Source: an uncultured Candidatus Saccharibacteria bacterium
Lineage (GTDB): Bacteria > Patescibacteriota > Doudnabacteria > UBA920
Reading direction: 5' to 3'
DNA: 64,000 bases
Assembly: GCA_964477745.1 (NCBI GenBank)
Contig: CAYZEI010000001.1
Span: 393-64,392 of the forward strand
A program made the translations under genes and the position numbers. Shown here in pieces: positions 1 through 64,000 of this stretch. How positions within the stretch are numbered: position 1 is the stretch's first letter; every line of letters starts with the position of its first letter. The notes under the pieces are model-generated. The model was not told where the DNA came from. It saw only the letters and a program-made list of their open reading frames with translations, and ran no database searches.

Positions 1-1646
1 CCGCCACCCATACCACTTGGGGCAGGCTCGGCTGTCTTGGCTTCCGGCTTGTCTACCACAATTGCTTCGGTAGTTACTAATGTAGAAGCAATGGATACTG
101 CATTTTCCAAAGCTAGGCGGGTTACTTTTAACGGGTCCACAATTCCGGCTTTCATCATATCTTCCACAACACCGGTCTGCCAGTCAGAACCATCGTACTT
201 GGTAAAGTCATATCCGGCATGACTGCCCTGAGTCTGAATAAAAGTAATAATACCGGTTGGTTCTACTCCGCTGTTTTGGGCAATTTGTCTTAACGGCGCT
301 TCTAGCGCAGCGCGAACAATTTTATAGCCCATAAGTCTTGCGCCTTTTTCTTTGGCCATTTCTTTGTCCAAAATCGGCACAATTTTTACCAAGGCTGCGC
401 CACCACCGGCCACAATTCCTTCTTCCACAGCTGCTTTGGTGGCATTAAGAGCATCTTCAATTTTAAACTTTTTGGCTTTCATTTCCGTTTCCGTAAATGC
501 ACCTACTTTAATAACGCCTATTCCGCCGGCTAAGCGCGCCATACGCTCATGTAATTTTTCTTTATCAAAGTCAGATGTAGAATTTTTAATTTCCGCCTTT
601 ATTTGGCTAACGCGGTCTTCAATATTTTTCTTGTCTCCGGCTCCGTCCACAATGGTGGTATATTCTTTGGTGGCAATGACTTTTCTGGCTTTGCCTAAAT
701 CGGCAATTTCGGTTTTATCCAATTTTAAGCCCAAATCCTCGGAAATAACTGTCCCACCGGTTAACACAGCAATATCTTGCAACATTTCTTTGCGACGGTC
801 GCCAAACCCGGGGGCTTTTACGGCCAAAACATTAAATGTTCCGCGTAATTTATTAACCACAAAAGTAGTTAGTGCTTCGCCTTCCACTTCATCGGCAATT
901 ATCACCAAATCTTTTTTCCCGCTTTGGGCAACCTTTTCCAAAACCGGCAAAATATCTTGAACACTAGAAACTTTTTTATCGGTAATTAAAATATAAGTGT
1001 CTTCCCAAACGGCTTCCATTCTTTCGGTATTGGTGACCATATAAGGATTAACAAATCCTTTGTCAAAACGCATACCCTTAACCACTTCTTTTTGTAAGCC
1101 GGTGGTCTGGCCTTCTTCTACGGTAATAACACCGTCATGGCCTACTTCTTCCATGGCTTCGGAAATTAATTTTCCGACTTCTTCGTCCAAAGAAGCAATG
1201 GTGGCAACTTGCTGAACCTCTTCTTTGTTCTTAACTTCTTTCTTCATTTTGCCGAGCTCTTCAACTACAAACTTTACGGCATTATCCATGCCTTTTTTTA
1301 TTTCATTGGCTTGCGGGCTGGCCAGGGCTGCAGCCTCAAAAGCTTGTTCTATCATTTTCTGAGCCAAAACTGTTGCGGTGGTAGTTCCATCTCCGGCTGC
1401 TTCATTGGTTTTGTTGGCCACTTCCTGAATGAGCGATGCTCCGACATTTTCAAACTTGTCTTCCAATTCAATATCTTTGGCCACAGTCACACCGTCATCT
1501 GTCACCACCGGACTGCCGTAACCTTTATCTAAAATTACCGCCTTACCGGTGGGACCTAAGGTAACTTTTATTGCATTGGCCGCTTTGTCTACCCCGGCCT
1601 TAATTGCTTGCTTGGCTTCAAAGCCGTATTTGATAATTTTTGACAT
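1..1646 (-). CDS. groEL: Chaperonin GroEL (60 kDa), C-terminal end truncated by window edge
   Basis: Minus-strand translation from ATG at 1646 gives [29 protein letters not shown]..., matching the GroEL N-terminus. The window-edge end encodes GGM repeats. It lies immediately downstream of groES on the same strand. The plus-strand ORFs in the track here are antisense artefacts. Confidence 0.9.
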
Positions 1647-1762
1647 AAATTCCTTTAAAAATTCTAATCGCTAAATTCCAAACTCTAAACAAATCCAAAT
1701 ATTAAAATTTAAAAAATTATAAATTTGATATTGTTTAGGATTTAGGCATTCGGATTTAGGAT

Positions 1763-2068
1763 TTATTGTATTAATGCTAAAATGTCGCTGTCATCTTTTT
1801 CTTTTCCGACATATAAAATTTTGTAATCTACTTTTTCTCCGGCTTCATCCACTTCCACTTCTTCACCGGCGTATTTACCAAAGACAACGGTGTCCCCGAC
1901 TTTAAGTCCCAAAGTGGCAATTTCACTGCCATTACCTAATTCTACAATTTTTCCTTGTGCTTTTTTTTCTTTGTCCGCGTTAGCCGGTAAAACAATTCCG
2001 CTTTTGGTTACTTCTTCGCTAGTGAGCTGTTTTACCAGTACCCGGTTTCCCAATGGTCTGACTTTCAT
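1763..2068 (-). CDS. groES: Co-chaperonin GroES (10 kDa)
   Basis: 101 aa starting MKVRPLGNRVLVK...GIVLP..., the classic GroES pattern. Directly upstream of groEL on the same strand. Confidence 0.9.
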   Translation of the reverse strand: MKVRPLGNRVLVKQLTSEEVTKSGIVLPANADKEKKAQGKIVELGNGSEIATLGLKVGDTVVFGKYAGEEVEVDEAGEKVDYKILYVGKEKDDSDILALIQ

Positions 2069-2123
2069 AAGTATTGACTCCTTAACTTAATTTTCAATTT
2101 CTAAACCAATTATATAACTCAAT

Positions 2124-2150
2124 TTATCACTCTGTCAAGTTGAGTGATAA
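2124..2150. promoter_or_regulatory. CIRCE-like HrcA operator (TTATCACTC-N9-GAGTGATAA) upstream of groES
   Basis: Perfect 9-bp inverted repeat with a 9-bp spacer. It is one base per arm away from the canonical CIRCE TTAGCACTC-N9-GAGTGCTAA. It sits in the groES 5' region. Confidence 0.6.
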
Positions 2151-2199
2151 AGGTTACTGTAACCTGTATAAGCCCCCCTTGCCGTGATATAATAACACC

Positions 2200-2943
2200 A
2201 TGTTAAACGCTTATCAAGAAGCAAATTCCGCCATAAAATATCTGGATTTTCTTAATTCCCCAAACGGCCAGATCCAGCAAAATATTTTATGGCAGGCCAT
2301 TTCTGCCCGCTTACCCAAAAATTCAGACTCTAAAATTTTAGATGCCGGATGCGGCCCGGGCTGGTTAACCGCAAAGCTCCATAAACTTTTTCCCGGCACT
2401 CAGGCTTGTGACTCTTCCGAGCTGTTTATTAAGTTTGCCAAAAGTCACAACAAAAATATTGCCTTTACCCAAGCAGGGTTATTGGAACAGCTCCCCTACC
2501 AAACAAATTATTTTGACGCTGTAATTTTAAATATGGTCGGGCCGGATTTGGCGAATTTAGATTTGGCAATAAAAAATATTTCCATGAGTTTAAAACCAGG
2601 TGGAAAATTAATCATGACTGTACCAAACCCAAAATACTCCTTCCCGGCTGGCGTATGGAAACGAGGATTTTTTGATATTTTACTTGGTAAAAAACCAAAA
2701 CTAGTTTTTCAAACCCCGCCCCCGGCCGGACAAAAAATTCAAAGAGAATTCTCTTCGCATAGCTCAATTCAGTCCTTTTATTATACTTTGGAAAATTACC
2801 AAAAAGCGGCCCAAACAGCCGCTTTAACCCAAACACATATGGATGAAATAAGATCACTAACCGACAGCAAAAAATTTGACCTAAACTACCAACTTTATCG
2901 ATACCCGCTCTTGTTGCTTTTGGAATTTAGCAAACTCAGCTAA
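2200..2943 (+). CDS. Class I SAM-dependent methyltransferase
   Basis: Motif I-like ILDAGCGPGWLT and the overall Rossmann-fold MTase pattern. Substrate unknown. Confidence 0.7.
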   Translation: MLNAYQEANSAIKYLDFLNSPNGQIQQNILWQAISARLPKNSDSKILDAGCGPGWLTAKLHKLFPGTQACDSSELFIKFAKSHNKNIAFTQAGLLEQLPYQTNYFDAVILNMVGPDLANLDLAIKNISMSLKPGGKLIMTVPNPKYSFPAGVWKRGFFDILLGKKPKLVFQTPPPAGQKIQREFSSHSSIQSFYYTLENYQKAAQTAALTQTHMDEIRSLTDSKKFDLNYQLYRYPLLLLLEFSKLS

Positions 2944-3831
2944 CAAACTTTGCTGTTTGCTTTCAGGATGAAAAGACAGCTCGTCATCTTCCACCACAAT
3001 AAATTTTTCCGTATTAATCTGCGGTAACTGCCAATTTTTCAACACTCTGTCCAGCCATAAGCCAAACCGGTTGGCTAATAATTTTTCCAAAAAATCCTGC
3101 GCTCTACTGGCCTTCTCAATGTCGGGATGGCTTAATTTAATATTGGGGAAAAATGCCTTTAGCCATGGTTCATTGATTTTTTGAAACTGCCATAAACTGT
3201 GGGGGTAATTTAGCGGCCGCAATTTTAAATACTCGGCCGAGGTATAAAGATTTTTTAAACTGGTGATTTCTTTTGGCCCCATAACATAGTGGTTTAAACA
3301 GAACCTGTCGGTAATATGTCCGCCATAACGTCTTTTGCCCAATACTTGAAAATAGGCGGTAATAATGGTGCGTCCGAGCCACATATAATCCGGGCGCACA
3401 ATTATAAACAAATCAATGTCGGAAGATTCTTTTTGTTGTCCCATAGCCTGACTGCCGGCCAAGCCCACTCCGCGAACGAAAGGCAAATGCTTTAAGCCCG
3501 GTGTGTAACGTTTAATTAATTTTTCCCGTTTTAAACCATAATAATAATTTCGCAATCTTAAATTGACAATTTCTTTTCGAGAAGGTAAATAATAAAATCC
3601 CAAATAATTCTCCACTTGGCCTTGGCACTCATTATCAATGCAAAATAAAATTTCATCTACGCCGACTTGAAGATTCGGTAGATGATTTTCGACTAACTCC
3701 CCTTGCGGATCTGTATATTGCTTTAACTCCGCCCAATCGGCAACTAAAAATTTATGCAACTCCAAAAGCGTCAAGGGATAATCTTGCAGATCAAAAAATT
3801 TCAGAGTTGATAAAATCCGATTTTTTAACAT
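2881..3831 (-). CDS. Nucleotidyltransferase-domain protein (Pol-beta-like NTase fold), function unknown
   Basis: GVGLAGSQAMGQQKESSDIDLFIIV fits the hG[GS]-x(9-13)-Dh[DE]h NTase signature. It overlaps the MTase gene convergently by 63 bp. Confidence 0.5.
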   Translation of the reverse strand: MLKNRILSTLKFFDLQDYPLTLLELHKFLVADWAELKQYTDPQGELVENHLPNLQVGVDEILFCIDNECQGQVENYLGFYYLPSRKEIVNLRLRNYYYGLKREKLIKRYTPGLKHLPFVRGVGLAGSQAMGQQKESSDIDLFIIVRPDYMWLGRTIITAYFQVLGKRRYGGHITDRFCLNHYVMGPKEITSLKNLYTSAEYLKLRPLNYPHSLWQFQKINEPWLKAFFPNIKLSHPDIEKASRAQDFLEKLLANRFGLWLDRVLKNWQLPQINTEKFIVVEDDELSFHPESKQQSLLAEFAKFQKQQERVSIKLVV

Positions 3832-3900
3832 CTTATAGGTCTTATAGGTCTTATAGGTCTTATAGGTCTTATAGGTCTTATAGGTCTTATGTCGCCTATA
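3832..3900. repeat. Tandem 9-bp repeat (CTTATAGGT x6 perfect plus one variant) ending in a short inverted repeat, directly abutting the start codon of the NTase gene
   Basis: Read directly: 3832-3885 holds six perfect CTTATAGGT units. Then CTTATGTCG, then CCTATAAG, which is the reverse complement of CTTATAGG. Plus ORF 3807..4007 is just this repeat translated as SYRSYR.... Confidence 0.85.
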
Positions 3901-4240
3901 AGCCTAGTCTGTCTAATGTTATTTCGTCCCACTCATCAAAATCAATTTCCTTAAAGACCCGAATTTTGTGGGAAAATTCGGTTTCGGAAAATTTATATTG
4001 CGCCTGAGCAGACTGCCCGGCGCGATGGGAAAACAGTTCTTTTTTTTCTAAGACTACAGGTTTATTTTCTCTTATAACTTTAAATTTTCCGGCAGGGTTG
4101 GTAAAAATTAAAATGTCTTGTGTTCCGGAAATAACGGGCCCGTCTTGCGTGTCCATAACCAAATCTTCTTTGGACAGCGTAACAAATTTAAAATGTTTTT
4201 GGGCAGTATTTACTAAATCCTGCCATTTGTCGTCTTGCAT
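3896..4240 (-). CDS. Hypothetical protein (114 aa)
   Basis: ORF only. No recognisable motif. Confidence 0.35.
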   Translation of the reverse strand: MQDDKWQDLVNTAQKHFKFVTLSKEDLVMDTQDGPVISGTQDILIFTNPAGKFKVIRENKPVVLEKKELFSHRAGQSAQAQYKFSETEFSHKIRVFKEIDFDEWDEITLDRLGL

Positions 4241-4341
4241 ATTTTACGAAGTACGAAACTTTACGAACTTACGAATTCTGGGACTACTGTACGTGTGTCT
4301 TTCGTACGTTCGTACCTATTCGTACTTCGTAAAGTCATTAA
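4241..4341. repeat. Nested-hairpin intergenic element, family 1 (TTACGAAGTACGAA ... TTCGTACTTCGTAA), complete copy
   Basis: Outer arms TTTTACGAAGTACGAA / TTCGTACTTCGTAAA and inner arms TTTACGAACTTACGAA / TTTCGTACGTTCGTAC surround a roughly 24-nt loop. The element exactly fills the gap between the stop of 4342..4560 and the start codon of 3896..4240. Homologous copies lie at 33482..33566, 19245..19279 plus 19682..19721, and a degenerate copy near 17230..17290. Confidence 0.8.
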
Positions 4342-4560
4342 TTATTGCAACAACGCCCCGTAGCTACCGGAAATAGAACTAAAGGCTATGGGTAAAATAA
4401 ATAAAGCAGCCAGTATCGGCAACACTACCAAAACAATGGTAATGTACAAAGACCACTTCATATAATTCTTGGTCTTGCGGGTATTCTCTAAAATTTCCGC
4501 CAATACTTCCTCAGTAGATAAAGTTTTTGTTTGCACTTGCTCTGTTTGATTTATTTCCAT
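4342..4560 (-). CDS. Small membrane protein (72 aa, one C-terminal TM helix)
   Basis: Hydrophobic segment LYITIVLVVLPILAALFILPIAF. No homology assignable. Confidence 0.4.
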   Translation of the reverse strand: MEINQTEQVQTKTLSTEEVLAEILENTRKTKNYMKWSLYITIVLVVLPILAALFILPIAFSSISGSYGALLQ

Positions 4561-4582
4561 ATTATGCTTAGTAAAATATTAA

Positions 4583-5452
4583 TTATAATTCATAAACAAA
4601 ATTTAATCCTAATTCTTTTTGCAAGCCTTGTCCTCCTCCAATAAGCCATGTAAAATTTTTCCTTTGGCTTTTAGGCATATTTTCTAAAGCTCTAGCAAAT
4701 TCCTCCGGAGAAGGCCAGTTAATATTGGCTTGAGTGACGGGCTTACTCTGCTGTTCTGCGCTTACTTTAATTAAACCCTCCAATTTTTCATTTTTCTCTT
4801 TTGGAATTTCCCAATTTGCGTCAGCTAAAATTTTAAATATTTCTTCATCTAAACAGCCTTCTGGTTCTTGCATCAGCTTATTAATAAGTTCTTCATTGTC
4901 TAAAATATTTTTTAATATTAAAGCATAATTATAATCAACGGCCTCATAGCAATCTTCTCCAAAATCTAAACAAAGCGTATAGGGGTAACCTCCTCTGCTT
5001 TTGACATCAAGAAGTTTTCTTAAAATAAGATAGCTCCCCCCATTCTTTTTTTTAGCCACCCCATAAGAAATTTTATTTCCACTTCTATCCAAACCCTCCC
5101 TTGTACCAGCAATTCCTGAGTCCATGGGCTGTTCTCCTCGTCTAATACGTTCAATATAGCCTGTTCCACCATAAGCGTATAAACTAAAATCCTTCAAATT
5201 TTTCCAAAATGTTATTATCTTTTCGGCTTGAAATCCTCCAACTATTTCTGCTGGTTGTTTATTATTTATAAGTGCCTCTTCCCACTGGTAAGCCCTCTGG
5301 GCCAACACAGGATCTCCAGATGCCTTAAGCCTGTCTATATGCTCTTGGGGTGTAACAATTCGTCCAGCTTTAAAATCATCAGGATCTGTGGCAGGCAATC
5401 CCAGCTCATCCTCTGGAACATCATTAAACAAATTTTTAGGTTGTTCTTTCAT
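4583..5452 (-). CDS. Hypothetical protein (289 aa)
   Basis: Long ORF in protein-like codon phase on the gene-dense minus strand. No motif recognised. Confidence 0.45.
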   Translation of the reverse strand: MKEQPKNLFNDVPEDELGLPATDPDDFKAGRIVTPQEHIDRLKASGDPVLAQRAYQWEEALINNKQPAEIVGGFQAEKIITFWKNLKDFSLYAYGGTGYIERIRRGEQPMDSGIAGTREGLDRSGNKISYGVAKKKNGGSYLILRKLLDVKSRGGYPYTLCLDFGEDCYEAVDYNYALILKNILDNEELINKLMQEPEGCLDEEIFKILADANWEIPKEKNEKLEGLIKVSAEQQSKPVTQANINWPSPEEFARALENMPKSQRKNFTWLIGGGQGLQKELGLNFVYEL

Positions 5453-5467
5453 TTATTAATATTATTT

Positions 5468-6397
5468 TTACTTCTGGCATTTTGGGCAAAAACTGCCCGT
5501 TCTGCCACCTAATTTAAGGCTTTCTATTATTGTACCGCATTTTTTGCATTTCTGCCCGCCACGGCCGTAGACATAGTGGAATTTGCCCATTTGGCCCCAA
5601 GAGCCGTCGGTTCGCACAAAGTCCCCTACACTGGAGCCTTTAGCTTTTATGGCTATCTTTAAAACCACAAGTATATACTTAAATATATACTTTTTTTCTT
5701 GGGTAGATAATCGGGATACCGGCCTGTTTGGGCGAACACCGGAAAGAAACAATATTTCATCGGAATAAATATTTCCTATTCCCGCTACGAACCTGGGGTC
5801 CATTAACGCCAATTTAATACTTCTTTTCCCCGACACGTTTTGCGCGGCCGCGCAAAACGTGTCATAAGTAAATTTGCCACTTAATGGCTCCGGGCCGTAT
5901 TCGTTTAATTCCTTAACTTGACTGAGTTCATAGTCCCGCACAATTTTTAAATACCCAAATCGGCGCATGTCGTTAAAATAAAGGTGGGAACCGTCGGTAA
6001 ATTCAAAAACAACATGCGTGTGTTTGCCGGGCAGTTGTACCAGTGGCGCGTTAATTTTATTTAACAACCGATACTTGCCTAAAGTTTTTGCCCGCAATGC
6101 TTTATCTTCAAAAATAAATTGTCCGGTCATCTTAAGATGAACAAGCATAGAAAACGGTCCAGATAGATCAAATATTAATAATTTTGCTCTCCGTTTTACA
6201 CTTAAAACTTTTTGTCCCTGCAATAACTTTACAAACTTTATAACTTGAGAACTTTTTGCTTGTCGTCGGTTAGATACAACATCAGGCCCAACGGCAACCA
6301 TTTTTGGCGCGTTAACCTTAACCGATTTTAGTTTGCGGTTTTTTAGCTTGGCATTTAACTCACTAACTACGGTTTGGACTTCTGGAAGTTCGGGCAT
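5468..6397 (-). CDS. fpg: Formamidopyrimidine-DNA glycosylase (Fpg/MutM family)
   Basis: N-terminal MPELPEV (catalytic Pro2/Glu3) and a C-terminal CxxC-x16-CxxC zinc finger (CKKCG...CPKCQ). Confidence 0.85.
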   Translation of the reverse strand: MPELPEVQTVVSELNAKLKNRKLKSVKVNAPKMVAVGPDVVSNRRQAKSSQVIKFVKLLQGQKVLSVKRRAKLLIFDLSGPFSMLVHLKMTGQFIFEDKALRAKTLGKYRLLNKINAPLVQLPGKHTHVVFEFTDGSHLYFNDMRRFGYLKIVRDYELSQVKELNEYGPEPLSGKFTYDTFCAAAQNVSGKRSIKLALMDPRFVAGIGNIYSDEILFLSGVRPNRPVSRLSTQEKKYIFKYILVVLKIAIKAKGSSVGDFVRTDGSWGQMGKFHYVYGRGGQKCKKCGTIIESLKLGGRTGSFCPKCQK

Positions 6398-6502
6398 AAA
6401 GTAATTGCTCAGAATTGATCAAAATTTCAGCCACAAAATTATGACTAATTATGTTAATTTCATTATATCATCATAAGCCCCGGCCATGTTATAATACCTC
6501 TA

Positions 6503-8017
6503 ATGAAAAATTTCCAAAACTTTTTAAACTGTATTCCGCATAAATTCAAGCCCGAAGACGAGGCTTTAATTAAGCGTGCTTATGAATTGGGAATTAACGC
6601 TCATAAGGGCCAAAAGCGCAGAAGTGGCGCAGATTATTTTACCCATGCCTGGGAAGCGGCCATAATTTTGGGTAGCTTATTCCCCGACGCTCCCACCTTA
6701 GCCGCCACCCTACTTCATGATGTCCCGGAAGACACCACTGTAACCATAGACGAGCTGACAAAAAATTTCGGGCCTGAAATTTCCGGACTAATTGACGGCG
6801 TTACCCAATTGGGACGAGTGCGAATGAAAAACAGCAAAGATAAATTTTACGTGGAAAACTTACGTAAATTATTTATCGCCACCAGCCGAGATATTCGGGT
6901 AATTTTAATTAAACTTGCCGACCGTCTGCATAACATGCGGACCATAGAATTTATTCCGGCCGACAAACAAATTAAAGTGGCCACAGAAACTCTGGAAATT
7001 TATGCACCCATAGCTGCCCGTCTGGGTATTTCCAGCTGGAAAGACGAACTGGAAGATTTGTCTTTTAAAATTGTGTTCCCGAAAGAATTTGAAAAAACCA
7101 AAAATCTTTTGGATGCAGAGCTGTCCAGTCGGGAAGAAAGCAACAAAGAAACCCAAAAAAGTTTAACTCATATTTTGCGAACCGAGGGTATAAAGTTTGA
7201 GGAAGTAAACGGCCGGGTCAAACGTTTATATTCCCTATTTCGCAAACTCCAAAAATATGAAGGCGATATTACCAAAATCCATGATTTTATTGCCTTAAGA
7301 ATTATAACCAAATCCACTGCCGACTGCTATGCAGCCTTAGGAGTAATTCACAAACATTTTCAACCCGTGCCGGGACGGATTAAAGATTTTATCGCCAACC
7401 CCAAACCTAACGGCTACCAAAGCATCCACACAACAGTATTCGGCAAAAACGGCAAAACCATTGAAATACAAATTCGTACCGACTTAATGCACGAAGAAGC
7501 GGAACGTGGGGTCGCAGCTCATTGGTTTTATGCCGAGGAAGGTAAACCAGAAGCGGCCGGGAGAGCACAAGCCAGCTGGATAAAAGAATTACAAAGTTGG
7601 CAAGAAGAAACCAACAACCCGGAAGAATTTTTGGAAAGTTTAAAAATAGATTTTTTCCGTGACCGCATTTTTGTCTTTACTCCCAAAGGTGACATTAAAG
7701 ATTTACCCGGCGGGGCTTCGGTCATTGATTTTGCTTTTTCTGTGCATACTGACTTAGGCTACCATATGATGGGCGCCAAAATAAACGGTAAAATGAAGAG
7801 CATCTACGACCAGTTGGAAAACGAAGACGTGGTAGAAATTATTAAAAGTAAAAAGGAAGCTGTCATTTCCCGCGATTGGCTTAAAGCCGCCAAAACCCAC
7901 AGTGCGCGCAATAAAATTCGCCATTATCTAACCGAACACGACACGGGTATTTTAAAACGAATTAAGGAACTTAAACTTAAAGATTTCTCCCTACCCAGAT
8001 TCTTCCGAAAAAAATAA
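6503..8017 (+). CDS. relA: Bifunctional (p)ppGpp synthetase/hydrolase (RelA/SpoT homologue, short form)
   Basis: HD hydrolase motif (HxxxGxxRxSGxPY...H...DV.ED), a synthetase region (RIKDF..ANPKPNGYQSIHTTV) and a TGS-like segment. Confidence 0.85.
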   Translation: MKNFQNFLNCIPHKFKPEDEALIKRAYELGINAHKGQKRRSGADYFTHAWEAAIILGSLFPDAPTLAATLLHDVPEDTTVTIDELTKNFGPEISGLIDGVTQLGRVRMKNSKDKFYVENLRKLFIATSRDIRVILIKLADRLHNMRTIEFIPADKQIKVATETLEIYAPIAARLGISSWKDELEDLSFKIVFPKEFEKTKNLLDAELSSREESNKETQKSLTHILRTEGIKFEEVNGRVKRLYSLFRKLQKYEGDITKIHDFIALRIITKSTADCYAALGVIHKHFQPVPGRIKDFIANPKPNGYQSIHTTVFGKNGKTIEIQIRTDLMHEEAERGVAAHWFYAEEGKPEAAGRAQASWIKELQSWQEETNNPEEFLESLKIDFFRDRIFVFTPKGDIKDLPGGASVIDFAFSVHTDLGYHMMGAKINGKMKSIYDQLENEDVVEIIKSKKEAVISRDWLKAAKTHSARNKIRHYLTEHDTGILKRIKELKLKDFSLPRFFRKK

Positions 8018-8074
8018 CACCAACTTGACTCATCCTCGCTTTGCCCTATATACTCCCTCCTGAAAGGAGGGGTC

Positions 8075-8341
8075 ATGCCAAGCAATACCCCTGATATCTT
8101 TTTGAACTGCATGTGCGGGGGTTCGGGATTTTCTGAACTAAAGCTCCATAAGTTCCTTCAATACCACCTAAAAGCGGGATGGGAGTCGGGGCAAACCAGA
8201 GTAGCCCCCTACAGTGTGATGTTTTGCTTCACCTATGCCTGCAAGTCCTGCAACAAAAAGACCATTGTCCAAATTGAGGCACCAGAAGCAGTTCGCTCGG
8301 CGAACATCGCAGACCACGGCAAAATCAAACAGCCTGACTAG
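8075..8341 (+). CDS. Possible small Cys-containing protein (88 aa), uncertain
   Basis: ATG preceded by AGGAGGGG. Contains CMCGG and CKSCNKK. Followed by two terminator hairpins. Could equally be a non-coding leader/trailer. Confidence 0.25.
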   Translation: MPSNTPDIFLNCMCGGSGFSELKLHKFLQYHLKAGWESGQTRVAPYSVMFCFTYACKSCNKKTIVQIEAPEAVRSANIADHGKIKQPD

Positions 8342-8354
8342 GGTCGTTTCCGTG

Positions 8355-8436
8355 CGGCGGGTTTCCGAAAGGGACCCGCCTCTCTCTTTTTTAAATTAAC
8401 AAAATCCTCCCCGCTCTTTGTCGGGGAGGATTTTTC
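8355..8436. terminator. Two tandem Rho-independent terminator hairpins; the second is bidirectional
   Basis: GCGGGT...ACCCGC followed by CTCTCTCTTTTTT. Then AATCCTCCCC-loop-GGGGAGGATT flanked by an A-run and a T-run. Together they separate the relA side from the convergent ndk. Confidence 0.6.
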
Positions 8437-8463
8437 TATATACTATCTACTAAATACTGGCTA

Positions 8464-8958
8464 CTAGTAAGCAATGGTATGCTTGGTATAATCCGGCTTG
8501 TGATCATGCAATTCTTCCGCGGAAAACCAAACCGGAATTTCCACAGCTGCGTCTTCCAAATTTCCGGAGGCATGGATTAAATTATATACACCAATTTTTT
8601 TACTGTCTGCGTGATTAAAGGAAACGTGAGCGTAGTCACCTCGAATGGTGCCGGGGGCTGCGCTTTTTGGCTCAGTCGTCCCTACCATCTTGCGCACAAT
8701 TTCCACTGCTTCCACCCCTTCTAAAACAATCGCCACAATCGGACCGGAAGTTATCATCTCAATCATTAAATCGCGCACATGCTGACCGCGACGAACAGCC
8801 AAATCTTCGGTGTAATGCTTAGACGCGTGTTCTTTTTTTGGCCAAACTAATTTTAAACCGGCAATTTTCAAGCCCGCTCGTTCAAACCGAGAAATAATTT
8901 CACCAATCAAACCTCGGTTGATTGCGTCAGGTTTTAATAAGACAAGTGATCTTTCCAT
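8464..8958 (-). CDS. ndk: Nucleoside diphosphate kinase
   Basis: MERSLVLLKPDAINRGLIGEIISRFE... and the NIIHGSD-like region (NLIHASGN). Typical Ndk length plus a short C-terminal extension. Confidence 0.9.
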   Translation of the reverse strand: MERSLVLLKPDAINRGLIGEIISRFERAGLKIAGLKLVWPKKEHASKHYTEDLAVRRGQHVRDLMIEMITSGPIVAIVLEGVEAVEIVRKMVGTTEPKSAAPGTIRGDYAHVSFNHADSKKIGVYNLIHASGNLEDAAVEIPVWFSAEELHDHKPDYTKHTIAY

Positions 8959-9053
8959 AAAAGCGATCCTAATCCCCGAATAGCATCCGAATTATCCGAA
9001 TGGGCCCAATTCGGGTCATTCGTGTTTAATTCGTTGTATTCGGATCGGGTTAA

Positions 9054-9839
9054 TTATTTAATAATCTTCACTGTTTCCATAACCACCGGAGTCTTTGGTG
9101 CACCGTCGGTCGGCCCCATTTGGGGAGTAATATCAACTTTTCCGATTTTATCAACCGCATCCAAACCGGCGATAACTTTACCGAAGATTGTATATGCTGG
9201 AGGCAATTGCACGTCATCAAGCATTATAAAAAATTGGCTGGTGTTGGTGTTCGGTCCGCGGTTTGCCATGGCCAGGACACCTTTTTTATATCCGTTTTTA
9301 TACAACGCGGAGGTTGCGTTAACTTCATCGGCAAATTCCCCGCCAAAAGCAGACTGGCCACCACTTCCGGTACCGGTTGGGTCACCACCTTGAATGACAA
9401 AGCCCTTAGCAACGCGATGAAAAGTTAAACAGTCATAGTACCCGGCATTGGTTAACCTCAGGAAATTCTCCACGGTCTTGGGAGCGTCTTTGTCATAAAA
9501 TTCCACGGTAATTTTTCCAAAACCTTTTACATTCATTTCTACTTGCCTATTGGCAATACCGACTTTGTCGTTTTGTAATTTTGTTGTGTCAAACATTCTT
9601 TTGCATCCATTTAATATTTCAGGCTTTACTGCTTCGGCCACCGGAGGGGTTCCGGAAGCGGTTGGCGTTGTGGTGTTTTGTGGCACCGGACTTGGGGCAA
9701 TTGGCGATTGGGTGTCAGATTCGTCTTGCAATGATACATCATTTAATGGCCGATAATTCTGCCAATAGTAGTACCCTGCCACTCCGGTGCCTATTACCAC
9801 AATTCCCGCAATAATAACCACTAACATTTTATTTGTCAT
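9054..9839 (-). CDS. Cyclophilin-type peptidyl-prolyl cis-trans isomerase with N-terminal membrane anchor and Pro/Thr-rich linker
   Basis: FHRV..GFVIQGGDP.GTG.GG and MANRGPNTNTSQFFI match cyclophilin motifs. N-terminal TM MLVVIIAGIVVIGTGVAGYYYW. Confidence 0.85.
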   Translation of the reverse strand: MTNKMLVVIIAGIVVIGTGVAGYYYWQNYRPLNDVSLQDESDTQSPIAPSPVPQNTTTPTASGTPPVAEAVKPEILNGCKRMFDTTKLQNDKVGIANRQVEMNVKGFGKITVEFYDKDAPKTVENFLRLTNAGYYDCLTFHRVAKGFVIQGGDPTGTGSGGQSAFGGEFADEVNATSALYKNGYKKGVLAMANRGPNTNTSQFFIMLDDVQLPPAYTIFGKVIAGLDAVDKIGKVDITPQMGPTDGAPKTPVVMETVKIIK

Positions 9840-9892
9840 GATTCTCTCAGTTCCATTTTAATTTTAAATCTTCCTCCATCCCAACTATTTTA

Positions 9893-11353
9893 TCACAAAG
9901 CGGTGCGGTGTTCAACTGCTTCATGGATACGGTTATTCCAGTGATAAATTATAAGATACAAACCTAAAACTGCTCCCATAAGTAGCCAAAATCCGGCCGT
10001 AGACAAATGGAAATTTAAACTGCTAAATGGCAAGCGCGCAAACCATTCGGTAACTTTTAAAATATACTCCAACAGTAAATTCCCTATAAATGCAAACCCC
10101 GGACCCATGCCGGGCAATAAACTTAAAAACCCAAACAGCATTGTGGCCGGAACAACCGGCAAAACTAATATGTTCACCGGCAGAGCCGACAAACTTAAGC
10201 GTTCAAAATTATACAACACCAAAGGCAGTGTGGCGAAAGTTGCCGACAAGGTGGTCAGTAAAATTGTTTTAGCTCCCCATAATTCCGGCCACCTTCCTGT
10301 GGCTCTATTCAATTCCGGCATAAAATAAATTATTCCCAAAGTTGCGGCAAATGACAACTGGAACCCAATGTCCCAAAACAATATTTTTGGGTTTAGAAGC
10401 ATCATTACCCCGCCGGCAAAAAATAGCGCCGGACCTACGGAATACTGCCTGCCGATATTGGAAGAAACCAAAAGCAAAAATCCCATCACGGCCGCGCGAA
10501 TAACCGAAGCTGAAGCACCGGTAATTAACACAAAAGCAATAATTATTGCGCCGGTAAACCAAAAACTAAATCGCCTGCCCAAAAAACGTGACAATACCGC
10601 CAGGGCCATTATCATAATGGTAATATTATATCCGGATACGGCAATAATATGAGAGGTGCCGGTAATATTAAAATTTTCTATAACCTTAGCCGGCAAAGTT
10701 TTTTTTGCCCCAATTAAAATCCCGAGCAATAAACTGTTTTGTGGCTCGGCATAAACTTGCGCTAAACGTTTAACTAGTGCCGTTTTCACTTTAAACAAAT
10801 TTTCAATAACTGGATTAAGCTGATGACTCTTTAATATAAATACTTTCGGATAAGACATTTGTGCGTAAACATTATGACGCTCCAAATAACCTTTGTAGTC
10901 AAAGTCTTCAAAACTTTTTGGCTCCATTATTTTTCCTTCGGCTAGAATTTTGTCCCCGTAAAAAAATTCTTGTACTAATGAGGTGGTAATTAAAATTCGT
11001 TGGGTTTCCCCATAGGGCAAAAAATACAACAGTTGACGATTCTCCCGGATATCCGGCTCTTGCACAATAAACCCCTCAAGCTTTTGCTTTTGTCCAAACA
11101 ACTCGGAATATTGACTACCTACAGAAACAATTTGCAACCGCAAAACCCCCAGGCCTAAAGTAAATAAAAACAGCGCTAAAATTGCGCCGGTTTGATAACT
11201 CTTTAAATAACAAAATACAAATATTGCAATTACTAAGGCCAGATAAAAATAAACCTGCTCCCGCTCAATTAACAAGGCCGAAGCCGTCAGCACCCCAACG
11301 GCAAAACTAATTACTAACCCAATAAATACGCGAGACTTAGACATCGATTTCAA
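9893..11353 (-). CDS. comEC: ComEC/Rec2-family DNA-uptake channel protein (DUF4131 + competence domain, no metallo-beta-lactamase domain)
   Basis: Polytopic membrane protein. ITGTSHIIAVSGYNITIM...ASVIRAAVMGF...DIGFQLSFAAT matches the ComEC competence domain. Confidence 0.75.
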   Translation of the reverse strand: MKSMSKSRVFIGLVISFAVGVLTASALLIEREQVYFYLALVIAIFVFCYLKSYQTGAILALFLFTLGLGVLRLQIVSVGSQYSELFGQKQKLEGFIVQEPDIRENRQLLYFLPYGETQRILITTSLVQEFFYGDKILAEGKIMEPKSFEDFDYKGYLERHNVYAQMSYPKVFILKSHQLNPVIENLFKVKTALVKRLAQVYAEPQNSLLLGILIGAKKTLPAKVIENFNITGTSHIIAVSGYNITIMIMALAVLSRFLGRRFSFWFTGAIIIAFVLITGASASVIRAAVMGFLLLVSSNIGRQYSVGPALFFAGGVMMLLNPKILFWDIGFQLSFAATLGIIYFMPELNRATGRWPELWGAKTILLTTLSATFATLPLVLYNFERLSLSALPVNILVLPVVPATMLFGFLSLLPGMGPGFAFIGNLLLEYILKVTEWFARLPFSSLNFHLSTAGFWLLMGAVLGLYLIIYHWNNRIHEAVEHRTAL

Positions 11354-11558
11354 AAACTTTTATTTTTGATTTCTCTCCCCGCAATAATTGTACTCTGGAT
11401 TTGCTGACTTTAAAATGCTTAGCCAGCGCCTCTATAACAGCTTTGTTAGCCTTGCCTTCCAATGGGGGCTGGTTAACGTAAATATGCAGGCTACCTAGCA
11501 GATCTTTATCTATACGGGGCTTCTTGCTGTTTGGGTGGACAAATACGGTCGCTCTCAT
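11337..11558 (-). CDS. DUF167 / YggU-family small protein
   Basis: 73 aa with PLEGKANKAVIEALAKHFKVSKSRVQLLRGEKSKIKVFEI, the characteristic YggU pattern. Overlaps its neighbours by a few bases (operon). Confidence 0.7.
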   Translation of the reverse strand: MRATVFVHPNSKKPRIDKDLLGSLHIYVNQPPLEGKANKAVIEALAKHFKVSKSRVQLLRGEKSKIKVFEIDV

Positions 11559-11983
11559 AATTTTCCTTTATATTTCTCTAAAAAAATCGCCAGTTGAGAA
11601 TGCGCTGGAGTCGGCAAATTGGATAAGGTAAACCATCCAACTTTATCAAATTTATCCGGTTCGCCATTTTTGGCCTTGCTTGGATCCACTAAAACTTTAA
11701 AATCTAAAGCAATCCAATGAACCATCTGCCCGTTTTGTTCCCTAAAAACATCGCGATAACCTAAAAGTTCAAAATCTAAAACCTCACAACCATATTCTTC
11801 TTTAATTTCTTTTTTCAAAGTAATTTCCGCGGTGTCACCGAACTCAATTCCCCCGGCGCCAATATCCCACGCGCCATGCTCGTCCCGCGCGTGCTTACTT
11901 CTTTGATGCATTAAAAAATTCCCTTTGCCATCGTGGCAAAAGTAAACTACGCTGTTTCCAATAAAATCTATGCCTTTTTGCAT
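11555..11983 (-). CDS. NUDIX hydrolase
   Basis: Nudix box GGIEFGDTAEITLKKEIKEEYG (Gx5Ex7REuxEExGu). Confidence 0.75.
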   Translation of the reverse strand: MQKGIDFIGNSVVYFCHDGKGNFLMHQRSKHARDEHGAWDIGAGGIEFGDTAEITLKKEIKEEYGCEVLDFELLGYRDVFREQNGQMVHWIALDFKVLVDPSKAKNGEPDKFDKVGWFTLSNLPTPAHSQLAIFLEKYKGKL

Positions 11984-11991
11984 GGGCAGAT

Positions 11992-12504
11992 TTAAGATTT
12001 AGGATGTAATATGTAAGATTTAAATCCAGCGAAATTCTTAGCAATGGCTAAAGCTCCAAACAAGGCAACGGCGTAGCCTACATCCCCTACTATGGTACCG
12101 CGCAGGAAAGGGAGGCCGTTAGCGTAGGCTAACATAATGCCGGCAAAATTATGTGGGTACTCGGCGTAAAGGTAGGCGAAGTTCGTAACCAAAAAAAATA
12201 ACACTGATGTGGACAAGGAAGAAAAAATAATTTTCGCCCAACGGTTATTTGAAGTATGCTTAATCCATAAGCCAAATAAAATCCCAGCTAGGTGGGAAGC
12301 GTAGACCGCCAGCATTAACGGCCAGGCAAAAAAACCTAAAAATATATCGCTCACAAACCGTGCGGCTAAAGTAATCCCAACTGACTTTTTCCAATCCAAA
12401 TTAACAGCAGAAAACATTGCCAGCGCGGTAATTAGCCCCACATTTGGCATATGAGGTATGAAGCGAGAAATTATTGCTAATACAACTATTGCATAAATTA
12501 ACAT
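11992..12504 (-). CDS. Small polytopic membrane protein (about 5-6 TM). Possible ECF-type substrate-capture (S-component-like) transporter; speculatively linked to B12 uptake.
   Basis: 170 aa, almost entirely hydrophobic helices. Lies beside the DUF4430-like lipoprotein and cobO. Confidence 0.5.
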   Translation of the reverse strand: MLIYAIVVLAIISRFIPHMPNVGLITALAMFSAVNLDWKKSVGITLAARFVSDIFLGFFAWPLMLAVYASHLAGILFGLWIKHTSNNRWAKIIFSSLSTSVLFFLVTNFAYLYAEYPHNFAGIMLAYANGLPFLRGTIVGDVGYAVALFGALAIAKNFAGFKSYILHPKS

Positions 12505-12639
12505 AAAACTATTCGGTAATTTTAATTCTTAAAATCCAAAACCCAAATTACAAATGCCAAATAAAATCCTAATGTCCAATTTCAAAACCCCAAACTTTTA
12601 TATCCATTTAGAATTTAGATTTTACTAAGACAGACGGAG

Positions 12640-13104
12640 CTACTGAATAGCATCCAGCTTCCACTCTAACACATCCGAGTCTTTGGTAACATAGCTTCCG
12701 GCGCCGACACTAGCGGATTTACCGTTAATAAAAAATTTCCAAAAATGTTTGGTATCCGGCTTAATCCCATTTATACTTTCCACAAATTCTCCGGCCGAAC
12801 CATAACTTTTTGTTTCCACTGTATATTTGGCCTTTAAAAGTTCCAACGCGTTTTTGCCTTCTTGGCCGTTATATTTAATAGCCGTTTCAACCGGCTTAGC
12901 TTCCACTGTTTTCTCTTTTACCTCTACTTGCGTCTTCGGTTTACTACTTTCTGTTTTACTAGCTGACTCAGCTGACTGCTTACTCGCTTGTTCCAAATTT
13001 GTATCATTCGTCCCCGCATCCCTAACCGGTTCAGTCTTATTACATCCTGCCGCTAAAAATACGACAGCCAAGGCGATTAATATAATTTTTTTATAATTTT
13101 TCAT
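12640..13104 (-). CDS. Lipoprotein with DUF4430-like C-terminal domain (candidate surface cobalamin-binding protein)
   Basis: Lipoprotein signal MKNYKKIILIALAVVFLAAGC. C-terminal ...GEFVESINGIKPDTKHFWKFFINGKSASVGAGSYVTKDSDVLEWKLD resembles the DUF4430 pattern (SING....YW.Y.VNG....GA....L.DGD.I.W.Y). Confidence 0.55.
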   Translation of the reverse strand: MKNYKKIILIALAVVFLAAGCNKTEPVRDAGTNDTNLEQASKQSAESASKTESSKPKTQVEVKEKTVEAKPVETAIKYNGQEGKNALELLKAKYTVETKSYGSAGEFVESINGIKPDTKHFWKFFINGKSASVGAGSYVTKDSDVLEWKLDAIQ

Positions 13105-13136
13105 ATCTTATATCTTACATGCTAAATGTTAAATTC

Positions 13137-13880
13137 TCAATAGTCTATCCCCTTTTGCGCCAAAATGCCTTTGTAATATGGATGCTGGATCATTTTCATT
13201 TCCGTAACCAGATCGCACTGTTTTAAAATTTTCGGGTAATGATTATGTCCGGTAATTACCAAATGTTGGAGCGGGGCTTTTAACTTAATTAAATCCAAAA
13301 TATCCCGCTCTTCCAATATCCCGACCTCAAGCGCGGAAATGATTTCATCTAAAATTACCAAATCGTATTCGCCGGACAAAATTATTTCCCGGGCGCGCTC
13401 CACGCCTTTAAGTGCGGCACGAATATGAATATCTTTTTCTTTTTGGTCGCCCAAGATCCCGACAAAGCCAAGGCCAACCTGTTCGTTATCAATACGACCT
13501 ATGGGACTCTTATAAGACACATTATTAAAAAAATCAATTTCACTGGAAACCGGCCACTCACCCTCGGTAATTTTTTCCGCTGATTTATTGGCCGCTTTGA
13601 CAAACTGTAAAATAAAAACACTCTTGCCGTCCCCGGCTGCCCGCACCGCCATACCCATAGCGGCCGTGGTTTTGCCTTTGCCCGCGCCAATATAACAAAT
13701 CACCAAGCCCTTTGGCTGGTCGGAAAACTTAGTGGGGATTTTAAGTTTTTTCTTTTTTTCAGTCATGGTGATCTTACCATCCCGAGTGCATCCGAGGGAT
13801 CCCTTTCTTTCTGTAATTAAGGGGCTCTTCGCTTCGCTCTCAGTGGCATTTTTTAAGCGGCCGGCTGTTAAGCCGGCCAC
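13137..13880 (-). CDS. cobO: Cob(I)alamin adenosyltransferase (CobO/BtuR/CobA family). The true start is probably the internal ATG at 13766.
   Basis: P-loop GAGKGKTTAAMG, VILDE, ITGHNHYPKILKQCDLVTEMKMIQHPYYKGILAQKGIDY (C-terminal GIDY as in BtuR). The N-terminal 38 residues of the annotated ORF look like an over-extension. Confidence 0.8.
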   Translation of the reverse strand: MAGLTAGRLKNATESEAKSPLITERKGSLGCTRDGKITMTEKKKKLKIPTKFSDQPKGLVICYIGAGKGKTTAAMGMAVRAAGDGKSVFILQFVKAANKSAEKITEGEWPVSSEIDFFNNVSYKSPIGRIDNEQVGLGFVGILGDQKEKDIHIRAALKGVERAREIILSGEYDLVILDEIISALEVGILEERDILDLIKLKAPLQHLVITGHNHYPKILKQCDLVTEMKMIQHPYYKGILAQKGIDY

Positions 13881-13895
13881 ATAATTTAAAAAAAA

Positions 13896-14315
13896 TTACT
13901 TTATTTTTGATTTTAAATCATCACGGTCAACTTCTGAAAGGAGTACAAATATACTTTCTCTTTTTCCACCTGGTGTTTCAAAACTTAATACTACTTGTTT
14001 ATAACCACTAGGCATCAATTCTCTTCTTTGTGCAATATTGTCGGCATAATTGACTTCCACATCTTGAGGTCTGGTAAAACTTTTATTTACTATCATTTCC
14101 CAATGAGCGTTGGTCATCATTCCGTCATACCCTAAGCCACCCAAATCAACATGAACAAAATGTATATCATCTGGCTTTTGCTCGTCCCGAAAAGCAACTG
14201 GCTTATTCTGAGGAGCCTGTTCCACATTTAAGGTAACTTGCTTCAAAATTCCTTTAAAATCTTTACCTTCGCGCATCTCTTTAGAACCAAAAGGGTTTTT
14301 ATATTTATCAGCCAT
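13896..14315 (-). CDS. Hypothetical protein (139 aa) between cobO and nrdJ
   Basis: ORF in operon context. No motif recognised. Confidence 0.4.
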   Translation of the reverse strand: MADKYKNPFGSKEMREGKDFKGILKQVTLNVEQAPQNKPVAFRDEQKPDDIHFVHVDLGGLGYDGMMTNAHWEMIVNKSFTRPQDVEVNYADNIAQRRELMPSGYKQVVLSFETPGGKRESIFVLLSEVDRDDLKSKIK

Positions 14316-14478
14316 AAATATTATTAATTCTTAATATCTTTTTAACTTTATTTCTGGATCCCGGCTCTTTAGATGCTACTGCGACCGGGATGGACACACT
14401 TGGATTTGTAGTCATTCGTAGTGCCCCTAATTCGTTGCTTCGTAGTGATTCGCAGATTAGTCCCATTCATAAATTCGA

Positions 14479-17154
14479 TTATCCACATTTTGAGTAGCCA
14501 CAAGACTCGCATTTCTGACAACCTTCGGCAAACACCAACATATTAGCACAAGAAGGACAAACCGGGGCGTTGCCAAGGTTGGCAATGGAAACTTTTTGCG
14601 TTTTTTTGTAAGTTAATGTGCCGTTAGTTTTTATTTTTTCTTCGGACACGGTTTCTACAATTTTTTCTTCCATTTTAATATCGGTCTCTGTTGTCATTTG
14701 CGCATCGGCTTTGGCTCCCATCCCAGGAAAATCCAAAGTCATTTGTTTGTCCGCACGCTTAATGTGTTTATCTAAAACTTTAGCCACGGCATCCGGCAAA
14801 CTAAATATTACTCCACCGTCCGAGAAAGACACATCAGGCCCACGAATGCCTTTAATCTGCGCAATAATTTCTTCAATAGCCACATTGGAACGCAAAGCCA
14901 AAGAAATTAAACGAGTAATGGCTTCAGTTTGAGCACTGAAGAATCCGCCGGCCTTACCCATTTGGGCAAACACTTCAAACGGCCCTTGGCTGTCTTCATT
15001 TACCGTAACATACAAATTGCCGTAAGCAGTGGTCATTTTGTAGGTAATCCCCTGCATTACATCGGGACGAGTACGCGGAGCAATTTTAATTTGCACTTTA
15101 TCACCTGACACGGACATAACCTCTTTAGGCTGAGATGATTCCTGCAAAGCCACAATTCCGGCGGCCGCATCTTGCTTGGCCTGAACCTGGTCGGAAGCGT
15201 CCTTGCCCAATTTTTTATGATCTGTGGCTAAAATTTGTTCGTCTCTGCTACCGTCACGATAAATGGTTCCACCTTTGCAACCAAGATCATACATTAAAGT
15301 ATAAAGCTCCTTGGTCTGTTCAACTGTATAGTTTTGGGGCGCGTTGCAGGTTTTAGAAATTGCGGAATCAGTCCAGCGCTGCACCGCGGCCTGTACCTTT
15401 ACGTGTTCTTCCGGAGCCAAAGACATGGCAGTGGCAAAATAATCCGGCAAATCTTGACCCGGGTGTTTGTCCAGCCAGTCCTGAGCCAATTTGATTTTTT
15501 CTTCGTGCACTCCAAGACGGGATTTTCTGAAATATGTCCAAGAGAAAAACGGTTCAATCCCGGTGGAAGTTCCCACCATAGTTCCGACAGTTCCGGTTGG
15601 TGCCTGAGTCATAATCGTGACATTGCGAATACCGTATTTGGAAACCAAATCCCGAATATAGTTCGGCATTTTTTTCATAAACCCGCTTTGTAAAAACTTT
15701 TCCGCGTCAAATTTTTCAAACGCGCCTTTTTCTCTGGCCAATTCAATCGAAGTTTCGTACGCAGTTACGGCAATAAATTGATACAGTTTGTCGATAAAAT
15801 CCACAGCCTCGGCACTGCCGTATTTTATTCCTTTGTAAATCATCATCTCGGCTAAACCAATAGTGCCCATACCGACACGGCGCTCGGACATTTGCTGATT
15901 TTTATTTTCATCAAAGAAATATGGCGTGGCATCTATAACATTGTCTTGAAACCGCACGGCATACTGCACGGTAGATTTAAGTTCGTTCCACATTATTTCC
16001 CCGGTATCTTTGTTTATGTGCTTGGACAAATTCACATGACCCAAATTACATACGCCCCAGGCCGGCAGTGGTTGTTCACCACACGGGTTGGTACAAGGCA
16101 AATCCGCATAGTACCAAGAGTTGGAATAATAGTTGGCGCGGTCAATAAAATACATTCCCGGTTCCGCACTGCTCCAAGCCGAAGAAATAATGTTGTCCCA
16201 AATATCCTGGGCGCGCACGGTTTTGTGCTTAATAACTTTTCCGCCAAGTTCGCGCCACTTGTTCATGTTGCCGTCCCATTTCTCGGCATAAAGCGGATCG
16301 GATGTATCCGGGAACACCAAGTCCCACGGCTTGTCTTGTTTGACCGCTTCCATAAAGTCGTCGGTGATGCCTACGGAAATGTTGGCGTTGGTAATTTTGC
16401 CGGCTTCTTTTTTGGAATTTATAAAATCTATTACGTCCGGATGCCAGACATTTAAAATTAACATTAACGCGCCACGCCTGGAACCGCCTTGCTCAATTAG
16501 GCCTGTGACAAAACTATAGAGTGATGCCCAAGACACACTACCACTGGACCTGCCGTTTACCCCTTTAACATACGCGTAGCGCGGACGCAAAGAAGACACA
16601 TTAATTCCCACCCCGCCGCCGCGAGACATAATCTCCGCCATTTGGCCGAGGGTGTTAAAAATTCCATGACGACTGTCTTTGGGTGAAGGCACCACGTAGC
16701 AATTATAAAAAGTTAAATTCTGGCCGGTGCCCGCGCCGGTAAAAATTCTGCCGGCCGGTACATACTTCCAATCGTCCATCAGTTTTCTGAACTTGCCTTC
16801 CCATTCGGTTTTCTTTTCCGCGGTTTTTTCCACGCTGGCAATATGTTTGGCAATCCGGTCAAACATATCTTCCGGGACTAACTCAAGAGGCTTGTCCACG
16901 TGCTCAATGGTGCGGTATTCAATTTCTCCGCCACGCATGCGCACGCTGACTTCGCGAGTTTCGCGATTCACATTCTCTATGGTGCCGATTTCGCGTTGGC
17001 CGGTTTTTGGGTTAACCAAAACCACCACGGTGTCCCCCACCGTTAAAGTTTCGCGCTTTACGTCTTTAACCGCGTAACGGTCTAAGAAGATTTTTTCGCC
17101 GAGCTCAGATAGCCCGTTTACTGCCCTGGTTTGTAAGTTGACTTTGGATTGCAT
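14479..17154 (-). CDS. nrdJ: Class II (adenosylcobalamin-dependent) ribonucleotide reductase
   Basis: NPCGEQPLPAWGVCNLGHVNL active-site motif and an 891-aa RNR-like layout. C-terminal Cys4 zinc ribbon CPSC...CQKCESCG. Confidence 0.9.
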   Translation of the reverse strand: MQSKVNLQTRAVNGLSELGEKIFLDRYAVKDVKRETLTVGDTVVVLVNPKTGQREIGTIENVNRETREVSVRMRGGEIEYRTIEHVDKPLELVPEDMFDRIAKHIASVEKTAEKKTEWEGKFRKLMDDWKYVPAGRIFTGAGTGQNLTFYNCYVVPSPKDSRHGIFNTLGQMAEIMSRGGGVGINVSSLRPRYAYVKGVNGRSSGSVSWASLYSFVTGLIEQGGSRRGALMLILNVWHPDVIDFINSKKEAGKITNANISVGITDDFMEAVKQDKPWDLVFPDTSDPLYAEKWDGNMNKWRELGGKVIKHKTVRAQDIWDNIISSAWSSAEPGMYFIDRANYYSNSWYYADLPCTNPCGEQPLPAWGVCNLGHVNLSKHINKDTGEIMWNELKSTVQYAVRFQDNVIDATPYFFDENKNQQMSERRVGMGTIGLAEMMIYKGIKYGSAEAVDFIDKLYQFIAVTAYETSIELAREKGAFEKFDAEKFLQSGFMKKMPNYIRDLVSKYGIRNVTIMTQAPTGTVGTMVGTSTGIEPFFSWTYFRKSRLGVHEEKIKLAQDWLDKHPGQDLPDYFATAMSLAPEEHVKVQAAVQRWTDSAISKTCNAPQNYTVEQTKELYTLMYDLGCKGGTIYRDGSRDEQILATDHKKLGKDASDQVQAKQDAAAGIVALQESSQPKEVMSVSGDKVQIKIAPRTRPDVMQGITYKMTTAYGNLYVTVNEDSQGPFEVFAQMGKAGGFFSAQTEAITRLISLALRSNVAIEEIIAQIKGIRGPDVSFSDGGVIFSLPDAVAKVLDKHIKRADKQMTLDFPGMGAKADAQMTTETDIKMEEKIVETVSEEKIKTNGTLTYKKTQKVSIANLGNAPVCPSCANMLVFAEGCQKCESCGYSKCG

Positions 17155-17286
17155 AAATTAATTGTCCATAATTGATCAAAATTGACCATGACTGATCAGA
17201 ATTTTGTTTCAACCTTAATTGATATTATTGTTTCGTATGTTCGCCTGCCTGCCGGTAGGCAGGTATGAATTCGTACTTCGTAAAAT

Positions 17287-17733
17287 CTATAACTTCTTCA
17301 ACTCTTCTTTAAACTCGTCCACATCTTCAAACTGTCTGTATACTGCCGCGAACCTGACATATGCTACCTTGTCTGCTTTCTTTAAAGTCTTCATCACTAT
17401 CTCACCAATTTCCGAACTCTTAATTTCTCCGTCCTTAGCTTTACGCTGAATGTCTATTTCTATAGAGGAAAGGAGTTTCCGTCGCTTGTCATCAGTGCAG
17501 GGGCGTTTGTCTAATGGCAGGCGTAAAGCTCGTTCCAGCTTTTCTTTAGAGAATGTTTGCTTACTACCATCCTTTTTAACTACCGACAATCCTAGAATTT
17601 CTATTTCCTCGTAAGTACTAAAGCGGAACTCGCATTTTTCACATTCCCTCCGCCTACGAATCGCATCCCCCTCTTCTACCGGTCGACTGTCTAACACTTT
17701 AGTATCTTCAAACTGGCAATTGGGACAACGCAT
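17287..17733 (-). CDS. nrdR: Transcriptional repressor NrdR
   Basis: MRCPNCQFEDTKVLDSRPVEEGDAIRRRRECEKCEFRFSTYE (zinc ribbon) plus an ATP-cone (KVAYVRFAAVYRQFEDVDEF). Matches NrdR near-colinearly. Confidence 0.9.
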   Translation of the reverse strand: MRCPNCQFEDTKVLDSRPVEEGDAIRRRRECEKCEFRFSTYEEIEILGLSVVKKDGSKQTFSKEKLERALRLPLDKRPCTDDKRRKLLSSIEIDIQRKAKDGEIKSSEIGEIVMKTLKKADKVAYVRFAAVYRQFEDVDEFKEELKKL

Positions 17734-17977
17734 TTTATTTAGAGATTTAGTTGGTTAGAGAATTAGATGGAGTAGTAAGTTGACCAGTATAATGTACTTT
17801 TAATTTAGTATGATAATGGCTAATTAACTGTTGATTTTTCGGTTTTTGAGGGCATTTAATACGACTTGTGTGGCAAGCCCTTACATTTAACCTATTTTAA
17901 AGCCTTTGTTTTTTTATCCGTTTCAGCAAAATGGGCTTTTTGTCTTTTGGTCTTGATTTCCTGTTCCAGTGCTACCT

Positions 17978-18022
17978 ACTAGATATAGTATCTCTAGTAA
18001 TAATTGTAATACTACATATAGT
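17978..18022. promoter_or_regulatory. Candidate tandem NrdR boxes (ACTAGATATAGT and ACTACATATAGT, 33 bp apart) in the nrdR-nrdJ upstream region
   Basis: Each is one mismatch from the NrdR-box core ACTATATATAGT as I recall it. A spacing of about three helical turns is typical of NrdR box pairs. They lie in a 700-bp non-coding stretch upstream of nrdR. Confidence 0.45.
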
Positions 18023-18140
18023 TTTTTACAAGGCCTTGAATTTATTAACAATTTAATATAAAAAAATTATGCGACCTGGAGATATCCACAAAAAATAAAT
18101 AAAACATCCCCTTTTCAATATTAAGGATATTGTATCAAAT

Positions 18141-18175
18141 ACAAAAACCCCCGGGGGCACAGCCGGGGGTTTGAA
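18141..18175. terminator. GC-rich hairpin terminator (AAACCCCCGG-loop-CCGGGGGTTT) flanked by A- and T-runs
   Basis: Seen directly. Likely terminates the 18435..18869 transcript on the minus strand. Confidence 0.6.
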
Positions 18176-18434
18176 ATTATATATTTTTGCCTTTCCTGTT
18201 TTCCTTTATTGGGTCTGTTGCCAAATGTCATTTTTGCCCAAAACGAGCTTGCTTGGTAAAATTTCCAAAAAAATTTATCCGCTTACCTTTCAGGTAAACA
18301 TCAAAATTTGTTTTGCAAATTTTCCACAAGCTATCTCATTTTGTATCAAAAAGCCCATTCGTCAATAGACCCCTCCTACAAATTTCTGCCGTCTGGTTAA
18401 TGAACCGAGGGTAAAAGTATGAGGAGCTTAGAGC

Positions 18435-18869
18435 CTACCTATAAAAGATGCTAAACACTCCGTCTGCGGACGGATAGTATTTACTATAAGCGACTGAGTC
18501 GGAGGCACCGGCCACTTGGCCTTGCTCGGCTAGAGCCACTTGAGTGTTAGCTAGTCCCTGCAGGCCTGCAATTTTTAAGAGGGACGGGCCAGCCTCTTGT
18601 CCAATATACGATGCAGTGTCTGCATAGTATGCGTAGTCTTGTTGAGCCGGAGTGATTAAGTTTGTATATACAAACTCAGAATACACACTGGCCGTGGTGT
18701 CTAACACAGCGACTACGTTTGTCGGGGCAAAGACATCCGGAAACGGGTTTTCTATTCTTTCAAAGCTGGCGTTACTAACAGTAACGGCGAAAAGAAAGAA
18801 CATGGAAGTAAACGCTACTCCCAAAAGCCCTAATATTTTTTCCGGGGTTTCTTCGGTAATGATTTTCAT
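18435..18869 (-). CDS. Hypothetical membrane-anchored/secreted protein (144 aa)
   Basis: N-terminal hydrophobic helix, then an Ala/Tyr-rich domain. No family recognised. Confidence 0.45.
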   Translation of the reverse strand: MKIITEETPEKILGLLGVAFTSMFFLFAVTVSNASFERIENPFPDVFAPTNVVAVLDTTASVYSEFVYTNLITPAQQDYAYYADTASYIGQEAGPSLLKIAGLQGLANTQVALAEQGQVAGASDSVAYSKYYPSADGVFSIFYR

Positions 18870-19244
18870 AAATTTTTAAAGTTCAAAAGCTTAAAGTAGA
18901 AACTTACTTGGCTGTTTTACCCTCTCTGCGCCCAGCTATACACGGGACGAGAAGTGATTGCGCACACACTCCTTAACTAAAACAATCAAAGCAATTTAAG
19001 CTTTTCTATATTAATATTATTTAATTGTATTTTTGTTTTGTCCCGATGTCCATTCACAAATTTTGTGGGAATGGCTACCGGAACAGTTTTTGTTTCAATG
19101 AATCCATCCAAATATTATCGGGATGTATTCAATTATGTTTGATTTCTTTTGCTCCACCACCGGCGAAACAAAATCGACCTTAAGAAATCTTTAACTTATA
19201 TATTATAGCACAGCTACAGAAAAAAAGCAAGTCTTAATTTTCGA

Positions 19245-19279
19245 TTTTACGAAGTACGAAGCCATACGAACTTACGAAT
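19245..19279. repeat. Left half (outer + inner arm) of a family-1 hairpin element
   Basis: TTTTACGAAGTACGAAGCCATACGAACTTACGAAT directly abuts the stop codon of the GxxExxY gene. Confidence 0.75.
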
Positions 19280-19681
19280 CTAAGCGCTTACATTTACTAT
19301 GCGCTTATAATGTAATCCGCTTGGACCAAAATACGCCAATATCCCTAACTGCAATTTTTTTGCCACTAAATAATTATAGACCTGATCAATATGAGCTTTG
19401 GAAAATTTATCCCCTCTTTTCAACTCAACTACAACAATATTTTCAACTAAAAAATCAAAATAATTTTTTCCCACAATCTTACCTTCAAACAATATCGGGG
19501 CATACAACTGTTCTGTGTATTTTAAACCCGCCTTAGTCAACCCTACGGCAACAGCTTTTTGGTAAGTCTTTTCATATAATCCATAACCCAAACTTCCGTA
19601 CACATTTAAAAGGACACCAACGATTCTAAAGCATAGTTCGGGATAAATTAAATCCTGTCGCTTTAAAACATTTGGTGTCAT
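19280..19681 (-). CDS. GxxExxY-family protein (PD-(D/E)xK nuclease superfamily), embedded in a family-1 hairpin element
   Basis: LGYGLYEKTYQKA...GL....Q...P...G......D.LVENIVVVELK......H.DQVYNYL....LQLGILAYFG....KRIV matches the GxxExxY consensus I remember. Start and stop codons abut the two halves of the element. Confidence 0.7.
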   Translation of the reverse strand: MTPNVLKRQDLIYPELCFRIVGVLLNVYGSLGYGLYEKTYQKAVAVGLTKAGLKYTEQLYAPILFEGKIVGKNYFDFLVENIVVVELKRGDKFSKAHIDQVYNYLVAKKLQLGILAYFGPSGLHYKRIVNVSA

Positions 19682-19721
19682 TTTCGTAAGTTCGTACTTT
19701 TTTCGTACTTCGTAAAAACGA
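19682..19721. repeat. Right half (inner + outer arm) of the same family-1 element
   Basis: TTTCGTAAGTTCGTACTTTTTTCGTACTTCGTAAAAAC lies between the GxxExxY start codon and the ftsZ stop codon. Confidence 0.75.
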
Positions 19722-20909
19722 TTATTTCATTTTCTTCCGAATGAACGCCGGGATATCCAGTTCGTCTTCCGGAGTTTCATCCACACTTGGCGTTTCAATT
19801 CTGTCTATCGGTGGAGCTGGTTTTGGATTGAACATTGGCTTGCGAACTTCGGCTACCGGAATCGGATTGTTAAAAATTCTCGGCTCCGGCATTTTAACTT
19901 TCTTTGGTTCGTCATTCATTATTATAGAAGCCGGGGTCGGACGCTTACTGGATTCATCAAAGCCCGTGGCAATTACGGTAATGCGAATTTCATCGCCCAT
20001 GGTGTCGTCTATGACCGCGCCGAATTTCACTTTGGCATCAGGGTCAATGCTTCGGGTAATAACTTTGGCCGCTTCGTCTATTTCAAACATACCCAAAGAG
20101 CTACCACCGGTAATGTTAAACAGCACGCCCTTGGCGCCGTCTATGGTCATCTCTAAAAGAGGAGAATTAATAGCTGCCTTAGCGGCTTCCTGCGCGCGGT
20201 TTTCACCACTCGCTCTGCCAATACCCATAAGTGCGGTACCGGCGTCTTGCATTATGGATTTAATGTCCGCGAAGTCCGCGTTCACAATTCCGTGCGTGGT
20301 AATTAAATCTGAAATTCCGGCAATCCCCTGGCGTAAGACTTCGTCAACGGTTTTGAAAGCGTCTACCAGGGAAGTTTTTTTGTCGATGATTTGTAAAATG
20401 CGATCGTTGTGAATGGAAATAATCGCGTCGACTTTATCTTTTAAATTATCATAAGCGGTTTCGGCAACTTCTTTTCTTTTGCTACCTTCAAAAGTAAAAG
20501 GCTTGGTCACAACACCAACTGTGAGAATACCTTTGTTCTTGGCCAGCTCGGCTACAATCGGCGCTGCTCCACTACCGGTACCACCACCAAGACCGCAGGT
20601 TATAAAAACCATGTCGCCGTTTTCAATAACTTCTTCCAATTCTTCCACACTTTCTTCCGCTGCTTGCCTGCCCAATTCCGGATTCATTCCGCTTCCTAAT
20701 CCTTTAGTGGCACTTTTGCCGATATGAACTTTGCGATCGGCTTGGTTATTATGAAGAGCCTGCGCGTCGGTATTAATAGACACGAATTCCACACCCTTAA
20801 TCCCCAACTGGGTCATTCTGTTGACCGCGTTGGTTCCGGACCCGCCAATGCCAAGAACCTTAATTCTGGCAAAGGTTTCAATTTTTGGTTTGACTTCCAT
20901 TTTTTTCAT
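19722..20909 (-). CDS. ftsZ: Cell division protein FtsZ
   Basis: GGGTGSG tubulin signature, NTDAQAL, and the C-terminal peptide DIPAFIRKK (FtsA-binding tail). Confidence 0.95.
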   Translation of the reverse strand: MKKMEVKPKIETFARIKVLGIGGSGTNAVNRMTQLGIKGVEFVSINTDAQALHNNQADRKVHIGKSATKGLGSGMNPELGRQAAEESVEELEEVIENGDMVFITCGLGGGTGSGAAPIVAELAKNKGILTVGVVTKPFTFEGSKRKEVAETAYDNLKDKVDAIISIHNDRILQIIDKKTSLVDAFKTVDEVLRQGIAGISDLITTHGIVNADFADIKSIMQDAGTALMGIGRASGENRAQEAAKAAINSPLLEMTIDGAKGVLFNITGGSSLGMFEIDEAAKVITRSIDPDAKVKFGAVIDDTMGDEIRITVIATGFDESSKRPTPASIIMNDEPKKVKMPEPRIFNNPIPVAEVRKPMFNPKPAPPIDRIETPSVDETPEDELDIPAFIRKKMK

Positions 20910-21069
20910 GATTGATTACATTTAAACAATAATAGATATAAAAAATAAAATCAAGCGCTGAACAATTTTTAGACTGTTTTTCGCGTTTGATTTTTGTTTT
21001 GGGATATTTAACCGCTATTTTGGCAGTTACTTTTTGCTGTTAAAATTATAGCACACCCGTGGGTTTATG

Positions 21070-21108
21070 CAAAAATTCACCCGCTCTTTAGAATAAAGAG
21101 CGGGGTGA
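21070..21108 (-). terminator. Rho-independent terminator after the giant gene, before ftsZ
   Basis: CACCCGCTCTTTA-GAA-TAAAGAGCGGGGTG hairpin followed on the minus strand by a T-run. Confidence 0.6.
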
Positions 21109-21122
21109 ATAAGGTTTTGCAC

Positions 21123-24100
21123 CTATTTGACAGGTTTAGCGGGTTTTTTAGGATTTCCACCGCCTGCTTCTCTTTCGGCCCTGCGTTCCAACATTCTCTT
21201 ATGGGAGTCTTCCAATGCTTTTTTAATATCTTCAACTTGAGCGTCCGGAGGAATGCGTAAGAAATTTTTTGCCCCAAAGGCGGGCTTAGTCGCGCCGGCC
21301 TCAAAAGATAACAGGACTCCTTTACTTAAATCAGTATCCCGATGTGATGGATTTGTCTTATTCAGCAAACCATCTCTAATATTTTTCGGAAGTTGGTCTA
21401 ATGCAGAGTCAAATGCTTTCAATACTTTAAGCTTGTCACTGTCAGGCATTAATTTCCCGTCCATTATATAGTGCACCCGTTTTCCAGTCTTCTCCAATAG
21501 TTCCTTGCTCGCTGTGCCAAATTCAGTACCACCGGTTTCATTTGTCGATTTGGCGGTTTCTGATTTCGTCTCGACAAGCTTTTCGGATCCGGGTTTAGCA
21601 GTGGTTTCCGAAGCCCCTGGTTTCGGAGGCGCTTCAGAGCCTGGCTTAGGAGCAGCCGCTTTAGCTGCCGCTTCAATTTTTGCTTCCTCTTCCACTACAT
21701 CACCATAAAACTCCTCAACCTGATTTTGCTTTATTATATTCCCGGCAATTAAAGCTTGCTCCATTTGCCAAACAGCTTCTGCCCTCTCGGCTTTAGTAGC
21801 TTTATCCGGCTTTAAAATTTTTCCTTTATGAGCATCTCCCTCAACCACAAACCGAATAGCCTTTTTATCTATTTTTTTCAGGCCGGTATTTTGTCCGTAT
21901 AACTCAAGTAAGGCCGCGGCATATTGTGGGTTTAGGTAGCGCTTTAGAACATCACCTTTAAACTCAGGGGCTTTAGCTTCTGTGGTCTCACCGGCTGCTT
22001 TTTTGGTACCATCTTCTTGGCTTCCTCCTCCCCCACCACCAGACTCATTTCCGCCACTGCTACCTTTATCACCTGCTTTTTGGTCACCAGCTTTCTTTTT
22101 TGCTTCCTTTTCTTCTTGCTCTTTGTCTTTCTTTTCTTTATCCGCTTTTTGCTTGGCTTCTTTTTCTGCTTTTTTCTTTTGCTTCTTTTCTTCTTTTTCA
22201 TTTTCCCCGGGGCGATAGAAAACTTTTCTTTGTGGGGGAACAGTCGGCAAAGCTTGGTCATATTCAACCGGGCCTTTAACAGGCATAAAATCCTGGACGA
22301 CATCCTTTTTCCCAAAATCTATGCCCTGTCCGTTATTTTTTTCACTATTTATCCAAATATAATTTTTACTGCCATCACTTCTAGCCCCAGTTGCTTCCGC
22401 CAAGCCAAAGAACCCGGTGCCCTTTGGCCGTCCTGTGGCCGGGTCAAACAATTTGGCAATATTACTGTCTTTTGGAATTATTACTTCGTGGGTTTTGGAA
22501 TCCACATCTAAAACTATTGCGTCATGGGCATTTTTTCCGTCCGGCACAAATATCATTTTTATTTTTCCGTCCGCAAAAGCCTTTTCTAAATCCGGTTCCT
22601 GAACTTCCTGATTATGTATCATCCACGAACCGTCCTTCTCTACCGGAACTTTAAAATGAAAATTCCCACTACTATCTTTATTTATATAAAACTTCAATTC
22701 ATTGCCATTATGAGTATGTGGGGTTTCCCCAGTCGGGTTGTCGTACCAATTTTGCGTATGAATTTTTTCAATATTTCCTCCCGCAATATGGCCTTTTAAG
22801 CCTTTCATCCATTCCATTGAGGTCTGGTCACGGCTTCCGGTCACCACATGTTCCACCGCTGTTGCCCCGGCCATTACCGGATGCCCATCAAAATTACTTT
22901 GGTAGAACTTTGTACCTTTTACGCCATCTACAATCTTATCAAAAGAAGTATGGTGATTTTTAAAATAACTCCCACCCCATAACTTTTCAACCTGCTCACC
23001 ACCCAAATGTATAGCTTCCTGCGCTAAAATCCCACCGGCAAAACCCATAACCGCACCCTTTAATCCCGACACTAGCATTTCTTTTCGTTTAAAATCACCC
23101 TGTTTTTCGTTGACTTGTTTTATAACATCCAAAATGGCATTTTTTTCTTCATTGGCCATTATTTGCAAATCTTGCTCTTTAATTCCTAATTCTTTTAAGG
23201 CAATCTTTAAGTCGACTTTTGCCGAAACATTAGAACCATAACGTTTACCTTGGTCTTCATCCATACTAAACAAATCTACTTTGGTAAGCTTTTTACTTTG
23301 GTCTGCAATGGCATCTCTCTCTAATTGTAACCGCGCATAAATTTTTGCTAATTGCTGTTTCTCAGCTTCGGTGAAAGTTGTTTTGTCTTTCATAGATGCA
23401 ACTACTGCCATAGCATCTTTGAATGACATAACTACAGCATCATAACTGCGCTCACCTTTTTCACCCAAAACATCACTCCCTTTTCCGCCCAAAGTTTTTT
23501 GGCGCAATTCCTGAGCAGTATCATATTCCGTATCTTTACCGCGTTTAATCGCGCGATATACTCCCCCAACAGCTGCGCCAACTCCCAAAGGAACCCAAAA
23601 CCCGCCACCCGTTGCTACAGTGGCGCCACCAACCGCTGCCCATTTAATTGCACGCTGAACTCCTTGAGTGGCCACTGTTGTGGCGACACCCATAACAAAT
23701 GGGTTTAGTAGTATTTTGCCTAAAACCTTATTATTTTCACCCCAATTAACTGCTCTCTCAGATAAATTTAAAATGCCTTTCGGACGATTATTTACAATAT
23801 CCCTATCCTTAAAGCCCAATTGCAAATTCAAACCCCGGACACCTTCTACCTGCTTGCTTATAGCATCACGGATTGTTTCAATATTAGCTTCAGGATTCTT
23901 ATCCATAACTTCTTTAACCACCGCATCAATCTCTGATTTGTTTTCCTTATCTATAGATTCTAAAATTTCATAAAAATTGCTCGCATACAAAAGACCCTTG
24001 GTTTCATTTGTCCTGTCATTATTTGTGGTCCATTTCCCAGCCGATCTCCTGTTAATATAACCCGCAATGTTTTCTTTTACAAACAATTCTACAGCCGCAC

Positions 24101-26015
24101 GCTTATCTAATCCCTTATAGGCATCGCCGTCCCATTTATTGGTTCTATACCTATGCAACAGTTCTGAAAATCTGTCTTGAACTTCGGGATCATTATTCAT
24201 ACTGTCTCCAACCTCCCGCTGAGTGTCTACTAACTCTTTTTTATATTCCAAAACAACCTTATCCAACATTTCCAAGTATTCGCTGGATACAAGAGCTCCT
24301 GCTCCCGGCACTTCTACGCCAGATACCCGCTCAGAAATTGCCTTCATCAAATTATTATCTTTTTTAATTTCTTCTCTGGCCTCGGTAATAAGATTACGGC
24401 GGGTGGCAGCCTCTGTCATTCCCTTCCAAGCATTTTTTATAACCTTGCCAAAAAACCCGCCCTTGTGGTCAAAATGTTTTCTTAATTTTTCTTCAGCCTT
24501 TGTTTCCGCCATACGCTCAGCAATTGCGGAAATATCTATTAAGAAAAGCTTTTTGTCAGTTTTTTCTGGAGCAGGTACTTCTTTTACTGGAATTACGTCA
24601 AGTTTATTTTCCCAATCATAAGGCTTTTCATCATTTTCCAATTTATGTTTTGCTGGAGTTGGAGTTGGCTTTAAAGTAACAACAGGAGACTCTTCAGGAA
24701 TAATCTTTGTTGTAGATTCTGTGGTAGTAATAGGCGTTAGTTCTGGAGTTTTTTTAATAACCGGAGTGGATACAACTTCCGATTCCAATTCCTCTTTTGG
24801 CACCTGCTGTTCTTGTGGCAATACCAAAACCCGCCTGCTTTCCAACGCAAGCATGGCTAATTCATAATTCTGTCGCAACTCGTCCATTTTATCAAAATCT
24901 TGAGGCAACTTATTTTCTCCAACAAATCTTTCCAAAAGCATAGCCTTGTACTCTTCGTCTTTTGCAATAAGGTTGGCCTCGCGTTCGGTATAAAGATGTT
25001 GCTCCCTCTTTTGGCCTTCACCTAAGGGACTAACCGCCTCGCCGTCCTTTTTATAATTTTTTGGGTAATGAAAAGCAAAATACGGCAAGGAACTTTCTGA
25101 AAGCACCTTAACCAAATTATGATATTTGCCTAACGTTTTAGTACGGACATCCAGTTGTTCTTTTAGTTTTTTGTCGTCAATTTTTAAATATTTTTCCACC
25201 CGCTGGCGTAAAGCTTCGCCCAATTGCTGTTTTTTAAACTCTTCGTCATAACCGCCAAATACTTTCCCTTCCGCTTCGGCCTTTTTCCTGTCCGCTTCTT
25301 CCCAAGCTTCCACTTCTTTATACGCTTCTTCTTTAAGTTTATCTTTAACCGGCAACTTGTTTAACACTTCAAACCAAGCCATTTTCTTTTTGGCCTCTTC
25401 CCCACTAATATTTGCTCTAACGGATGCTAACTCATATTTTTCTTTAACTTTCCTGCTACCTTCTATACCCGCTTCTGTTCGGTGGGCTTGTCTGACCTGT
25501 TTTTCTGTTAATGCTCTTAACCTTTGGACTACTGTAATAAGCTCATCTACCGGTAAACCCTCCAACCGATGCGCATTAACTTTACCATTATTGTCCAGCA
25601 CTTCCACGGAATAGTTTTCTCCGTCTACAATTTTACTTTTCGCACCCTCCACGCTTTTTTGGATCCACTGTAGACGCGCTCTATCTTTAGCGGAAAGACT
25701 TGGTTCTGACAAAGCATTGGAAATTAAACGCAAAGAACCGTCTACGGACTCTTTAATTTCCGCTCGTTCCCGCGAAACTCTTTCGTTCTGTTCTTTAACT
25801 CTGTCAATTTCTGCCTGATTTTTTACCTTTTTTGTTTCCGGATTATCTTTTTTTACTGGCTGTTCTTTTTTTGCACCACTGTCAACAACGGGTTTACCAT
25901 TTTCCGGTTTATGTCCGCCATTGCCGTTATGCTCGGAGATTTGCTGTTCCCAGGTTTTACCGGCAAGTCTCTCGCTTGCTAATCTGACAGTGTCAAAACC
26001 ATTTTTTTTCGCCAT
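21123..26015 (-). CDS. Giant (1630 aa) K/E-rich coiled-coil protein with central glycine-zipper hydrophobic hairpin(s) and a C-terminal presumably extracytoplasmic domain; function unknown
   Basis: No signal peptide. About 790 N-terminal residues are charged and helical. Hydrophobic Gly-rich segments: ILLNPFVMGVATTVATQGV...AAVGGATVATGGGFWVPLGVGAAVGGVY and LKGAVMGFAGGILAQEAIHLGG. A KE-rich low-complexity block (EKEEKKQKKKAEKEAKQK...GGGGGGS). Pro-rich KPGSE repeats near the C-terminus. Confidence 0.7.
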   Translation of the reverse strand: MAKKNGFDTVRLASERLAGKTWEQQISEHNGNGGHKPENGKPVVDSGAKKEQPVKKDNPETKKVKNQAEIDRVKEQNERVSRERAEIKESVDGSLRLISNALSEPSLSAKDRARLQWIQKSVEGAKSKIVDGENYSVEVLDNNGKVNAHRLEGLPVDELITVVQRLRALTEKQVRQAHRTEAGIEGSRKVKEKYELASVRANISGEEAKKKMAWFEVLNKLPVKDKLKEEAYKEVEAWEEADRKKAEAEGKVFGGYDEEFKKQQLGEALRQRVEKYLKIDDKKLKEQLDVRTKTLGKYHNLVKVLSESSLPYFAFHYPKNYKKDGEAVSPLGEGQKREQHLYTEREANLIAKDEEYKAMLLERFVGENKLPQDFDKMDELRQNYELAMLALESRRVLVLPQEQQVPKEELESEVVSTPVIKKTPELTPITTTESTTKIIPEESPVVTLKPTPTPAKHKLENDEKPYDWENKLDVIPVKEVPAPEKTDKKLFLIDISAIAERMAETKAEEKLRKHFDHKGGFFGKVIKNAWKGMTEAATRRNLITEAREEIKKDNNLMKAISERVSGVEVPGAGALVSSEYLEMLDKVVLEYKKELVDTQREVGDSMNNDPEVQDRFSELLHRYRTNKWDGDAYKGLDKRAAVELFVKENIAGYINRRSAGKWTTNNDRTNETKGLLYASNFYEILESIDKENKSEIDAVVKEVMDKNPEANIETIRDAISKQVEGVRGLNLQLGFKDRDIVNNRPKGILNLSERAVNWGENNKVLGKILLNPFVMGVATTVATQGVQRAIKWAAVGGATVATGGGFWVPLGVGAAVGGVYRAIKRGKDTEYDTAQELRQKTLGGKGSDVLGEKGERSYDAVVMSFKDAMAVVASMKDKTTFTEAEKQQLAKIYARLQLERDAIADQSKKLTKVDLFSMDEDQGKRYGSNVSAKVDLKIALKELGIKEQDLQIMANEEKNAILDVIKQVNEKQGDFKRKEMLVSGLKGAVMGFAGGILAQEAIHLGGEQVEKLWGGSYFKNHHTSFDKIVDGVKGTKFYQSNFDGHPVMAGATAVEHVVTGSRDQTSMEWMKGLKGHIAGGNIEKIHTQNWYDNPTGETPHTHNGNELKFYINKDSSGNFHFKVPVEKDGSWMIHNQEVQEPDLEKAFADGKIKMIFVPDGKNAHDAIVLDVDSKTHEVIIPKDSNIAKLFDPATGRPKGTGFFGLAEATGARSDGSKNYIWINSEKNNGQGIDFGKKDVVQDFMPVKGPVEYDQALPTVPPQRKVFYRPGENEKEEKKQKKKAEKEAKQKADKEKKDKEQEEKEAKKKAGDQKAGDKGSSGGNESGGGGGGSQEDGTKKAAGETTEAKAPEFKGDVLKRYLNPQYAAALLELYGQNTGLKKIDKKAIRFVVEGDAHKGKILKPDKATKAERAEAVWQMEQALIAGNIIKQNQVEEFYGDVVEEEAKIEAAAKAAAPKPGSEAPPKPGASETTAKPGSEKLVETKSETAKSTNETGGTEFGTASKELLEKTGKRVHYIMDGKLMPDSDKLKVLKAFDSALDQLPKNIRDGLLNKTNPSHRDTDLSKGVLLSFEAGATKPAFGAKNFLRIPPDAQVEDIKKALEDSHKRMLERRAEREAGGGNPKKPAKPVK

Positions 26016-26019
26016 AGAA

Positions 26020-26349
26020 TTATTGTCCTAAATAAGCTTGTTTAAATTTCACCATCTCATCTTTAAAAATTTCGCTGATGTTTGGAATTTGCGTTCCAAC
26101 AAAAGCCATAATTTCTTCCTGGCTTGGACTGGTTGCCAGTAATTTTTCCATTTCCGGCGCAGCGGATTCCGGCAAGTGCTGAAAAATAGATTGCATTAAC
26201 CACTGTTGCAAACGGTCCGCTAGATCTTTTATCATTTGCTCTTTTAAACTTTCCGGAATGTCTTTAATTCCTTTGTCATAAAGACAAGAATCTAAAAAAG
26301 CGTACAAAGGAGGAGTTATTAAATTGTCTTGGGTATTTTGTGTGTCCAT
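26020..26349 (-). CDS. Small acidic protein (109 aa), co-operonic with the giant protein
   Basis: 4-bp gap to the giant ORF. Acidic and helical. No family recognised. Confidence 0.5.
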   Translation of the reverse strand: MDTQNTQDNLITPPLYAFLDSCLYDKGIKDIPESLKEQMIKDLADRLQQWLMQSIFQHLPESAAPEMEKLLATSPSQEEIMAFVGTQIPNISEIFKDEMVKFKQAYLGQ

Positions 26350-26370
26350 AAAAAAATTTAAATTTTGAGT

Positions 26371-28089
26371 TTAGGACAAGGCCTTAGAAATTCTGTCCAA
26401 AGCTTCGTCACTTAATGAGCCAAAAAGACCATCTTCATCACTGCCAATTTCTTCAGTTCCGAATATTTCTGCCACATATTTTAATTCTTTTTTTGCAGGC
26501 TTAACTACAACCGGCTCCGCTTCCCGAATTGGTTCTTCAGTTACAGGATCAAGTACTACTTTTGTAACTTCCGGAGCATCAACTATTTCAGGCTTTGTTT
26601 CTACAACTTTTTTAACGTGCCATAAGTCTGTTGGTAGAGGTTTGGCTCGCACATAACCTAATAGCGAATATTTTAAAACTTTCGCTTTGGTCATAGTTTC
26701 GTTTTCCGGCGCTTCCGCAAGAGGGTGGTCTTTTAAATACTCTTTTAACCCATCCATAGAAAGATTGTACAACTTCTGAAACTCCTTTAAAAATTCTTGT
26801 CTTGCGCCGACAAGAGTTTCTTTTCCCAATAAATAAAGCGCTTCAGTGCCTTTAAGCCCGGCATTTTGGGACAATTCAGATAAAATACTTTTGTATCCCA
26901 ACGCCTTTTCCAAAGATTCAAAGCGTGTCTTTAATAACTCCATAAAAGCTTTGGCCTTGGCTTGAAACTCTGGACTATTAAAATGCTCCTCGTCGGTACT
27001 CCAACGATTAATATTTCTTTCCGGCTGTGCGGGTAAAGGCGTTTGTACTAATTTTTCAAATCTTTTCTCACCAATAGCTTCAATCCATGTGTCCAAAACT
27101 GCCTTACTTTGGATTGATTCCTTAAAAGATGTTGTCTTAGTAAAATCTGGGAATTGAATTTGGGATCTATTTAAAACATCTTCAAAATCACCGCGCTCCT
27201 TTTTTTCGGAATCGGTTAAACTAATAAATTTTTTTCTTCGTAAAGCCAAATATTTTTCCACTTCAGGTTTTGACTTTTTGGTAATATTAACCAATTCTTC
27301 CACAGAAAAAGCATCTATTTCCTGCCAGTTATCAATTCTCCCATTCGGTCCCACGCCCACAACCAGATCACCTTTTTCTACGGCAAATCTAGGGTAAAAT
27401 TTTCCATTTGTCTCTACTAAAACTTGTCTGCAGGCTTCCACATATTTTTTTAACTCTTCCGGGCTTGCCACTTGTGCTACCGGAGACAAATAAATATAAT
27501 ATGGGGTCTTTTCTTTCCCCGCAATAACCGCCTTTAATTTATAAGGCAATCTGCTTTCGTCTATGGTTATTGATTCGGCCTTAAGTTCAGTTTCAGGATT
27601 TTCTGCCACTGCTGGAGCAACTACTTCCTGAACTTCAGCGCTGTCCTCGGGGATTACCGGCTCTACTTCAGGCTCGAGCATATAACCCAAGTATTCATCA
27701 CATTGGCGCTGATATTCTTCGTTATCAACTTGATGCGTTTTCCATCCTTTAACCACAGTCTTTATTTCATCATCAGACATTTCTTCCAAATAATTCTGCG
27801 GGGTAAGGGCAATGCTTTGTAAAAAATCCAACATCTCCGGTTGAGATTCTTCTATGCTAGTCGCAATGGATTTTAAATAACTGTTCAAATCAACCACACC
27901 CAGGCTTTCATCGTTGACTTCTTCAGGATGCTGACGATAATTAAATCCTACGGCAAAAGCCAAACGCGATTTTTTGGAAATACTTTTAGGCAAATCTTTA
28001 ATTTCTGAAATTTCAGGAACATCTGGAACATTAGGGGCACCTTCTAGCCCCTTTAAGTCTGATAATTTAGTATATTTAGATTCGTCCAT
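26371..28089 (-). CDS. Acidic soluble protein (572 aa), first gene of the giant-protein operon
   Basis: 21-bp gap to the next gene. No TM. E/D-rich. No family recognised. Confidence 0.6.
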   Translation of the reverse strand: MDESKYTKLSDLKGLEGAPNVPDVPEISEIKDLPKSISKKSRLAFAVGFNYRQHPEEVNDESLGVVDLNSYLKSIATSIEESQPEMLDFLQSIALTPQNYLEEMSDDEIKTVVKGWKTHQVDNEEYQRQCDEYLGYMLEPEVEPVIPEDSAEVQEVVAPAVAENPETELKAESITIDESRLPYKLKAVIAGKEKTPYYIYLSPVAQVASPEELKKYVEACRQVLVETNGKFYPRFAVEKGDLVVGVGPNGRIDNWQEIDAFSVEELVNITKKSKPEVEKYLALRRKKFISLTDSEKKERGDFEDVLNRSQIQFPDFTKTTSFKESIQSKAVLDTWIEAIGEKRFEKLVQTPLPAQPERNINRWSTDEEHFNSPEFQAKAKAFMELLKTRFESLEKALGYKSILSELSQNAGLKGTEALYLLGKETLVGARQEFLKEFQKLYNLSMDGLKEYLKDHPLAEAPENETMTKAKVLKYSLLGYVRAKPLPTDLWHVKKVVETKPEIVDAPEVTKVVLDPVTEEPIREAEPVVVKPAKKELKYVAEIFGTEEIGSDEDGLFGSLSDEALDRISKALS

Positions 28090-28154
28090 AAAGATGTCTA
28101 AATGAATATATTTTTGTTTCTTTTTTATATAATAACTTACCTTTATTAAAGCAT

Positions 28155-28198
28155 AAAAATGATAAAAAGAAAAGCGCCAGAATCATGAGATTCTGGCG
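28155..28198 (-). terminator. Rho-independent terminator (CGCCAGAATC-ATGA-GATTCTGGCG + T-run on minus strand)
   Basis: Perfect 10-bp stem. Separates the Pro-rich gene trio from the giant-protein operon. Confidence 0.65.
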
Positions 28199-28248
28199 GC
28201 AGTAGAAATAAAGCCGCTACTAGCTTCGGCGCATCTTCACGCGAACTC

Positions 28249-28980
28249 TTACGGGGTAATAACCCCGAGTACAGGCACAATCTTGTGCCCAACAGTAGCT
28301 GCCGGTCCGGAGACCGGCCACAGCCACCATGCCAAGAATGCTTCAGCGGGGCAAAAGCCGATTTTCTCGGCAGTTCCCCACTTGGACCAATCGCGGATAC
28401 CAACGGTGTACGCATACACGCAGTGGATAACCGGTAACTTGGTCCACAAAGGCCGACCCTTCTTGTCCCAAGTCAAGGTGACCTGGTACTGTCCGGTTTC
28501 CGGCCAATCGGGCGGGGGCGGAAGCTCGTTGAGCTCCACCGGCGGTTCGGCCGGTGGTAAAGTTACTTCCGGTTCCGCAGGTGGCGGAGGTGGTGGTGGC
28601 TCGGGAGCCGGTGGCGGAGGTGGTGGTGGAACAGGAACGTACTCAAGAGAATACACCTTATTCCCGCAATCATACCGCACCATTACTGAACTTCCGGAGA
28701 AGATGAACTTCTCGCCGGCTGCTTGGGGAACAAACCCCTTGCCACCAACGATATCCATCTCTACGCACGCACGCTCCTCAAGAGCGCGAATTTCTTCACC
28801 AACCGCCGGTTCGCGGTGACGGTTAAGGAAAGACGGGGTGTAATTTGAAAACTCCCCACTCTCCACCGCCGAGACGCACGCGGCCATTGTTGCAAAACGC
28901 GTTTTGCCGGTTTCCGCTCCGAAGAGCATCATCCCGGCGAAGATTGAAAGACACAAGAGTTTCAACATAGCCACCAACAA
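28249..28980 (-). CDS. Secreted poly-proline protein (243 aa) with Trp-rich C-terminal domain
   Basis: Signal peptide MLVAMLKLLCLSIFAGMMLFGA. PVPPPPPPPAPEPPPPPPPAEPE tract. Local GC well above the window average. Confidence 0.55.
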   Translation of the reverse strand: MLVAMLKLLCLSIFAGMMLFGAETGKTRFATMAACVSAVESGEFSNYTPSFLNRHREPAVGEEIRALEERACVEMDIVGGKGFVPQAAGEKFIFSGSSVMVRYDCGNKVYSLEYVPVPPPPPPPAPEPPPPPPPAEPEVTLPPAEPPVELNELPPPPDWPETGQYQVTLTWDKKGRPLWTKLPVIHCVYAYTVGIRDWSKWGTAEKIGFCPAEAFLAWWLWPVSGPAATVGHKIVPVLGVITP

Positions 28981-29195
28981 ACTTTTGGTTCACCTAATAG
29001 CTATAAGCTAAAACCAAAAAGCTAACTGGTCGCTATGTTGAAATCTACAATTTCCTCCTTATATTATTTTAGACAAATTTTGCCTAATGTTTTTTACCAA
29101 AATATTTTTAGTATAAAACATCAAACAAAATTTTTAAAAGTGGTGGTAGAAGTGCGGGCCGATTGGGTCCGCACTTCTACCTTGCTTATAAAGCG

Positions 29196-30443
29196 TTACT
29201 GGGCTTTGCAGCCCTTGGGGGGCCGTGCCCCCTCATTCAGCATTCCGAGCGACATGAGTCGCTTGAATGCTGAACACTTGTTGCTCTTGCTGTCGGTGAT
29301 GGCGGCTGCGCCAACCACCGCCAGCGTCTCGTGATCCGAGTTCTGGTTATCCCGAAGGGTAACCATCCGCTCCTCCGCGGTTGTAAGACGACTGCCCAAC
29401 TCTACCTGTCGGCTCGCCAACAAATTCTGGCGACCTTCAACCGCAACGAGCCGGTCGACGACCTGCTGGCCGAGGCCAGAAGGAGCAGGAGCCGAGTTGT
29501 TGGGTGTTGCCGACATCATTGTCGGCGGATTGATGACCGGAGCCGGTGGGGCCGGAGGAGTGCTGGGCATTGCTGCCTTCACACCCTCCATCACCGCACG
29601 CTTGATATCATCCGCCGTGAGTTGCGAAACCACAGGCCGAGGGGCCGGTGGGGCAACGTGGCGACGAACAGGAGAAGGCGCGGGTGCAGAAACGGCCGGC
29701 TTGGGAGCCGGAGTAACTGCCGGAGCAGGCGTCGGATTGACGATCTGACTCAACCAGCCCTGGATACCGTTCACCTTTCCCCAAACCCAAACCTCGTTAG
29801 CGGTCTGTGCGGTTGCCGTCTGACCCAATGCTCCGAAGAGCAAGAGGGCAAACAGTATCATGGGCAGAACGTTTCCACAATTCGCGCAAAACCGATCGAA
29901 TTGAGTCGGCTTCGGCACATTGCAATTGGGACACGGTGTCCCAGCAGGCGCAAGATGCGCCGGCGTTGGATTCCTCAAACTCGCTGCCAGATCAATGTTG
30001 ATTGGAGGTGGCGGATTGAGTTGAACCGTAACCGGAACAGTCATCTGATTTCCCGTTGCCGGATGATGACCGTTGGTACGGTTCCTTCGAACCAGCGCCA
30101 AAATCACACCGCCGACAATGAGCAAGGCCAAGAGAGCCAAGAACCACTGGCCGTATCCCCAATCCGTTGAGGGAATGGGGCTGACAGTGGCGTCCTTGTG
30201 GCTGTACTTGTTCATGACCGCCACAACCTTTTCGCCCTTTGCCATGGCCTGTTGGATCTCCTGATCCAGAGGTGTGGCAGGAGCAGTTGGGGTCGTGGTC
30301 GGAGCAAGCCCTTCAGGCTTCGGGCAGAACGTCTGCCCGCCTTCGATTTTGAAACATCCAGCGGGAACGGTCTGGGCGTTGACAGTGGTCACCAGCGCGC
30401 AGCTGGCGACGAGAACGGTGAGAGCGAACAATGTGTTACGCAT
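29196..30443 (-). CDS. Pro-rich membrane protein with cytoplasmic Cys4 zinc ribbon (416 aa from ATG 30443; the track ORF extends to 30569)
   Basis: The ATG at 30443 has AAGGAG 10 nt upstream and starts a signal peptide MRNTLFALTVLVASCALVTTVNA. TM WFLALLALLIVGGVILALV. Zinc ribbon CPNC...CANC. Second hydrophobic segment, then Pro/Ala-rich ectodomain. Confidence 0.55.
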   Translation of the reverse strand: MRNTLFALTVLVASCALVTTVNAQTVPAGCFKIEGGQTFCPKPEGLAPTTTPTAPATPLDQEIQQAMAKGEKVVAVMNKYSHKDATVSPIPSTDWGYGQWFLALLALLIVGGVILALVRRNRTNGHHPATGNQMTVPVTVQLNPPPPINIDLAASLRNPTPAHLAPAGTPCPNCNVPKPTQFDRFCANCGNVLPMILFALLLFGALGQTATAQTANEVWVWGKVNGIQGWLSQIVNPTPAPAVTPAPKPAVSAPAPSPVRRHVAPPAPRPVVSQLTADDIKRAVMEGVKAAMPSTPPAPPAPVINPPTMMSATPNNSAPAPSGLGQQVVDRLVAVEGRQNLLASRQVELGSRLTTAEERMVTLRDNQNSDHETLAVVGAAAITDSKSNKCSAFKRLMSLGMLNEGARPPKGCKAQ

Positions 30444-30974
30444 GGAAATGGACTCCTTAGATTTCCGGCGCTCGCCGGTTTTTTTGCAAGAATAGCGAGC
30501 GCCTCTTGCAGACAGTAGAGAATTAACTTCCCTATTCTCCGCAAAAGGCGTAACCATTCCTTGCAACAATCCAATTTCTCCATTCTATTCCCTATTCGCT
30601 AATCGCTATTTACTAAACTAAAAGTAACGCTTTATAACTTAAACCTCCGTTTAAGTTTTTATTAAAGAACTTGCCTATTTAATGTAGAGACAATCTCCCA
30701 TTAAGTAGACCTTATATTATACTCTTTTTTCAGTATTTTGTCAAGTCCTAATCTAAATACTAATTAACTAATAAAATGCCTTATTTAAGCCAAAAAAATC
30801 AAAAAGAGGTATCGGCGAGCAAATATGCTCAAGCGCGACACCTCTGACGAATAAATCTTGCGTTTTGTTGGGTTCGCTACCCAAGCGTAATCAGTCAATT
30901 TGGACACAACTGACTACTACTTCCTCCTACTAAATTCTTTCTTCAAAAATGCTGAATCTGGATCGTCCAAAATT

Positions 30975-32024
30975 CTACATCCCCGAAGATTCCCTCCGCT
31001 CGGCCCTTTCGGCAATCTGCTTGATATCCTCCGAAAGAGGACGAGGAACTATCGACAGCTTTCGAGGAGACTGAACCGGCCCAATTGGTTCATGAGCCTC
31101 TGGAACCGCTTTCACGATCTGCGGAGGCTTTTCCGTACTGATGCGACGCCGGCGAATCGTCTTCCGTAGGCTTTTCATTTGCCTATCGACCCATACGGGA
31201 TTAGACTGAAGGGCCAAATAGGTTAACAAAAATACCGCCAGAAATACCATAAGGGTAATAAAGCGGAGGAAGTAAGGCTTCGTCTCCGCGCGCCTTTGGG
31301 ATTCCTGCTTCGCTGGTTCTTCTTCGGTTGTCTGAGAGGGCGCCGGAGCAGGAGCAGAAGCCACCTGAGGGGCCTCGTCAACCACTTTCCCAACTAGCAT
31401 TGTTATGCCACTGGGGTCTTGATTGACTTGATCCTTTGTAGCAACCGCCAACTTCTTTTCAGTTGCCGGCGGAATTTCCAGTGGCGCTTGCTTGGCAACA
31501 ACTTTCGCTGGTACCGGAACTGTCGGAATCACCTTCACAGGCGTTGGCGCCGTAGTGGCAACCTTGGCCACTACGGGTGTTGGGGTTGCTTTTGGCGCCG
31601 GTGTTGGAGTCGTTTTTGCAACGACCTTAGCCGGAGAAGTCTTCGGCGTTGGCGCCGGAGCGACGACGACTGCCACCACTTTTTTCGTGGTTGCTGTCGA
31701 GCTCAATATTTCAACCTCACCGAACTTTGCGTTTTCAGCCGCCAAGTATTCTGCCAGGCTAACCTGGTTAATCTTGGTGCCCTTGATCAACCAAAGCTGG
31801 TCGCCCGGGTGGAAGGAGCGAACTTCGTCCTTCCCGACCTTCTCGCCAGTTGCGGTGCCTTTGCGCAACTCAGTGTAGAGTCGCGCATTGTAGCCGACCG
31901 ATTCAACTGCTTCCATTAGTCCCTGGCCAGGAGCCAGGGTAATTTGTACGTCACGGTCTGGAATGGCCTGCGCCATTGCCATAACCGTGAAAAGCAGAGC
32001 TAAAACAAACCTTGTGGGGTTCAT
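30975..32024 (-). CDS. Bitopic envelope protein: signal peptide, LysM-like N-domain (tentative), Pro/Thr/Ala/Val-rich linker, TM helix, basic cytoplasmic tail
   Basis: MNPTRFVLALLFTVMAMAQA signal. TPTPAPKATPTPVVAKVATTAPTPVKVIPTVPVPAKV linker. TM YFLRFITLMVFLAVFLLTYLAL. The LysM call is a weak pattern match only. Confidence 0.6.
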   Translation of the reverse strand: MNPTRFVLALLFTVMAMAQAIPDRDVQITLAPGQGLMEAVESVGYNARLYTELRKGTATGEKVGKDEVRSFHPGDQLWLIKGTKINQVSLAEYLAAENAKFGEVEILSSTATTKKVVAVVVAPAPTPKTSPAKVVAKTTPTPAPKATPTPVVAKVATTAPTPVKVIPTVPVPAKVVAKQAPLEIPPATEKKLAVATKDQVNQDPSGITMLVGKVVDEAPQVASAPAPAPSQTTEEEPAKQESQRRAETKPYFLRFITLMVFLAVFLLTYLALQSNPVWVDRQMKSLRKTIRRRRISTEKPPQIVKAVPEAHEPIGPVQSPRKLSIVPRPLSEDIKQIAERAERRESSGM

Positions 32025-32178
32025 ATTGCCCTCCCTTTCTCTTTTTTAACTTCAAACTTCCAAGACCCTGTGGTCTTGTATTTATTTACGTCCAACTGAC
32101 GCGAATAAATACAAGACCGCTATGAGTTTAAGAATCATTATACTAAAAAAACACCTGTTAGTCAATGCTAAATAGGCA

Positions 32179-32208
32179 ACAAAAAAACCTCTATTTTTAG
32201 AGGTTTCT
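32179..32208 (-). terminator. Rho-independent terminator after ftsA (AACCTCTA-TTTTT-TAGAGGTT + T-run on minus strand)
   Basis: Perfect 8-bp stem. An A7 run on the plus strand gives a U-tract on the minus transcript. Confidence 0.65.
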
Positions 32209-32230
32209 TAGCTTTAAAAACAAAATATTC

Positions 32231-33481
32231 CTACGGCAAAAAGGATTTAAACCATTTTCTTAATTTGGCCACGCCTTCGTTACTCATAATATTTTTTACC
32301 ATTCCGCCCAGTTCAGCCGCGGAATTTTTGGCGGAAAATTTCCCGCCCCACAAAACCAAACCAACCGCTGTGGCAAATGAGGGATCATCTACCCGGTCTA
32401 TAACTGTACTGACGTTTTGCGGTTTGCCTAAAACAGTAGGCAGGCGCAAATTCTTTTTGGCAAATTCCACCATTCCGGGCATTTTACTACCTCCACCGGT
32501 TAAGACTATTCCGGCCGGCAATTTACCGTCGCGCTGGATTTTTTTTAGCTCCGAAACCACCATTCGGAAAATTTCTTCCAAACGGGCTTCAATAATTTCT
32601 ACTACATACTGTCTGGATGTGGCCTGGTCTTCGCTTTTATCTAACTTGGATAAATCTATTTCTTCTTCTTTGGAAATTTCTCCCGGGTTACAATGCCCGT
32701 AAAGTACTTTTACTTTCTCCGCGGTTTCAATTCCACAACGCAAACCAATCGCTACGTCATTGGTAATATGCATACTACCCAAAGGTAAAACCGAAGTGTG
32801 GAGTAGATCCCCTTCTTCATAAACGGCAATGCTAGTGGTGCCGGCGCCTAAGTCTACCAAACACACGCCCAAATCTTTCTGGCGTTTGCTTAACACACTT
32901 TCGGCCGCTGCACATGGAGCCAAAACCAAATCTTCTATTTCCAAACCCGCCTGCATAACCGCACGGGTTAAATTTTTAATAAACGGCAAGCCCGCTTGGA
33001 CAATAATTGTATCTACCTCTAAACGAATCCCGCTCATACCGGCCGGATCCTTAATTCCGGTCTGTCCGTCCAACGTAAAAGTTTTGGGGAAAACATGCAA
33101 GACTTCTTTATTTTGCGGAATGGAAATGGCTTGACTGGCATCTATGCAACGGATAATATCATTTTCCGTAATTTCGCCGTCTGCTCGGGAAACGGCAATA
33201 ACGCCATGGGAAGAAACCGAGGAAATATGATTTCCACCCACCGAAACATTAGCCGCCGAGACCGGCACGCCGGTCATGCGTTCAACTTTTTCCAAAGCGG
33301 AAGAAATGGAAGAAACTGCTTCTTCAATATCTACAATAACCCCACGTCGAAGACCCGTAGAAGGCACTTCGCTGGCGCCAATAATATTAAAAGACCCGGT
33401 TTGCGAGTCCAACTTTGCCTGCACCGCGCGAACATTGGCTGTTCCAACATCTACGCCAACAATGTATTGTTCTTTAGCCAT
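32231..33481 (-). CDS. ftsA: Cell division protein FtsA
   Basis: Actin-fold ATPase motifs (VGVDVGT..., DLGAGTTSIAV, GGGS). Length and pattern match FtsA. Confidence 0.9.
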   Translation of the reverse strand: MAKEQYIVGVDVGTANVRAVQAKLDSQTGSFNIIGASEVPSTGLRRGVIVDIEEAVSSISSALEKVERMTGVPVSAANVSVGGNHISSVSSHGVIAVSRADGEITENDIIRCIDASQAISIPQNKEVLHVFPKTFTLDGQTGIKDPAGMSGIRLEVDTIIVQAGLPFIKNLTRAVMQAGLEIEDLVLAPCAAAESVLSKRQKDLGVCLVDLGAGTTSIAVYEEGDLLHTSVLPLGSMHITNDVAIGLRCGIETAEKVKVLYGHCNPGEISKEEEIDLSKLDKSEDQATSRQYVVEIIEARLEEIFRMVVSELKKIQRDGKLPAGIVLTGGGSKMPGMVEFAKKNLRLPTVLGKPQNVSTVIDRVDDPSFATAVGLVLWGGKFSAKNSAAELGGMVKNIMSNEGVAKLRKWFKSFLP

Positions 33482-33566
33482 TTTTTACGAAGTACGAATT
33501 CTTACGAACGTACGAACTTAGGGACAGAACTTTTCGTAAGTTCGTACCCTTTTCGTACTTCGTAAA
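33482..33566. repeat. Family-1 nested-hairpin element, complete copy, filling the yqeY-ftsA gap
   Basis: TTTTTACGAAGTACGAA TTC TTACGAACGTACGAA ... TTTTCGTAAGTTCGTAC CC TTTTCGTACTTCGTAAA. The arm mismatch pattern differs from copy 4241..4341. Confidence 0.8.
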
Positions 33567-34007
33567 TTACTTTAGTTTTTCTTTCAAAATTTTTGCCAAG
33601 GTACTGCCGTCGGCCGAATCTTTTAAAGTAGCCTTAAGTTTTCCCATAGCTGCGCCAAAATCTTTGGCGGTAAAATTGTTTTCTGTAATGGTTTTTTCAA
33701 TAATCGCTACCAGTTCCGCTTCCGGCATCCCGGCTGGCAAGTACTTTTCTAAAATTACGGCCTCGGCCAATTCTTTTTCTGCTAACTCGGTGCGACTGCC
33801 GGAACTAAAACTTTGAGCTGCTTCTTTGCGTCTTTTTACTTCACTGCGAATTAGCGCCAAAATATCGCTTTCCGATAAATCCTTCATTTTGGAGATCTTT
33901 TCGTTCTGGATTCTGGTTTTTAGCCCGCGCAAAACCTCTACTGCCAATTGCTCTTTAGCCTTCATGGCCACGGTTAAATCTTTTTCAATTTGAGAGAGTT
34001 CCAACAT
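33567..34007 (-). CDS. yqeY: GatB/YqeY-domain protein
   Basis: Pattern matches YqeY (AMKAKEQLAVEVLRGLKTRIQNEKI...GAAMGKLKATL.GKADGS). Adjacent to rpsU, as in Bacillus. Confidence 0.7.
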   Translation of the reverse strand: MLELSQIEKDLTVAMKAKEQLAVEVLRGLKTRIQNEKISKMKDLSESDILALIRSEVKRRKEAAQSFSSGSRTELAEKELAEAVILEKYLPAGMPEAELVAIIEKTITENNFTAKDFGAAMGKLKATLKDSADGSTLAKILKEKLK

Positions 34008-34097
34008 AGTTTGTCAGGTTATAAAGTTTGTAAAGCTCATCAAGCAATTTTACTTTTTACACTTGATGAACTTGATAACATTATAAATTTTAGCTTC
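34008..34097. repeat. Family-2 intergenic inverted-repeat element (TTATAAAGTT ... CTTGATGAACTTGATAAC)
   Basis: Fills the stop-to-start gap exactly. Copies at 34832..34929 and 36235..36332 share GTTATCAAGTTATAAAGTT / AACTTGATAAC arms. Confidence 0.75.
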
Positions 34098-34337
34098 CTA
34101 TCTTCTGCCAAAACGCTTGGGGGCGACAGGTTTGCCCATTTTTTTCAATTCTTCTTTTTGGGCTTTAATTTGACTGCGTCTGCGAGCCGCAACTTTCTGT
34201 AAATTTCTGGACTTCGGAGGTTCAAAAAATCTGGTTCTGCGGGCACGAATAAGAACACCGCTTTGTTGAATTTTGCGGTTAAAACGTCTCAGTAAGCTAT
34301 CAAACGATTCATTATCTTTTTTCTTCACTTCTACCAA
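34098..34337 (-). CDS. rpsU: 30S ribosomal protein S21; start is probably TTG at 34337, with a GGAGAG RBS, rather than the upstream ATG of the track ORF
   Basis: VEVKKKDNESFDSLLRRFNRKIQQSGVLIRARRTRFFEPPKSRNLQ matches S21. AAAGGAGAG-N7-TTG lies upstream. The N-terminal 30 aa of the track ORF are not S21-like. Confidence 0.75.
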   Translation of the reverse strand: MVEVKKKDNESFDSLLRRFNRKIQQSGVLIRARRTRFFEPPKSRNLQKVAARRRSQIKAQKEELKKMGKPVAPKRFGRR

Positions 34338-34495
34338 AGTACTCACTCTCCTTTCAAATTTAGATGGCCTTATTATAACAAAGTCCGACAAATTAAGCAA
34401 CCGGATAAAAAAAGAATTATGAATCAAGAATCACGAATTAAGTCTTTGCGACTTAAATTCCTAAATCTTAAATCATAATTCCTAAATCTTACGGG

Positions 34496-34831
34496 CTATT
34501 CCCCCATTTGCTTACCGCCCATCAGATGCAAATGTAAGTGCGGGATTACTTGGCCACCGTCTCTGCCGACATTGAATATTAACTTATAACCGGTTTCGCC
34601 CACACCATACTTAATTCCCATTTCTTTAGCCACAAAAATCATTTCCCCTACCACCGGCTCATCTTCGGCTTCCACATGGGTAATGCTCAAAATATGTTTT
34701 TTTGGAATAACCAACAAATGCACCGGGGCTTTAGGTAGAATGTCTTTAATTACCACCAACCGCTCGTTTTCAAACAAAATTTGAGCGTCAATGGTTTTAT
34801 TGATGATGTTACAAAATACGCAATCGTCCAT
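34496..34831 (-). CDS. HIT-family (histidine triad) hydrolase
   Basis: C-terminal HLHLHLMGG histidine triad. Confidence 0.8.
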   Translation of the reverse strand: MDDCVFCNIINKTIDAQILFENERLVVIKDILPKAPVHLLVIPKKHILSITHVEAEDEPVVGEMIFVAKEMGIKYGVGETGYKLIFNVGRDGGQVIPHLHLHLMGGKQMGE

Positions 34832-34929
34832 GGGAATAAGTTATAAGGTTTATAAAGTCTATCAAGTTATAAAGTTATTGCCTCCACTTGATGGACTTGA
34901 TAACTTTATAAACTTTTTACTTGCTTGGA
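34832..34929. repeat. Family-2 intergenic inverted-repeat element
   Basis: AAGTTATAAGGTTTATAAAGTCTATCAAGTTATAAAGTT ... CACTTGATGGACTTGATAACTTTATAAAC. Confidence 0.75.
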
Positions 34930-36234
34930 CTAGCGGCCAAGCCGTTTCTTCACTTCTTGTACTATCTTATCATAAGAAATGATTTCTTGCATCCCGGATT
35001 TTACATCCCGCAAAATTACCATCTCATCCATAGCTTCTTTCTGTCCCATAATCAGCGCAATTGGTGCATGGAAAGCCTCGGCGGCTTTTAGCTGGTTCTT
35101 TACTCCCATATTCCCGAAATGGTCGTAAACGGAAATTTTCTCCGTGGTTAAATCCCGGAATAACCGTAAGGAACGTTTGGCCGCCAACTCCCCCAGGGGC
35201 ACTAAAAAGACATCATTTTTCTGTTCTCTGGCAGCGGCTACCTTGTTAGCCTCTAAAATTTTTCGCAAAACCGACAAACTCCCGCTAAAACCAAAGCAAC
35301 AATGACTTTTACCGCACAAATTTTGCATTAACGATTCATGATAGCCACCCTCACCCAACACCACATTCTCCCCTTTTACTTTATATTTAATAACTAAGTT
35401 GGTCTTACTGCTACCGGTCGGTCCGGCATAAAGCGGATTTAACTGATAAGGAATTCCAAGTTCGTCCAAAGCTTCTAGAATATTGGTAAAGTGCTTGCGG
35501 GACTCTTCGGAAAGAAAATCCAACACCGCAGGAGCCTCTGACAACAGCCCTTGGCAATCTAAATTACTGCAACGAAAAACATTTAAAATTCTACCCTGCA
35601 AATGTTCGTTGCAATCATCGCAAAGCTGATATTTTTTACTGGACAAAAAGTCCTGCAGAGTACGGCTATAAGCCTCCTGGCAGTCATCTTGGCCGATATG
35701 ATTAATTTCCAATACACAATCTTCTAAACCTAAACCTTTAAGCAATTCCCAGACCCCACCGATTACTTGAGCCTCTGTTAAATGGTTAAAACTTCCGAAG
35801 ACTTCAAAACCAAATACATAATCGGAAATCGCTTTGCCTTCTAAATCTTGTTTAACAGTATAACCGCTATACTGCCATTTACTGAATGGGGAGGTTTCGT
35901 AAACTTTATGTTGATAATAGGCGCGCAACACCCCCGGTAAAAAATCCCCGCGTAAAATCACTGGTCGGCCGGCGACATCCATTTGGAAAAAAGTTTTTAA
36001 AGCACCGGGATGATTTTTGTAAAAATACTCGTAAAGTCGCAAATCTTCCAAAAGCGGAACCTCTATTCGTTCAAAACCGTAAGTGCGAGACAATTTCGCC
36101 AATCGGCGCAAAAGCAAAGACCACAATCCGTCGGCCTCTGTTGATATATCTTCAAAATCCGGCAACGCCTGAATTTTCTTTGGCACATAGCCGGCAGAAG
36201 CCTGCTCTTTGGAATTTTTTTTTGGACGACCCAT
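34930..36234 (-). CDS. hisS: Histidyl-tRNA synthetase-like class II aaRS (HisS; HisZ-like paralogue not excluded) with a Cys-rich insertion
   Basis: Class II catalytic core pattern (FERIEVPLLEDLRLYE...) and a C-terminal anticodon-binding-like domain (VFLVPLGELAAKRSLRLFRDL). Insertion CDDCNEHLQGRILNVFRCSNLDCQG. Confidence 0.65.
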   Translation of the reverse strand: MGRPKKNSKEQASAGYVPKKIQALPDFEDISTEADGLWSLLLRRLAKLSRTYGFERIEVPLLEDLRLYEYFYKNHPGALKTFFQMDVAGRPVILRGDFLPGVLRAYYQHKVYETSPFSKWQYSGYTVKQDLEGKAISDYVFGFEVFGSFNHLTEAQVIGGVWELLKGLGLEDCVLEINHIGQDDCQEAYSRTLQDFLSSKKYQLCDDCNEHLQGRILNVFRCSNLDCQGLLSEAPAVLDFLSEESRKHFTNILEALDELGIPYQLNPLYAGPTGSSKTNLVIKYKVKGENVVLGEGGYHESLMQNLCGKSHCCFGFSGSLSVLRKILEANKVAAAREQKNDVFLVPLGELAAKRSLRLFRDLTTEKISVYDHFGNMGVKNQLKAAEAFHAPIALIMGQKEAMDEMVILRDVKSGMQEIISYDKIVQEVKKRLGR

Positions 36235-36332
36235 AATATAAATAAGTTATCAAGTTATAAAGTTTTGCAAGTTATAAAGTTTCCGGTTCAACTTGATGAA
36301 CTTGATAACTTTAAAAACTTTCTACTTTTGTA
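36235..36332. repeat. Family-2 intergenic inverted-repeat element
   Basis: AAGTTATCAAGTTATAAAGTTTTGCAAGTTATAAAGTT ... TTCAACTTGATGAACTTGATAACTTTAAAAACTTT. Confidence 0.75.
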
Positions 36333-36935
36333 TTAGTAATTTGGGGCTTGGAAAAACCCGGCGGACGACAGCGGATAAACCCTGGCCCAAAGCTTACCGA
36401 CAATGTCATCGGCAGGCAAGATTCCCCACACTCGGGAATCTGAGCTGGCGGTTCGGTTGTCACCTAAAACAAAATATTCTCCGGTTCCCAAACGAACTTC
36501 TTCCGTGCGTCCAAAGGTTTCGGACTGGTTCGGCAAATAGCTTTCAGTAAGCCTGAACCCTTGAGGGTGCTCAGTGTTTATAATAGTGACAAAACCCTGC
36601 CCGATTTTTACAGTCTCCCCCGGTAAACCGATAATCCTTTTAATAAAAAATTGAGAGGTATCTTTCGGAAATTTTAATACTATTACATCCCCTCTTTGCG
36701 GCAAACCCTTAATATAAGAGAAGCGGTCGATAATTAAATAATCATGGTTTTTAAAATTCGGTTGCATAGATGAGCCGGAGACCACAAACGGCTCGGCAAC
36801 AAACATTCTAAAAGGAACTATTATAATTAGAGCAATTACCAAAATTTTTACCAAATCCCAAACAAAAGAACCTACTGTATTCATAACAGAAGGAGATTTT
36901 TGCTCAACAGGATTGTCATTTTTGTTTTGTTCCAT
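36333..36935 (-). CDS. lepB: Signal peptidase I (S26 family)
   Basis: N-terminal TM, catalytic SGSSMQP, GDNRTASSDSR box. Confidence 0.85.
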   Translation of the reverse strand: MEQNKNDNPVEQKSPSVMNTVGSFVWDLVKILVIALIIIVPFRMFVAEPFVVSGSSMQPNFKNHDYLIIDRFSYIKGLPQRGDVIVLKFPKDTSQFFIKRIIGLPGETVKIGQGFVTIINTEHPQGFRLTESYLPNQSETFGRTEEVRLGTGEYFVLGDNRTASSDSRVWGILPADDIVGKLWARVYPLSSAGFFQAPNY

Positions 36936-37197
36936 AAATTTATAAGGTTAAAGTATTGTGATTATAAAGTAGTGGGTCAAATAGTGCAAGAAAAGCAAAG
37001 CCCTTATACTTTTTGCCCCTCGACTTTGCTCGGGACATTCGACTTCGTTTCTCGTTTCAGAATAAACATTACCTCTCACACTGGTCGAAGACCATGAGCG
37101 GATCCCGATTTATCGGGAGAAGTTTAAATAGTGGACGCGACCCCGATTGCAACATCGGGATGACCTTTCTAAACCCGCCTGCCTGGACTTTGAAAAA

Positions 37198-37274
37198 TGG
37201 TGGACGCGACAGGATTCGAACCTGTGACCTTTCGAATGTGAATCGAACGCTCTAACCAGCTGAGCTACGCATCC
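37198..37274 (-). tRNA. tRNA-Val (anticodon CAC), CCA encoded
   Basis: Reverse complement GGATGCGTAGCTCAGCTGGTTAGAGCGTTCGATTCACATTCGAAAGGTCACAGGTTCGAATCCTGTCGCGTCCACCA folds as a cloverleaf. Anticodon loop UUCACAU. Confidence 0.85.
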
Positions 37275-37468
37275 AAATACCAAATTATTTTAAAACTGTA
37301 TGACCAATTCTTTTTACCCAAAGAATGGCTAATAAAATTCTCTTTTTTTCTAATCTGGTGGAAATATAACATTGTTTCCAGGCCGAATGCAAGTGTCGGG
37401 TCAGGCCTTACCTAATTGCCAGTTTTTCGGTATAATTAGCTAATTGAGATATAGAAAAAAACTGTCCT

Positions 37469-38965
37469 ATGAATGAACCCACCCCTAACAGCAAACTCCC
37501 TCATACAAGCGGAAAAAACTTTGATTCTATCAATTCAAAGCCCCACCTAAAAATTGCACCTAAAATTACGGTATCATCTTCACCACTTCCGCCGGTTTCA
37601 AAAACACCGGCTCAACTTAATTATTTAACCGCTCGGGGTAATCGGGGAAAAAAATCTTTTGTAAAAAAAGCCCTAATTATCATTGGGCTGATTATTTTGG
37701 TATTACTTGGAGCCATAACTTTACGGGCAGCAAACCTTTCCGACAAAATTTTTGTAGGGACCAAAACCACTTTTTTTGAGAAAGTTCGTGACTTTATTCG
37801 TGGTGGTGGGGACAATGCCAAACTGGAAGGTGAAGATTTAGGCCAAATTAATATTTTACTGCTCGGCATTGGAGGAGAAGGCCATGACGGACCATATCTT
37901 TCCGACACTATGATCTTGGCGGAAATCCGACCTGACCTTGGCCAAGTTTCGCTTGTCTCAATTCCGCGAGATTATTTAACCACCTTACCAAAAAATTTCG
38001 GCGACAGAAAAATTAACGCTGCCTTTGCCGAAGGCTACAACCTGCACAAAGACTGGGACGAAGGGGGTTTATGGGCCAGACAAGCGGTAGAAAAATTGTC
38101 CGGACAAAAAATTCCTTATTTTGCGGTTATTGATTTTGCCGGATTTGAAAAAGCCATTGACCAAGTTGGTGGCGTTGATATTCAAATTGACCGAACATTT
38201 ACCGACTACAGCTACCCGGACAGCAACCTTGGATATTTGGCGCCGATTACTTTTACCCAAGGACTTGAACACATGAACAGCGTTAGAGCTTTGCAGTTTT
38301 CCCGCTCTCGTCATGCAGCCGGTCCCGAAGGCTCGGATTTTTCCCGCTCCACTCGACAACAAAAAATTATATCCGCGTTTAAAGCCAAGGTGCTGAGTTT
38401 AAATTTAATTTCCAATGCAACCACAATAAATTCTTTACTGGATACTTTTGCCAATCATTTTCATACCAACATTACCCCGGGCGGGATGTTCCATTTATTT
38501 AATCTAATAAAAGAAAATAATGTTAATTCCTTTATTTCCTTAAGCCTTGACCCGTCCACCTCCTTAGTCTGTCCGAAAATTATGGAAGACACCGGAGCTT
38601 ATGTTCTCATTCCCTGTGAAGGAAAAAGCGAAATCGACATTAAAAACTTTTTCAAAAATGTTTTTTCCTTAGGGAAAATGGTGGAAGAAAAAAGTGTAAT
38701 TTGGCTGAGCAGTTCTTCCGGTAACCGCACCGCCTACCAAAAGGCCGATCAAAAACTCAAAGAAGCCGGACTAACGGTTTGGGAATTAACTTACAAAGGT
38801 GAACCGCTTGCCAAAAATATTTTCTACCAAGTTAATCCGAAAAACGCTACCGCGGAATTTATAAAATCGAACCTTTCAGCGACAGAAGTAACTCTGCCCC
38901 CACCGGGCGTAAATATTAATAAAGACAAAGTAGATGTAATAGTAATTTTGGGGGCAGATAATTAA
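37469..38965 (+). CDS. LytR-CpsA-Psr (LCP) family cell-envelope polymer transferase
   Basis: N-terminal TM. LLLGIGGEG....DTMILAEIRP....VSLVSIPRD LCP core. Confidence 0.8.
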   Translation: MNEPTPNSKLPHTSGKNFDSINSKPHLKIAPKITVSSSPLPPVSKTPAQLNYLTARGNRGKKSFVKKALIIIGLIILVLLGAITLRAANLSDKIFVGTKTTFFEKVRDFIRGGGDNAKLEGEDLGQINILLLGIGGEGHDGPYLSDTMILAEIRPDLGQVSLVSIPRDYLTTLPKNFGDRKINAAFAEGYNLHKDWDEGGLWARQAVEKLSGQKIPYFAVIDFAGFEKAIDQVGGVDIQIDRTFTDYSYPDSNLGYLAPITFTQGLEHMNSVRALQFSRSRHAAGPEGSDFSRSTRQQKIISAFKAKVLSLNLISNATTINSLLDTFANHFHTNITPGGMFHLFNLIKENNVNSFISLSLDPSTSLVCPKIMEDTGAYVLIPCEGKSEIDIKNFFKNVFSLGKMVEEKSVIWLSSSSGNRTAYQKADQKLKEAGLTVWELTYKGEPLAKNIFYQVNPKNATAEFIKSNLSATEVTLPPPGVNINKDKVDVIVILGADN

Positions 38966-39082
38966 AATCCAAAATCCAAAGACCAATTTTGATATTTGAA
39001 TTTCATTGGAAATTTGAAATTAGAAATTTGGCATTAAATTATAATCCATACTTAATAACCCAATCAACTAACCCGTATATCC

Positions 39083-40486
39083 ATGAACAAAAAAAACTCT
39101 CTCCCCTTAGTTGCCATTGTCGGCCAACCGAATGCCGGCAAATCCACCTTGCTGAATAAAATTTCCGGTCGGCAATCTGCCATTACATCGGAACTTGCCG
39201 GTACCACCCGTGACCGCCAATACATAGACACCGCCTGGAACGGCGTGGAGTTTACTTTGGTGGACACTGCGGGTCTCGCCTTGGATGGCGACCAAGCCTT
39301 AGAACTTAGCCTACTAAAACAAATTGATATTGCCGTAGAGCAAGCCGACGTGGTTATGTTCATTGCCGACGGCAAAGAACCCGTAGGCGCGGTTAACAAG
39401 CAAGCGTTAAAAAAATTCCGCAACAGCAAAAAACCCATGCTGTTGGTGGTAAACAAATTGGATTCCCCGAAAACTCGAGACGAAAAAGTCGGGCCCTTTA
39501 CCCGCCTTGGTATAAAACCAATCTTTGCCGTTTCCGCGGTTAGCGGTTTGGGTATGGGTGATATGCTGGACTTTGTCGTGGAAGCCGCAGCCAAAGCTTA
39601 CCCGCAAAAAGAAAAAGACGAAAATGCAGTTGCCGCGCCGATGCCGATTGCCGTATCCATTGTCGGTAAACCGAATGTGGGCAAGAGCAGTATTTTTAAT
39701 GCCATCTTAAAAGAAGAACGCGTGGTCGTATCCCCCATTCCCGGCACCACCCGCACAGCGATTGATAGTGAAATCCAAATTGACGGGGTAGATTATACCT
39801 TTATTGATACCGCCGGTTTAAAGAAAAAAGAACACCGCCAAGCTAGGCCGGATATTTTTGCCGGCTTTCAAACCTTTAAAGCCATTCGCCGAAGCGACAT
39901 TTGTTTTTTTGTTATTGATGCCAATGAAGAAATTACCAAACAAGATCAACGCGTGGCCAATGAGATTTTTGCCATGGACAAAGGTTGTATTATTTTGGTA
40001 AATAAAATGGATAAATATACCAAGGACAACCGCGGAAAAAAAGGCGGAAATTTTGACGACCGGAGCAAAAGCGATGACCAGTACCAAACTCTGCGCGATT
40101 ATATTTCCCACCACTTCTCCTTTTTGTGGATGTGTCCGGCGTTCTTTGTTTCCGCCACCACCGGCGAAGGTTTGGAGGAAGCGCTTTCGGCTATAAAAAA
40201 GATTTTTGAAGACCGTCATAAAGTAATTGACGACGAAACGCTAAAAACTTTCTTGGCCAAAAAAATGAAAATCAATCCGCCGAAACTGCTTCGTGACCAA
40301 AGAGAACCTAAAGTTTATGCTTTGCGCCAACTAGATACTAACCCACCGCTGTTTGAACTATACGTTAATCGCCCCGGCGCTATATCCACCCAATTCCGCA
40401 AATTTTTAGAAAACGCCATTATAAAAGACTTAGACTTCTGGGGTTCCCCAATAACCTTAAAACTCCGGGGTAAAGACAAGACGTAA
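39083..40486 (+). CDS. der: GTPase Der (EngA), tandem GTP-binding domains + KH-like domain
   Basis: Two P-loops GQPNAGKSTL and GKPNVGKSSI, each followed by DTAG and NKxD motifs. Confidence 0.9.
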   Translation: MNKKNSLPLVAIVGQPNAGKSTLLNKISGRQSAITSELAGTTRDRQYIDTAWNGVEFTLVDTAGLALDGDQALELSLLKQIDIAVEQADVVMFIADGKEPVGAVNKQALKKFRNSKKPMLLVVNKLDSPKTRDEKVGPFTRLGIKPIFAVSAVSGLGMGDMLDFVVEAAAKAYPQKEKDENAVAAPMPIAVSIVGKPNVGKSSIFNAILKEERVVVSPIPGTTRTAIDSEIQIDGVDYTFIDTAGLKKKEHRQARPDIFAGFQTFKAIRRSDICFFVIDANEEITKQDQRVANEIFAMDKGCIILVNKMDKYTKDNRGKKGGNFDDRSKSDDQYQTLRDYISHHFSFLWMCPAFFVSATTGEGLEEALSAIKKIFEDRHKVIDDETLKTFLAKKMKINPPKLLRDQREPKVYALRQLDTNPPLFELYVNRPGAISTQFRKFLENAIIKDLDFWGSPITLKLRGKDKT

Positions 40487-40565
40487 GGTAGCTGTTAGCT
40501 TATAGCTTTTGGCTTATAGGATATAACAATAGACCGCTTAGGCGGTTTTTTGTTATACTATCTGC

Positions 40566-41105
40566 ATGAAGTTAATTATCGGTCTAGGCAATCCGGGAAC
40601 GAAATATTCTGCCACTCGCCACAACGCGGGGTTTTTAGCCATAGATTATTTTTTAAAAAATATTCAGGCCATAAACTGCCAAAGCAGTTTTCAGGCGCAA
40701 ATTTGCGAATTGCATTTTGGCGCGCAAAAAGTCTTCTTTGTTAAACCGCAAACTTTTATGAACCTGTCCGGGGAAGCGGTAAGAGCTATTGGGGATTTTT
40801 ACAAAATAAATTACTCAACCGACTTGCTGGTAATTCATGACGATGTTGATTTACCGTTTGGGGAAATCAAAAATACTACCTCGTCTTCTGCCGCCGGGCA
40901 CAATGGAGTACAAAATATTATTGATTTACTGGGAACTAAAGACTTTCACCGCATCCGTCTGGGAGTGGAAAATCGCCTCGACAAAAAAATCCCGCCCACC
41001 GAAGCTTTTGTGTTGCAAAACTTTAATGCAGAAGAGATTACCAAACTTGAAGCCGAAGTACTTCCCGAAGTTAAATTGGCTATTGAAAAATTTATTGGCA
41101 AATAA
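40566..41105 (+). CDS. pth: Peptidyl-tRNA hydrolase
   Basis: MKLIIGLGNPGTKYSATRHNAGF... canonical Pth N-terminus. Confidence 0.9.
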   Translation: MKLIIGLGNPGTKYSATRHNAGFLAIDYFLKNIQAINCQSSFQAQICELHFGAQKVFFVKPQTFMNLSGEAVRAIGDFYKINYSTDLLVIHDDVDLPFGEIKNTTSSSAAGHNGVQNIIDLLGTKDFHRIRLGVENRLDKKIPPTEAFVLQNFNAEEITKLEAEVLPEVKLAIEKFIGK

Positions 41106-41132
41106 AAAACCGCACTAGTGCGGTTTTTTATT
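41104..41132 (+). terminator. Rho-independent terminator after pth (AACCGCAC-TAG-TGCGGTT + T-run)
   Basis: Seen directly. Confidence 0.65.
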
Positions 41133-41338
41133 TACATTCATTACCCTACCTGCAAGTGAAAGGTAGCAAACAATCGTCTACAAACCTTTACTTGATGTTC
41201 GAACCAGTAATAGGAGGGATGATACTAGTTCTTACGACTTGCAAATAGGGCAACAAATATAAATAGATACTTAAATATTATTATACTCCTTATTGGCCAT
41301 TTTGTCAAGGGTAAAGCCAAAAAACCCTTTAAAACCTT

Positions 41339-42436
41339 ATGTTTTTAGACGATTCCCTTTATTTGCACGGGTTAAATTTAATGCCCCAATTTGGACCGGC
41401 CCGCCTTTTGCAAATTACCAAAAATATTAAAACTTTTCAAGAAGCCTTTTTCTTAAAGAAAGATGCCTTGCTCAAGTTAGGCCTGGATGAAAAGTTAGCC
41501 GATGATTTTTTGACCCTGAGACAAAAAATTAACTTAGAACAAGAAGCCGAGCGACTAAATAAGGAACAAATTAAGCTGTTAACATTTCGGGATATTAATT
41601 ACCCCAAACTTCTGTTACAAATTCCCAAGAACCCCCCGCTCCTCTACTTTAAAGGGGCAATGACTGAACCGGAAGAATTATGCATTGCCGTAGTTGGCAC
41701 ACGCCAAATCACCGGTTACGGCCGGGTGGTCGTTCCCCAGTTAGTAGAACCACTGGTTGATGCCGGTGCCGTAATTGTCTCCGGGATGGCTTTTGGCGTA
41801 GACTCCACGGCGCATGAAATTGCGGTCAAAAAGAATCGACGGACTATTGCAGTGCTTGGTGGCGGTTTAGATGAAAAAAGTTTATACCCCAAGCATCATG
41901 CTTTACTGGCCCAGCAGATTCTTCATGCCGGCGGAGCACTCTTAAGTGAATACCCAATTGGCACGCCAAACTTTAAGCAAAACTTTGTAGCACGCAACCG
42001 AATTATTTCCGGGCTATCTGTGGCCACTTTGGTAGTAGAGTGTGATTTAAAAAGTGGCACACTAATTACAGCCAACCACGCGCTGGACCAAAACCGCACC
42101 TTGTTTGCAGTTCCCGGTCCCGTATATTCCCCGCAAAGCCAAGGACCGAATAATCTGTTAAAAATGGGTGCCAAGCCGGCAACCACCGCAGCGGATATTT
42201 TAAACGATTTAAATTTACAAACCTTGCCCGAACAAAAACAAACCTCGGCAAGCTTTGGCGATACCAAAGAAGAAACAGTACTCCTCAAACTTTTAAGTTT
42301 TGAACCAATAATTATAAACGAACTTATAAAACAATCGGGCTTAGAGGCGGGTGCAGTAATTACCGCCTTGACTTTTTTGGAAATGAAAGGGAAGATAAGG
42401 AATATGGGAGGACAACAGTACATTTTATCCCGCTAG
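41339..42436 (+). CDS. dprA: DNA-processing protein DprA (Smf)
   Basis: Rossmann-like DprA core (VVSGMAFGVDSTAHE...VLGGGLD...VVECDLKSGTLITANHALDQNRTLFAVPG). Confidence 0.85.
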   Translation: MFLDDSLYLHGLNLMPQFGPARLLQITKNIKTFQEAFFLKKDALLKLGLDEKLADDFLTLRQKINLEQEAERLNKEQIKLLTFRDINYPKLLLQIPKNPPLLYFKGAMTEPEELCIAVVGTRQITGYGRVVVPQLVEPLVDAGAVIVSGMAFGVDSTAHEIAVKKNRRTIAVLGGGLDEKSLYPKHHALLAQQILHAGGALLSEYPIGTPNFKQNFVARNRIISGLSVATLVVECDLKSGTLITANHALDQNRTLFAVPGPVYSPQSQGPNNLLKMGAKPATTAADILNDLNLQTLPEQKQTSASFGDTKEETVLLKLLSFEPIIINELIKQSGLEAGAVITALTFLEMKGKIRNMGGQQYILSR

Positions 42437-42553
42437 CGGGATAAAATAATTCCTAATATCTAATGTCTAATTTCTAATGGGTGCATCCATTAGGCATTTA
42501 TTCATTTGGGCTTGATTAGAAATTAGAAATTGAAAATTAGAAATTAATTCACT
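42437..42553. repeat. Inverted arrangement of short tandem repeats (4 x CTAATNN ... central hairpin CTAATGG-GTGCAT-CCATTAG ... 4 x ATTAGAAA/ATTGAAAA) in the dprA-capA intergenic region
   Basis: Read directly. The left array has period 7 and the right array period 8 (its complement). Family-3-like low-complexity fillers recur at 1647..1762, 12505..12639, 34428..34495 and 38966..39082. Confidence 0.7.
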
Positions 42554-43807
42554 ATGCATCGTTTAACATTAGCAAAAATTTTTATTGGTATTCTTTTTAC
42601 CCTTGGCCTTATCCTTGGGATTCTTCAGCACAATAACGATCCTTACTTTGGCTCAACCAAAACCAGCTACAACTTTGCTGCGAGCGACAAGTCTTTAAGT
42701 ACCTATTTCAAACAAGCCGAGGATCTGGCGAAAAAAACCGACACTAAAGCCAATGTGAGTTTTTTGGCGGTTGGTGATATTATGCTCAGCCGGAATGTGG
42801 CCGGGGAAATCCAAAAAGCTAAAAATATAAATTTGCCATACGAGAAGATGGCGGAAATTTTAAAATCCACAGATTTTAATTTTGGCAATTTTGAAAGCCC
42901 GTTTTATAAAATTTCCAAAAATTGCCTGGCCTCAGAAGCGGTCGGTATTATTGGCGGACACTCTCTGGTCTTTGGCTCTCCCTGTTTATATGTTAAAGGG
43001 TTAAGAGATTATAATTTTCAGATTCTTAACTTGGCAAATAATCATGCGCTTGATCAAGGACTTGTGGGCTTAAAATTTACAACCTCATTACTTTCTGACC
43101 CTAACGTCGCAATCCAACATATTGGCGTTGGAGAAAATTTGGATGATGCCTGGAAACCGGCAATTGTGGAAGCCAAGGGTATGAAGATTTGTTTTATAGG
43201 CGCATCTTACTCCTCTATAAATGATGGCGGGAAAGCCACAAATGAGTATGTGGCGCGCATTGAAGACGCTGAAAATCTTAAATCTTCAATCCTAAATCTA
43301 AAATCTAAGTGCGACTTTGTCGTGGTAACTATGCATGCGGGAACGGAATATGTACGCAAGCCGAATCAGGCGCAAATTACTTTTGCCCACGCCGCGATTG
43401 ACGCGGGGGCAGATATGATAATCGGCGCACATCCGCATTGGGTACAAACAATAGAGCGGTACGCACCAAATTGCCCCTCCCCAATTCATGGGGAGGGCGG
43501 CTCGAGTGCATCCGAGGAGCAGGAGAGTTTAAAATGTGGCGATCCAAAGTACATTTTCTACTCCTTAGGCAACTTTATTTTTGACCAAATGTGGAGCCAA
43601 GACACTCGTGAAGGCTTGACCTTAAAAATTAACCTTTCTAAAAGCATTGCCCCCAACCTGCAAGGCAATCACCAACCAGCCAAATTGGAGTCCGTGGAAT
43701 TAATTCCCATTATTATTGACAACTACTCCACTCCCCGCCCCGCAACAGAAACCGAAAGCAAAAAAATCCTGGAAAAAATTGGAGAAAAAGAAAAAATATT
43801 ATACTAA
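42554..43807 (+). CDS. CapA/PGA_cap-family metallophosphoesterase-like protein (capsule/poly-gamma-glutamate-type biosynthesis family), membrane-anchored
   Basis: N-terminal TM. LAVGDIMLSRNV..., NLANNHALD, MHAGTEY...GAHPHWVQ metallophosphatase-like motifs typical of CapA. Confidence 0.75.
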   Translation: MHRLTLAKIFIGILFTLGLILGILQHNNDPYFGSTKTSYNFAASDKSLSTYFKQAEDLAKKTDTKANVSFLAVGDIMLSRNVAGEIQKAKNINLPYEKMAEILKSTDFNFGNFESPFYKISKNCLASEAVGIIGGHSLVFGSPCLYVKGLRDYNFQILNLANNHALDQGLVGLKFTTSLLSDPNVAIQHIGVGENLDDAWKPAIVEAKGMKICFIGASYSSINDGGKATNEYVARIEDAENLKSSILNLKSKCDFVVVTMHAGTEYVRKPNQAQITFAHAAIDAGADMIIGAHPHWVQTIERYAPNCPSPIHGEGGSSASEEQESLKCGDPKYIFYSLGNFIFDQMWSQDTREGLTLKINLSKSIAPNLQGNHQPAKLESVELIPIIIDNYSTPRPATETESKKILEKIGEKEKILY

Positions 43808-43864
43808 TAAAAAATTACGGCGGTCATGGGTGTTATTCCACGACCGCCGAGCTGCCTGCGTTAT

Positions 43865-44080
43865 TCATCGAGCCGTCTTTCGCCAGCTAAAAACCCAGAA
43901 CAGGAAAGCTATCGCGCTGAACACTCCGCCGAAGAAGACGAAGTCGCCCAACGCCCTTCCTGCAAAAAAGCGCGTAGCCTCTGATGCGGTTGGGTCGAGG
44001 ACCGTGTTAACACAGGCGCGGAGTTCCCACAAAACAAAAGCGCCAAAAACTGCCGCTAACATCTTATCCCATCTGTCCAT
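43865..44080 (-). CDS. Small two-TM membrane protein (71 aa) in a GC-rich islet
   Basis: Strong RBS GGAGGTG before the ATG. Two hydrophobic helices. Local GC about 50-55% against an AT-rich background. Confidence 0.35.
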   Translation of the reverse strand: MDRWDKMLAAVFGAFVLWELRACVNTVLDPTASEATRFFAGRALGDFVFFGGVFSAIAFLFWVFSWRKTAR

Positions 44081-44110
44081 TTCATCACCTCCTTCCAGAT
44101 GAAACTTGGC

Positions 44111-44335
44111 CTAATGAGATTCGTTGCGATAAACCCGCATGAGCACCTTCAGAAGGGACAAATAGCCACCAAATGTAATCAGCAAAATAATCGGGATCGA
44201 GTATTCATCCCCCGGTTGCGGACGGGGAGAATGGAAAATACTCCATGACATTTTCCAGATGCACAGCTCCAGGATTGTCGCTACCCCTACACTCATGCCG
44301 AGAATAGCCAACGTCTCTTTCTTTGCTTTATCCAT
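44111..44335 (-). CDS. Small two-TM membrane protein (74 aa) in a GC-rich islet
   Basis: RBS AGGAGGA before the ATG. Two hydrophobic helices. Tandem with the 71-aa gene. Confidence 0.35.
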   Translation of the reverse strand: MDKAKKETLAILGMSVGVATILELCIWKMSWSIFHSPRPQPGDEYSIPIILLITFGGYLSLLKVLMRVYRNESH

Positions 44336-44462
44336 GAATCCTCCTACAAACTTTCAAGCCTTAATATATTATCTTTTTCTTACATAATTATCAACTTATG
44401 ATTTTTATGAGTAGATTTGACAATTTGAAACATCATTGCGATAATTAAATTAGGCTTAATGA

Positions 44463-45470
44463 TTGTCGAATTATTTTATGTATTTTAACGAGTGGAATAA
44501 AGAAGAAATAAATAAGTTAAAAAAACTTTACCCTATTATGCGCGTCAAAGACTTGACCAAATTCTTTCCTAAACGAAATAGGTATACAATAGCGGCCAAA
44601 GCACTTGCGTTAAAGCTGCCATCAGCAAAACTATGGCAGGATGAGCAAAACAAACAACTCCAAGAAAAATTTGCTAAATCTTCTAAAGAAGAACTACTAA
44701 AATTATTTCCCAATCGCACCTGGTTGGCAATTGTAGCTCAAGGGGAGAGATTAGGTATAGAAAGAAATAGAAACAAACCAAGGCTTAGAGTGAATGAAGA
44801 CTATTTTAAAAAATGGTCTCCAAATATGGCTTATGTTCTTGGTTTTATATTGTCAGATGGCTGTATTATTAAGGGAAGCCATAAAGGATATAGTGACGCC
44901 TTAAAATTCGGGGTGCAGTTAAAAGACATTGATATTCTGGAAAAAATCAAAAAGCAGTTATCATCAGCTCATTCTATATCAGTAGTCAGAAATGCCGCCT
45001 ATTTATCCATCTCCAGTCAAAAATTAGTAAATTGTCTCAAAACTTTAGGAATAACATATAAAAAAAGTTTAAAGGAGACTGTCCCACGCGTCCCTAAAAA
45101 ATACGTAAAAGATTTTGTTCGCGGGTTAATTGATGGCGATGGTGGAATTTCTATTGATTCTAATAACTACCCCACCTTAAGATTTTATGGAGGAATTAAT
45201 ACTGTAAACTTTGTCAGAAACTACTTTTGGAATAAATTTAAAGCACTCTCAAAGATTGGTAAAAAACAATCCAAGCTTGCACCAAAAATTTATCTCTGCT
45301 ATATTGCATATCGTACAAATACTGCAAAAAAGTTAATTGACCATTTGTATAAGGGTGCTGAAATATTTTTAGACAGGAAGTATAATCTTGCCTTACGGTG
45401 CGAACACATTCAAATTAGAAAAAGAAGTAACCCATCAGTCACTTATGAAAAAACAATTAATTATCGTTGA
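44463..45470 (+). CDS. Free-standing double-motif LAGLIDADG homing endonuclease with N-terminal tandem helix-turn-helix-like repeats
   Basis: LAGLIDADG motifs AYVLGFILSDGCI and FVRGLIDGDGGI about 100 aa apart. The N-terminus has two repeated modules (W..E....L..L.P.......L...FP.R.), each about 40 aa. Its 3' end overlaps the topA start by 26 bp. Confidence 0.8.
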   Translation: MSNYFMYFNEWNKEEINKLKKLYPIMRVKDLTKFFPKRNRYTIAAKALALKLPSAKLWQDEQNKQLQEKFAKSSKEELLKLFPNRTWLAIVAQGERLGIERNRNKPRLRVNEDYFKKWSPNMAYVLGFILSDGCIIKGSHKGYSDALKFGVQLKDIDILEKIKKQLSSAHSISVVRNAAYLSISSQKLVNCLKTLGITYKKSLKETVPRVPKKYVKDFVRGLIDGDGGISIDSNNYPTLRFYGGINTVNFVRNYFWNKFKALSKIGKKQSKLAPKIYLCYIAYRTNTAKKLIDHLYKGAEIFLDRKYNLALRCEHIQIRKRSNPSVTYEKTINYR

Positions 45471-47829
45471 GAGCCCCACAAAATCTAAAACCATCCAAAG
45501 ATTTTTAGGTTCCGAATATCAAGTCGAGGCCAGTATTGGTCATGTGCGAGATTTACCGAAAAGCAAAATTTCCATTGACGTAGAACATGACTTTGAACCA
45601 ACCTATATTATTCCGCTAAAAGCCAAGGAAACCGTAGCCAAACTGAAAAAACTGGCCAAGGACGCCTCCTCTATTATATTAGCGACTGATGAAGACCGCG
45701 AAGGAGAGGCTATTTCCTGGCATTTAGTGCAAGCTTTGGGTCTGGGAGACGAAGCGGAGATTGCCAAAGGCAAGGAAGACAAGCGCATAAAACGCATTGT
45801 TTTTCACGAAATTACCAAAACTGCCATTGAACAGGCGTTAAAGAACCCGCGCGATATAGACTTAAATTTAGTGGATGCCCAACAAGCCAGGCGCGTGTTG
45901 GACAGGTTGGTGGGTTATGAACTCTCGCCGTTTTTGTGGCGCAAAATCCGTTATGGTCTTTCCGCCGGTCGAGTACAATCGGTCGCGGTCCGTTTAGTAG
46001 TGGAACGGGAACGAGAAATTAAAAATTTCCAACAAGAAGAATATTGGAGTATAGAAGCTCAGCTTTCTAAACAGACCTCCGACAAAACTTTTACGGCTCG
46101 GTTGCAAAAAATCGGCGACAAGGTTGTAGGCAAAATGGACATTAATAAAGAAGTTGAGGCCAAAAAAATTGTTACAGATTTAGCCGGTGCCCAATACCAA
46201 ATTCAAGATATTTCTACCAAAGAAGTAAAAAGAAATCCGTCGGCTCCATTTACCACTTCTACCCTGCAACAAGAAGCGGCGCGCAAATTCGGTATGTCCG
46301 CCAAGCAAACCATGGTCATTGCTCAACAGCTGTATGAAGGCGTAAAATTGGGCGAAGAGGGTCATCAAGGTTTGATTACTTACATGAGAACCGACAGTTT
46401 AAATTTAGCGCAGTCAGCCTTACAGGCTATTAAGCAAGTAGTGAGCGCAGAATTTGGCAAAGAGTATTCACTTTCTGAACCGCGACATTTTACCAACAAA
46501 TCCAAAGGCGCGCAGGAAGCACACGAAGCTATTCGTCCAACCGATGTGTTAAGAAAACCTAGTGACATTAAAGAGCACCTAGACAAAGGTCAATACAAAG
46601 TTTACGACCTAATTTGGAAACGCACTATCGCCTGCCAAATGGCGCCGGCCGTGCTGGAACAAACTGCAGTAGACATTGTAGCAAGTAGCAAGAATCAAAT
46701 ATCAAGCGAATACATTTTCCGCGCCAACGGACAAACTATAAAATTTGACGGTTTTATTCGTGCTTACACCGAAGGACAAGACGAAAAAGCCGAAGACGAA
46801 ATCGAAGGCGTTTTGCCGGAACTGACTTTGGAAGAAATATTAAAATTACACGAACTCTTGCCGTTGCAACACTTTACCGAACCGCCGGCCAGATACTCTG
46901 ACGCCACTTTAATTAAAGCCTTAGAAGCCCATGGCGTCGGCCGTCCTTCCACTTATGCTCCAACTCTCTCCACTATTCAAGACCGAGGCTATGTAGACAA
47001 AGTAGATAAAAAATATAGCCCGACCGAAGAAGGTTTTTTGGTTAATGATATGCTGGTAGAAAATTTTCCGGAAATTGTAGATATTAATTTTACTTCCCAT
47101 ATTGAAGAAGGTTTTGACAATATTGCGGAAGGTAAAATCAAATGGGTAGAGGTCATGAAAGAATTTTACGGCCCGTTTAAAAAACATTTAATCGAAAAAG
47201 AAGCCAGTGTTCAAAAAGAAATAGAAGTTTCCACTACCCCCTGCCAGCACTGCGGTAAAATGATGTTGATAAAATACGGGCGTATGGGAAAATTCTTAGC
47301 CTGCCCGGATCCGGAAAGTAAAATTACTCAGCCAATGCCGGAGGAAGCGGCTAAAATAAAAGCCCTGGAAGAAAAAACCAAAGGGGAAATCTGCCCGATA
47401 TGCGGAAAGTTAATGCAAGTAAAACGCGGACGGTTTGGATTTTTCCTGGGTTGCCAAGACTACCCAAAATGCAAAGGAATCAGTAAAATTTGGAACAAAA
47501 CCGGCTATAAATGCCCTGCCTGTCTTGCGAAGCAAGAGGGTGAGCGAAGTCGAATCCCTAATGACCCCGCCCATTCGGCAAGCTCAGGACAATCAGATAA
47601 ACTGATTGGCGATGTAGTAGAGCGAAAATCTCGCGGTCGCGGTAAGGCCTTCTTTGGCTGTACCCGGTTCCCGGACTGTACCTTTGTAATGAACGTGAAA
47701 CCGGAAAACCAAACTGAGCTGGACGAAGCCTACAAAAATTGGAAAGCCAATCCTCCAAAGCCAAAAAAAGTTTGGAAAAAGTCCGCCAAAGGCGGATCCG
47801 CCTCAGGCGGGAAAAAAACCTCGGAATAG
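45445..47829 (+). CDS. topA: DNA topoisomerase I with C-terminal Cys4 zinc ribbons (start taken at MKKQLIIVESPTKSKTIQRFLG; the track ORF begins 57 nt upstream)
   Basis: TOPRIM N-terminus IIVESPTKSKTI, active-site region, three C-terminal CxxC...CxxC zinc ribbons. Confidence 0.9.
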   Translation: MKKQLIIVESPTKSKTIQRFLGSEYQVEASIGHVRDLPKSKISIDVEHDFEPTYIIPLKAKETVAKLKKLAKDASSIILATDEDREGEAISWHLVQALGLGDEAEIAKGKEDKRIKRIVFHEITKTAIEQALKNPRDIDLNLVDAQQARRVLDRLVGYELSPFLWRKIRYGLSAGRVQSVAVRLVVEREREIKNFQQEEYWSIEAQLSKQTSDKTFTARLQKIGDKVVGKMDINKEVEAKKIVTDLAGAQYQIQDISTKEVKRNPSAPFTTSTLQQEAARKFGMSAKQTMVIAQQLYEGVKLGEEGHQGLITYMRTDSLNLAQSALQAIKQVVSAEFGKEYSLSEPRHFTNKSKGAQEAHEAIRPTDVLRKPSDIKEHLDKGQYKVYDLIWKRTIACQMAPAVLEQTAVDIVASSKNQISSEYIFRANGQTIKFDGFIRAYTEGQDEKAEDEIEGVLPELTLEEILKLHELLPLQHFTEPPARYSDATLIKALEAHGVGRPSTYAPTLSTIQDRGYVDKVDKKYSPTEEGFLVNDMLVENFPEIVDINFTSHIEEGFDNIAEGKIKWVEVMKEFYGPFKKHLIEKEASVQKEIEVSTTPCQHCGKMMLIKYGRMGKFLACPDPESKITQPMPEEAAKIKALEEKTKGEICPICGKLMQVKRGRFGFFLGCQDYPKCKGISKIWNKTGYKCPACLAKQEGERSRIPNDPAHSASSGQSDKLIGDVVERKSRGRGKAFFGCTRFPDCTFVMNVKPENQTELDEAYKNWKANPPKPKKVWKKSAKGGSASGGKKTSE

Positions 47830-47863
47830 TCCGAGGTTTTTTAAATCTTAAATCTTATTTATT

Positions 47864-49099
47864 CTAGTCGTTCCGAGAATAAAGTTCGGCATCAAACCAG
47901 GTTAGCTTTATAGCTTTGATTATGCCGATTAACGAGGCAAAATATCGAAGGTGGGCTAAAACGCCAGCCACATAGGCAAAGTAGCCGGTAACATAAAAAT
48001 TGTTATAATCTAAAATCGCCCACTTCCCGCCCAGAGAAAGAATATATCCATGCGGTTTATTTTTATAAGGCAAGGGCGGTTTTTTATTTTTCATTAAGTA
48101 CGGTAAGGCCTGGGCCACATACTTACCTTGATCTACGGCATCTTGCGCAGTTCCGGGAACAAGTTTACCGTTTTTGGCAAATACACAAGCCGCGTCACCA
48201 ATAACCATAATATTTTCCATTGCCCCGACCTGTAAAAATTCATTTACACTAATGCGATCTTTACGGTCTTGAGCAAAAATGCCGTCATTGTTTAAAACTG
48301 AGGCCTTAACTCCGGTGGTCCAAATTAACGCATCGTAAGCTAATTTTTCTCCGGACATTAGTTCAATAAAATTTTGGTCCACTTTAGAAATTCGACTGGA
48401 GATGCGTACATGCACACCTAGCTCTTGCAGACGATTATAAGTATCATGACTTAACCGATCATCAAAACCTTCCACTAATTTACTTGATGCCTCCACCACT
48501 AAAATTTCAATCTTTTCGCGCGGGTATTGATATTTCCAGGCAAGAAAATCCAAAAACCCTTTAAGCTCCCCTGCCACTTCCGTACCCGTATAACCACCGC
48601 CGGCAATAATAAAACTTAAATTCTTTTTGTTAAAATCCATGGCCTTAGCTTGAAATGCAAACTCAATCTTATTACGAATCCGCAAAGCATCTGGCAATGT
48701 TTTTAACGGTAGCCCAAATTCCTTTGCGCCTAAAATACCATAATAGTCACTTTCGCTTCCGGAGGATAAAATTAAAAAATCATAAGGCAAAGTTCTACCT
48801 TGTAATAAAACTTTTTTTTGAGCGCTATCAATACTTAGGCACTCTCCCTGCACAAATTGAATTTTTTTACCGGCTAAAATTTCCGCAAACGGCAAAGTAA
48901 TACTTTTTTTAATTTGTTTTATGGTGGTGAGTTCTTCATCTGCCGTGGCCACTTCAAAAAGATTCGGGGTAAATAAATGGTAATCCCGTTTATCAACTAA
49001 AACAATTTGGATGCTCGGATCTTTTTGAAACTGTTTTTCCAAATCCAGAGCCGTGCGTAGCCCCCCAAAACCTCCACCAATAATTACAATTTTTGTCAT
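47864..49099 (-). CDS. ndh: Type II NADH dehydrogenase / FAD-dependent pyridine nucleotide-disulfide oxidoreductase
   Basis: Two GxGxxG dinucleotide-binding motifs (IVIIGGGFGG..., IIAGGGYTG...). Confidence 0.8.
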   Translation of the reverse strand: MTKIVIIGGGFGGLRTALDLEKQFQKDPSIQIVLVDKRDYHLFTPNLFEVATADEELTTIKQIKKSITLPFAEILAGKKIQFVQGECLSIDSAQKKVLLQGRTLPYDFLILSSGSESDYYGILGAKEFGLPLKTLPDALRIRNKIEFAFQAKAMDFNKKNLSFIIAGGGYTGTEVAGELKGFLDFLAWKYQYPREKIEILVVEASSKLVEGFDDRLSHDTYNRLQELGVHVRISSRISKVDQNFIELMSGEKLAYDALIWTTGVKASVLNNDGIFAQDRKDRISVNEFLQVGAMENIMVIGDAACVFAKNGKLVPGTAQDAVDQGKYVAQALPYLMKNKKPPLPYKNKPHGYILSLGGKWAILDYNNFYVTGYFAYVAGVLAHLRYFASLIGIIKAIKLTWFDAELYSRND

Positions 49100-49228
49100 T
49101 TTTGTTTCAAGCCAATTACTATCTAACCTAATTATATCATAAAAGAAGGCCTCCCATTTGGGAAGCCTTCTTTTATGTTTGCATACTTACAGACTTATGT
49201 ACTTACTAGCTTATGAGCTTACTTTTGC

Positions 49229-50485
49229 TTACTCGTATTGAAGGGCTTGGATCGGATCGAGTTTGGAGGCCTGGCGGGCAGGCAAAACCCCAAAAAGGAT
49301 GCCAATGGTCGCCGAGACACCAAAAGCAATCACTATGGCGTAAATTGGCACACTAAAGGCCCACTCCAGACCGCTGGCCTTGGCAATAAGTGACACTACC
49401 CAGCCTAAGCCCGCACCAAAAATAATACCGAAAACTCCGCCAATGACGGTAACTAATATTGATTCAATTAAAAATTCTGCTAATATATCCGCCGGCTTGG
49501 CGCCTAAGGCTTTTTTAAGTCCAATCTCTGAAGTCCGCTCGGTAACCACCACGTACATAATATTCATAATTCCCACACCACCGACAATTAAAGAAATAGC
49601 GGCTATGGCAATAAGTAAAATCGTAATCCCATTAAAAATGGTATTAAATGTTTCCAAAGTCTGCGCTTGAGTTTGAACCATAAAATCATCCTTAAACGGA
49701 TCGGAAATATTATGGTTCCGACGCAAAACCGCGCGTATATCTTCGGCCGTGGCATCGCCTAAATTAGTGTCGTTAATTTGTACCACGGAAAACAGTAAAT
49801 AATCTATCCCAAGAATTTTTTTCTGGGCAGTATTCAGGGGCATATATAATGTGCCGTCTTCGTCACCGCCAAGTCCCCCGCGGGAATTATAGACTCCAAT
49901 GACTTCAAAATTAATATCACCCACTCGAACAAACTTGCCTATGGGATCATTCTGTAAAAATAAATCTTCCGCTAGCTTGCTCCCCAAAATTACCACCTGG
50001 GCAGCACCCAAATTTTCTCCGGAAGTATAAAACCTACCTGCTTTGAGCGTTCCTTTATCTATATCAAACCGCTCCGGCGAAGCGCCATAGAACATAACGC
50101 TTTTGGCCACGTCCTGAAAACTAACGACTTTTAAACCAACCACCACGCCATAATCATTCCCTACGTTTGGCAAACGTTTAATATCTTCTAAATCACGATT
50201 TTTTAAAGTTGTCACAGCGACCGCACTTCCGGCTCTTCCGGTATCTGCCGAAGCCGCACCAGAGTTGGCACGGTTTTTTGTGGTTGGTGGAACTCGAGTT
50301 TCCACAAATAAAGTATTGGTCCCAAAGGCCTGAACTTGAGCATTTATTAAACTTCGAAAACCCTCTCCGGCGGAAAGCACTAAAATTACCGTGGCAATAC
50401 CGATAATAATGCCTAAAGTCGTCAGTCCGGTTCTGGCCGGATTGGCAAATAAAGCTTTGGTAGATTGTTTGAAAGCGTTTAACAT
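49229..50485 (-). CDS. ABC transporter permease, FtsX/MacB-like (4 TM + large periplasmic domain)
   Basis: N-terminal TM, large extracytoplasmic domain, C-terminal three-TM FtsX-like bundle ending ...PIQALQYE. Confidence 0.75.
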   Translation of the reverse strand: MLNAFKQSTKALFANPARTGLTTLGIIIGIATVILVLSAGEGFRSLINAQVQAFGTNTLFVETRVPPTTKNRANSGAASADTGRAGSAVAVTTLKNRDLEDIKRLPNVGNDYGVVVGLKVVSFQDVAKSVMFYGASPERFDIDKGTLKAGRFYTSGENLGAAQVVILGSKLAEDLFLQNDPIGKFVRVGDINFEVIGVYNSRGGLGGDEDGTLYMPLNTAQKKILGIDYLLFSVVQINDTNLGDATAEDIRAVLRRNHNISDPFKDDFMVQTQAQTLETFNTIFNGITILLIAIAAISLIVGGVGIMNIMYVVVTERTSEIGLKKALGAKPADILAEFLIESILVTVIGGVFGIIFGAGLGWVVSLIAKASGLEWAFSVPIYAIVIAFGVSATIGILFGVLPARQASKLDPIQALQYE

Positions 50486-50574
50486 AGATAACTATTTAGG
50501 ATTTAAGATATAAGATGTAAGATATTCAATTCAGTCTAAAATCATTAATCTTATATCTGACATCTTACTTTACA

Positions 50575-51846
50575 TTATTCGTATCTAAGGGCGTCAATCG
50601 GATTTAATTTAGAAGCTTTATATGCCGGATACGAACCAAAAATTACACCGGTTAAAATAGAAACGCCAACAGCCAGCACAACAGAGGTTATGGAAATAAC
50701 AAAAGCCCAATCATAACCCAATTTTTTCATTAGCAAGGAAACCAAATAAGCTACAACAATACCAACTACAATTCCTATTAACCCGCCTAAAGTAGTCAGA
50801 GCTCCGGCCTCCAGTAAAAATTGATTCCGCACCGCGGCATTTTTTGCACCGACCGCTTTTCGCAAACCAATTTCTCTGGTTCGTTCGGCCACGGTAACCA
50901 TCATAATATTTAAAATCCCAATCCCTCCGACCACTAAAGCAATCGCTGCCATAGCGGTTAAAAAGAGTGTTAAGGCATCGGTAATAGTACTAAGAATTTT
51001 TACCGCATCCGCAATATTTCGTACCGTAAAATCCGCATCCACATCTTTTTTTATTCGATGACGTTGCATCAATACCGACTTCACGTCTGCAAGGGTTTGG
51101 TCTACATTATCAGCGGAGTCCACTTTAACATTTATGGACTGGACATAATGAATGCCCAATAATTGTTTTTGCCCGATAGTTAAAGGTAAAAATATTTGGT
51201 CGTCCTGGTTTTGAAAAAATGCACTTCCACGAGGAGAGATGACCCCAATAACCCGCAAAGGAATTCCACCGGCTTCGGTTTGAGAAGCACTTTTTACTTT
51301 AATAACTTGACCCAACGGGTCAACACCGCTCTCGGTAAATAACTCATCGGCCACGGCCGAGCCTAAAACAACCACATTGGCATTTCCCTGTTCTTCCTGC
51401 TGGCTCATAAACCTGCCCTCTTTCATTGTAATTGAAACTACCTGCGGATAAGTATAATCCGTGCCGACAAAATTTGTGTCTATTTCTTTATTCTGCCAAA
51501 TTACTGTAGCACCGCTACGAACAGCGGAAGCTACTGCCGTAGCATGCGGAACCTGAGCGGTATCACGCAAGGCAGCTGCATCTTCTTGCACAAGTGAAGT
51601 AATGACAATACCAAATATTTGAGCGGGTGGGCCTTTTTCATTACTCTTACCCGGCTGAACCGAAAGTAAATTGGTTCCTAATTTTGTGACTTGTCCCAAA
51701 ACCAAACTTTGAGCACCGGCTCCAAGAGCAATAATAATTATTACTCCGGCAACACCAATAACAATTCCCAGAATCGTTAAAAACGATCGGCCTTTCCTGG
51801 CCAACAGGGTTCTAAATACTAATTTGATGGTACCTATAAAGTTCAT
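50575..51846 (-). CDS. ABC transporter permease, FtsX/MacB-like (second paralogue)
   Basis: Same architecture as the neighbouring permease. Ends ...PIDALRYE. Confidence 0.75.
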   Translation of the reverse strand: MNFIGTIKLVFRTLLARKGRSFLTILGIVIGVAGVIIIIALGAGAQSLVLGQVTKLGTNLLSVQPGKSNEKGPPAQIFGIVITSLVQEDAAALRDTAQVPHATAVASAVRSGATVIWQNKEIDTNFVGTDYTYPQVVSITMKEGRFMSQQEEQGNANVVVLGSAVADELFTESGVDPLGQVIKVKSASQTEAGGIPLRVIGVISPRGSAFFQNQDDQIFLPLTIGQKQLLGIHYVQSINVKVDSADNVDQTLADVKSVLMQRHRIKKDVDADFTVRNIADAVKILSTITDALTLFLTAMAAIALVVGGIGILNIMMVTVAERTREIGLRKAVGAKNAAVRNQFLLEAGALTTLGGLIGIVVGIVVAYLVSLLMKKLGYDWAFVISITSVVLAVGVSILTGVIFGSYPAYKASKLNPIDALRYE

Positions 51847-51911
51847 ATTTAGCTTATAGCTGTTAGCTTATAGCTGTTAGGCCTAAAACCTAGAAGCTAG
51901 TAGCTAAAAGC

Positions 51912-52628
51912 TTATTTAACCAATTCTTTTCCGACCGAGGCAATTGTTCTGGTAACTACTTTTTCATCGCCGACAATGTTCCCGTCTTTCACCCGGATAA
52001 TTCTTTTGGCATGATTGGCCGTATCCATTTCGTGGGTAACCAAAATAATTGTCCTGCCTTCATTGTTTAATCTTTGCAAAATTTCCATTACCGTATTTCC
52101 GCTCTTGCTGTCTAGGTTTCCGGTCGGTTCATCGGCAAAAATTACCGCCGGATTATTTACCAAAGCGCGGGCAATGGCCACACGTTGCTTCTCACCACCG
52201 GAAATTTGATTGGTATAATACTCTAACCGATGTGACAAACCGACACTGTCTAAAGCTTTCTTTGCCAACTCGTCGTGATTCTTTTTGGTGCTGTAAATTA
52301 ACGGTAACTTAACGTTATCCAACACTGAGGTACGAGCCAATAAGTTAAATGATTGAAAAACAAAACCAATTTCCTCATTGCGCAAGGTGGCCAAATAATC
52401 GTCGTCAAAATTTTTAATATCTTGACCTTTAAACTCGTATAAACCTCCGGTGGAACGATCCAGAAAACTTAAAATGTGCATCAGTGTGGACTTTCCACTC
52501 CCAGACGGACCCATAATTGCCACAAACTCCCCCGGCTCAATGCTAAAAGATAAGCCGTGCAGTACCGAAGTGACTACGTCTTCATTAATATAATCTTTAC
52601 TTAAATTTTGAACTTTGATTAAAGACAT
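51912..52628 (-). CDS. ABC transporter ATP-binding protein (MacB/LolD-type)
   Basis: Walker [10 protein letters not shown], signature [15 protein letters not shown], Walker [13 protein letters not shown]. Confidence 0.85.
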
Positions 52629-52715
52629 TTTATCATCCTAGCATGCTAACATTTTATCATTTACATATGCTAATCAGAATTATTAGCTTGTTAAAATGAT
52701 AAAATGTTTAAATGA

Positions 52716-54242
52716 TTATTGTTTTATATAAGTAACTATTTCCTGACCTAAATTCAAACCGGAAACAACTTCAACCAAACCTTCGTCTGCTTCCAGGCCG
52801 GTTTTTATTTCCACTTCAGAATATGTTTTCTTTTTGGTATCTGTAACTTTACGAGCATATTTTTTGCCGTCTTTTGAAATTACCCCACGTAACGGCATTG
52901 CCAATACGTCATCTTTTTTCTCTACTAAAATTGTCATGTTCGCGGTCATCCCAGGCTTCACCTCAGGAATATTGTCTACACTGGCTGTAACTTTATAATT
53001 TACCACACCGGATACTACGGTAGCGCCCGGGTTTACGGTTTGAACCTTACCGACAAAATGTCTGTCGGCTCCAAGAGCGTCTAATGTAATGTCTACATCT
53101 TGTCCGGTTTTTAAAGCGGCAATGTTTGCTTCACTAATATTGGCTTCCACATGAAGATTGCCGACATCTTGTAAAATCACAACCGTCTTTAAAGCCGAAG
53201 CAAGTTCTCCGACCTTAGTATCAACTGTGGTAATTGTTCCGTCTGCCGGAGCTTTAATCATTGTGTTATCGTAAGCCGATTGTGCAGCCAATACCTGACC
53301 CTGACCACTAAGAATTTGCGCCTGAGCCGCTTCTAGATCTGCCGGCCTGGCCTGAGCCTTTTTTAAATCCAAGGCTGCCTGAGCGGAAGCCACAGCATTC
53401 TGGGCTGCAGTGAGTGCGCTTCTCTGGGTCTCTAATGCGGAATTATAGGCATTAAAATAAGTTACGTAAGTTGCAGATTGAGTATTTGGGATTGTAACAG
53501 TCCACACGTTATTAGTTGGGACGCTTGTAGAAGAAAATTGAATATACAAACCCTTTACCCCGACCGGCTGTGGAGTTACATCTACAATACCATCGCCACT
53601 TTCTAATCCATTTACCTGAAATCGCAACCCATTACCGGTAGAATAAATACTAATTTTATAGACTCCAAGTTCTGTGCCGGTATAAGTTCCGGAAATGGTG
53701 GCGGTAACCGAACCGGTGTTCCCGCTGGCAGCAATTGCTGACAGGCCGGAATTCAACAAAGCTTTTCGAGCGCTTTCTACTAATACTTCCTGTTGCTTGA
53801 TTGTATTTTCCAAGGCACTTTTGGCATTATCTAAAGTTACTTGAGAAACGGTCACTTCTTCACTGCTGGCGCCGGATAAAACTTTATTATAATTTGCCTG
53901 AGCCGAAGCCAAAGCTCCACGAGCGGAGGTTAAATTAGCCAACTGATCTTTTTGATCCAAACTGGCCAGTACCTGTCCGGCTTTGACTTTATCCCCTTCT
54001 TTTACTCTGACGCTTTGAACAATACCGCTGGTTTTAAAACTTAAATTTAAATCGGTTTCGGAAACCACCTGTCCGGTGGCTAAAACGGTATATTTAATAT
54101 TCTGCTTTTTTACTGTGTCGGTTAAAATATTTGCACTGTTGTCCTTTGGCTTAAAAATTGAGTAAGCAATCGGCAAAACCACCAGTAAAATTACTACTGT
54201 CCAAATTATTTTCTTCTTTGTAAAAAATCCTTTAATATTCAT
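52716..54242 (-). CDS. Efflux periplasmic adaptor (HlyD/MacA-like membrane fusion protein)
   Basis: N-terminal TM. Coiled-coil hairpin, lipoyl-like and beta-barrel segments typical of MFPs (e.g. LASLDQKDQLANLTSARGALASAQA). Confidence 0.7.
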   Translation of the reverse strand: MNIKGFFTKKKIIWTVVILLVVLPIAYSIFKPKDNSANILTDTVKKQNIKYTVLATGQVVSETDLNLSFKTSGIVQSVRVKEGDKVKAGQVLASLDQKDQLANLTSARGALASAQANYNKVLSGASSEEVTVSQVTLDNAKSALENTIKQQEVLVESARKALLNSGLSAIAASGNTGSVTATISGTYTGTELGVYKISIYSTGNGLRFQVNGLESGDGIVDVTPQPVGVKGLYIQFSSTSVPTNNVWTVTIPNTQSATYVTYFNAYNSALETQRSALTAAQNAVASAQAALDLKKAQARPADLEAAQAQILSGQGQVLAAQSAYDNTMIKAPADGTITTVDTKVGELASALKTVVILQDVGNLHVEANISEANIAALKTGQDVDITLDALGADRHFVGKVQTVNPGATVVSGVVNYKVTASVDNIPEVKPGMTANMTILVEKKDDVLAMPLRGVISKDGKKYARKVTDTKKKTYSEVEIKTGLEADEGLVEVVSGLNLGQEIVTYIKQ

Positions 54243-54261
54243 AAATGTTATTTTAGAAAAC

Positions 54262-54561
54262 TTAATTATTTATAACTTTTGAACCAATAACTTTTTCCAT
54301 ATGTTTTTTAATTTCTTTTTTCCACTCTTTACTGTCCACACTTTCCATAATAGTATCTATAACCTCGGAAAGCTGTTCAGCCTTCATAAGTCCAAGTACT
54401 TTGCCAAACTTCCCCATAACCATTAGTTGGTCGCCGGGTTTTAGCCCCAGGTCTTTCCGGGCTTGGGCCGGAATTACCACTTGGCCACGTGCCCCCATTG
54501 TGGTGGTTCCGTACATTTTGTCATGCTTATGCATGTCTGAATTAACTAAGTATTTTACCAT
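54262..54561 (-). CDS. AbrB/MazE/SpoVT-type swapped-hairpin DNA-binding protein (putative regulator of the efflux operon)
   Basis: GTTTMGARGQVVIPAQARKDLGLKPGDQLMVMG matches the SpoVT/AbrB N-domain. It is the first gene of the adaptor-ATPase-permease string. Confidence 0.6.
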   Translation of the reverse strand: MVKYLVNSDMHKHDKMYGTTTMGARGQVVIPAQARKDLGLKPGDQLMVMGKFGKVLGLMKAEQLSEVIDTIMESVDSKEWKKEIKKHMEKVIGSKVINN

Positions 54562-54580
54562 TTGGACCTCTTTTTAAATT

Positions 54581-54609
54581 ATGTATGATAATACATACTT
54601 ATCATACAT
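54581..54609. promoter_or_regulatory. Perfect 11-bp inverted repeat ATGTATGATAA-N7-TTATCATACAT, 20-48 bp upstream of the AbrB-like gene (candidate operator)
   Basis: Read directly. It overlaps the probable promoter of the regulator/efflux operon. Confidence 0.4.
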
Positions 54610-54824
54610 GAAAATTTACAAGCTGTCAATAAAGAAAAGAGCCGGTTGCAAAAGATAGCAACCGGCTGCCGAAATAGTATTTGCCCTGTTTCGGCTCAGG
54701 GACTTAAAACCAGACTTTGTCCATTTTCGACCCCCCTTATAGAGTAACTGCATTGGCCCCCAAGAGGGCCAGGAAAATACTCCCTAGCAGGATTAAATTC
54801 CTCGCCCGCTTGGAACAGGGATGA

Positions 54825-55025
54825 CTAATAGCCAAGCTCCCGTCCTTTTGGGCTTCTGTCGATATGAACTTTTTCTGGAATTTCAGCGGGTCTTGGGTTA
54901 TCCGCATCAAATCCATAAACACTCTTCGCCACGGACTTCGAAATCGAAAATCCGCAACTGGAGCAAGTCAGCAAGTCACCCTTAACCGTGAGTCTTGTCT
55001 GGCACCCAGAATTTTTGCACTTCAT
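54825..55025 (-). CDS. Small zinc-ribbon protein (66 aa), uncertain
   Basis: C-x4-C ... C-x2-C (KNSGCQTRL...CSSCG). Flanked by terminator hairpins on both sides. Confidence 0.35.
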   Translation of the reverse strand: MKCKNSGCQTRLTVKGDLLTCSSCGFSISKSVAKSVYGFDADNPRPAEIPEKVHIDRSPKGRELGY

Positions 55026-55240
55026 GATGTCCTCCCCTGGCGTAATTAACGCTCATTTCGATTGTACACACTAGCTTGCCCGTTTTCAGGGCAAACAAAA
55101 AATCCCGAGGCTCCGTTGAGCTCGGGAATAATAAGTTGAAGTGATTTACATTTTTTTCAACTCAAAATTTCCGGTCTCAACGATCGGGGTAAAATAAAAG
55201 TACCAAAAATTTTGAGCAATTCTTTTCATATGTAAAAGTA

Positions 55241-56662
55241 TTATAGCAAACCCAATATCTTTGTCAAACCGTTTTTCCCTGCTATTTGGGTTGGGGTAAT
55301 GGCAGACAAATTGGCCAAACGGTCTGCTTGAGGTACGGCAATTTTGTATATTTCCGGCAGTTCGGTTTCCAAACTTTGAGCCAGTGTTATTTTTTGCGCC
55401 CGATTCTTTAAATCCTCATAATTCACATTATTTAAATATAAATCGAGCAATGACGACTTAGTTAAAGTGCCATTAACTTGCTCAAAAGCCAATGGGGTTT
55501 CCGCAAAATTATCTGTGACCACTTTATTTACTTGCCCAACCAGTCCGCTCTCCCCCATTTCCGTAAGCAGGGCAATAAATTTTTCTTTAGTTTCAGTAAG
55601 CCAAGTGGTCTGATTAAAACCACCTAAACAATTAAAATTGTAAGTTAGCATTACCAAAAAGCACACTAAACTGGTGGGGTAAACAGTCCTATTTCCAAGG
55701 ACTTTACTAATAATCTCTGACGTTAGATGATATTCAACTTTTAATCCTAAATCTTTAATCTTTAATCCTTTACGATGCAGAGCCACTCGCCTGTCTTCTC
55801 CGTCCACGCCCCAAAACAAAAAACTACCACGCCCTAAGCCAAAAGCACCTCTAAGCCCCAAAAAGTATTTTTCGGTTAATTGCCACCCTTCTGGAGTAAA
55901 AAATAATTTATGTAAAATGTGGTCAGGGTTTATGGCGATATCTTTAATTATAATTTGTGAAGCTATATCTTCAAGTGGTAAATAAATTAATTTTGGAGCA
56001 GATGGAAAAACTTCCTGCCACAGCATTTGGCTAATTACACAAGCCTGGTCGGAAAAATTACTTTGTCCCAATACCGGGGCCGATAAAAAGATCTTTTGAA
56101 CCAGCTGGGTTAATTTTTCTTTCTGGCTACCATTTAAAAAACTTAAATTCTTAATCTGTTGTAAAACTCTTGATACTTCCTCTAGCCCAATTTTATTTGC
56201 ACCAAACACGGTTTTTGTTTTATGACCATCGTGAAAAAAAGATAGTCTCTCTAAAAAACCGGTCTTGGGGTTAGTCAGAACTAAACAACCCGGCCAAGAA
56301 GAGTTATTTAAAGAAACACCGCTGGTGGGAAACACCGGTAAATACTCTAACTCTTTTCGTAAAGAAAAAAGTAAATTGGCATTTAAAAAGAAGGGGTGAC
56401 CAAAAATACCGTGATGGTCCACTGTGGAAACCAAAGGACAACTATGAACTTGAGACAACAATTCTTTCGCCTGATCCTGGTTCATGCTCTTTCCAACCAA
56501 ATCTTGAATTATGGAAGTCACCGACTTATGAACCGAACCGGAACCTGTTTTCCACCCCCCAACATAATCAAAAAGCGACGTCGAACCCTGCTGAGCGTAG
56601 ATTTGTGCTAAGACTTTTTGCCTGCCAAACACTGATGATTTTAAAAGATTAATATCGTTCAT
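55241..56662 (-). CDS. Hypothetical protein (473 aa)
   Basis: Long ORF with protein-like composition and its own terminator (TCCCGAG...CTCGGGA + T-run) downstream. No family recognised. Confidence 0.5.
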   Translation of the reverse strand: MNDINLLKSSVFGRQKVLAQIYAQQGSTSLFDYVGGWKTGSGSVHKSVTSIIQDLVGKSMNQDQAKELLSQVHSCPLVSTVDHHGIFGHPFFLNANLLFSLRKELEYLPVFPTSGVSLNNSSWPGCLVLTNPKTGFLERLSFFHDGHKTKTVFGANKIGLEEVSRVLQQIKNLSFLNGSQKEKLTQLVQKIFLSAPVLGQSNFSDQACVISQMLWQEVFPSAPKLIYLPLEDIASQIIIKDIAINPDHILHKLFFTPEGWQLTEKYFLGLRGAFGLGRGSFLFWGVDGEDRRVALHRKGLKIKDLGLKVEYHLTSEIISKVLGNRTVYPTSLVCFLVMLTYNFNCLGGFNQTTWLTETKEKFIALLTEMGESGLVGQVNKVVTDNFAETPLAFEQVNGTLTKSSLLDLYLNNVNYEDLKNRAQKITLAQSLETELPEIYKIAVPQADRLANLSAITPTQIAGKNGLTKILGLL

Positions 56663-56689
56663 ACCGATTGTATTATAACCTGCGTCGGA

Positions 56690-56730
56690 TAAATAAAAAA
56701 CCCCTCACGGCCCTTTAGCTGTGAGGGGTT
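56690..56730 (-). terminator. Rho-independent terminator after the pilin gene (CCCCTCAC-loop-GTGAGGGG + T-run on minus strand)
   Basis: Seen directly. Confidence 0.65.
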
Positions 56731-56742
56731 TGAATAAACAAT

Positions 56743-57243
56743 TTATCTAACGCCTCTAGGAGTCACTTTATGCATGCCTTCAGGAAAATTTCCGGTCTGC
56801 TTTCCAAGACAGAAATAATACGAATAGTCCGAATAGAGGGTATTCCCATTAATAACATAGGATATTCCGCTCGGATAGTAATAGTAAGTATTCCCAAGTA
56901 TTCCTGCAGGAGCTCCGGAATCAAAAGAGTCGTAACTGACAGTGGCACAAGTACCATCCGCAGGCAGTGGAGAAGAAGGCAAAGTCGCTGCAAAAGTTGG
57001 ACTAACCCCGCCAGGAATTCCTAAAGTCGGCGAAGATGGATATCCTTTATTATAGGAATAGTAAAGCTCCAACGCCGTATTCATTTGGGTCATATCGCCC
57101 AAACGTTTGGCGTCTCTGGCTTTTTGTCTGGCAGACAAAAAAGCAATCAAAGCAACAGAAGATAATAGAGCAATAATTGCAACCACAACCAAAAGCTCTA
57201 TTAAAGTAAAGCCGGAATTATTTTGTTGATTTTTATTTTTCAT
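56743..57243 (-). CDS. Type IV pilin / pseudopilin (class III signal peptide)
   Basis: Prepilin motif NSG/FTLIELLVVVAIIALL (G-F-T-L-I-E) with a hydrophobic N-terminal helix. Confidence 0.8.
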   Translation of the reverse strand: MKNKNQQNNSGFTLIELLVVVAIIALLSSVALIAFLSARQKARDAKRLGDMTQMNTALELYYSYNKGYPSSPTLGIPGGVSPTFAATLPSSPLPADGTCATVSYDSFDSGAPAGILGNTYYYYPSGISYVINGNTLYSDYSYYFCLGKQTGNFPEGMHKVTPRGVR

Positions 57244-57430
57244 GACTTTTTATACATTTATTATACAACTACTTGATTTAAAAAACAATGTGGATAAACT
57301 TAGGGGAAATTGGAAGCCCTTGATAAAATCTGTTAAATATTGTAGAATATCAAAGAATCCTTATAAGTTACATAGTCTTTGCTTCCTAAATCTTCCGGAT
57401 AGTAAAGGATTACATATAGGATACGATTGT

Positions 57431-57506
57431 GGGTCTGTAGCTCAGTTGGTAGAGCAGCGGCCTTTTAAGCCGTTTGTCGAGGGTTCGATCCCCTCCGGAC
57501 CCACCA
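57431..57506 (+). tRNA. tRNA-Lys (anticodon TTT), CCA encoded
   Basis: GGGTCTGTAGCTCAGTTGGTAGAGCAGCGGCCTTTTAAGCCGTTTGTCGAGGGTTCGATCCCCTCCGGACCCACCA folds as a cloverleaf with anticodon loop CUUUUAA. A terminator hairpin + T-run follows. Confidence 0.9.
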
Positions 57507-57658
57507 TAAAGAAAATGCCTCATCCTGCCTTGCGCGGATGGGGCAGTTTCTTTTATAGATGACAGCGGGGCTCGAACCCACCACGAAAAAGCACCGAATT
57601 ACTTGGGTGCTTTTTTTTAAAAGTGATATAATTAAGTCAATTAACTTTAATCAATTAT

Positions 57659-58429
57659 ATGAGCATGCATGAAATTGAGGGTCTTGTAGAAAGTTCCATA
57701 AGATTACTAGATAAATCACCCGAGGGCTCATCGTTAGATCTTCGTTCTGTATTTTGGAACTTATTTAGATACCAAGAAAAGTTTGATACAGGCGGTACTC
57801 TATTTCGGGCAATAGATATTTTAATCAAAAATCATTACGTATATGTTTTCCCTGTCACAGAACATCCTAATTATGAAAAATATAAAAGCTATTTTGACAG
57901 CCTTAAAGAACACTCATATATTCTTAGAAACCCTATAGAAGAATGGGATCGCGAAAACAATCCAGAGACTGGTTGTGAATTTTGTGATATTAAAGAAGAA
58001 TGGGGTGAAAAGTTTGCTCAAGAAAGAGGAACAACCGGCCCAAGCCTTTATATCCAAGCAGGCCTTGAATGTTGGCAAAAATTGGTAGAGCAAGGAAAGT
58101 TCACGGGCAAAGATGCGGAACCGCCCAAAAAAATGGAAATGATAGATTTGGCAACAGAAATAATTAATATTGCACTAAAAAATAACGACACAGGATTAGC
58201 TGCCTGGTGGTATAAAGTCGGTTTGCCTTATGAAATAACCTGGTCAGATTATGAGTTTGCAAGTTTGTCAAAAGATACCAGGTTGCTCGGTCTTAGAAAA
58301 ATCGCCGAGGAAAACAAGCTAATGGAAGTTGATGTATATGGTTACGACGAGGATAGTGTAGCTGATATAGATGATGGTCCAAATGAAGAAACTAATAAAT
58401 TTCTTAGATGGTGGTTTTTCTTAAGTTAA
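57659..58429 (+). CDS. Hypothetical protein (256 aa), cargo between direct repeats AACCCACCACGAAAAA
   Basis: ORF bracketed by identical 16-bp repeats at 57575..57590 and 58445..58460. No family recognised. Confidence 0.5.
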   Translation: MSMHEIEGLVESSIRLLDKSPEGSSLDLRSVFWNLFRYQEKFDTGGTLFRAIDILIKNHYVYVFPVTEHPNYEKYKSYFDSLKEHSYILRNPIEEWDRENNPETGCEFCDIKEEWGEKFAQERGTTGPSLYIQAGLECWQKLVEQGKFTGKDAEPPKKMEMIDLATEIINIALKNNDTGLAAWWYKVGLPYEITWSDYEFASLSKDTRLLGLRKIAEENKLMEVDVYGYDEDSVADIDDGPNEETNKFLRWWFFLS

Positions 58430-58483
58430 AACTGATTCTGGGAAACCCACCACGAAAAAACATTAAGTCCTAAATTATTATTT

Positions 58484-58978
58484 ATGACAAAATCAGGGAG
58501 AACTCTAAAGGTAGATTCTATATTAGAAACATTGTTCATTGATATTGAAAAGGGCAATAACGATAAAGTTATAGAGGTATTGAAAGAAAAAGGAGTAGAT
58601 GCTTTTGATAATTACAAAAGAACGGTCTTGATTAACAGCGCCTTCTACGGGAACATTTCCTTATTAAAGTGGTGCATACAAAATGGAGCAGACGTCAATT
58701 TTCAAGATCGCGGTGGATGGTCAGCATTACAATTTTCAGCGCAAGAAGGAAGGTTCGATGTTGCTGATATTCTAATTCAAAATAAGGCCAATACCAATCT
58801 TAAAGACGAAAATGGTAATAGCCCAATTATGACCGCCTTAACCAATTGGAAAGGCGGGAAAAATTTAGACATTATAAAATTGCTTGCAAAAAATGGCGCA
58901 GATATTCATCAAAAGAACAATTACGGCGTTTGTGCTAATGAGATGCTAACAGAAGACTTAAGAAAACAACTACAGTAA
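58484..58978 (+). CDS. Ankyrin-repeat protein (164 aa, about 3-4 ANK repeats)
   Basis: Repeats of the G-TPL..A...G....V..LL..GAD.N type (TVLINSAFYGNISLLKWCIQNGADVNFQD; GWSALQFSAQEGRFDVADILIQNKANTNLKD; NGNSPIMTAL...KLLAKNGADIHQKN). Confidence 0.75.
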   Translation: MTKSGRTLKVDSILETLFIDIEKGNNDKVIEVLKEKGVDAFDNYKRTVLINSAFYGNISLLKWCIQNGADVNFQDRGGWSALQFSAQEGRFDVADILIQNKANTNLKDENGNSPIMTALTNWKGGKNLDIIKLLAKNGADIHQKNNYGVCANEMLTEDLRKQLQ

Positions 58979-59052
58979 ACTTTAAATGTTCGCCTTTCAG
59001 ATAAATATTTCACGCTCAATCATTGGTGGTTTAGCCACATGAGTTAATAGCG

Positions 59053-59093
59053 CCCCCGGACCCACCATAAAACCTCCAAATATTTGGAGGTTT
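59053..59093. repeat. Direct repeat of the tRNA-Lys 3' end (CCGGACCCACCATAAA) followed by a terminator hairpin; candidate attR of an integrated islet
   Basis: 59056..59071 is identical to tRNA positions 57495..57510. Then CCTCCAAA-TA-TTTGGAGG + TTTTAT. Confidence 0.65.
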
Positions 59094-59165
59094 TATAATT
59101 TCAAGCCCCCTCTTTACAAAAAACTAAAAAAGGGCGACACTAAGGGTATTATTAACCATAACTTT

Positions 59166-59546
59166 ATGGATAAAAAAACAAAGCAAATTATCGCTTGGGT
59201 TGGTGCTATTATAATTGTTATAGCTATTGTTTGGGTCATTCGCGTAAAACAAACCAATGACAATAAAGATAGCCAGGCCAATGAACAACAAAATACCAAC
59301 ACTTCCCAGCAAGAGCAAAAAACCATAGCCCCGGCGAAAACCAATTCCGATGTGTGGGTAGGCAATCTAAAAGCCTCTGACACACCAAGCAAAGGCAACT
59401 TAATGTTAGTAACAGCCGAACGGACTATTTATATTAAAACCAATCGCGATTACAGCTCCTTGGTGGGTAAAAAAGTTCGGGTATCTTATTCCGGATCATG
59501 GCAAAATTTTGTTTTAGGGGATATTACTGTAGCCGAACAGGAATAA
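59166..59546 (+). CDS. Small membrane-anchored protein (126 aa)
   Basis: N-terminal TM IIAWVGAIIIVIAIVWVI, Q/N-rich linker, small C-terminal domain. The overlapping minus ORF looks like an antisense artefact. Confidence 0.4.
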   Translation: MDKKTKQIIAWVGAIIIVIAIVWVIRVKQTNDNKDSQANEQQNTNTSQQEQKTIAPAKTNSDVWVGNLKASDTPSKGNLMLVTAERTIYIKTNRDYSSLVGKKVRVSYSGSWQNFVLGDITVAEQE

Positions 59547-59618
59547 AAAACAAGCTTATAAGTGCTAGCTACTAGCTTATAGTTCCCAAGCTAACAGCCA
59601 TAAGCTAAAAACTAAACT

Positions 59619-60518
59619 ATGATACTAGAAACATTTAAACATTTCCCGGACTTTGAGTTATTAGATTCCGGTGAAGGGTTTCGTTTGGAACGCTGGGGCA
59701 AAGTAATTTTGCAACGTCCCGACCCACAAATTATTTGGCCAAGGTCTCTGCCTCCCGAAGAATGGCAAAAGGCCTGGGCAATTTTTCAGTCCCCTTCCGG
59801 CGGAGACAAAGGCCGATGGGAATTTAACCAAGCCATTCCAAAACTTTGGACATTAACTTTTAATGAAGTTAAGTTTTTACTAAAACTTTCCCCTTTTAAG
59901 CACACCGGGATTTTTGCCGAACAGTCAGCCAACTGGGAGTGGATGCTAGATAGATTACAGATTAAAGATGCTGGATTAAAGTCAGTTGCAAATAACATAA
60001 ATCCTAAATCTAAAATCCTAAATCTATTTGCCTACACCGGTGGGGCGACTGTTGTTTTAGCCAAAGCCGGAGCATTAGTTACACACGTAGATGCATCCAA
60101 ACCTGCCATTACCTGGGCAAATGAGAACTTTAAATTAAACAACCTACCAAAAGATTCCGTGCGTTGGATTTTGGATGATGCAGTAAAATTTGTAAATCGG
60201 GAAGTAAAACGAGGTTCGCTTTACGACGGCATAATTATGGATCCGCCCGCCTTTGGACATTCCCCGACAGGTAAAACCTGGAAATTTAACGACGATTTGC
60301 CCGGACTCTTGGAATCCTGCGTAAAACTTCTTTCACCAAATGCAAAGTTTTTACTCATCAATGGTTACGCCACCAACTCTTCGTCCCTGGCTTTAAATAA
60401 CTTACTGGAAGATGCGGGGAAAAATTTGGGTGGTAAAATTGAATGTGGAGAGTTATGTTTGAAACAAAAATCCGGCCGAATGATTTCTACCGGAATATTC
60501 GCCAGGTGGAGCAAATGA
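59619..60518 (+). CDS. SAM-dependent RNA methyltransferase, RlmI/RlmK-like C-terminal MTase domain
   Basis: LNLFAYTGGATVVLAKAGA.VTHVDASK (motif I) and IIMDPPAFG (motif IV DPPxF), typical of the YccW/RlmI family. Confidence 0.65.
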   Translation: MILETFKHFPDFELLDSGEGFRLERWGKVILQRPDPQIIWPRSLPPEEWQKAWAIFQSPSGGDKGRWEFNQAIPKLWTLTFNEVKFLLKLSPFKHTGIFAEQSANWEWMLDRLQIKDAGLKSVANNINPKSKILNLFAYTGGATVVLAKAGALVTHVDASKPAITWANENFKLNNLPKDSVRWILDDAVKFVNREVKRGSLYDGIIMDPPAFGHSPTGKTWKFNDDLPGLLESCVKLLSPNAKFLLINGYATNSSSLALNNLLEDAGKNLGGKIECGELCLKQKSGRMISTGIFARWSK

Positions 60519-60593
60519 ATTGACCAAAATTGACCATAATTTAAAATTGACAAAAATAGACTGCAAACTGCAGTCTATTTTTGTTAATTATGG

Positions 60594-60977
60594 TCAATTC
60601 TTAGCCGGTTCCAAATAACTCAACACCTTATTATACAAATCATCCAAAGTCATGCTCCCTTTAATTAGATACTCCTTTACCCCCTGAGAAAGCAACATTT
60701 GCTTTAATTCCGGCTTATCTAAATTTGTCAGGACAATTACCGGGACATCTTGCAATTGAGGAAGGCTGTGCATGTAATCCAATACTCCCGAGGATCCATC
60801 ATCCTTTGTCAACAACAAATCCAACACGACTATTTCCGGAATAATTTTAGCTAAAACTTTTTTTGCTTCTTCTGAATTAGTGGCCGTATAAACATCTGTT
60901 TCCCAAGTAGCAAAACGTTTTTGCAAGGTATTTAAAATTAACGGGTCATCATCAACCATTAAAATTGTATGCTTCAT
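60594..60977 (-). CDS. Stand-alone response-regulator receiver domain protein (CheY-like)
   Basis: ILMVDDDP...VVLDLLL...PVIVLTN...K receiver motifs. No output domain. Confidence 0.8.
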   Translation of the reverse strand: MKHTILMVDDDPLILNTLQKRFATWETDVYTATNSEEAKKVLAKIIPEIVVLDLLLTKDDGSSGVLDYMHSLPQLQDVPVIVLTNLDKPELKQMLLSQGVKEYLIKGSMTLDDLYNKVLSYLEPAKN

Positions 60978-61026
60978 ATACTAGATAATAGCTACTAGCT
61001 TTTGGCTTGTAGCTTGTAATTAATTT

Positions 61027-61392
61027 TTAAGCTAGTGACTGGGTCATCTTATTTAACATTTTCATGACTTCCAGTAATAAACCATCTACTTTTTCAAACT
61101 CTACAATTCCAGCATGCTTTAAGCGTTTGGCGATTTCTATTTGGGTTTCCAGCTCTGCACCAGAAGCAAAGGCAATGATCAAAAATTGTCTAAAATCTTT
61201 TCTGCTATTTCTGGTTCTTCCTTCGGCAATATTTGATGGAATAGAAACTGCACTTCTTCTTGTTTGTGAGGTTAAACCATATATTTCAGATTTTGGATAC
61301 TTGTTTGTTAACAAATAAACTTCGGTCACTAGTTCCATTGACCGCTGCCAAACCACCAGCTCCTTATACGATGTAATGATTCCGTGGGTCAT
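61027..61392 (-). CDS. Four-helix-bundle protein (TIGR02436; so-called 23S rRNA intervening-sequence protein family)
   Basis: SYKELVVWQRSMELVTEVY..T..YPKSEIYGLTSQTRRSAVSIPSNIAEGRTRNSRKDFRQFLIIAFASGAELETQ matches the family consensus closely. Confidence 0.8.
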   Translation of the reverse strand: MTHGIITSYKELVVWQRSMELVTEVYLLTNKYPKSEIYGLTSQTRRSAVSIPSNIAEGRTRNSRKDFRQFLIIAFASGAELETQIEIAKRLKHAGIVEFEKVDGLLLEVMKMLNKMTQSLA

Positions 61393-61429
61393 TAAGCTAT
61401 AAGTTATTACCTAACATCTATAAGCTAGG

Positions 61430-61975
61430 CTAAAGTTCATTACGATCGGCAATTGACCGACCTAAAATAATTAAGAATATTAAAGGTAAAATTAGCCAAA
61501 TAAAACTACTGGAGCTAGATAAAAATACCAGGGTAACCAGCGGTGAAAAACTCTTGCCGGAAACTGCCAAATACCCTAAGACCGTGTTAATTAACAACCC
61601 AATTTGCAATACTGCAAACACCAATACAAATGGAATAGAACCAAAATGTCGTCCATCCACGGAGGTGCGAAAGGCATAGCGGGACAGTAATACAAACAGA
61701 ATAACAAGAATAATTAAAAAGCTTACCAGCTGTTGTAAGGAAGCAAGGGAGCTGGGTAATTTTTGGTTTATTGCATTACTTAACCACGGTGCCTGTAAAA
61801 CCAAAAGTTTGGCAATATACAAACTCATAAGCAAACTAATAATCCGTCCCCTGCCGGCGGAAAATGCATAAAACACCGAGGCAACGCCCCAAAATAAAAT
61901 AATAAACAAGTCCCAACTTGGCGTGTGCCAATTGAAACTTTGAATTAATTGATTTGCATCAGCGGCAGATAACAT
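61430..61975 (-). CDS. Four-TM membrane protein, possibly CvpA-like
   Basis: 181 aa. Hydrophobic helices with a CvpA-like size and topology. Weak call. Confidence 0.45.
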   Translation of the reverse strand: MLSAADANQLIQSFNWHTPSWDLFIILFWGVASVFYAFSAGRGRIISLLMSLYIAKLLVLQAPWLSNAINQKLPSSLASLQQLVSFLIILVILFVLLSRYAFRTSVDGRHFGSIPFVLVFAVLQIGLLINTVLGYLAVSGKSFSPLVTLVFLSSSSSFIWLILPLIFLIILGRSIADRNEL

Positions 61976-62129
61976 TTATTTTGTATTGATTTCTAACGTG
62001 TAATTTTAATTATTATAGCATAAAACTGCTAAAAAAGCATTCCGTAAAAAAAGCGAGGTGCCAAAGTCGAACGCGTGTGCGTCTTTCTCTGGCACCTGTT
62101 GAGAGAAGCCCTCTGTTGGGAGGCCGTCT

Positions 62130-62405
62130 CTACGTGGTATGTTTCTTGATGGCTTCATCGTCCTCAGGACCCTTGTAAATCTTCCAGGAAACGCCCGGGA
62201 ACAATGCCACCATCTGGTTAGAGAGTTCTTCAAAAACCCTCCATCCCTCACCGGCAACAATGAGCTTAGTCTTGCCTTGCTTGATAAAAGAATCACACGT
62301 CCCGGGGACTATGGGACGAACTTTTGTGTCGAAGATGTGTCCTTCCCACTTTGTCCAACCTGGGGGGAGATCAAACACAATTGCTGTTTCGTATCTCGCC
62401 AACAT
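62130..62405 (-). CDS. Small hypothetical protein (91 aa) in a GC-enriched patch with its own RBS and terminator
   Basis: AAGGAGG 5 nt upstream of the ATG. Downstream hairpin AGGTGCCA...TGGCACCT + T-run. The overlapping ORFs 62006..62296 and 62139..62426 are rejected as alternatives. Confidence 0.4.
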   Translation of the reverse strand: MLARYETAIVFDLPPGWTKWEGHIFDTKVRPIVPGTCDSFIKQGKTKLIVAGEGWRVFEELSNQMVALFPGVSWKIYKGPEDDEAIKKHTT

Positions 62406-62558
62406 CGGGAACCTCCTTATTCATAACTCTATTCGAACCTACTTACAGCAAATTATAAGGTTAATAGCCGGCTTAGTCAACAGTTAGTTCATTGAGTTTG
62501 GAAGAGGTGTCCCCTCTTCCAAACTGATTTTATGTTATAATATTATTTTTTCAATCCC

Positions 62559-62601
62559 AAAAGAGCACTTTTTGACGGCCGTCAAAAAGTGCTCTTTTTT
62601 T
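62559..62601. terminator. Strong bidirectional terminator: perfect 21-bp palindrome AAAAGAGCACTTTTTGACGGC|GCCGTCAAAAAGTGCTCTTTT
   Basis: Read directly. Immediately downstream of dnaJ on the minus strand. Preceded by a second hairpin TTTGGAAGAGG-TGTCC-CCTCTTCCAAA. Confidence 0.7.
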
Positions 62602-62612
62602 AAACTATGAAT

Positions 62613-63779
62613 TTATGATTTAAAACTGTCTTTTATACTATCCCATAAGCTTTCGTCTATATGAACCACTTCGCCTCGCTCTTCAGCTATTTCTTTAAGT
62701 AGGTCTTTTTCTTTTTTGGAAAGTTTTTTTGGAATTACCACATGAGTGGTTATCATTAAATCTCCCCGACGGTTATGCTCGTTTATGTAAGGCACGCCTT
62801 TCCCTTTTATGCGGAATACTGTACCACTTTGTGTGCCGGCCGGAATTTTTAGTTCAATATCTCCGTCTAAAGTTTTCACTATTATTTTTGCGCCCAAAGC
62901 CGCTTGAGTAAAACTAATTGGCAACTCTTTAAGCAAGGTTACGCCGTCGCGGGAAAAATTTTTGGCCTGGCTGACACTGACAACCAAATACAAATCTCCG
63001 GCACTGGATCCTCGGTAGCCCGCTTCTCCTTCCCCGCTAATCCGAATTCTCTGACCATTATCTATCCCGGCCGGAATTTTTACGGAAATAGTTTTTTGCT
63101 GACGTAACACTCCATTACCACTGCAAGTCTTGCAAGGATTTTCCGGAATTTTTCCCATACCATTACAACGGTCACAGGCAATGGAAGAGGCTACCTGGCC
63201 AAAAATAGTGCGCCTGGTGGTGCGAATCTGCCCCTGGCCGTGGCACTTTGGACAAGTAACTATCTTACTACCCGAAGCTGCTCCATTACCTCCACAAGTT
63301 TTACAGGTATCTTGTTTTTCTAAAGTAACATTTTTTTCTACGCCAAAAACTGCTTCTTCAAAAGTTATGGCAATGCGCATTTCTAAATCTATCCCCCGAT
63401 TACGCCTACTTGCCTGCTGTTGTCCACCACCAAAAATATCGCCAAAAATATCGCCCAAGTCTGAACCAAAATCAAAGCCCGAGGCCTGACCGCCTTGGTT
63501 ACCGAAACCGCTAAAGTCAAACCCGCTAAAAGGATTACCTTGTCCACCACCACCAAAACCGCCGGCTTGCTCAAAATTTGAACCGTACTGGTCATAGCGC
63601 CCGCGCTTGTTCTGGTCGGATAAGACTTGGTAGGCTTCGTTAACTTCTTTAAATTTTTCGGTGTTGCCGTTGCCTTTATCCGGATGAAATTCGTGAGCTT
63701 TTTTTCGAAAAGCTTTTTTAATTTCGTCGGCCGAAGCGGACTTTGCGACACCTAAAGTTTCGTAGTAATCTTTGTTCAT
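62613..63779 (-). CDS. dnaJ: Molecular chaperone DnaJ
   Basis: J-domain DYYETLGV...HPDK, G/F-rich linker, four CxxCxGxG zinc-finger repeats. Confidence 0.9.
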
Positions 63780-63848
63780 GAAAACGTTTTAACATTCTAT
63801 CATTCTAACAAAATAACAAATGCTAGTATTATCATTCTGTCTTAAACC

Positions 63849-64000
63849 CAATCTTCTGCTCCGGCACCGTTGTCGAAGAAATAGTGCCGAATTGTTTTTC
63901 AAAACGACTGACATTGTCCTGCAGTGCTACAATTAATCGCTTGGCATGCGCCGGAGAAACAATGACCCGCGCCACTAAGCTACCGGATGGTGGGGTTATA
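63849..64000 (-). CDS. 3' end of an upstream gene running off the window (C-terminus ...STTVPEQKIGFKTE), identity unknown
   Basis: Open minus-strand frame to the window edge, stop at 63849. Too short and unrecognisable to name (dnaK, grpE or hrcA are possible by context only). Confidence 0.3.

What the first reader, a model, noticed from the sequence alone, without database searches (positions are those of the whole stretch)
4241..4341. Family-1 nested-hairpin repeat placed precisely between stop and start codons of consecutive minus-strand genes
Complete copies at 4241-4341 and 33482-33566 fill the entire intergenic gap and abut the downstream start codon (CAT|TTTT on the plus strand). A degenerate right half lies at about 17230-17290, between nrdR and nrdJ. 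The inner-arm mismatch is swapped between copies (T-C in one, G-A in the other), indicating decay from a common ancestor rather than selection for perfect pairing. Such elements could act as transcript-processing or terminator/insulator hairpins, or be selfish MITEs with a strong target preference for gene boundaries.
Basis: seen in the sequence. Interest (0 to 1): 0.6.

Follow-up and report, generated by a model that had tools for sequence, protein, structure and literature searches.

The report
Empty hairpin shell of nuclease cassette
The repeat is the gene-less version of a small hairpin-bounded cassette that normally carries a nuclease gene of unknown function (GxxExxY) and sits exactly between the stop and start codons of neighbouring genes, which gives a very large uncharacterised protein family a testable genomic context.

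Summary
Windows 4241-4335 and 33482-33566 are nested hairpins made of four TACGAA words facing four TTCGTA words. Each fills a stop-to-start gap on the coding (minus) strand. 17230-17286 is a true remnant.

There the same arms enclose a 133-aa GxxExxY/PDDEXK_3 nuclease gene directly after ftsZ.

The exact motif occurs in at least 13 Candidatus Doudnabacteria-type genomes, with at least 22 complete copies in one MAG. The arms are about 96% conserved, whereas the loops are about 51% conserved. In 41 of 47 two-sided cases the element lies stop-element-ATG in one polarity relative to transcription.

The same orthologous junction can hold this element, another word-hairpin family, or nothing.

About 80% of GxxExxY genes (at least 45% identical) from unrelated metagenomes and Bacteroidota carry the same TACGAA/TTCGTA inverted arrays, which end at their ATG and begin at their stop. 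A 23S-rRNA-IVS-protein gene occupies the post-ftsZ site in one relative, inside a similar hairpin.

Best reading: an ORF-less, MITE-like derivative of an IVS-like selfish cassette that resides in operon transcripts. Spread at the DNA level and processing at the RNA level are inferred, not shown. It is not a terminator or a promoter, and it matches no Rfam family.

The parts
4241..4335 (-). ORF-less TACGAA nested hairpin, copy 1. Outer stem 4243-4257/4319-4333, spacers 4258-4261 and 4315-4318, inner stem 4262-4275/4301-4314, loop 4276-4300. On the minus (coding) strand it reads TAGG 5' spacer / AAGT 3' spacer, which is polarity A.
   Evidence: (I10)
33482..33566 (-). ORF-less TACGAA nested hairpin, copy 2. 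It lies between the stop of the YqeY-like gene (33567-33569) and the ftsA start (33479-33481). Outer stem 33484-33498/33552-33566, inner stem 33503-33516/33533-33546, loop 33517-33532. Polarity A on the minus strand.
   Evidence: (I2, D18)
17230..17286 (-). Remnant copy between nrdR and nrdJ. The 5' outer arm (in the sense orientation) is intact at 17270-17284. The next word is interrupted by a GC-rich mini-hairpin (17240-17262), and the rest is lost.
   Evidence: a complete element at the orthologous site L018 7229-7301; the same GC-ended insert in four PLYC copies
19246..19716 (-). Full-length cassette directly after the ftsZ stop (19722-19724). Plus-strand arms 19246-19278 (outer 19246-19260, inner 19265-19278) and 19683-19716 (inner 19683-19696, outer 19702-19716) enclose the ORF.
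   Evidence: D4, D18; long-range arm pairing in both the MFE and the centroid structure, z -5.5
19280..19681 (-). GxxExxY / PDDEXK_3 protein gene, 133 aa. Its ATG lies 1 nt after the inner arm. D76, E86, K88 and G34xxE37xxY40 are invariant in the family alignment.
   Evidence: PF13366, 1.5e-26; TIGR04256, 3.1e-27

Best explanation
The element at 4241-4335, and its twin at 33482-33566, is the gene-less form of a small hairpin-bounded selfish cassette.

The full form is present in the same window at 19246-19716. It carries a GxxExxY (PD-(D/E)XK) nuclease gene in its loop.

Both forms have four TACGAA words on the 5' side and four TTCGTA words on the 3' side. These pair as follows:
- a 15-18 bp outer stem;
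- an asymmetric 4x4 internal loop (CAGG-like on the 5' side, AAAU-like on the 3' side);
- a 14 bp inner stem with one polymorphic central position;
- a free loop of 0-29 nt, or about 400 nt when the ORF is present.

The cassette lives inside operons. It is placed between the stop codon of one gene (usually overlapping the element's first bases) and the ATG of the next gene (3-9 nt after its last base). It almost always has one polarity relative to transcription.

Shown here: the structure, the family, the link to the ORF across phyla, the positional and polarity rule, gain/loss/replacement at orthologous junctions, and copying or conversion within genomes.

Inferred:
(1) Gene-less copies multiply or are re-homogenised at the DNA level like MITEs, possibly with help from the resident nuclease or by hairpin-templated repair.
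(2) They persist because the arms zip up on the polycistronic mRNA. That brings the upstream stop next to the downstream start in an organism that largely lacks Shine-Dalgarno sites. It also forms a two-stem hairpin with an internal loop, of the kind RNase III cuts in rRNA intervening sequences and at phage T7 intercistronic sites. Either effect would make the insertion nearly harmless to the operon.
For: Structure and excess over chance.

Fourth copy with the GxxExxY ORF. The same cassette sits after ftsZ in two other genomes, with 75-79% aa identity.

These hold 62 short and 3 long paired elements, with 22 complete copies in MAG JARLHZ.

Position and polarity: 41 sense against 6 antisense among the two-sided cases. 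The stop lies 4-7 nt upstream and the ATG 3-9 nt downstream. The flank consensus is TAAnT|...|AnT.

Constraint: arms 96.4% identical at orthologous junctions, against 51% for loops and 63% for spacers. 97.6% of stem cells are Watson-Crick.

Dynamics:
- The same junction can be occupied, occupied by another word-hairpin family, or empty, as in TAAT|ATG in L077.
- Loops are at least 75% alike in 7.0% of within-genome pairs, 1.0% of between-genome pairs and 0 of 13 orthologous pairs.

Generality of the cassette:
- 4 of 4 homologues fetched with genomic context, including Bacteroidota, carry the arrays.
- 59 of 74 metagenome GxxExxY genes (about 54 of 66 after removing duplicates) have flank inverted repeats scoring at least 14, against 5 of 74 for the direct-repeat control and a shuffle mean of 7.8.
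- TACGAA occurs upstream in 48 of 67 loci and its complement downstream in 53 of 67. Word variants agree on the two sides in 43 of 48.
- 44 of 61 cassettes have co-directional ORFs on both sides, with modal gaps of about 36 nt.

IVS link: PF05635 genes sit in similar hairpins at window 61030-61392 and at the post-ftsZ site of L018. The long-range stem closes the ORF-bearing RNA.

Weak Shine-Dalgarno use: an SD-like tetramer precedes only 9 of 59 genes.
Against: - No target-site duplication or other transposition scar was found.
- The associated protein is a generic small PD-(D/E)XK nuclease. It has no solved relative by sequence and only weak fold matches, TM at most 0.49, to Cas4, lambda-exo-like enzymes, tRNA splicing endonucleases and Hjc. 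Nothing shows that it acts on the arms.
- The flanking word type (TACGAA, TACTAA, TACAAA) does not follow the protein tree. This argues against tight protein-word recognition.
- More distant homologues (28-35% identical) are flanked by direct repeats rather than inverted repeats.
- G-U against A-C mismatches show no strand bias (11 vs 7), so no sequence signal separates RNA-level from DNA-level pairing.
- The estimate of arm conservation is inflated, because copies were found with an exact 22-nt arm pattern.
- There are no expression or RNA-end data.
Confidence: 0.55

Rival explanations
1. A host-selected cis-acting RNA element. On this view the hairpin is kept because it benefits the operon, as an RNase III or other processing site, a 3' stabiliser of the upstream cistron, or a device for translational coupling or occlusion. 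It would not be a selfish repeat.
For: Strong polarity relative to transcription (41 vs 6). Exact placement between stop and ATG. Arms conserved across at least 13 genomes while loops drift. Architecture of two stems plus an internal loop. Other word-hairpin families occupy equivalent junctions, as if a hairpin were wanted there.
Against: The same junctions are empty in close relatives (gaps of 1-36 nt) and essential genes tolerate this. A selected structure would not need invariant sequence, and no compensatory changes are seen within the family. The link to a horizontally spread nuclease gene, and loop sharing within genomes, point to a selfish origin.
Confidence: 0.22
2. A DNA-level array of protein-binding sites. 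The eight TACGAA words would be operators or recognition sites for a sequence-specific DNA-binding protein, such as the GxxExxY protein itself or a nucleoid or replication factor. The hairpin potential would be a by-product of a symmetric site arrangement.
For: Word repetition (2+2 per arm) is not needed for a stem. The words are invariant across species. The same word is conserved with the same protein family across phyla.
Against: Word variants switch between proteins that are 80-83% identical. The left and right arrays co-vary so as to keep complementarity (43 of 48). Polarity relative to transcription is unexplained by a symmetric DNA site. PF05635 cassettes use many different words in the same architecture.
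Confidence: 0.1
3. Palindromes generated in place. Each junction would have grown its own hairpin by template-switch or slippage mutation and mismatch correction, with no movement between loci.
For: Arms made of short repeated words. Hybrid elements with TACGAA on the left and TTAGTA on the right. Many unrelated word families at junctions.
Against: Independent origin cannot give the same 56 arm bases, the same spacer polarity and shared loop motifs (AGTTTGTCC and relatives) at dozens of unrelated junctions and in 13 genomes.
Confidence: 0.05
4. An intrinsic transcription terminator or insulator between genes.
For: A strong stem-loop lies directly after a stop codon.
Against: No U-tract on either strand, and the scan finds no terminator-like site in the elements. 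The next gene starts 3-9 nt later with no room for a promoter, and no promoter-like match lies in the elements. The elements sit inside conserved operons, for example nrdR-nrdJ, and the cassette sits in rpsG-fusA.
Confidence: 0.03

Closest known systems
Intervening sequences (IVS) of 23S rRNA, with or without an S23p / 23S_rRNA_IVP ORF
   Same: Terminal inverted repeats form a stem of about 28-30 bp with a mismatch or bulge. The stem closes a loop that is either short or carries a small ORF. The Coxiella IVS has a 28-bp stem that RNase III cuts in the middle (PMC4990558). Distribution is sporadic and suggests horizontal transfer. A PF05635 gene sits in a similar hairpin in this window (61030-61392), and another sits at the very site (after ftsZ) that holds the GxxExxY cassette here.
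   Different: IVSs are defined inside 23S rRNA helices. These elements lie between protein-coding genes, and 0 of 40 cassette loci contain rRNA. The cargo here is PF13366, not PF05635. RNase III cleavage was not tested.
REP/BIME elements with their RAYT gene (REPtrons)
   Same: Many short palindromic extragenic copies, plus a single-copy nuclease-type gene flanked by inverted copies of the same repeat. Copies are co-transcribed in operons.
   Different: REPs are palindromes of 20-40 bp with a GTAG or CGTC head (PMC3733652), and RAYTs are HUH Y1 transposases (my knowledge). Here the repeat is a 65-95 nt nested hairpin of TACGAA words, the gene is a PD-(D/E)XK protein, and the gene sits inside one hairpin rather than between two complete REPs.
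MITEs processed in transcripts, for example Neisseria Correia elements
   Same: Non-autonomous copies with conserved inverted termini and variable interiors. Presence/absence differs between relatives. Co-transcription and RNase III processing are reported for Correia elements (my knowledge).
   Different: No target-site duplication and no IS-type transposase partner. Near-exclusive placement at stop-start junctions, with polarity.
Mycobacterial interspersed repetitive units (MIRU)
   Same: They lie in intercistronic gaps of operons, in one orientation, with ends overlapping the stop and start codons of the flanking genes (my knowledge of Supply et al. 1997).
   Different: MIRUs are direct tandem repeats of 46-101 bp that encode a small coupling peptide. 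They are not hairpins and have no associated gene.
Phage T7 intercistronic RNase III sites
   Same: An intercistronic hairpin with upper and lower stems separated by an asymmetric internal loop. It is polar relative to transcription (my knowledge).
   Different: The T7 sites are unique host-processing signals of a phage, not a dispersed repeat family. Cleavage was not tested here.
Integron attC sites
   Same: Nested imperfect palindrome (two box pairs, an unpaired spacer and a variable terminal loop), 57-141 nt long, lying directly behind an ORF (my knowledge).
   Different: No GTTRRRY core, no integrase and no cassette array. The neighbours are housekeeping genes.

Membership tests
MITE (non-autonomous inverted-repeat element) | Many dispersed copies with conserved inverted termini and a variable interior | tested here: met
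   62 short paired copies in 80 loci. Arms are at least 90% invariant; loops are 0-29 nt and variable.
MITE (non-autonomous inverted-repeat element) | Presence/absence at orthologous sites | tested here: met
   The same junction is filled, filled by another family, or empty.
MITE (non-autonomous inverted-repeat element) | Target-site duplication | tested here: not met
   The flanks AnT / AnT extend the palindrome and are not direct repeats. Comparing filled with empty sites shows no duplication.
MITE (non-autonomous inverted-repeat element) | Autonomous partner with the same termini that encodes a transposase | tested here: inconclusive
   A partner with the same arms exists (19246-19716, L036, L071). 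Its ORF is a PD-(D/E)XK protein of unknown function, not a known transposase.
REP / RAYT system | REP palindrome of 20-40 bp with a GTAG or CGTC head | tested here: not met
   The arms are TTTACGAAGTACGAA... with no GTAG or CGTC head.
REP / RAYT system | Associated HUH Y1 transposase (RAYT) | tested here: not met
   The associated ORF matches PF13366 / TIGR04256 only.
23S rRNA intervening sequence | Terminal inverted repeats forming a long stem that closes a short or ORF-bearing loop | tested here: met
23S rRNA intervening sequence | Located within a 23S rRNA helix | tested here: not met
   The only Rfam matches in the window are two tRNAs. All copies lie between protein-coding genes, and 0 of 40 cassette loci contain rRNA.
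23S rRNA intervening sequence | Excision by RNase III | not testable with these tools
   Needs an in vitro cleavage assay or RNA end mapping.
Intrinsic terminator | GC-rich stem followed by a U-tract | tested here: not met
   No terminator-like site in either element. The tails are A-rich.
Integron attC | GTTRRRY core, an integrase and a cassette array | tested here: not met
   The arms have no such core. The neighbours are ftsA, nrdJ, ftsZ and similar genes.
MIRU | Intercistronic, polar, overlapping the flanking stop and start codons | tested here: met
MIRU | Direct tandem repeat units that encode a small ORF | tested here: not met
   The element is an inverted repeat, not a tandem direct repeat.
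GxxExxY / PDDEXK_3 (the ORF at 19280-19681) | Scores above the curated cut-offs of TIGR04256 and PF13366 | tested here: met
   95.3 bits against a cut-off of 35; 93.5 bits against a cut-off of 22.
GxxExxY / PDDEXK_3 (the ORF at 19280-19681) | PD-(D/E)XK catalytic residues and fold | tested here: met
   D76, E86 and K88 are invariant. The model has pLDDT 89.7, and its best fold matches are PD-(D/E)XK enzymes. Activity was not tested.

The most novel reading that the evidence does not exclude
GxxExxY genes with their TACGAA arms, 23S_rRNA_IVP genes with their own word-arms, and the many gene-less word-hairpins would together form one class of mobile element that lives inside transcripts. The classical rRNA intervening sequences would be only the rRNA-resident subset of this class. 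In this reading the PD-(D/E)XK protein moves or homes the cassette by cutting hairpin or cruciform DNA at the word arrays, and the arms make the insertion phenotypically silent at the RNA level.
Probability: 0.3. Interest if true: 0.85.

Novelty: new variant of a known kind. Interest (0 to 1): 0.7.

Why it matters
GxxExxY/PDDEXK_3 is a very large family: 20,415 representatives at 50% identity match at E up to 1e-3. Its function is unknown; the 2012 PD-(D/E)XK survey lists it as 'Unknown' with multiple transfers (PMC3424549).

This work shows that a whole subfamily is built into a fixed hairpin cassette at operon junctions, and that the cassette sheds gene-less copies. That gives the family a concrete hypothesis and concrete substrates to test, namely TACGAA hairpin DNA or RNA.

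It also offers an origin for rRNA intervening sequences. An IVS-protein gene and a GxxExxY gene swap at one junction inside equivalent hairpins.

For Patescibacteria it explains a large share of the short intergenic DNA. It also points to a possible way in which genomes that rarely use Shine-Dalgarno sites tolerate insertions between coupled genes.

No matching description turned up in the open-access library. That library is incomplete, so prior description cannot be excluded.

Tried and rejected
- Rfam at gathering thresholds on the whole window and on 40 cassette loci gave only tRNAs.
- The promoter and terminator scans found nothing in the elements.
- Phage origin: no match to the arm pattern in viral contigs and no protein match in phage records.
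- Target-site duplication: none.
- G-U against A-C asymmetry, used to tell RNA-level from DNA-level selection, was uninformative at 11 vs 7.
- Co-phylogeny of word type with protein: none, because the word types are polyphyletic.
- Extension to distant homologues (28-35% identical) on plasmids: one has a short inverted repeat and three have direct word repeats, so the TACGAA rule is limited to the closer subfamily.
- A TAnnnT -10 box at the 3' end of the element with a leaderless start was considered and rejected. In both window copies it abuts the ATG with no spacing.
- TIGR arrays, which turned up in a literature search, were considered and rejected. These are single hairpins, not tandem guide arrays.
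- L050 (Bacteroidales) carries only one stray arm.

Full report
**1. The observation**

Copy 1 is a 95-nt element at 4241-4335:
- outer arms TTTACGAAGTACGAA (4243-4257) and TTCGTACTTCGTAAA (4319-4333);
- inner arms TACGAACTTACGAA (4262-4275) and TTCGTACGTTCGTA (4301-4314);
- 4-nt spacers and a 25-nt loop.

It lies between the CAT of ORF 3896-4240 (minus strand) and the stop of ORF 4342-4560 (minus strand).

Copy 2 (33482-33566) fills the whole 85-nt gap between the ftsA start (33479-33481) and the stop of a YqeY-like gene (33567-33569).

This is well beyond chance:
- The 14-mer TTACGAAGTACGAA occurs 7 times exactly. Shuffles gave 0.41 matches on average, even with two mismatches allowed.
- Both strands of both copies fold at -34 to -41 kcal/mol with z about -6.
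- 27 of the window's 45 TACGAA/TTCGTA hexamers lie in four clusters with the pattern ++++----.

The inner-stem mismatch is T/C in one copy and G/A in the other, as reported.

**2.

A fourth instance has its two halves 400 nt apart (19246-19278 and 19683-19716). The halves enclose a 133-aa ORF (19280-19681, minus strand), and the cassette sits directly after the ftsZ stop.
- The ORF is a GxxExxY / PDDEXK_3 protein (PF13366, 1.5e-26; TIGR04256, 3.1e-27).
- D76, E86, K88 and the GxxExxY motif are invariant.
- The structure model is confident (pLDDT 89.7).
- Its best fold matches are generic PD-(D/E)XK enzymes, with TM at most 0.49. No solved relative is detectable by sequence.
- Folded as one 491-nt RNA, the arms pair over the whole ORF in both the MFE and the centroid structure (z -5.5). 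The AUG lies just inside the stem.

**3. The family elsewhere**

Nearly all are Candidatus Doudnabacteria-type Patescibacteria MAGs, from at least 13 assemblies. The window's own genome is not among them. Its ftsZ, nrdJ and nrdR are 82-90% identical to theirs.

The loci hold 62 distinct short paired elements (64-93 nt) and 3 long ones (469-516 nt). One MAG alone has 22 complete copies.

All three long ones carry orthologous GxxExxY genes (75-79% aa identity) at the same place after ftsZ.

In 59 oriented copies, every arm position is at least about 90% invariant. Loops range from 0 to 29 nt, and the two spacers differ from each other. One side is CAGG-like and the other AAAU-like, which gives the element a polarity.

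The central inner-stem position is paired in 24 of 59 copies and mismatched in 35 of 59. The swapped mismatch is therefore a family polymorphism and not decay. The other stem cells are 97.6% Watson-Crick.

**4. Position and polarity**

With polarity set by the spacers, 41 of the 47 copies that have a long ORF on both sides lie as follows: upstream stop, 4-7 nt, element, 3-9 nt, ATG, all on the strand of both genes. Six are antisense.

The flank consensus is T-A-A-n-T before the element and A-n-T after it, so the stop codon usually overlaps the base of the palindrome.

Both short copies in the window have the common polarity on the minus strand, which is the coding strand.

Genes in the window rarely have a Shine-Dalgarno motif (9 of 59, against a background of 6%). 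Their leaders are 74% A+T.

No terminator-like or promoter-like consensus site lies in either element. Rfam has no matching family.

**5. Dynamics**

I took the last and first 70 residues of the flanking genes to find orthologous junctions in the other loci. The same junction can hold:
- a TACGAA element;
- a different hairpin of similar size built from other words;
- nothing, with gaps of 1-36 nt, for example TAAT|ATG in L077.

At one junction two genomes carry the element in opposite polarity (L052 and L002).

The nrdR-nrdJ gap has a complete 73-nt element in L018. The window retains only one outer arm there, plus a GC-rich mini-hairpin. That mini-hairpin matches the ends of a second insert of about 100 nt. 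In four copies of one genome this insert sits exactly between TTCG and TACTTCGTAA of the outer arm, without duplication.

Downstream of the 114-aa gene, the window has a (TCTTATAGG)n hairpin where L054 and L075 have a TACGAA element.

At orthologous junctions the arms are 96.4% identical, the loops 51% and the spacers 63%. The arm figure is inflated, because copies were found through their arms.

Loops are at least 75% alike in:
- 7.0% of pairs at different junctions within one genome;
- 1.0% of pairs between genomes;
- 0 of 13 orthologous pairs.

Copies are therefore copied or converted within genomes more recently than the species split.

No target-site duplication is visible.

**6. The link to GxxExxY is general**

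The link holds well beyond Doudnabacteria.
- Four homologues fetched with their contigs all have arrays of TACGAA (or TACTAA) words that end at their ATG and arrays of the complement that begin at their stop. Two are from Bacteroidota and one is from a 1.2-Mb contig.
- In a metagenome scan with a family alignment, 59 of 74 genes have flank inverted repeats scoring at least 14. After removing duplicates this is about 54 of 66. The direct-repeat control gives 5 of 74, and the shuffle mean is 7.8.
- TACGAA is present in the 80 nt upstream in 48 of 67 loci, and its complement in the 80 nt downstream in 53 of 67.
- Where both sides have a dominant word, it is the same word in 43 of 48. This includes rarer variants such as TACTAA, TACAGA and TACAAA.
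- 44 of 61 cassettes have co-directional ORFs on both sides. The modal gaps are about 36 nt, which is the length of one four-word arm set.
- One example sits between rpsG and the next gene of the str operon.
- None of 40 loci contains rRNA.

There are limits:
- Word type does not follow the protein tree.
- Four distant homologues (28-35% identical) on plasmids have a short inverted repeat in one case and direct word repeats in three.
- The subfamily is absent from the phage collections.
- The family as a whole has 20,415 representatives at 50% identity, and it is listed as of unknown function (PMC3424549).

**7. The link to rRNA intervening sequences**

At the post-ftsZ site, L018 carries a gene of the 23S_rRNA_IVP family instead of the GxxExxY cassette (PF05635, 8.5e-38). 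It has an in-frame stop and is flanked by inverted arrays of TAAGCT-type words.

The window itself has such a gene at 61030-61392 (2.9e-36), flanked by TAGCT-word inverted repeats. Three further examples in the loci have their own words.

In two metagenome loci the TACGAA cassette is nested inside a TAGCT-word hairpin.

The Coxiella IVS has a 28-bp terminal stem with a mismatch and a bulge. It carries a gene of this family in the loop, and RNase III cuts it in mid-stem (PMC4990558).

The elements here share that architecture, but they lie in operon mRNAs rather than in rRNA.

**8. Interpretation**

Shown here:
- The flagged repeat is the ORF-less form of the GxxExxY hairpin cassette.
- It belongs to a dispersed, polar, junction-specific family that is gained, lost, replaced and copied within genomes.

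Inferred:
- It multiplies like a MITE. The agent is unknown. The resident nuclease and hairpin-templated repair are both candidates.
- It is tolerated because the transcribed arms pair. Pairing brings the stop and start codons together and forms a substrate of the RNase III type. The asymmetric internal loop and the polarity fit a strand-specific RNA feature.

Rivals are a host-selected processing or coupling hairpin, a DNA protein-binding array, palindrome growth in place, and a terminator. The last two are disfavoured by shared loops across loci and by the lack of a U-tract.

I found no description of this cassette in the open-access library. That search cannot exclude prior work.

Noticed in passing
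window 3832-3895; 8959-9053; 34008-34097; 34832-34929; 36235-36332; 42437-42553; 50486-50574; 51847-51911; 52629-52715; 59547-59618: Many other intercistronic gaps between co-directional genes are filled by hairpins. Each is built from its own short repeated word, for example (TCTTATAGG)x7, ATCCGAAT, TTATAAAGTT/ATCAAGTT, TCTAAT, TAAGAT and TAGCT. The TACGAA family is one of many such families in this genome.
   Followed up: partly
window 60978-61429 (ORF 61030-61392, minus strand): A 121-aa gene of the 23S rRNA intervening-sequence protein family (PF05635, 2.9e-36). It lies between protein-coding genes and is flanked by inverted arrays of TAGCT-type words. This is the same cassette architecture with a different cargo.
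   Followed up: partly
window 17240-17262; L028 1198-1376, L031 1607-1783, L035 4569-4741, L044 3034-3219: A second small element of about 100 nt, with ends CCYGCCTGCC...GGCGGGMAGG. In four copies of one genome it is inserted exactly between TTCG and TACTTCGTAA of the TACGAA outer arm, with no duplication. The GC mini-hairpin in the window's nrdR-nrdJ remnant looks like what is left of one.
   Followed up: partly
L018 5009-5371: The IVS-protein gene at the post-ftsZ site of this relative has an in-frame TAA at codon 7. It is probably a pseudogene.
   Followed up: no
L003 336-454; L060 1227-1341; L074 1488-1633; L097 and L098 cassette flanks: Hybrid elements whose left arm uses TACGAA words while the right arm uses TTAGTA (the TACTAA type), or in which the two words are mixed within an arm. 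This suggests recombination between families, or word-by-word conversion.
   Followed up: no
L166, L125, L142, L147, L101, L156 (metagenome loci): The GxxExxY cassette recurs directly after a gene ending ...AFAHFAW (rpsG in L125, which follows rpsL) and before a gene starting ...YPIEKIRNIG (EF-G-like, judged from memory). The str operon junction seems to be a repeated landing site.
   Followed up: partly
window 44463-45470 (+): A 335-aa ORF with a weak LAGLIDADG-like match (PF14528, 9.6e-5; it contains the motif LIDGDGG). It lies directly upstream of a long topoisomerase-like ORF (45388-47829) and overlaps it.
   Followed up: no
window, all gene starts: Only 9 of 59 genes have a Shine-Dalgarno-like tetramer at -20 to -4 (background 6%). 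Leaders are 74% A+T.
   Followed up: yes
L169 (Fusobacteria plasmid), L170 (Prevotella), L171 (Persicobacter): Distant GxxExxY homologues (28-35% identical) are flanked by direct repeats of word arrays rather than inverted repeats, for example ACAAATC words in Prevotella.
   Followed up: no
representative library: Roughly 25 of the best 150 GxxExxY representatives are about 260-270 aa long with two matched stretches, that is, tandem fusions of two GxxExxY domains.
   Followed up: no

Follow-up and report, generated by a model that had tools for sequence, protein, structure and literature searches.

A predicted corrinoid salvage operon around class II ribonucleotide reductase in a CPR bacterium and a predicted transport function for DUF6580

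Background

How does a CPR bacterium supply its adenosylcobalamin-dependent ribonucleotide reductase (RNR) with cofactor? Among prokaryotes that depend on B12, there are many in which its transporter at the inner membrane is still unidentified (PMC6072759). The question is raised by a locus of six genes (positions 11992-17733), all on the minus strand, in a stretch of 64,000 nucleotides from a member of the Doudnabacteria (the whole stretch analysed here, hereafter the window). In the direction of transcription, these genes encode NrdR, NrdJ, an orphan protein of 139 aa, CobO/BtuR, a DUF4430 lipoprotein and a DUF6580 membrane protein. A first-pass annotation of this DNA had listed the six same-strand reading frames and had read them as a chain in which the DUF4430 protein captures corrinoid, the membrane protein imports it, CobO adenosylates it and NrdJ uses it. 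The reading frames are borne out by the list of open reading frames and by Pfam and NCBIfam matches, and the core of the functional reading is supported by the fold of the membrane protein, by homology of the lipoprotein to the B12-binding beta-domain of transcobalamin and by the riboswitch and salvage contexts described below. No work on DUF6580 was found in the literature searched, and literature searches on CPR bacteria with ECF transporters or B12 returned nothing useful.

Locus organization and conservation

Domains of the proteins encoded in the window were assigned with Pfam and NCBIfam profiles. Among 49 loci from related genomes (Doudnabacteria/Patescibacteria), approximately 35-40 are collinear for the order NrdR-NrdJ-CobO-DUF4430-DUF6580, and 45 have the DUF4430 and DUF6580 genes next to each other, so that the gene order from nrdR to the DUF6580 gene is not due to chance. 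The entire block from FtsZ to ComEC is syntenic within the clade, and therefore collinearity in Doudnabacteria alone is weak evidence for functional coupling; the argument for coupling thus rests on independent gene contexts in other phyla. A further point against coupling is a related lineage (locus L052) in which NrdJ and CobO are kept, but DUF4430 and DUF6580 are absent at the locus.

Two further minus-strand genes identified by Pfam matches are closely packed downstream (11337-11983), namely those for a NUDIX hydrolase (11555-11983), separated from the DUF6580 gene by 8 nt, and a YggU/DUF167 protein (11337-11558), overlapping the NUDIX gene by 4 nt. Both are neighbours that are probably co-transcribed with the operon; they are syntenic in most relatives, and the NUDIX gene is kept in L052, without the transporter pair. 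Apart from CobO, no cob/cbi enzyme is found among the profile-scanned proteins of the window, and a motif scan of the 64 kb detects no ABC-type (ECF-like) ATPase except for one MacB-type system.

NrdJ, NrdR and control of the operon

The nrdJ gene (14479..17154, minus strand) encodes an adenosylcobalamin-dependent class II RNR, with a score of 588 bits for TIGR02504 (cutoff 399.95) and lower scores for the class I models of NCBIfam. In Pfam, the protein matches PF02867 (E=2.5e-123) and the TSCPD domain PF12637 (E=1e-21), and its C-terminus is a cysteine-rich tail, CPSC...CQKCESC. The nrdR gene (17287..17733, minus strand) encodes the Zn-ribbon and ATP-cone repressor of RNR genes (PF22811 and PF03477), with a score of 176 bits for TIGR00244 (cutoff 124.65).

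Upstream of nrdR lies a tandem NrdR operator (17979..18021, minus strand) that consists of the boxes CTATATGTAG (18012-18021) and CTATATCTAG (17979-17988), 33 bp apart. The operator overlaps with a promoter-like site, TTGTAA-17-TACAAT (18003-18031). No other exact match to CTATATNTAG is present in the whole 64 kb, and 19 of 33 related loci likewise have a box pair, with a spacing of 32-33 bp, ahead of nrdR. The consensus and tandem spacing of NrdR boxes were reportedly described by Rodionov and Gelfand in 2005, and the arrangement in the window resembles the NrdR regulon in that tandem palindromic boxes, about three helical turns apart, lie over the promoter of an RNR operon. A strong intrinsic terminator (18145..18172, minus strand), in which a T-run follows a 10-bp stem that includes 7 GC pairs, ends the upstream gene and delimits the transcription unit on its 5' side. 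Judging from these elements, the operon begins at the conserved tandem operator. The difference from the NrdR regulon is that, here, the predicted genes for cofactor uptake and activation would also be under NrdR control. B12 transport is usually controlled by B12 riboswitches, whereas in this operon NrdR appears to take that place: no cobalamin riboswitch (RF00174) is detected in the whole window at the gathering score, and none in the region 11000-19000 at E<=1.

The corrinoid adenosyltransferase and its leader

The cobO gene (13137..13766, minus strand) encodes an ATP:cob(I)alamin adenosyltransferase of the CobO/BtuR type that matches PF02572 with 173 bits (cutoff 25.7, E=7e-51) and contains the P-loop GAGKGKTT. 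The scores are below the NCBIfam equivalog cutoffs (153.1 against 167.75 for TIGR00708 and 157 against 185 for NF004637), and the protein is a divergent CPR version that carries an internal insertion. The GTG start at 13880 (reading frame 13137-13880) was rejected; the start is most likely the ATG at 13766, giving a protein of 209 aa, because orthologs start there and the 38 additional codons would overlap a conserved RNA hairpin.

This hairpin is a GC-rich stem-loop in the cobO leader (13857..13880, minus strand), GUGGCCGGCU-UAAC-AGCCGGCCGC, followed by UUAAAAAA. The leader (13767-13895) has a folding z-score of -3.4, and the same stem-loop is found, with compensatory changes, upstream of cobO in the related loci L005, L015, L023, L037, L041 and L049, whereas the intergenic regions between nrdJ and the orphan and between the DUF4430 and DUF6580 genes fold no better than shuffled sequences. 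The stem-loop could be an attenuator or a processing/stability element.

The DUF4430 lipoprotein

The next gene (12640..13104, minus strand) encodes a protein in which a low-complexity linker of about 60 aa connects an N-terminal signal peptide with lipobox to a DUF4430 domain at the C-terminus (PF14478, 57.4 bits, cutoff 23.8, E=2e-15), so that the provisional assignment to DUF4430 is upheld. The signal peptide and the lipobox, MKNYKKIILIALAVVFLAAG followed by C (..FLAAGC), were judged from the sequence and from ortholog conservation, not with a dedicated predictor; the lipobox cysteine, Cys21, is conserved in at least 90% of 30 orthologs.

A search of the PDB started with the ortholog profile identifies the beta-domain of transcobalamin TC2 (5NO0, E=1.6e-4), full-length TC2 (E=1.6e-3) and haptocorrin (TC1, E=2.2e-3). 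On the evidence of these profile matches, the C-terminal domain of the lipoprotein, about 70 aa, is homologous to the beta-domain of transcobalamin, haptocorrin and intrinsic factor, with alignment of the FW and G..Y..G..E motifs. The association of DUF4430 with cobalamin binding, which the first-pass annotation had put forward, is thus in agreement with the family profile, and this homology together with the gene context suggests that the lipoprotein binds corrinoids. The bacterial protein differs from transcobalamin in consisting of the beta-domain only, on a lipid anchor and linker, without the alpha6/alpha6 alpha-domain, and would therefore touch only one face of the corrinoid.

The DUF6580 membrane protein

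The last of the six genes (11992..12504, minus strand) encodes a protein of 170 aa (~19 kDa) that matches DUF6580 (PF20221) with 115.9 bits (cutoff 27, E=2.8e-33) and contains RFxPHxPNF, a motif invariant across the family. The protein contains no cysteine, and no cysteine is invariant across the family. A Foldseek search started with the AF2 model (pLDDT 86) identifies cobalamin-bound BtuM (8c7p, 8ovv) as the first match, with a probability of 1.00 and a TM-score of ~0.56, followed by the S-components FolT, ThiT, RibU and PanT. When the PDB is searched with the DUF6580 profile, the only match is CbrT (6FNP_A, E=1.4e-3, ~70 residues). According to the model, DUF6580 has the six- to seven-helix fold of ECF S-components, and the protein is a predicted corrinoid translocator.

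The membrane protein had been singled out earlier as a candidate transporter, to be compared with ECF S-component and BtuM models. Its S-component fold, nearest to BtuM and CbrT, and its B12-linked contexts favor the candidacy; assignment to either of the two known families fails. Membership in the CbrT family was rejected given that the CbrT fragment matches PF12822 and not PF20221, and the window protein the reverse, with no PF12822 match in Pfam. Membership in the BtuM family was rejected as well: the structural match to BtuM has no counterpart in sequence, with no BtuM chains among the PDB matches at E<=10 for either the single sequence or the profile. BtuM is a solitary S-component-like B12 transporter of Proteobacteria in which Cys80 in loop 3 is the axial ligand of cobalt (PMC6072759), and this ligand is absent in DUF6580 since the window protein has no cysteine.

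Analysis of the genomic contexts in other lineages provides the independent evidence. In Acidobacteria, a cobalamin riboswitch (93-127 bits) is located directly upstream of the DUF6580-containing operons in all four loci (4/4); these operons also encode a TonB-dependent receptor in three of the four cases and a Peripla_BP_2 protein in two. In Terriglobales, the arrangement is DUF6580-CbiZ-CbiB. Compact CobO-DUF4430-DUF6580 cassettes without an adjoining nrdJ are found in Komeilibacteria and Parcubacteria, and altogether the number of other CPR lineages with such cassettes, in differing surroundings, is three. In a member of the Chitinophagales (L051), the DUF6580 gene adjoins BioD/BioA-like genes, and therefore specificity may vary within the family; a riboswitch detected in L051 was discarded, being 8.5 kb distant and on the opposite strand.

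Proposed pathway and mode of transport

These observations make it probable that the NrdR-controlled operon provides NrdJ with its own cofactor supply by salvage of external corrinoid. The lipoprotein, tethered outside the single membrane, would catch the corrinoid via its transcobalamin-beta-like DUF4430 domain on the flexible linker and pass it to DUF6580, which would move it across the membrane, probably by toppling of the S-component type. In the cytoplasm, CobO would adenosylate the corrinoid, which might also trap it metabolically, and the resulting adenosylcobalamin would be loaded onto NrdJ. Expression of the operon would follow dNTP/ATP status via NrdR rather than B12 via a riboswitch.

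A similar set of parts is known from Lactobacillales, where an nrdJ-cbrS-cbrT-pduO cluster is present in L. delbrueckii (PMC5997447). In this cluster (Rodionov 2009, Santos 2018, PMC5997447), as in the window, the gene for a B12-dependent RNR is grouped with those for a small lipoprotein of accessory function, a protein with the S-component fold and a corrinoid adenosyltransferase. The host is a B12 auxotroph, and the logic is the same as that proposed here. In L. rhamnosus, a DUF4430 protein is encoded beside rtpR and presumably corresponds to the additional lipoprotein component listed there. The two systems differ in the family of the membrane protein (PF20221 here, PF12822 for the CbrT fragment), in the adenosyltransferase (CobA/CobO/BtuR-type here, PduO-type in Lactobacillales), in the RNR (TSCPD-type NrdJ here, the triphosphate reductase RtpR in L. 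rhamnosus), in the inclusion of NrdR within the operon here, and in the host, a CPR bacterium in the present case.

The likeness to this cluster bears on the mode of transport. CbrT by itself does not transport without the ECF module (PMC5997447), and DUF6580 might likewise be a conventional group II ECF S-component that has to dock to a shared EcfA/A'/T module from another part of the genome, the lipoprotein being a CbrS-type accessory. CbrT as the sole PDB sequence match of the DUF6580 profile, the PF12822 annotation of the DUF6580 homolog P0078 and the shared parts list speak for such docking, but no ecfA or ecfT was seen next to DUF6580 in the inspected loci, as judged by gene context or Pfam labels. 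Furthermore, the window protein has no PF12822 match, BtuM, which ranks first in the structural comparison, is solitary, and DUF6580 is frequent among the diderm Acidobacteria and Bacteroidota, where its gene follows those for TonB-dependent receptors, a setting like that of BtuM; overall, dependence on a shared module appears rather unlikely.

Solitary, BtuM-like operation of DUF6580 is accordingly the favoured reading over a shared ECF module encoded elsewhere. Beyond the structural match, DUF6580 (~19 kDa) is similar in size to BtuM (~22 kDa), and its position downstream of a TonB-dependent receptor in Acidobacteria parallels that of BtuM with BtuB. The metabolic trapping considered above for CobO has been proposed for BtuM because btuM co-localises with the btuR/cobO adenosyltransferase gene (PMC6072759). 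The differences are the lack of detectable sequence similarity between BtuM and DUF6580 (E<=10) and the pairing of DUF6580 with an extracytoplasmic binding protein, a DUF4430 lipoprotein or Peripla_BP_2, with no such pairing described for BtuM. It is possible, and can be proposed only tentatively, that DUF6580 represents, next to CbrT and BtuM, a third S-component-like family that transports corrinoids, one that is ECF-independent and fed by an extracytoplasmic binding protein. In CPR bacteria, which are monoderm, this protein would be the DUF4430 lipoprotein, and in the diderm Acidobacteria it would be Peripla_BP_2.

The orphan gene and the question of substrate

The 139-aa orphan (13896..14315, minus strand) is encoded in an insertion of ~580 bp between nrdJ and the cobO leader. 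It has no match in Pfam, NCBIfam, PHROGs, PADLOC or a PDB profile search; a word-indexed search returned the orphan alone, and an exhaustive HMMER search of 1.84e9 representatives identified a single real homolog, P0122 (47% identity), encoded directly after nrdJ. A second candidate, P0123, was judged spurious, being a eukaryote-like tandem-repeat protein with an E-value inflated by 18 weak repeat matches. The orphan is soluble, with no TM segment and no cysteine, and evolves much faster than its neighbours; the AF2 model, built from a three-sequence alignment, is unusable (pLDDT 46.6). The gene is missing from all 49 reference-genome loci (49/49), including the closest one, L049, in which NrdJ is 96% identical. 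In other genomes, the nrdJ-cobO junction contains genes for GIY-YIG, DUF559, methyltransferase or DUF6899 proteins or unrelated singleton reading frames, and the junction is thus a variable insertion hotspot.

The orphan is a lineage-specific accessory insertion and not a step of the pathway or part of the conserved module, and its earlier nomination as a transporter or chaperone is abandoned given its solubility, its absence from the reference loci and its location in the hotspot. A role in B12 trafficking or in partnership with NrdJ (chaperone, activase or cofactor-loading factor) would fit the identical placement of the homolog just after nrdJ in a second lineage (NrdJ 83% identical), the intact reading frame with conserved blocks in both lineages, and probable co-transcription with nrdJ, given that the gene is upstream of the conserved stem-loop. 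Set against the absence of the gene even beside a 96% identical NrdJ, the exchange of genes at the junction, the fast evolution and the lack of cysteines, TM segments, known domains and a usable structure model, such a role is improbable.

Import by the DUF4430/DUF6580 pair of a non-corrinoid, that is, another vitamin or precursor, with the proximity of cobO and nrdJ being inherited synteny without functional meaning, could draw on the collinearity of the FtsZ-ComEC block across the clade, on the BioD/BioA-like genes in L051 and on the divergence of S-component families in substrate (PMC5997447), but is very improbable in view of the riboswitches before all four Acidobacteria DUF6580 operons, the CbiZ-CbiB neighborhood, the cassettes in three further CPR lineages and the homology of DUF4430 to the B12-binding beta-domain of transcobalamin.

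Implications

DUF6580 gains a concrete, testable predicted function through four independent lines of evidence: fold, riboswitch control, linkage to salvage genes and linkage to RNR. For CPR bacteria, the prediction is that dNTP synthesis relies on corrinoids from other community members or hosts and that NrdR tunes cofactor import to nucleotide demand, not to the level of B12. The recurrent pairing with binding proteins, together with the uncharacterised lipoprotein of Lactobacillales, suggests that vitamin uptake of the S-component type includes an accessory step that is as yet unstudied. Should DUF6580 indeed be a third such family alongside CbrT and BtuM, an S-component fold served by a binding protein would constitute a novel mode of transport and would explain how many CPR bacteria obtain the one cofactor on which their synthesis of DNA depends.

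Gene content of the operon

All six minus-strand ORFs that the first-pass annotation placed between 11992 and 17733 are recovered in an ORF check of the window, and Pfam and NCBIfam profile searches assign five of the six to families. In transcription order, these are NrdR (17287-17733; TIGR00244, 176 bits, cutoff 125); NrdJ (14479-17154; TIGR02504, 588 bits, cutoff 400), which carries a TSCPD domain and is rich in Cys at its C-terminus; a 139-aa orphan without a profile match (13896-14315); a CobA/CobO/BtuR adenosyltransferase (called at 13137-13880, E=7e-51); a lipoprotein with a signal peptide and a lipobox, whose C-terminal domain matches PF14478 (E=2e-15), in agreement with its earlier description as a DUF4430-like lipoprotein (12640-13104); and a membrane protein of the DUF6580 family (11992-12504; PF20221, E=2.8e-33). 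The cobO start at the upstream end, 13880, was replaced: the true start is most likely the ATG at 13766 (209 aa), because orthologs start there and the 38 codons upstream overlap a conserved RNA stem-loop. With a GC content of about 40% and named homologs from Doudnabacteria and Patescibacteria, the window resembles a genome of Patescibacteria (CPR) near Candidatus Doudnabacteria.

DUF6580 proteins

A search of the PDB (E<=10) with a DUF6580 profile of 36 sequences yields a sole match (E=1.4e-3), chain A of 6FNP, the L. delbrueckii ECF-CbrT transporter for vitamin B12 (PMC5997447). For the AlphaFold2 model of the window protein (pLDDT 86, pTM 0.80), Foldseek ranks two cobalamin-bound BtuM structures at the top of the PDB matches (probability 1.00, TM about 0.56), followed by the ECF S-components FolT, ThiT, RibU and PanT. 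By both profile and predicted fold, DUF6580 is nearest to the two known B12-specific proteins of the S-component type, CbrT and BtuM, respectively; the E-values are modest but the ranking is coherent. The earlier proposal that this protein is a candidate transporter is supported by the S-component fold. The protein lies outside both of these families. Membership in BtuM is ruled out as the protein contains no cysteine and hence lacks the BtuM-defining Cys ligand, and membership in the CbrT family is ruled out as the visible CbrT fragment belongs to PF12822, not PF20221. Residues invariant across the family are R14, P17, H18 and N21, which form the motif RFxPHxPNF in loop 1, as well as S52-D53, N108, Y116 and P132-F133. 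H18, the sole histidine conserved throughout, is a candidate for a cobalt or ligand contact. Some Doudnabacteria homologs (P0018, P0095 and P0103) carry a charged insertion of 20-45 residues in the loop joining helix 4 to helix 5; the window protein lacks this insertion. In the literature library searched, no publication mentions DUF6580 or PF20221.

The DUF4430 lipoprotein

The lipoprotein consists of a signal peptide, a lipobox (FLAAG/C), a linker of low complexity, about 60 residues long, and the DUF4430 domain. As a single sequence, it matches only haptocorrin in the PDB, and weakly (E=0.16). A profile built from 30 orthologs of syntenic loci identifies the beta-domain of human transcobalamin-2 in isolated form (5NO0, E=1.6e-4), full-length TC2 (1.6e-3), TC1 (2.2e-3) and, weakly, intrinsic factor. 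Given these matches and the lipobox cysteine, which is kept in at least 90% of the orthologs, sequence comparison identifies the lipoprotein as a membrane-tethered relative of the eukaryotic B12 carriers that comprises the beta-domain only; corrinoid binding is predicted. At the homologous locus L045 (7295-10492), a 714-aa secreted protein with weak matches to DUF4430 and to the alpha-macroglobulin TED is encoded between a DUF4430 protein and DUF6580. Because the transcobalamin alpha-domain is likewise an alpha/alpha barrel, this bacterial protein might have the complete architecture of a transcobalamin.

Genomic context of DUF6580

With each species represented by a single genome, a scan found 49 DUF6580 loci. 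About 35-40 of these, all from Doudnabacteria/Patescibacteria, share with the window the order FtsZ-TM protein-NrdR-NrdJ-CobO-DUF4430-DUF6580-(NUDIX)-YggU-ComEC; the FtsZ-ComEC block is syntenic throughout, so its collinearity alone is weak evidence for a corrinoid role. A compact CobO-DUF4430-DUF6580 cassette is found in other surroundings in Komeilibacteria and two Parcubacteria lineages, and a Terriglobales genome has the order DUF6580-CbiZ-CbiB, i.e., cobinamide salvage. The acidobacterial sample comprises four progressively divergent homologs (L060-L063), and in 4/4 of these loci, a cobalamin riboswitch (93-127 bits, gathering score 31.5) lies directly upstream of the DUF6580 operon on the same strand. 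A TonB-dependent receptor precedes DUF6580 in three of the four, and in two, a protein of the Peripla_BP_2 family, which includes BtuF, follows. Each of the four riboswitch-controlled operons has, just after DUF6580, a member of one of two PP-loop-type ATP-utilising families, Asn_synthase or Diphthami_syn_2, whose product may act in corrinoid salvage as an enzyme so far unrecognised. In L060, DUF6580 is also accompanied by a second paralog and by a TonB_C gene. BtuM was identified by the same genomic logic (PMC6072759). A counter-example comes from Chitinophagales (L051, 9917-12442), where BioD-like (AAA_26) and BioA-like (Aminotran_3) genes come after DUF6580; thus, specificity is perhaps not uniform across the family, and some members may handle biotin or a precursor rather than corrinoids.

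Transcript structure and the nrdJ-cobO junction

No cobalamin riboswitch was found in the window. A strong terminator (18145-18172) closes the upstream gene; after it comes a promoter-like site that overlaps the palindromic boxes CTATATGTAG and CTATATCTAG, spaced by 33 bp, the sole exact box matches within 64 kb. Such a pair recurs upstream of nrdR, at a spacing of 32-33 bp, in 19 of 33 related loci, and the arrangement fits a tandem NrdR operator, a known arrangement. No convincing intergenic terminator was found between nrdR and the NUDIX gene. Within the cobO leader (folding z=-3.4), UUAAAAAA follows a GC-rich stem-loop (13857-13880); a stem-loop of 9-12 bp followed by TTAAAAAA lies right upstream of cobO in the window and in L005, L015, L023, L037, L041 and L049 and shows compensatory base changes among relatives. 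As no T-run follows, it is not a canonical terminator; a role in attenuation or processing of the transcript between nrdJ and cobO is possible.

The orphan has no signal peptide, TM segment, cysteine or domain, and a pLDDT of 46.6 makes its structure model unusable. A search among 1.84 billion representatives detects only one real homolog, P0122 (47% identity), which is likewise encoded directly after nrdJ; the NrdJ and CobO of its lineage are 83% and 78% identical to those of the window. The order in this lineage (L052/L053, 10001-12476) is NrdR-NrdJ-orphan homolog-methyltransferase-CobO-NUDIX, with no DUF4430 or DUF6580 gene at the locus; either B12 is imported by another route or the pair is encoded elsewhere. 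The orphan is missing from all 49 reference-genome loci, including the closest, L049 (NrdJ 96% identical), where the nrdJ-cobO spacer is only 124 nt. In most relatives, this spacer ranges from 4 to >1,400 nt, exceeding 3 kb in L027, and holds GIY-YIG nucleases (7 loci), methyltransferases (SAM; 3 loci), a DUF559 endonuclease, a DUF6899 protein and many unrelated singletons (variable junctions: L004, L006, L007, L011, L026, L027, L036, L040, L028, L030, L032 and L052). The spacer is an insertion hotspot that takes up small genes of a selfish or accessory kind, and the absence of the orphan from the 49 loci, together with the variable spacer contents, marks it as a genuine accessory gene, fast-evolving, inserted there and probably co-transcribed with nrdJ. 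Its suggested role as a transporter or chaperone finds no support.

Elsewhere in the window, a PD-(D/E)XK_3 nuclease-superfamily gene (19280-19681, E=1.5e-26) between ftsZ and the TM144 gene is another small, possibly selfish gene in the conserved block. Two genes that lie between ftsA and ftsZ, right after ftsA, encode proteins of 1630 aa (21123-26015) and 572 aa (26371-28089) with no Pfam domain. The region 28000-32000 has a GC content of 0.50-0.53, compared to about 0.40 elsewhere, and may be of foreign origin or the product of a chimeric assembly; apart from a weak zinc-ribbon hit, its three ORFs, all on the minus strand (28249-28980, 29196-30569 and 30975-32024), match no Pfam family.

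Predicted pathway and related systems

In the best-supported model, the lipoprotein would capture a corrinoid, DUF6580 would translocate it, CobO would adenosylate and thereby metabolically trap it, and NrdJ would be loaded with the cofactor, all four steps being expressed under NrdR. CbrT alone is inactive without the ECF module (PMC5997447), whereas BtuM functions alone (PMC6072759); a motif scan of the window showed no ECF-type genes, and none was observed beside DUF6580 in the inspected loci. The nrdJ-cbrS-cbrT-pduO cluster of Lactobacillales has the same parts list and logic (PMC5997447), a second precedent is the pairing of BtuM with BtuR (PMC6072759), and in L. rhamnosus a DUF4430 protein adjoins rtpR. 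Unlike these precedents, the window operon belongs to a CPR host, is under NrdR instead of riboswitch control, and encodes a membrane protein of a distinct, unpublished family, an S-component-like protein recurrently paired with an extracytoplasmic binder; the adenosyltransferase is of the CobO type, compared to PduO in Lactobacillales. The operon yields a well-supported, easily testable function for DUF6580.

What the first reader, a model, noticed from the sequence alone, without database searches (positions are those of the whole stretch)
19245..19721. GxxExxY (PD-(D/E)xK) nuclease gene sitting exactly in the loop of a family-1 hairpin element: candidate autonomous mobile unit
The two halves of the family-1 element flank a 133-aa GxxExxY-family ORF. 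These are TTTTACGAAGTACGAA...TTACGAACTTACGAAT at 19245-19279 and TTTCGTAAGTTCGTAC...TCGTACTTCGTAAAA at 19682-19719. The ORF's stop and start codons abut the inner arms. Elsewhere the same arms enclose only a 14-24-nt loop (4241-4341, 33482-33566). That is the relationship expected between an autonomous element and its MITE-like non-autonomous derivatives. The PD-(D/E)xK nuclease would be the candidate mobilising or homing enzyme. GxxExxY genes are a long-standing enigma, often found in intervening sequences and hypervariable spots.
Basis: seen in the sequence. Interest (0 to 1): 0.75.

Follow-up and report, generated by a model that had tools for sequence, protein, structure and literature searches.

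The report
Nuclease gene nested in repeat hairpin
A small nuclease gene of unknown function sits exactly between the two arms of a hairpin repeat that also occurs without the gene at many places in this and related genomes. Relatives of the gene carry the same kind of arms almost everywhere, which gives this enigmatic family a concrete, testable nucleic-acid target.

Summary
Window 19245-19279 and 19682-19719 are inverted arms, each made of four TACGAA units. They abut the stop and start codons of a 133-aa GxxExxY/PDDEXK_3 ORF with intact D-ExK residues. ORF-less copies lie at 4241-4334 and 33483-33567, and a partial copy at 17232-17285.

The pattern is general:
- 80 of 83 distinct relatives, next to about 90 different neighbour gene families, are bracketed by arms of ACGAA-type units.
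- In six Candidatus Doudnabacteria species the 58 core arm bases are 97-100% identical, while third codon positions of the gene are only 53% identical.
- The genome-collection scan returned 83 arm-bearing stretches, nearly all from about a dozen Doudnabacteria-like genomes. I scored 88 arm sites in them, and 35 sit between the same two genes in another species.
- Just downstream of ftsZ, sister species carry this cassette, a four-helix-bundle ORF in different arms, or ORF-less hairpins of other unit families.

This copy is an old, vertically inherited resident, not a recent insertion. I saw no target-site duplication.

Best reading (0.45): a system like the REPIN-RAYT repeat-plus-enzyme pairs, in which the nuclease acts on the repeat units. 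Mobilisation by the nuclease is inferred, not shown. RNA-level and passenger readings remain open. I found no published description.

The parts
19682..19719 (-). 5' arm in gene orientation: TTTTACGAAGTACGAA-aaaaag-TACGAACTTACGAA-a, then ATG. It has four TACGAA units in a 2+2 layout and fills the gap between the ftsZ stop codon and the GxxExxY start codon.
   Evidence: core bases identical in five other species
19280..19681 (-). GxxExxY / PDDEXK_3 ORF, 133 aa, with G34xxE37xxY40, D76 and E86-x-K88.
19245..19279 (-). 3' arm in gene orientation: a-TTCGTAAGTTCGTA-tggc-TTCGTACTTCGTAAAA. It starts 1 nt after the stop codon.
4241..4334 (.). ORF-less hairpin of the same family with a 25-nt loop. It starts 1 nt from the ATG of ORF 3896-4240, in the gap between that ORF and ORF 4583-5452 (both minus strand).
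   Evidence: fold z -5.7 to -6.6 as DNA and -6.1 as RNA
33483..33567 (.). ORF-less hairpin of the same family with a 16-nt loop. It exactly fills the gap between the YqeY-like gene (stop at 33567) and ftsA (ATG at 33481).
17232..17285 (.). Partial or rearranged copy. The outer arm TTCGTACTTCGTAAAA lies next to the nrdR stop codon, and the inner part is replaced by a CCTGCC...GGCAGG palindrome.
19722..20909 (-). ftsZ, the upstream co-directional gene. No promoter is predicted between it and the cassette, so the nuclease gene is probably expressed by read-through (inference).
19202..19231 (-). Conserved CTTGCT-N17-TGTGCTATAAT promoter-like box just past the 3' arm. It marks the start of the next transcription unit.
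   Evidence: Read from sequence. Conserved in all relatives, but not called by the consensus scan.

Best explanation
The two arms and the ORF form one genetic unit: a GxxExxY nuclease gene bracketed by its own cognate repeat. Each arm carries four TACGAA units in a 2+2 layout. The roughly 85-nt hairpins are the same repeat without the gene. The system works like a REPIN-RAYT pair, that is, a single-copy, vertically inherited enzyme gene flanked by inverted copies of the repeat, plus a population of ORF-less palindromic copies wedged between genes.

Proposed mechanism:
1. The nuclease, probably acting as a dimer, recognises the TACGAA units in the folded (hairpin or cruciform) or duplex form of the arms.
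2. It cuts there.
3. Repair or copying of the cut keeps the units uniform and occasionally seeds or replaces hairpins at intergenic sites.
4. The gene is expressed by read-through from ftsZ. The long-range stem, which sequesters the ATG region, keeps expression low.

Shown: the nested anatomy; the generality of the ORF-arm association; the extreme conservation of the units; copy number and distribution; turnover at the ftsZ site; an intact catalytic motif.

Inferred: that the protein binds or cuts the units; that this drives spread or maintenance; the expression mode.
For: 1. **Anatomy and non-randomness:**
2. **Generality.** The inverted-repeat score of the flanks has median 37.5 for 76 GxxExxY genes against 15 for 252 control ORFs. 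Of the GxxExxY genes, 64% exceed the control 95th percentile. 80 of 83 distinct genes have at least 3 AC[GTA][AG]A units in their flanks. 56% have at least 2 exact ACGAA units in both arms, against 1.2% of 338 controls.
3. **Many contexts.** The neighbours belong to 90 protein families. Some cassettes lie between rpsG and fusA in the str operon. L094 and L097 carry the same TACTAA arms in unrelated contexts.
4. **Arm type tracks the ORF family.** GxxExxY goes with ACGAA-type units and four-helix-bundle ORFs with other units, although this genome holds several hairpin families. Unit variants partly follow the protein tree.
5. **Arm conservation.** The arm cores are 97-100% identical where third codon positions are 41-64% identical. 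The spacers between unit pairs vary freely.
6. **ORF-less copies.** The scan gave 83 stretches, nearly all from about a dozen Doudnabacteria-like genomes. At orthologous sites the units are conserved while loops and flanks are not.
7. **Site turnover.** The ftsZ-3' site is filled, empty or holds other cargo in species with 87-90% identical FtsZ. Carriers are interspersed with non-carriers in the FtsZ tree.
8. **Decay without the gene.** The PLYC genome has a four-helix-bundle ORF at the ftsZ site instead of GxxExxY. Six of its 14 pattern-matching arms have degraded partners.
9. **Protein.** Catalytic residues are invariant and the fold is PD-(D/E)xK. Tandem two-domain fusions are common, which suggests a dimer.
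10. **Precedent.** REPIN-RAYT properties are described in PMC3733652 and bioRxiv 10.1101/2022.05.22.493013.
Against: - There is no direct evidence that the protein touches the arms.
- No target-site duplication or other transposition scar is seen.
- This copy has not moved since the species diverged.
- Four-helix-bundle ORFs, not known to be nucleases, show the same nested layout and have their own ORF-less hairpins. The nested ORF may therefore be a passenger or a binding factor rather than the engine.
- JARLHZ has the most TACGAA hairpins (20 sites), nearly all intact, yet no arm-flanked GxxExxY was found in the stretches retrieved. Only 8-kb stretches were visible.
- Many intergenic spacers in this genome are hairpins of other families with no known partner.
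- Distant family members in cultured bacteria have short inverted or direct flanking repeats instead.
Confidence: 0.45

Rival explanations
1. RNA-level element, like a 23S rRNA intervening sequence. In the ftsZ read-through transcript the arms pair into a stem of about 30 bp that loops out the ORF. RNase III, or the GxxExxY protein acting as a ribonuclease, cuts the stem. That separates the cassette RNA from the host mRNA and limits its translation. ORF-less hairpins would be operon punctuation, mRNA processing or stability sites. The conserved units would be recognition sites in RNA.
For: - The minimum-free-energy fold of the whole 493-nt element pairs the arms (-136 kcal/mol, z -6.4).
- Short hairpins fold with z about -6 as RNA.
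- Of 48 hairpins, 42 lie between co-directional genes, usually 0-10 nt from the stop codon and the next start codon.
- The upstream neighbour of the cassette is co-directional in 67 of 74 cases.
- Precedent: ORF-bearing intervening sequences with 28-bp terminal stems are cut by RNase III (PMC4990558).
Against: - Mismatches in the arms show no excess of G:U-type over A:C-type (61 vs 53).
- Sequence is conserved, not just pairing.
- In L182 and L183 an intrinsic-terminator-like hairpin with a T-run sits between the arms, so the 3' arm would rarely be transcribed.
- Tandem-gene placement is not enriched over background (87.5% vs 78%, p 0.12).
- No Rfam family matches.
- None of the loci lies in rRNA.
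Confidence: 0.2
2. Passenger model. The periodic-unit hairpins are the primary elements. They are spread or maintained by a host or unlinked factor, or by replication slippage and gene conversion. Their loops act as a cargo bay that can hold a terminator, a GxxExxY gene or a four-helix-bundle gene. The nuclease would have another role, for example defence or repair, and would merely ride in the hairpin.
For: - The same ftsZ-3' site holds four alternative hairpin cassettes, two of which have only a terminator in the loop.
- Non-nuclease four-helix-bundle ORFs have the same layout.
- Many hairpin families have no known ORF.
- TACGAA hairpins are present in genomes where no cognate gene was found.
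Against: - A random passenger would not show a near-universal pairing of GxxExxY with ACGAA-type units across some 90 contexts and many lineages.
- Nor would it show a separate unit vocabulary for four-helix-bundle genes.
- The arms flanking the gene are as strictly conserved as the protein's catalytic residues.
Confidence: 0.2
3. Host regulatory pair. GxxExxY is a domesticated sequence-specific DNA- or RNA-binding or cutting factor. Its binding sites, the TACGAA hairpins, regulate or punctuate operons. Its own gene is autoregulated by being embedded in a site. No mobility is involved today.
For: - The gene has long vertical inheritance and is under purifying selection.
- Hairpins at orthologous sites have conserved units.
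- Hairpins are placed exactly between stop and start codons.
Against: - Most sites (53 of 88) are not shared between genomes.
- Different hairpin families occupy the same orthologous spacer in sister species.
- The gene is dispensable, having been replaced in three lineages.
- Cassettes are inserted into otherwise universal operons such as rpsG-fusA.
Confidence: 0.15

Closest known systems
REPIN-RAYT systems (REPtrons / TIRtrons)
   Same: A single-copy enzyme gene is flanked by inverted copies of a repeat. The same repeat forms a population of ORF-less palindromic doublets in intergenic DNA. Inheritance is vertical and persistence is long. Expression probably depends on read-through and is damped by the flanking hairpins (PMC3733652; bioRxiv 10.1101/2022.05.22.493013).
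   Different: The enzyme is a 133-aa PD-(D/E)xK GxxExxY protein, not a HUH/Y1 IS200-like transposase. The arms are four hexamer units in a 2+2 layout with no GTAG tag. The arms abut the start and stop codons. The host is a candidate-phyla-radiation bacterium. No biochemistry exists.
ORF-bearing 23S rRNA intervening sequences (S23p / four-helix-bundle ORF in a stem cut by RNase III)
   Same: A small ORF of about 110-130 aa lies in the loop of a terminal stem of about 28-30 bp. Related four-helix-bundle ORFs occupy the same kind of cassette in this genome and at the same ftsZ site in a sister species (PMC4990558).
   Different: The cassette is not in rRNA. It lies between protein-coding genes. 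The arms are periodic-unit repeats that also exist as an ORF-less multi-copy family. RNase III processing is untested.
MITEs such as Correia / NEMIS elements and their parent insertion sequences
   Same: Short terminal-inverted-repeat elements lie in intergenic DNA, are co-transcribed with neighbours and fold into hairpins. A longer copy carries an ORF.
   Different: There is no target-site duplication and no DDE or other recognised transposase. Many copies are old and orthologous. The comparison with Correia elements rests on my own knowledge and was not tested here.
Free-standing or intron-borne homing endonuclease genes
   Same: A small nuclease gene shows presence/absence polymorphism at one precise intergenic site, and is inserted in conserved operons.
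   Different: The gene is bracketed by its own inverted repeats and accompanied by ORF-less copies. It shows long-term purifying selection at one site rather than a gain-decay-loss cycle. No target-site information is available.

Membership tests
GxxExxY protein (TIGR04256) / PDDEXK_3 (PF13366) | Profile HMM score above the curated cutoff | tested here: met
   PF13366 scores 93.5 bits (cutoff 22). TIGR04256 scores 95.3 bits (cutoff 35)..
GxxExxY protein (TIGR04256) / PDDEXK_3 (PF13366) | GxxExxY motif and PD-(D/E)xK catalytic residues on a restriction-endonuclease-like fold | tested here: met
REPIN-RAYT (REPtron) | The enzyme is a HUH/Y1 tyrosine transposase of the IS200/IS605 type | tested here: not met
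   The only Pfam hits are PDDEXK_3 and a weak Cas4 match. The fold is PD-(D/E)xK.
REPIN-RAYT (REPtron) | The enzyme gene is flanked by inverted copies of the repeat that also forms an ORF-less palindromic population | tested here: met
REPIN-RAYT (REPtron) | Single copy, vertically inherited, long persistence | tested here: met
   Same synteny in six species, with third-codon-position identity averaging 53%. Only one copy is present in the window. Whole-genome copy number was not testable.
REPIN-RAYT (REPtron) | The enzyme binds and cleaves the single-stranded repeat | not testable with these tools
   Needs biochemistry.
MITE / insertion sequence | Terminal inverted repeats | tested here: met
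MITE / insertion sequence | Target-site duplication flanking copies | tested here: not met
   The flanks of 29 complete hairpins show only an extension of the palindrome (AGTT...AACT) and no direct duplication.
MITE / insertion sequence | The autonomous copy encodes a recognised transposase | tested here: not met
23S rRNA intervening sequence | Located inside a 23S rRNA helix | tested here: not met
   The cassette lies between ftsZ and a protein-coding gene. No rRNA motifs occur in any of the 190 loci. There are no rRNA hits in the window.
23S rRNA intervening sequence | Terminal complementary sequences form a stem enclosing the ORF | tested here: met
23S rRNA intervening sequence | Excision by RNase III | not testable with these tools
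   Needs RNA end mapping or an in vitro assay.
Intrinsic terminator | GC-rich stem followed by a U-tract | tested here: not met
   The arms are AT-rich and end in AAA. The scan does not call them.

The most novel reading that the evidence does not exclude
GxxExxY proteins are sequence-specific nucleases whose cognate sites are the periodic (T)ACGAA(T)-type units bracketing their own genes. Together with ORF-less hairpins they would form a second class of long-lived intragenomic replicators, independent of HUH transposases and analogous to REPIN-RAYT. This class would be widespread in candidate-phyla-radiation bacteria. The four-helix-bundle '23S intervening sequence' proteins would be a sister class using other unit vocabularies. 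That would explain why both families turn up in stems, intervening sequences and hypervariable spacers.
Probability: 0.35. Interest if true: 0.9.

Novelty: new variant of a known kind. Interest (0 to 1): 0.8.

Why it matters
GxxExxY/PDDEXK_3 is a very large family. It has 20,017 cluster representatives at 50% identity. It has no known function and almost no literature: three papers mention the name, none functionally.

This analysis gives the family a specific predicted substrate, four TACGAA-type units per arm in a 2+2 layout. It also gives a genomic behaviour: nested cassettes plus ORF-less hairpins, with the units invariant across species. It offers natural comparison sets, namely filled, empty and alternative-cargo alleles downstream of ftsZ and between rpsG and fusA.

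If the REPIN-RAYT-like reading holds, persistent repeat-plus-enzyme replicators are not limited to HUH transposases or to Proteobacteria. It would also mean that a sizeable part of intergenic DNA in streamlined candidate-phyla-radiation genomes is built from such elements. In this window, 13 of 36 spacers fold with z below -3.

Tried and rejected
- **Chance repeat:** rejected by shuffles.
- **Known RNA family:** no Rfam match at gathering threshold over the window, or at E up to 1 over 18800-19800.
- **Intrinsic terminator:** not called, and there is no U-tract.
- **TIGR-Tas arrays:** these surfaced in a literature search on candidate-phyla-radiation repeats. I rejected them from my own recollection of their anatomy (I did not read the paper), because copies here carry no variable spacers and are isolated hairpins.
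- **Phage or plasmid origin:** no relatives in INPHARED phages or IMG/VR viral contigs. There are only six distant hits in plasmids or chromids.
- **Sense-RNA wobble bias:** G:T 61 vs A:C 53, uninformative.
- **Strand bias in which arm decays:** 9 vs 4, p 0.27.
- **Preference for tandem gene pairs:** p 0.12.
- **Target-site duplication:** none.
- **Location in rRNA:** none in 190 loci.
- **Solved structure by sequence:** none.
- **Outlier pattern hits:** hits in Bacteroidota and Proteobacteria assemblies (L057, L058, L062, L072, L087) have no GxxExxY gene nearby. They look like lone heptamer-repeat tracts or a chimeric bin.
- **Cognate gene in JARLHZ, CAZFQP, CAYVNU and CAYOXN:** I could not establish whether an ACGAA-flanked GxxExxY gene exists, because only 8-kb stretches around pattern hits were available.
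- one search reported a minus-strand four-helix-bundle gene in reverse-complement coordinates. I corrected this to 61027-61392.

Full report
**1. What is in the sequence**

On the minus strand the gene order is ftsZ (19722-20909), a 38-nt arm, a 133-aa ORF (19280-19681), a 35-nt arm, a promoter-like box, a 144-aa ORF and then nrdR.

In gene orientation the 5' arm reads TTTTACGAAGTACGAA-aaaaag-TACGAACTTACGAA-a-ATG. The 3' arm reads TAG-a-TTCGTAAGTTCGTA-tggc-TTCGTACTTCGTAAAA. Each arm therefore holds four TACGAA units, arranged as two pairs separated by a short spacer that does not pair.

The repeat finder gives outer arms of 25 nt at 88% complementarity and inner arms of 14 nt at 100%. The arm sequences occur 7-8 times in the window against 0.5-0.9 expected, and no shuffle reaches that number.

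Complete ORF-less hairpins lie at 4241-4334 and 33483-33567. A rearranged copy lies at 17232-17285.

**2. Source organism and history of this copy**

The identical protein is found on six contigs in the same context. Relatives with 74-79% protein identity come from JGI, Logan, ENA and NCBI assemblies named Candidatus Doudnabacteria. They show the same order, ftsZ -> arm -> GxxExxY -> arm -> small ORF -> nrdR.

Across six species the 58 core arm bases are 97-100% identical. The coding sequence is 68-83% identical, and third codon positions are 41-64% identical (mean 53%). The spacers inside the arms differ freely.

So this copy is old, vertically inherited and under purifying selection. Its arms are held constant far more tightly than neutral DNA. 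One lineage (L100) has lost the ATG (now ATA) and has two mutated units.

**3. The ORF-less family**

I scanned one genome per species for TTTACGAAGTACGAA-N2-9-TACGAAC. This returned 83 stretches, nearly all from about a dozen Doudnabacteria-like assemblies, some of them labelled Saccharibacteria. I scored 88 arm sites in those stretches and the window, up to 20 per genome.

Of 48 complete hairpins, 42 lie between co-directional genes, usually 0-10 nt from the upstream stop codon and the downstream start codon. This placement is not significantly more than the background share of tandem gene pairs (78%, p 0.12).

No target-site duplication is visible. The palindrome simply extends by one or two bases.

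Of the 88 sites, 35 share both flanking genes with a TACGAA site in another genome. At such orthologous sites the units are conserved, while loops, spacers and flanks are not. The other 53 sites are specific to one genome.

Hybrid and decayed copies also exist. Some pair with TTAGTA-type partner arms. In the PLYC genome a repeat of about 100 nt replaces the outer 3' arm.

**4. The association is general**

A metagenome scan with the protein alignment gave 80 loci with 44-70% identity to the window protein.

- The inverted-repeat score between the 80 nt upstream and the 80 nt downstream has median 37.5 for 76 GxxExxY genes. It is 15 for 252 control ORFs in the same loci. Of the GxxExxY genes, 64% exceed the control 95th percentile.
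- Reading the flanks shows the same architecture nearly everywhere. There are three to five (A/T)ACGAA(T) units ending at or overlapping the ATG. Mirror ATTCGT units start at or overlap the stop codon, which is often the TAA inside ATTCGTAA.
- Unit spacing peaks at 7-8 nt within a pair and 10-11 nt between pairs.
- Over all loci held at that point, 80 of 83 distinct genes have at least three AC[GTA][AG]A units. Among the 75 genes from the metagenome scan, 56% have at least two exact ACGAA units in both arms, against 1.2% of 338 control ORFs.
- Variants (ACTAA, ACAAA, ACGGA, GCGGA) change in both arms together and partly follow the protein tree. One contig carries three paralogues, each with its own variant.
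- The neighbours of these genes fall into 90 protein families. The upstream neighbour is co-directional in 67 of 74 cases. Recurrent sites include the gap between rpsG and fusA in the otherwise universal str operon, which can only be an insertion.
- L094 and L097 carry the same TACTAA arms in unrelated contexts.

The gene and its arms therefore travel together.

There is a limit to this generality. Four distant members (28-35% identity) from cultured Treponema, Fusobacteria, Prevotella and Persicobacter show an 11-bp inverted repeat, direct repeats of 45-70 nt, or nothing.

**5. Empty, filled and alternative alleles**

I looked at species whose FtsZ is 87-90% identical to the window's. The site just after ftsZ holds one of three things:
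- no ORF, but a hairpin of CTACAGA units enclosing a terminator-like stem with a T-run (L182);
- no ORF, but a hairpin of TAAGAA/ACAAGAA units, again enclosing a terminator-like stem (L183-L185);
- a four-helix-bundle 23S_rRNA_IVP ORF inside ATAAGC-unit arms (L186, identical to PLYC L028).

In a rough FtsZ tree the carriers, including the deepest branch, are interspersed with non-carriers. This implies ancestral presence with at least three replacements, or repeated site-specific gain.

The nrdR-RNR spacer likewise holds a different hairpin family in each species.

PLYC has a four-helix-bundle ORF, not GxxExxY, at its ftsZ site. Six of its 14 pattern-matching arms there have degraded partners. 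The degraded share is about 2 of 35 in JARLHZ, and in CAWINB 1 of 14 once the two arms that flank the gene itself are set aside. This is suggestive but not decisive.

**6. A parallel family in the same window**

Window 61027-61392 (minus strand) encodes a 23S_rRNA_IVP/bAvd-like protein (E 2.9e-36). It is bracketed by inverted TAGCT-unit arms at 60982-61001 and 61394-61413.

An ORF-less hairpin of the same units lies at 51848-51912.

Four-helix-bundle genes elsewhere use AAGAAT, ATAAGC, ATAACT or CGTTAT units, never ACGAA.

Further unit families occur at 36244-36324 and 42444-42549. In the window, 13 of 36 intergenic spacers fold with z below -3.

Each small-ORF family therefore has its own arm vocabulary. 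This argues for cognate recognition. It also shows that a nuclease is not required for the nested layout.

**7. DNA or RNA?**

The whole 493-nt element folds with the arms paired (z -6.4). The short hairpins have z about -6, both as RNA and as DNA.

Arm mismatches show no excess of G:U-type over A:C-type (61 vs 53). There is no transcription-strand bias in which arm decays.

In L182 and L183 a terminator-like stem lies between the arms. The 3' arm would therefore seldom be in the transcript.

These points lean towards a DNA-level role but do not exclude RNA. No Rfam family matches.

**8. Explanation**

The best-supported reading is a system like REPIN-RAYT: a single-copy, vertically inherited enzyme gene flanked by inverted copies of a repeat that also forms an ORF-less population.

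The GxxExxY nuclease would be the sequence-specific partner of the TACGAA units. It probably works as a dimer, since about 30 of the top 150 family representatives are tandem two-domain fusions.

The REPIN-RAYT properties cited are taken from PMC3733652 and bioRxiv 10.1101/2022.05.22.493013. The intervening-sequence precedent is from PMC4990558.

What is shown is the anatomy, the generality, the conservation, the distribution and the site turnover. That the protein binds or cuts the units, and that this maintains or spreads them, is inference.

Three rivals remain open:
- an RNA stem processed as in intervening sequences;
- a passenger gene riding in a hairpin cargo bay;
- a domesticated regulator with its binding sites.

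**9. Novelty**

Full-text searches for GxxExxY, PDDEXK_3, PF13366, TIGR04256 and related terms found only incidental mentions and no description of the flanking unit arms.

The system is not a member of RAYT, insertion-sequence/MITE or rRNA intervening-sequence families, because defining features fail in each case (see the membership table). It works most like REPIN-RAYT. I rate it a new variant of a known kind, with high interest, because it turns an uncharacterised family with 20,017 cluster representatives into a directly testable one.

Noticed in passing
window 60979-61413 (ORF 61027-61392, minus strand): A 23S_rRNA_IVP / bAvd-like four-helix-bundle ORF (Pfam E 2.9e-36) is bracketed by inverted TAGCT-unit arms. 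It is wedged between ORF 61430-61975 and a response-regulator gene whose ATG follows the arm directly. The nested layout matches the GxxExxY cassette but uses a different unit vocabulary.
   Followed up: partly
window 51848-51912: ORF-less hairpin with 31-nt arms (81% complementary) built from the same TAGCT(T/G) units as the arms of the four-helix-bundle cassette. It fills the gap between two minus-strand genes.
   Followed up: partly
window 36244-36324, 42444-42549, 52625-52708, 3830-3890: Further intergenic elements made of periodic units: AAGTT/AACTT hairpin, TCTAAT/ATTAGA hairpin, another hairpin, and a tandem 9-mer CTTATAGGT x6. Overall, 13 of 36 intergenic spacers of the window fold with z below -3.
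   Followed up: partly
window 18870-19235 (minus strand); also L009 10452-10781, L100, L182, L183, L186: A leader of about 330 nt lies behind a strictly conserved TGTGCTATAAT box, upstream of the 144-aa ORF 18435-18869. It has sequence blocks conserved across species (for example TTAAGGAGTGTGTGCGCAATCACTTC). It has no Rfam match and could be an unannotated RNA or riboregulator.
   Followed up: no
L182 5183-5290; L183 5180-5300: At the site where the window has the GxxExxY cassette, sister species have hairpins of other unit families (CTACAGA; TAAGAA/ACAAGAA). Their loops contain a classic terminator-like stem plus T-run.
   Followed up: partly
L186 5200-5710 (= PLYC, L028): At the same ftsZ-3' site this species has a four-helix-bundle ORF within ATAAGC-unit arms, preceded by a terminator-like hairpin.
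   Followed up: partly
L034, L038, L041, L045, L054, L063, L091 (PLYC-type loci); window 17232-17285; L076: A separate repeat of about 100 nt (TTCGCCCGCCTGCCAAAGCAAA...TTACCATCAGTGCGAC...) replaces the outer 3' arm of TACGAA hairpins. CCTGCC...GGCAGG palindromes are inserted inside arms in the window and in L076. This may be a second element that targets these hairpins.
   Followed up: no
L009 15440-15790: A 95-aa GIY-YIG nuclease gene is flanked by a 14-nt inverted repeat (TTTCAGGATACAT / ATGTATgGATCCTGAAA). This is another small nuclease ORF nested between inverted repeats.
   Followed up: no
L136, L140, L142, L146, L156, L171: GxxExxY cassettes are inserted between rpsG (S7) and fusA (EF-G) in the str operon, with different unit variants. 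This is a recurrent insertion hot spot in a universally conserved operon.
   Followed up: partly
L112 3200-5500: Three GxxExxY paralogues lie within about 2.5 kb. Each has its own arm unit variant (ACGGA, ACGAA(A), GCGGA).
   Followed up: no
L188 (Fusobacteria ZRK30 plasmid), L189 (Prevotella nigrescens): Distant GxxExxY genes (28-33% identity) are flanked by direct repeats of 45-70 nt rather than inverted ones. In Prevotella the repeats contain periodic ACAAAT units.
   Followed up: no
window 33567 / 33481, 4240 and many loci: Genes that follow a hairpin start 0-14 nt after the 3' arm and have no Shine-Dalgarno sequence. The base of the hairpin brings the upstream stop codon and the downstream start codon together. 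This suggests termination-reinitiation coupling across the stem (speculation).
   Followed up: no
(P0253, P0258, P0259 and others): About 30 of the 150 best family representatives are tandem two-domain GxxExxY fusions of roughly 265 aa.
   Followed up: no
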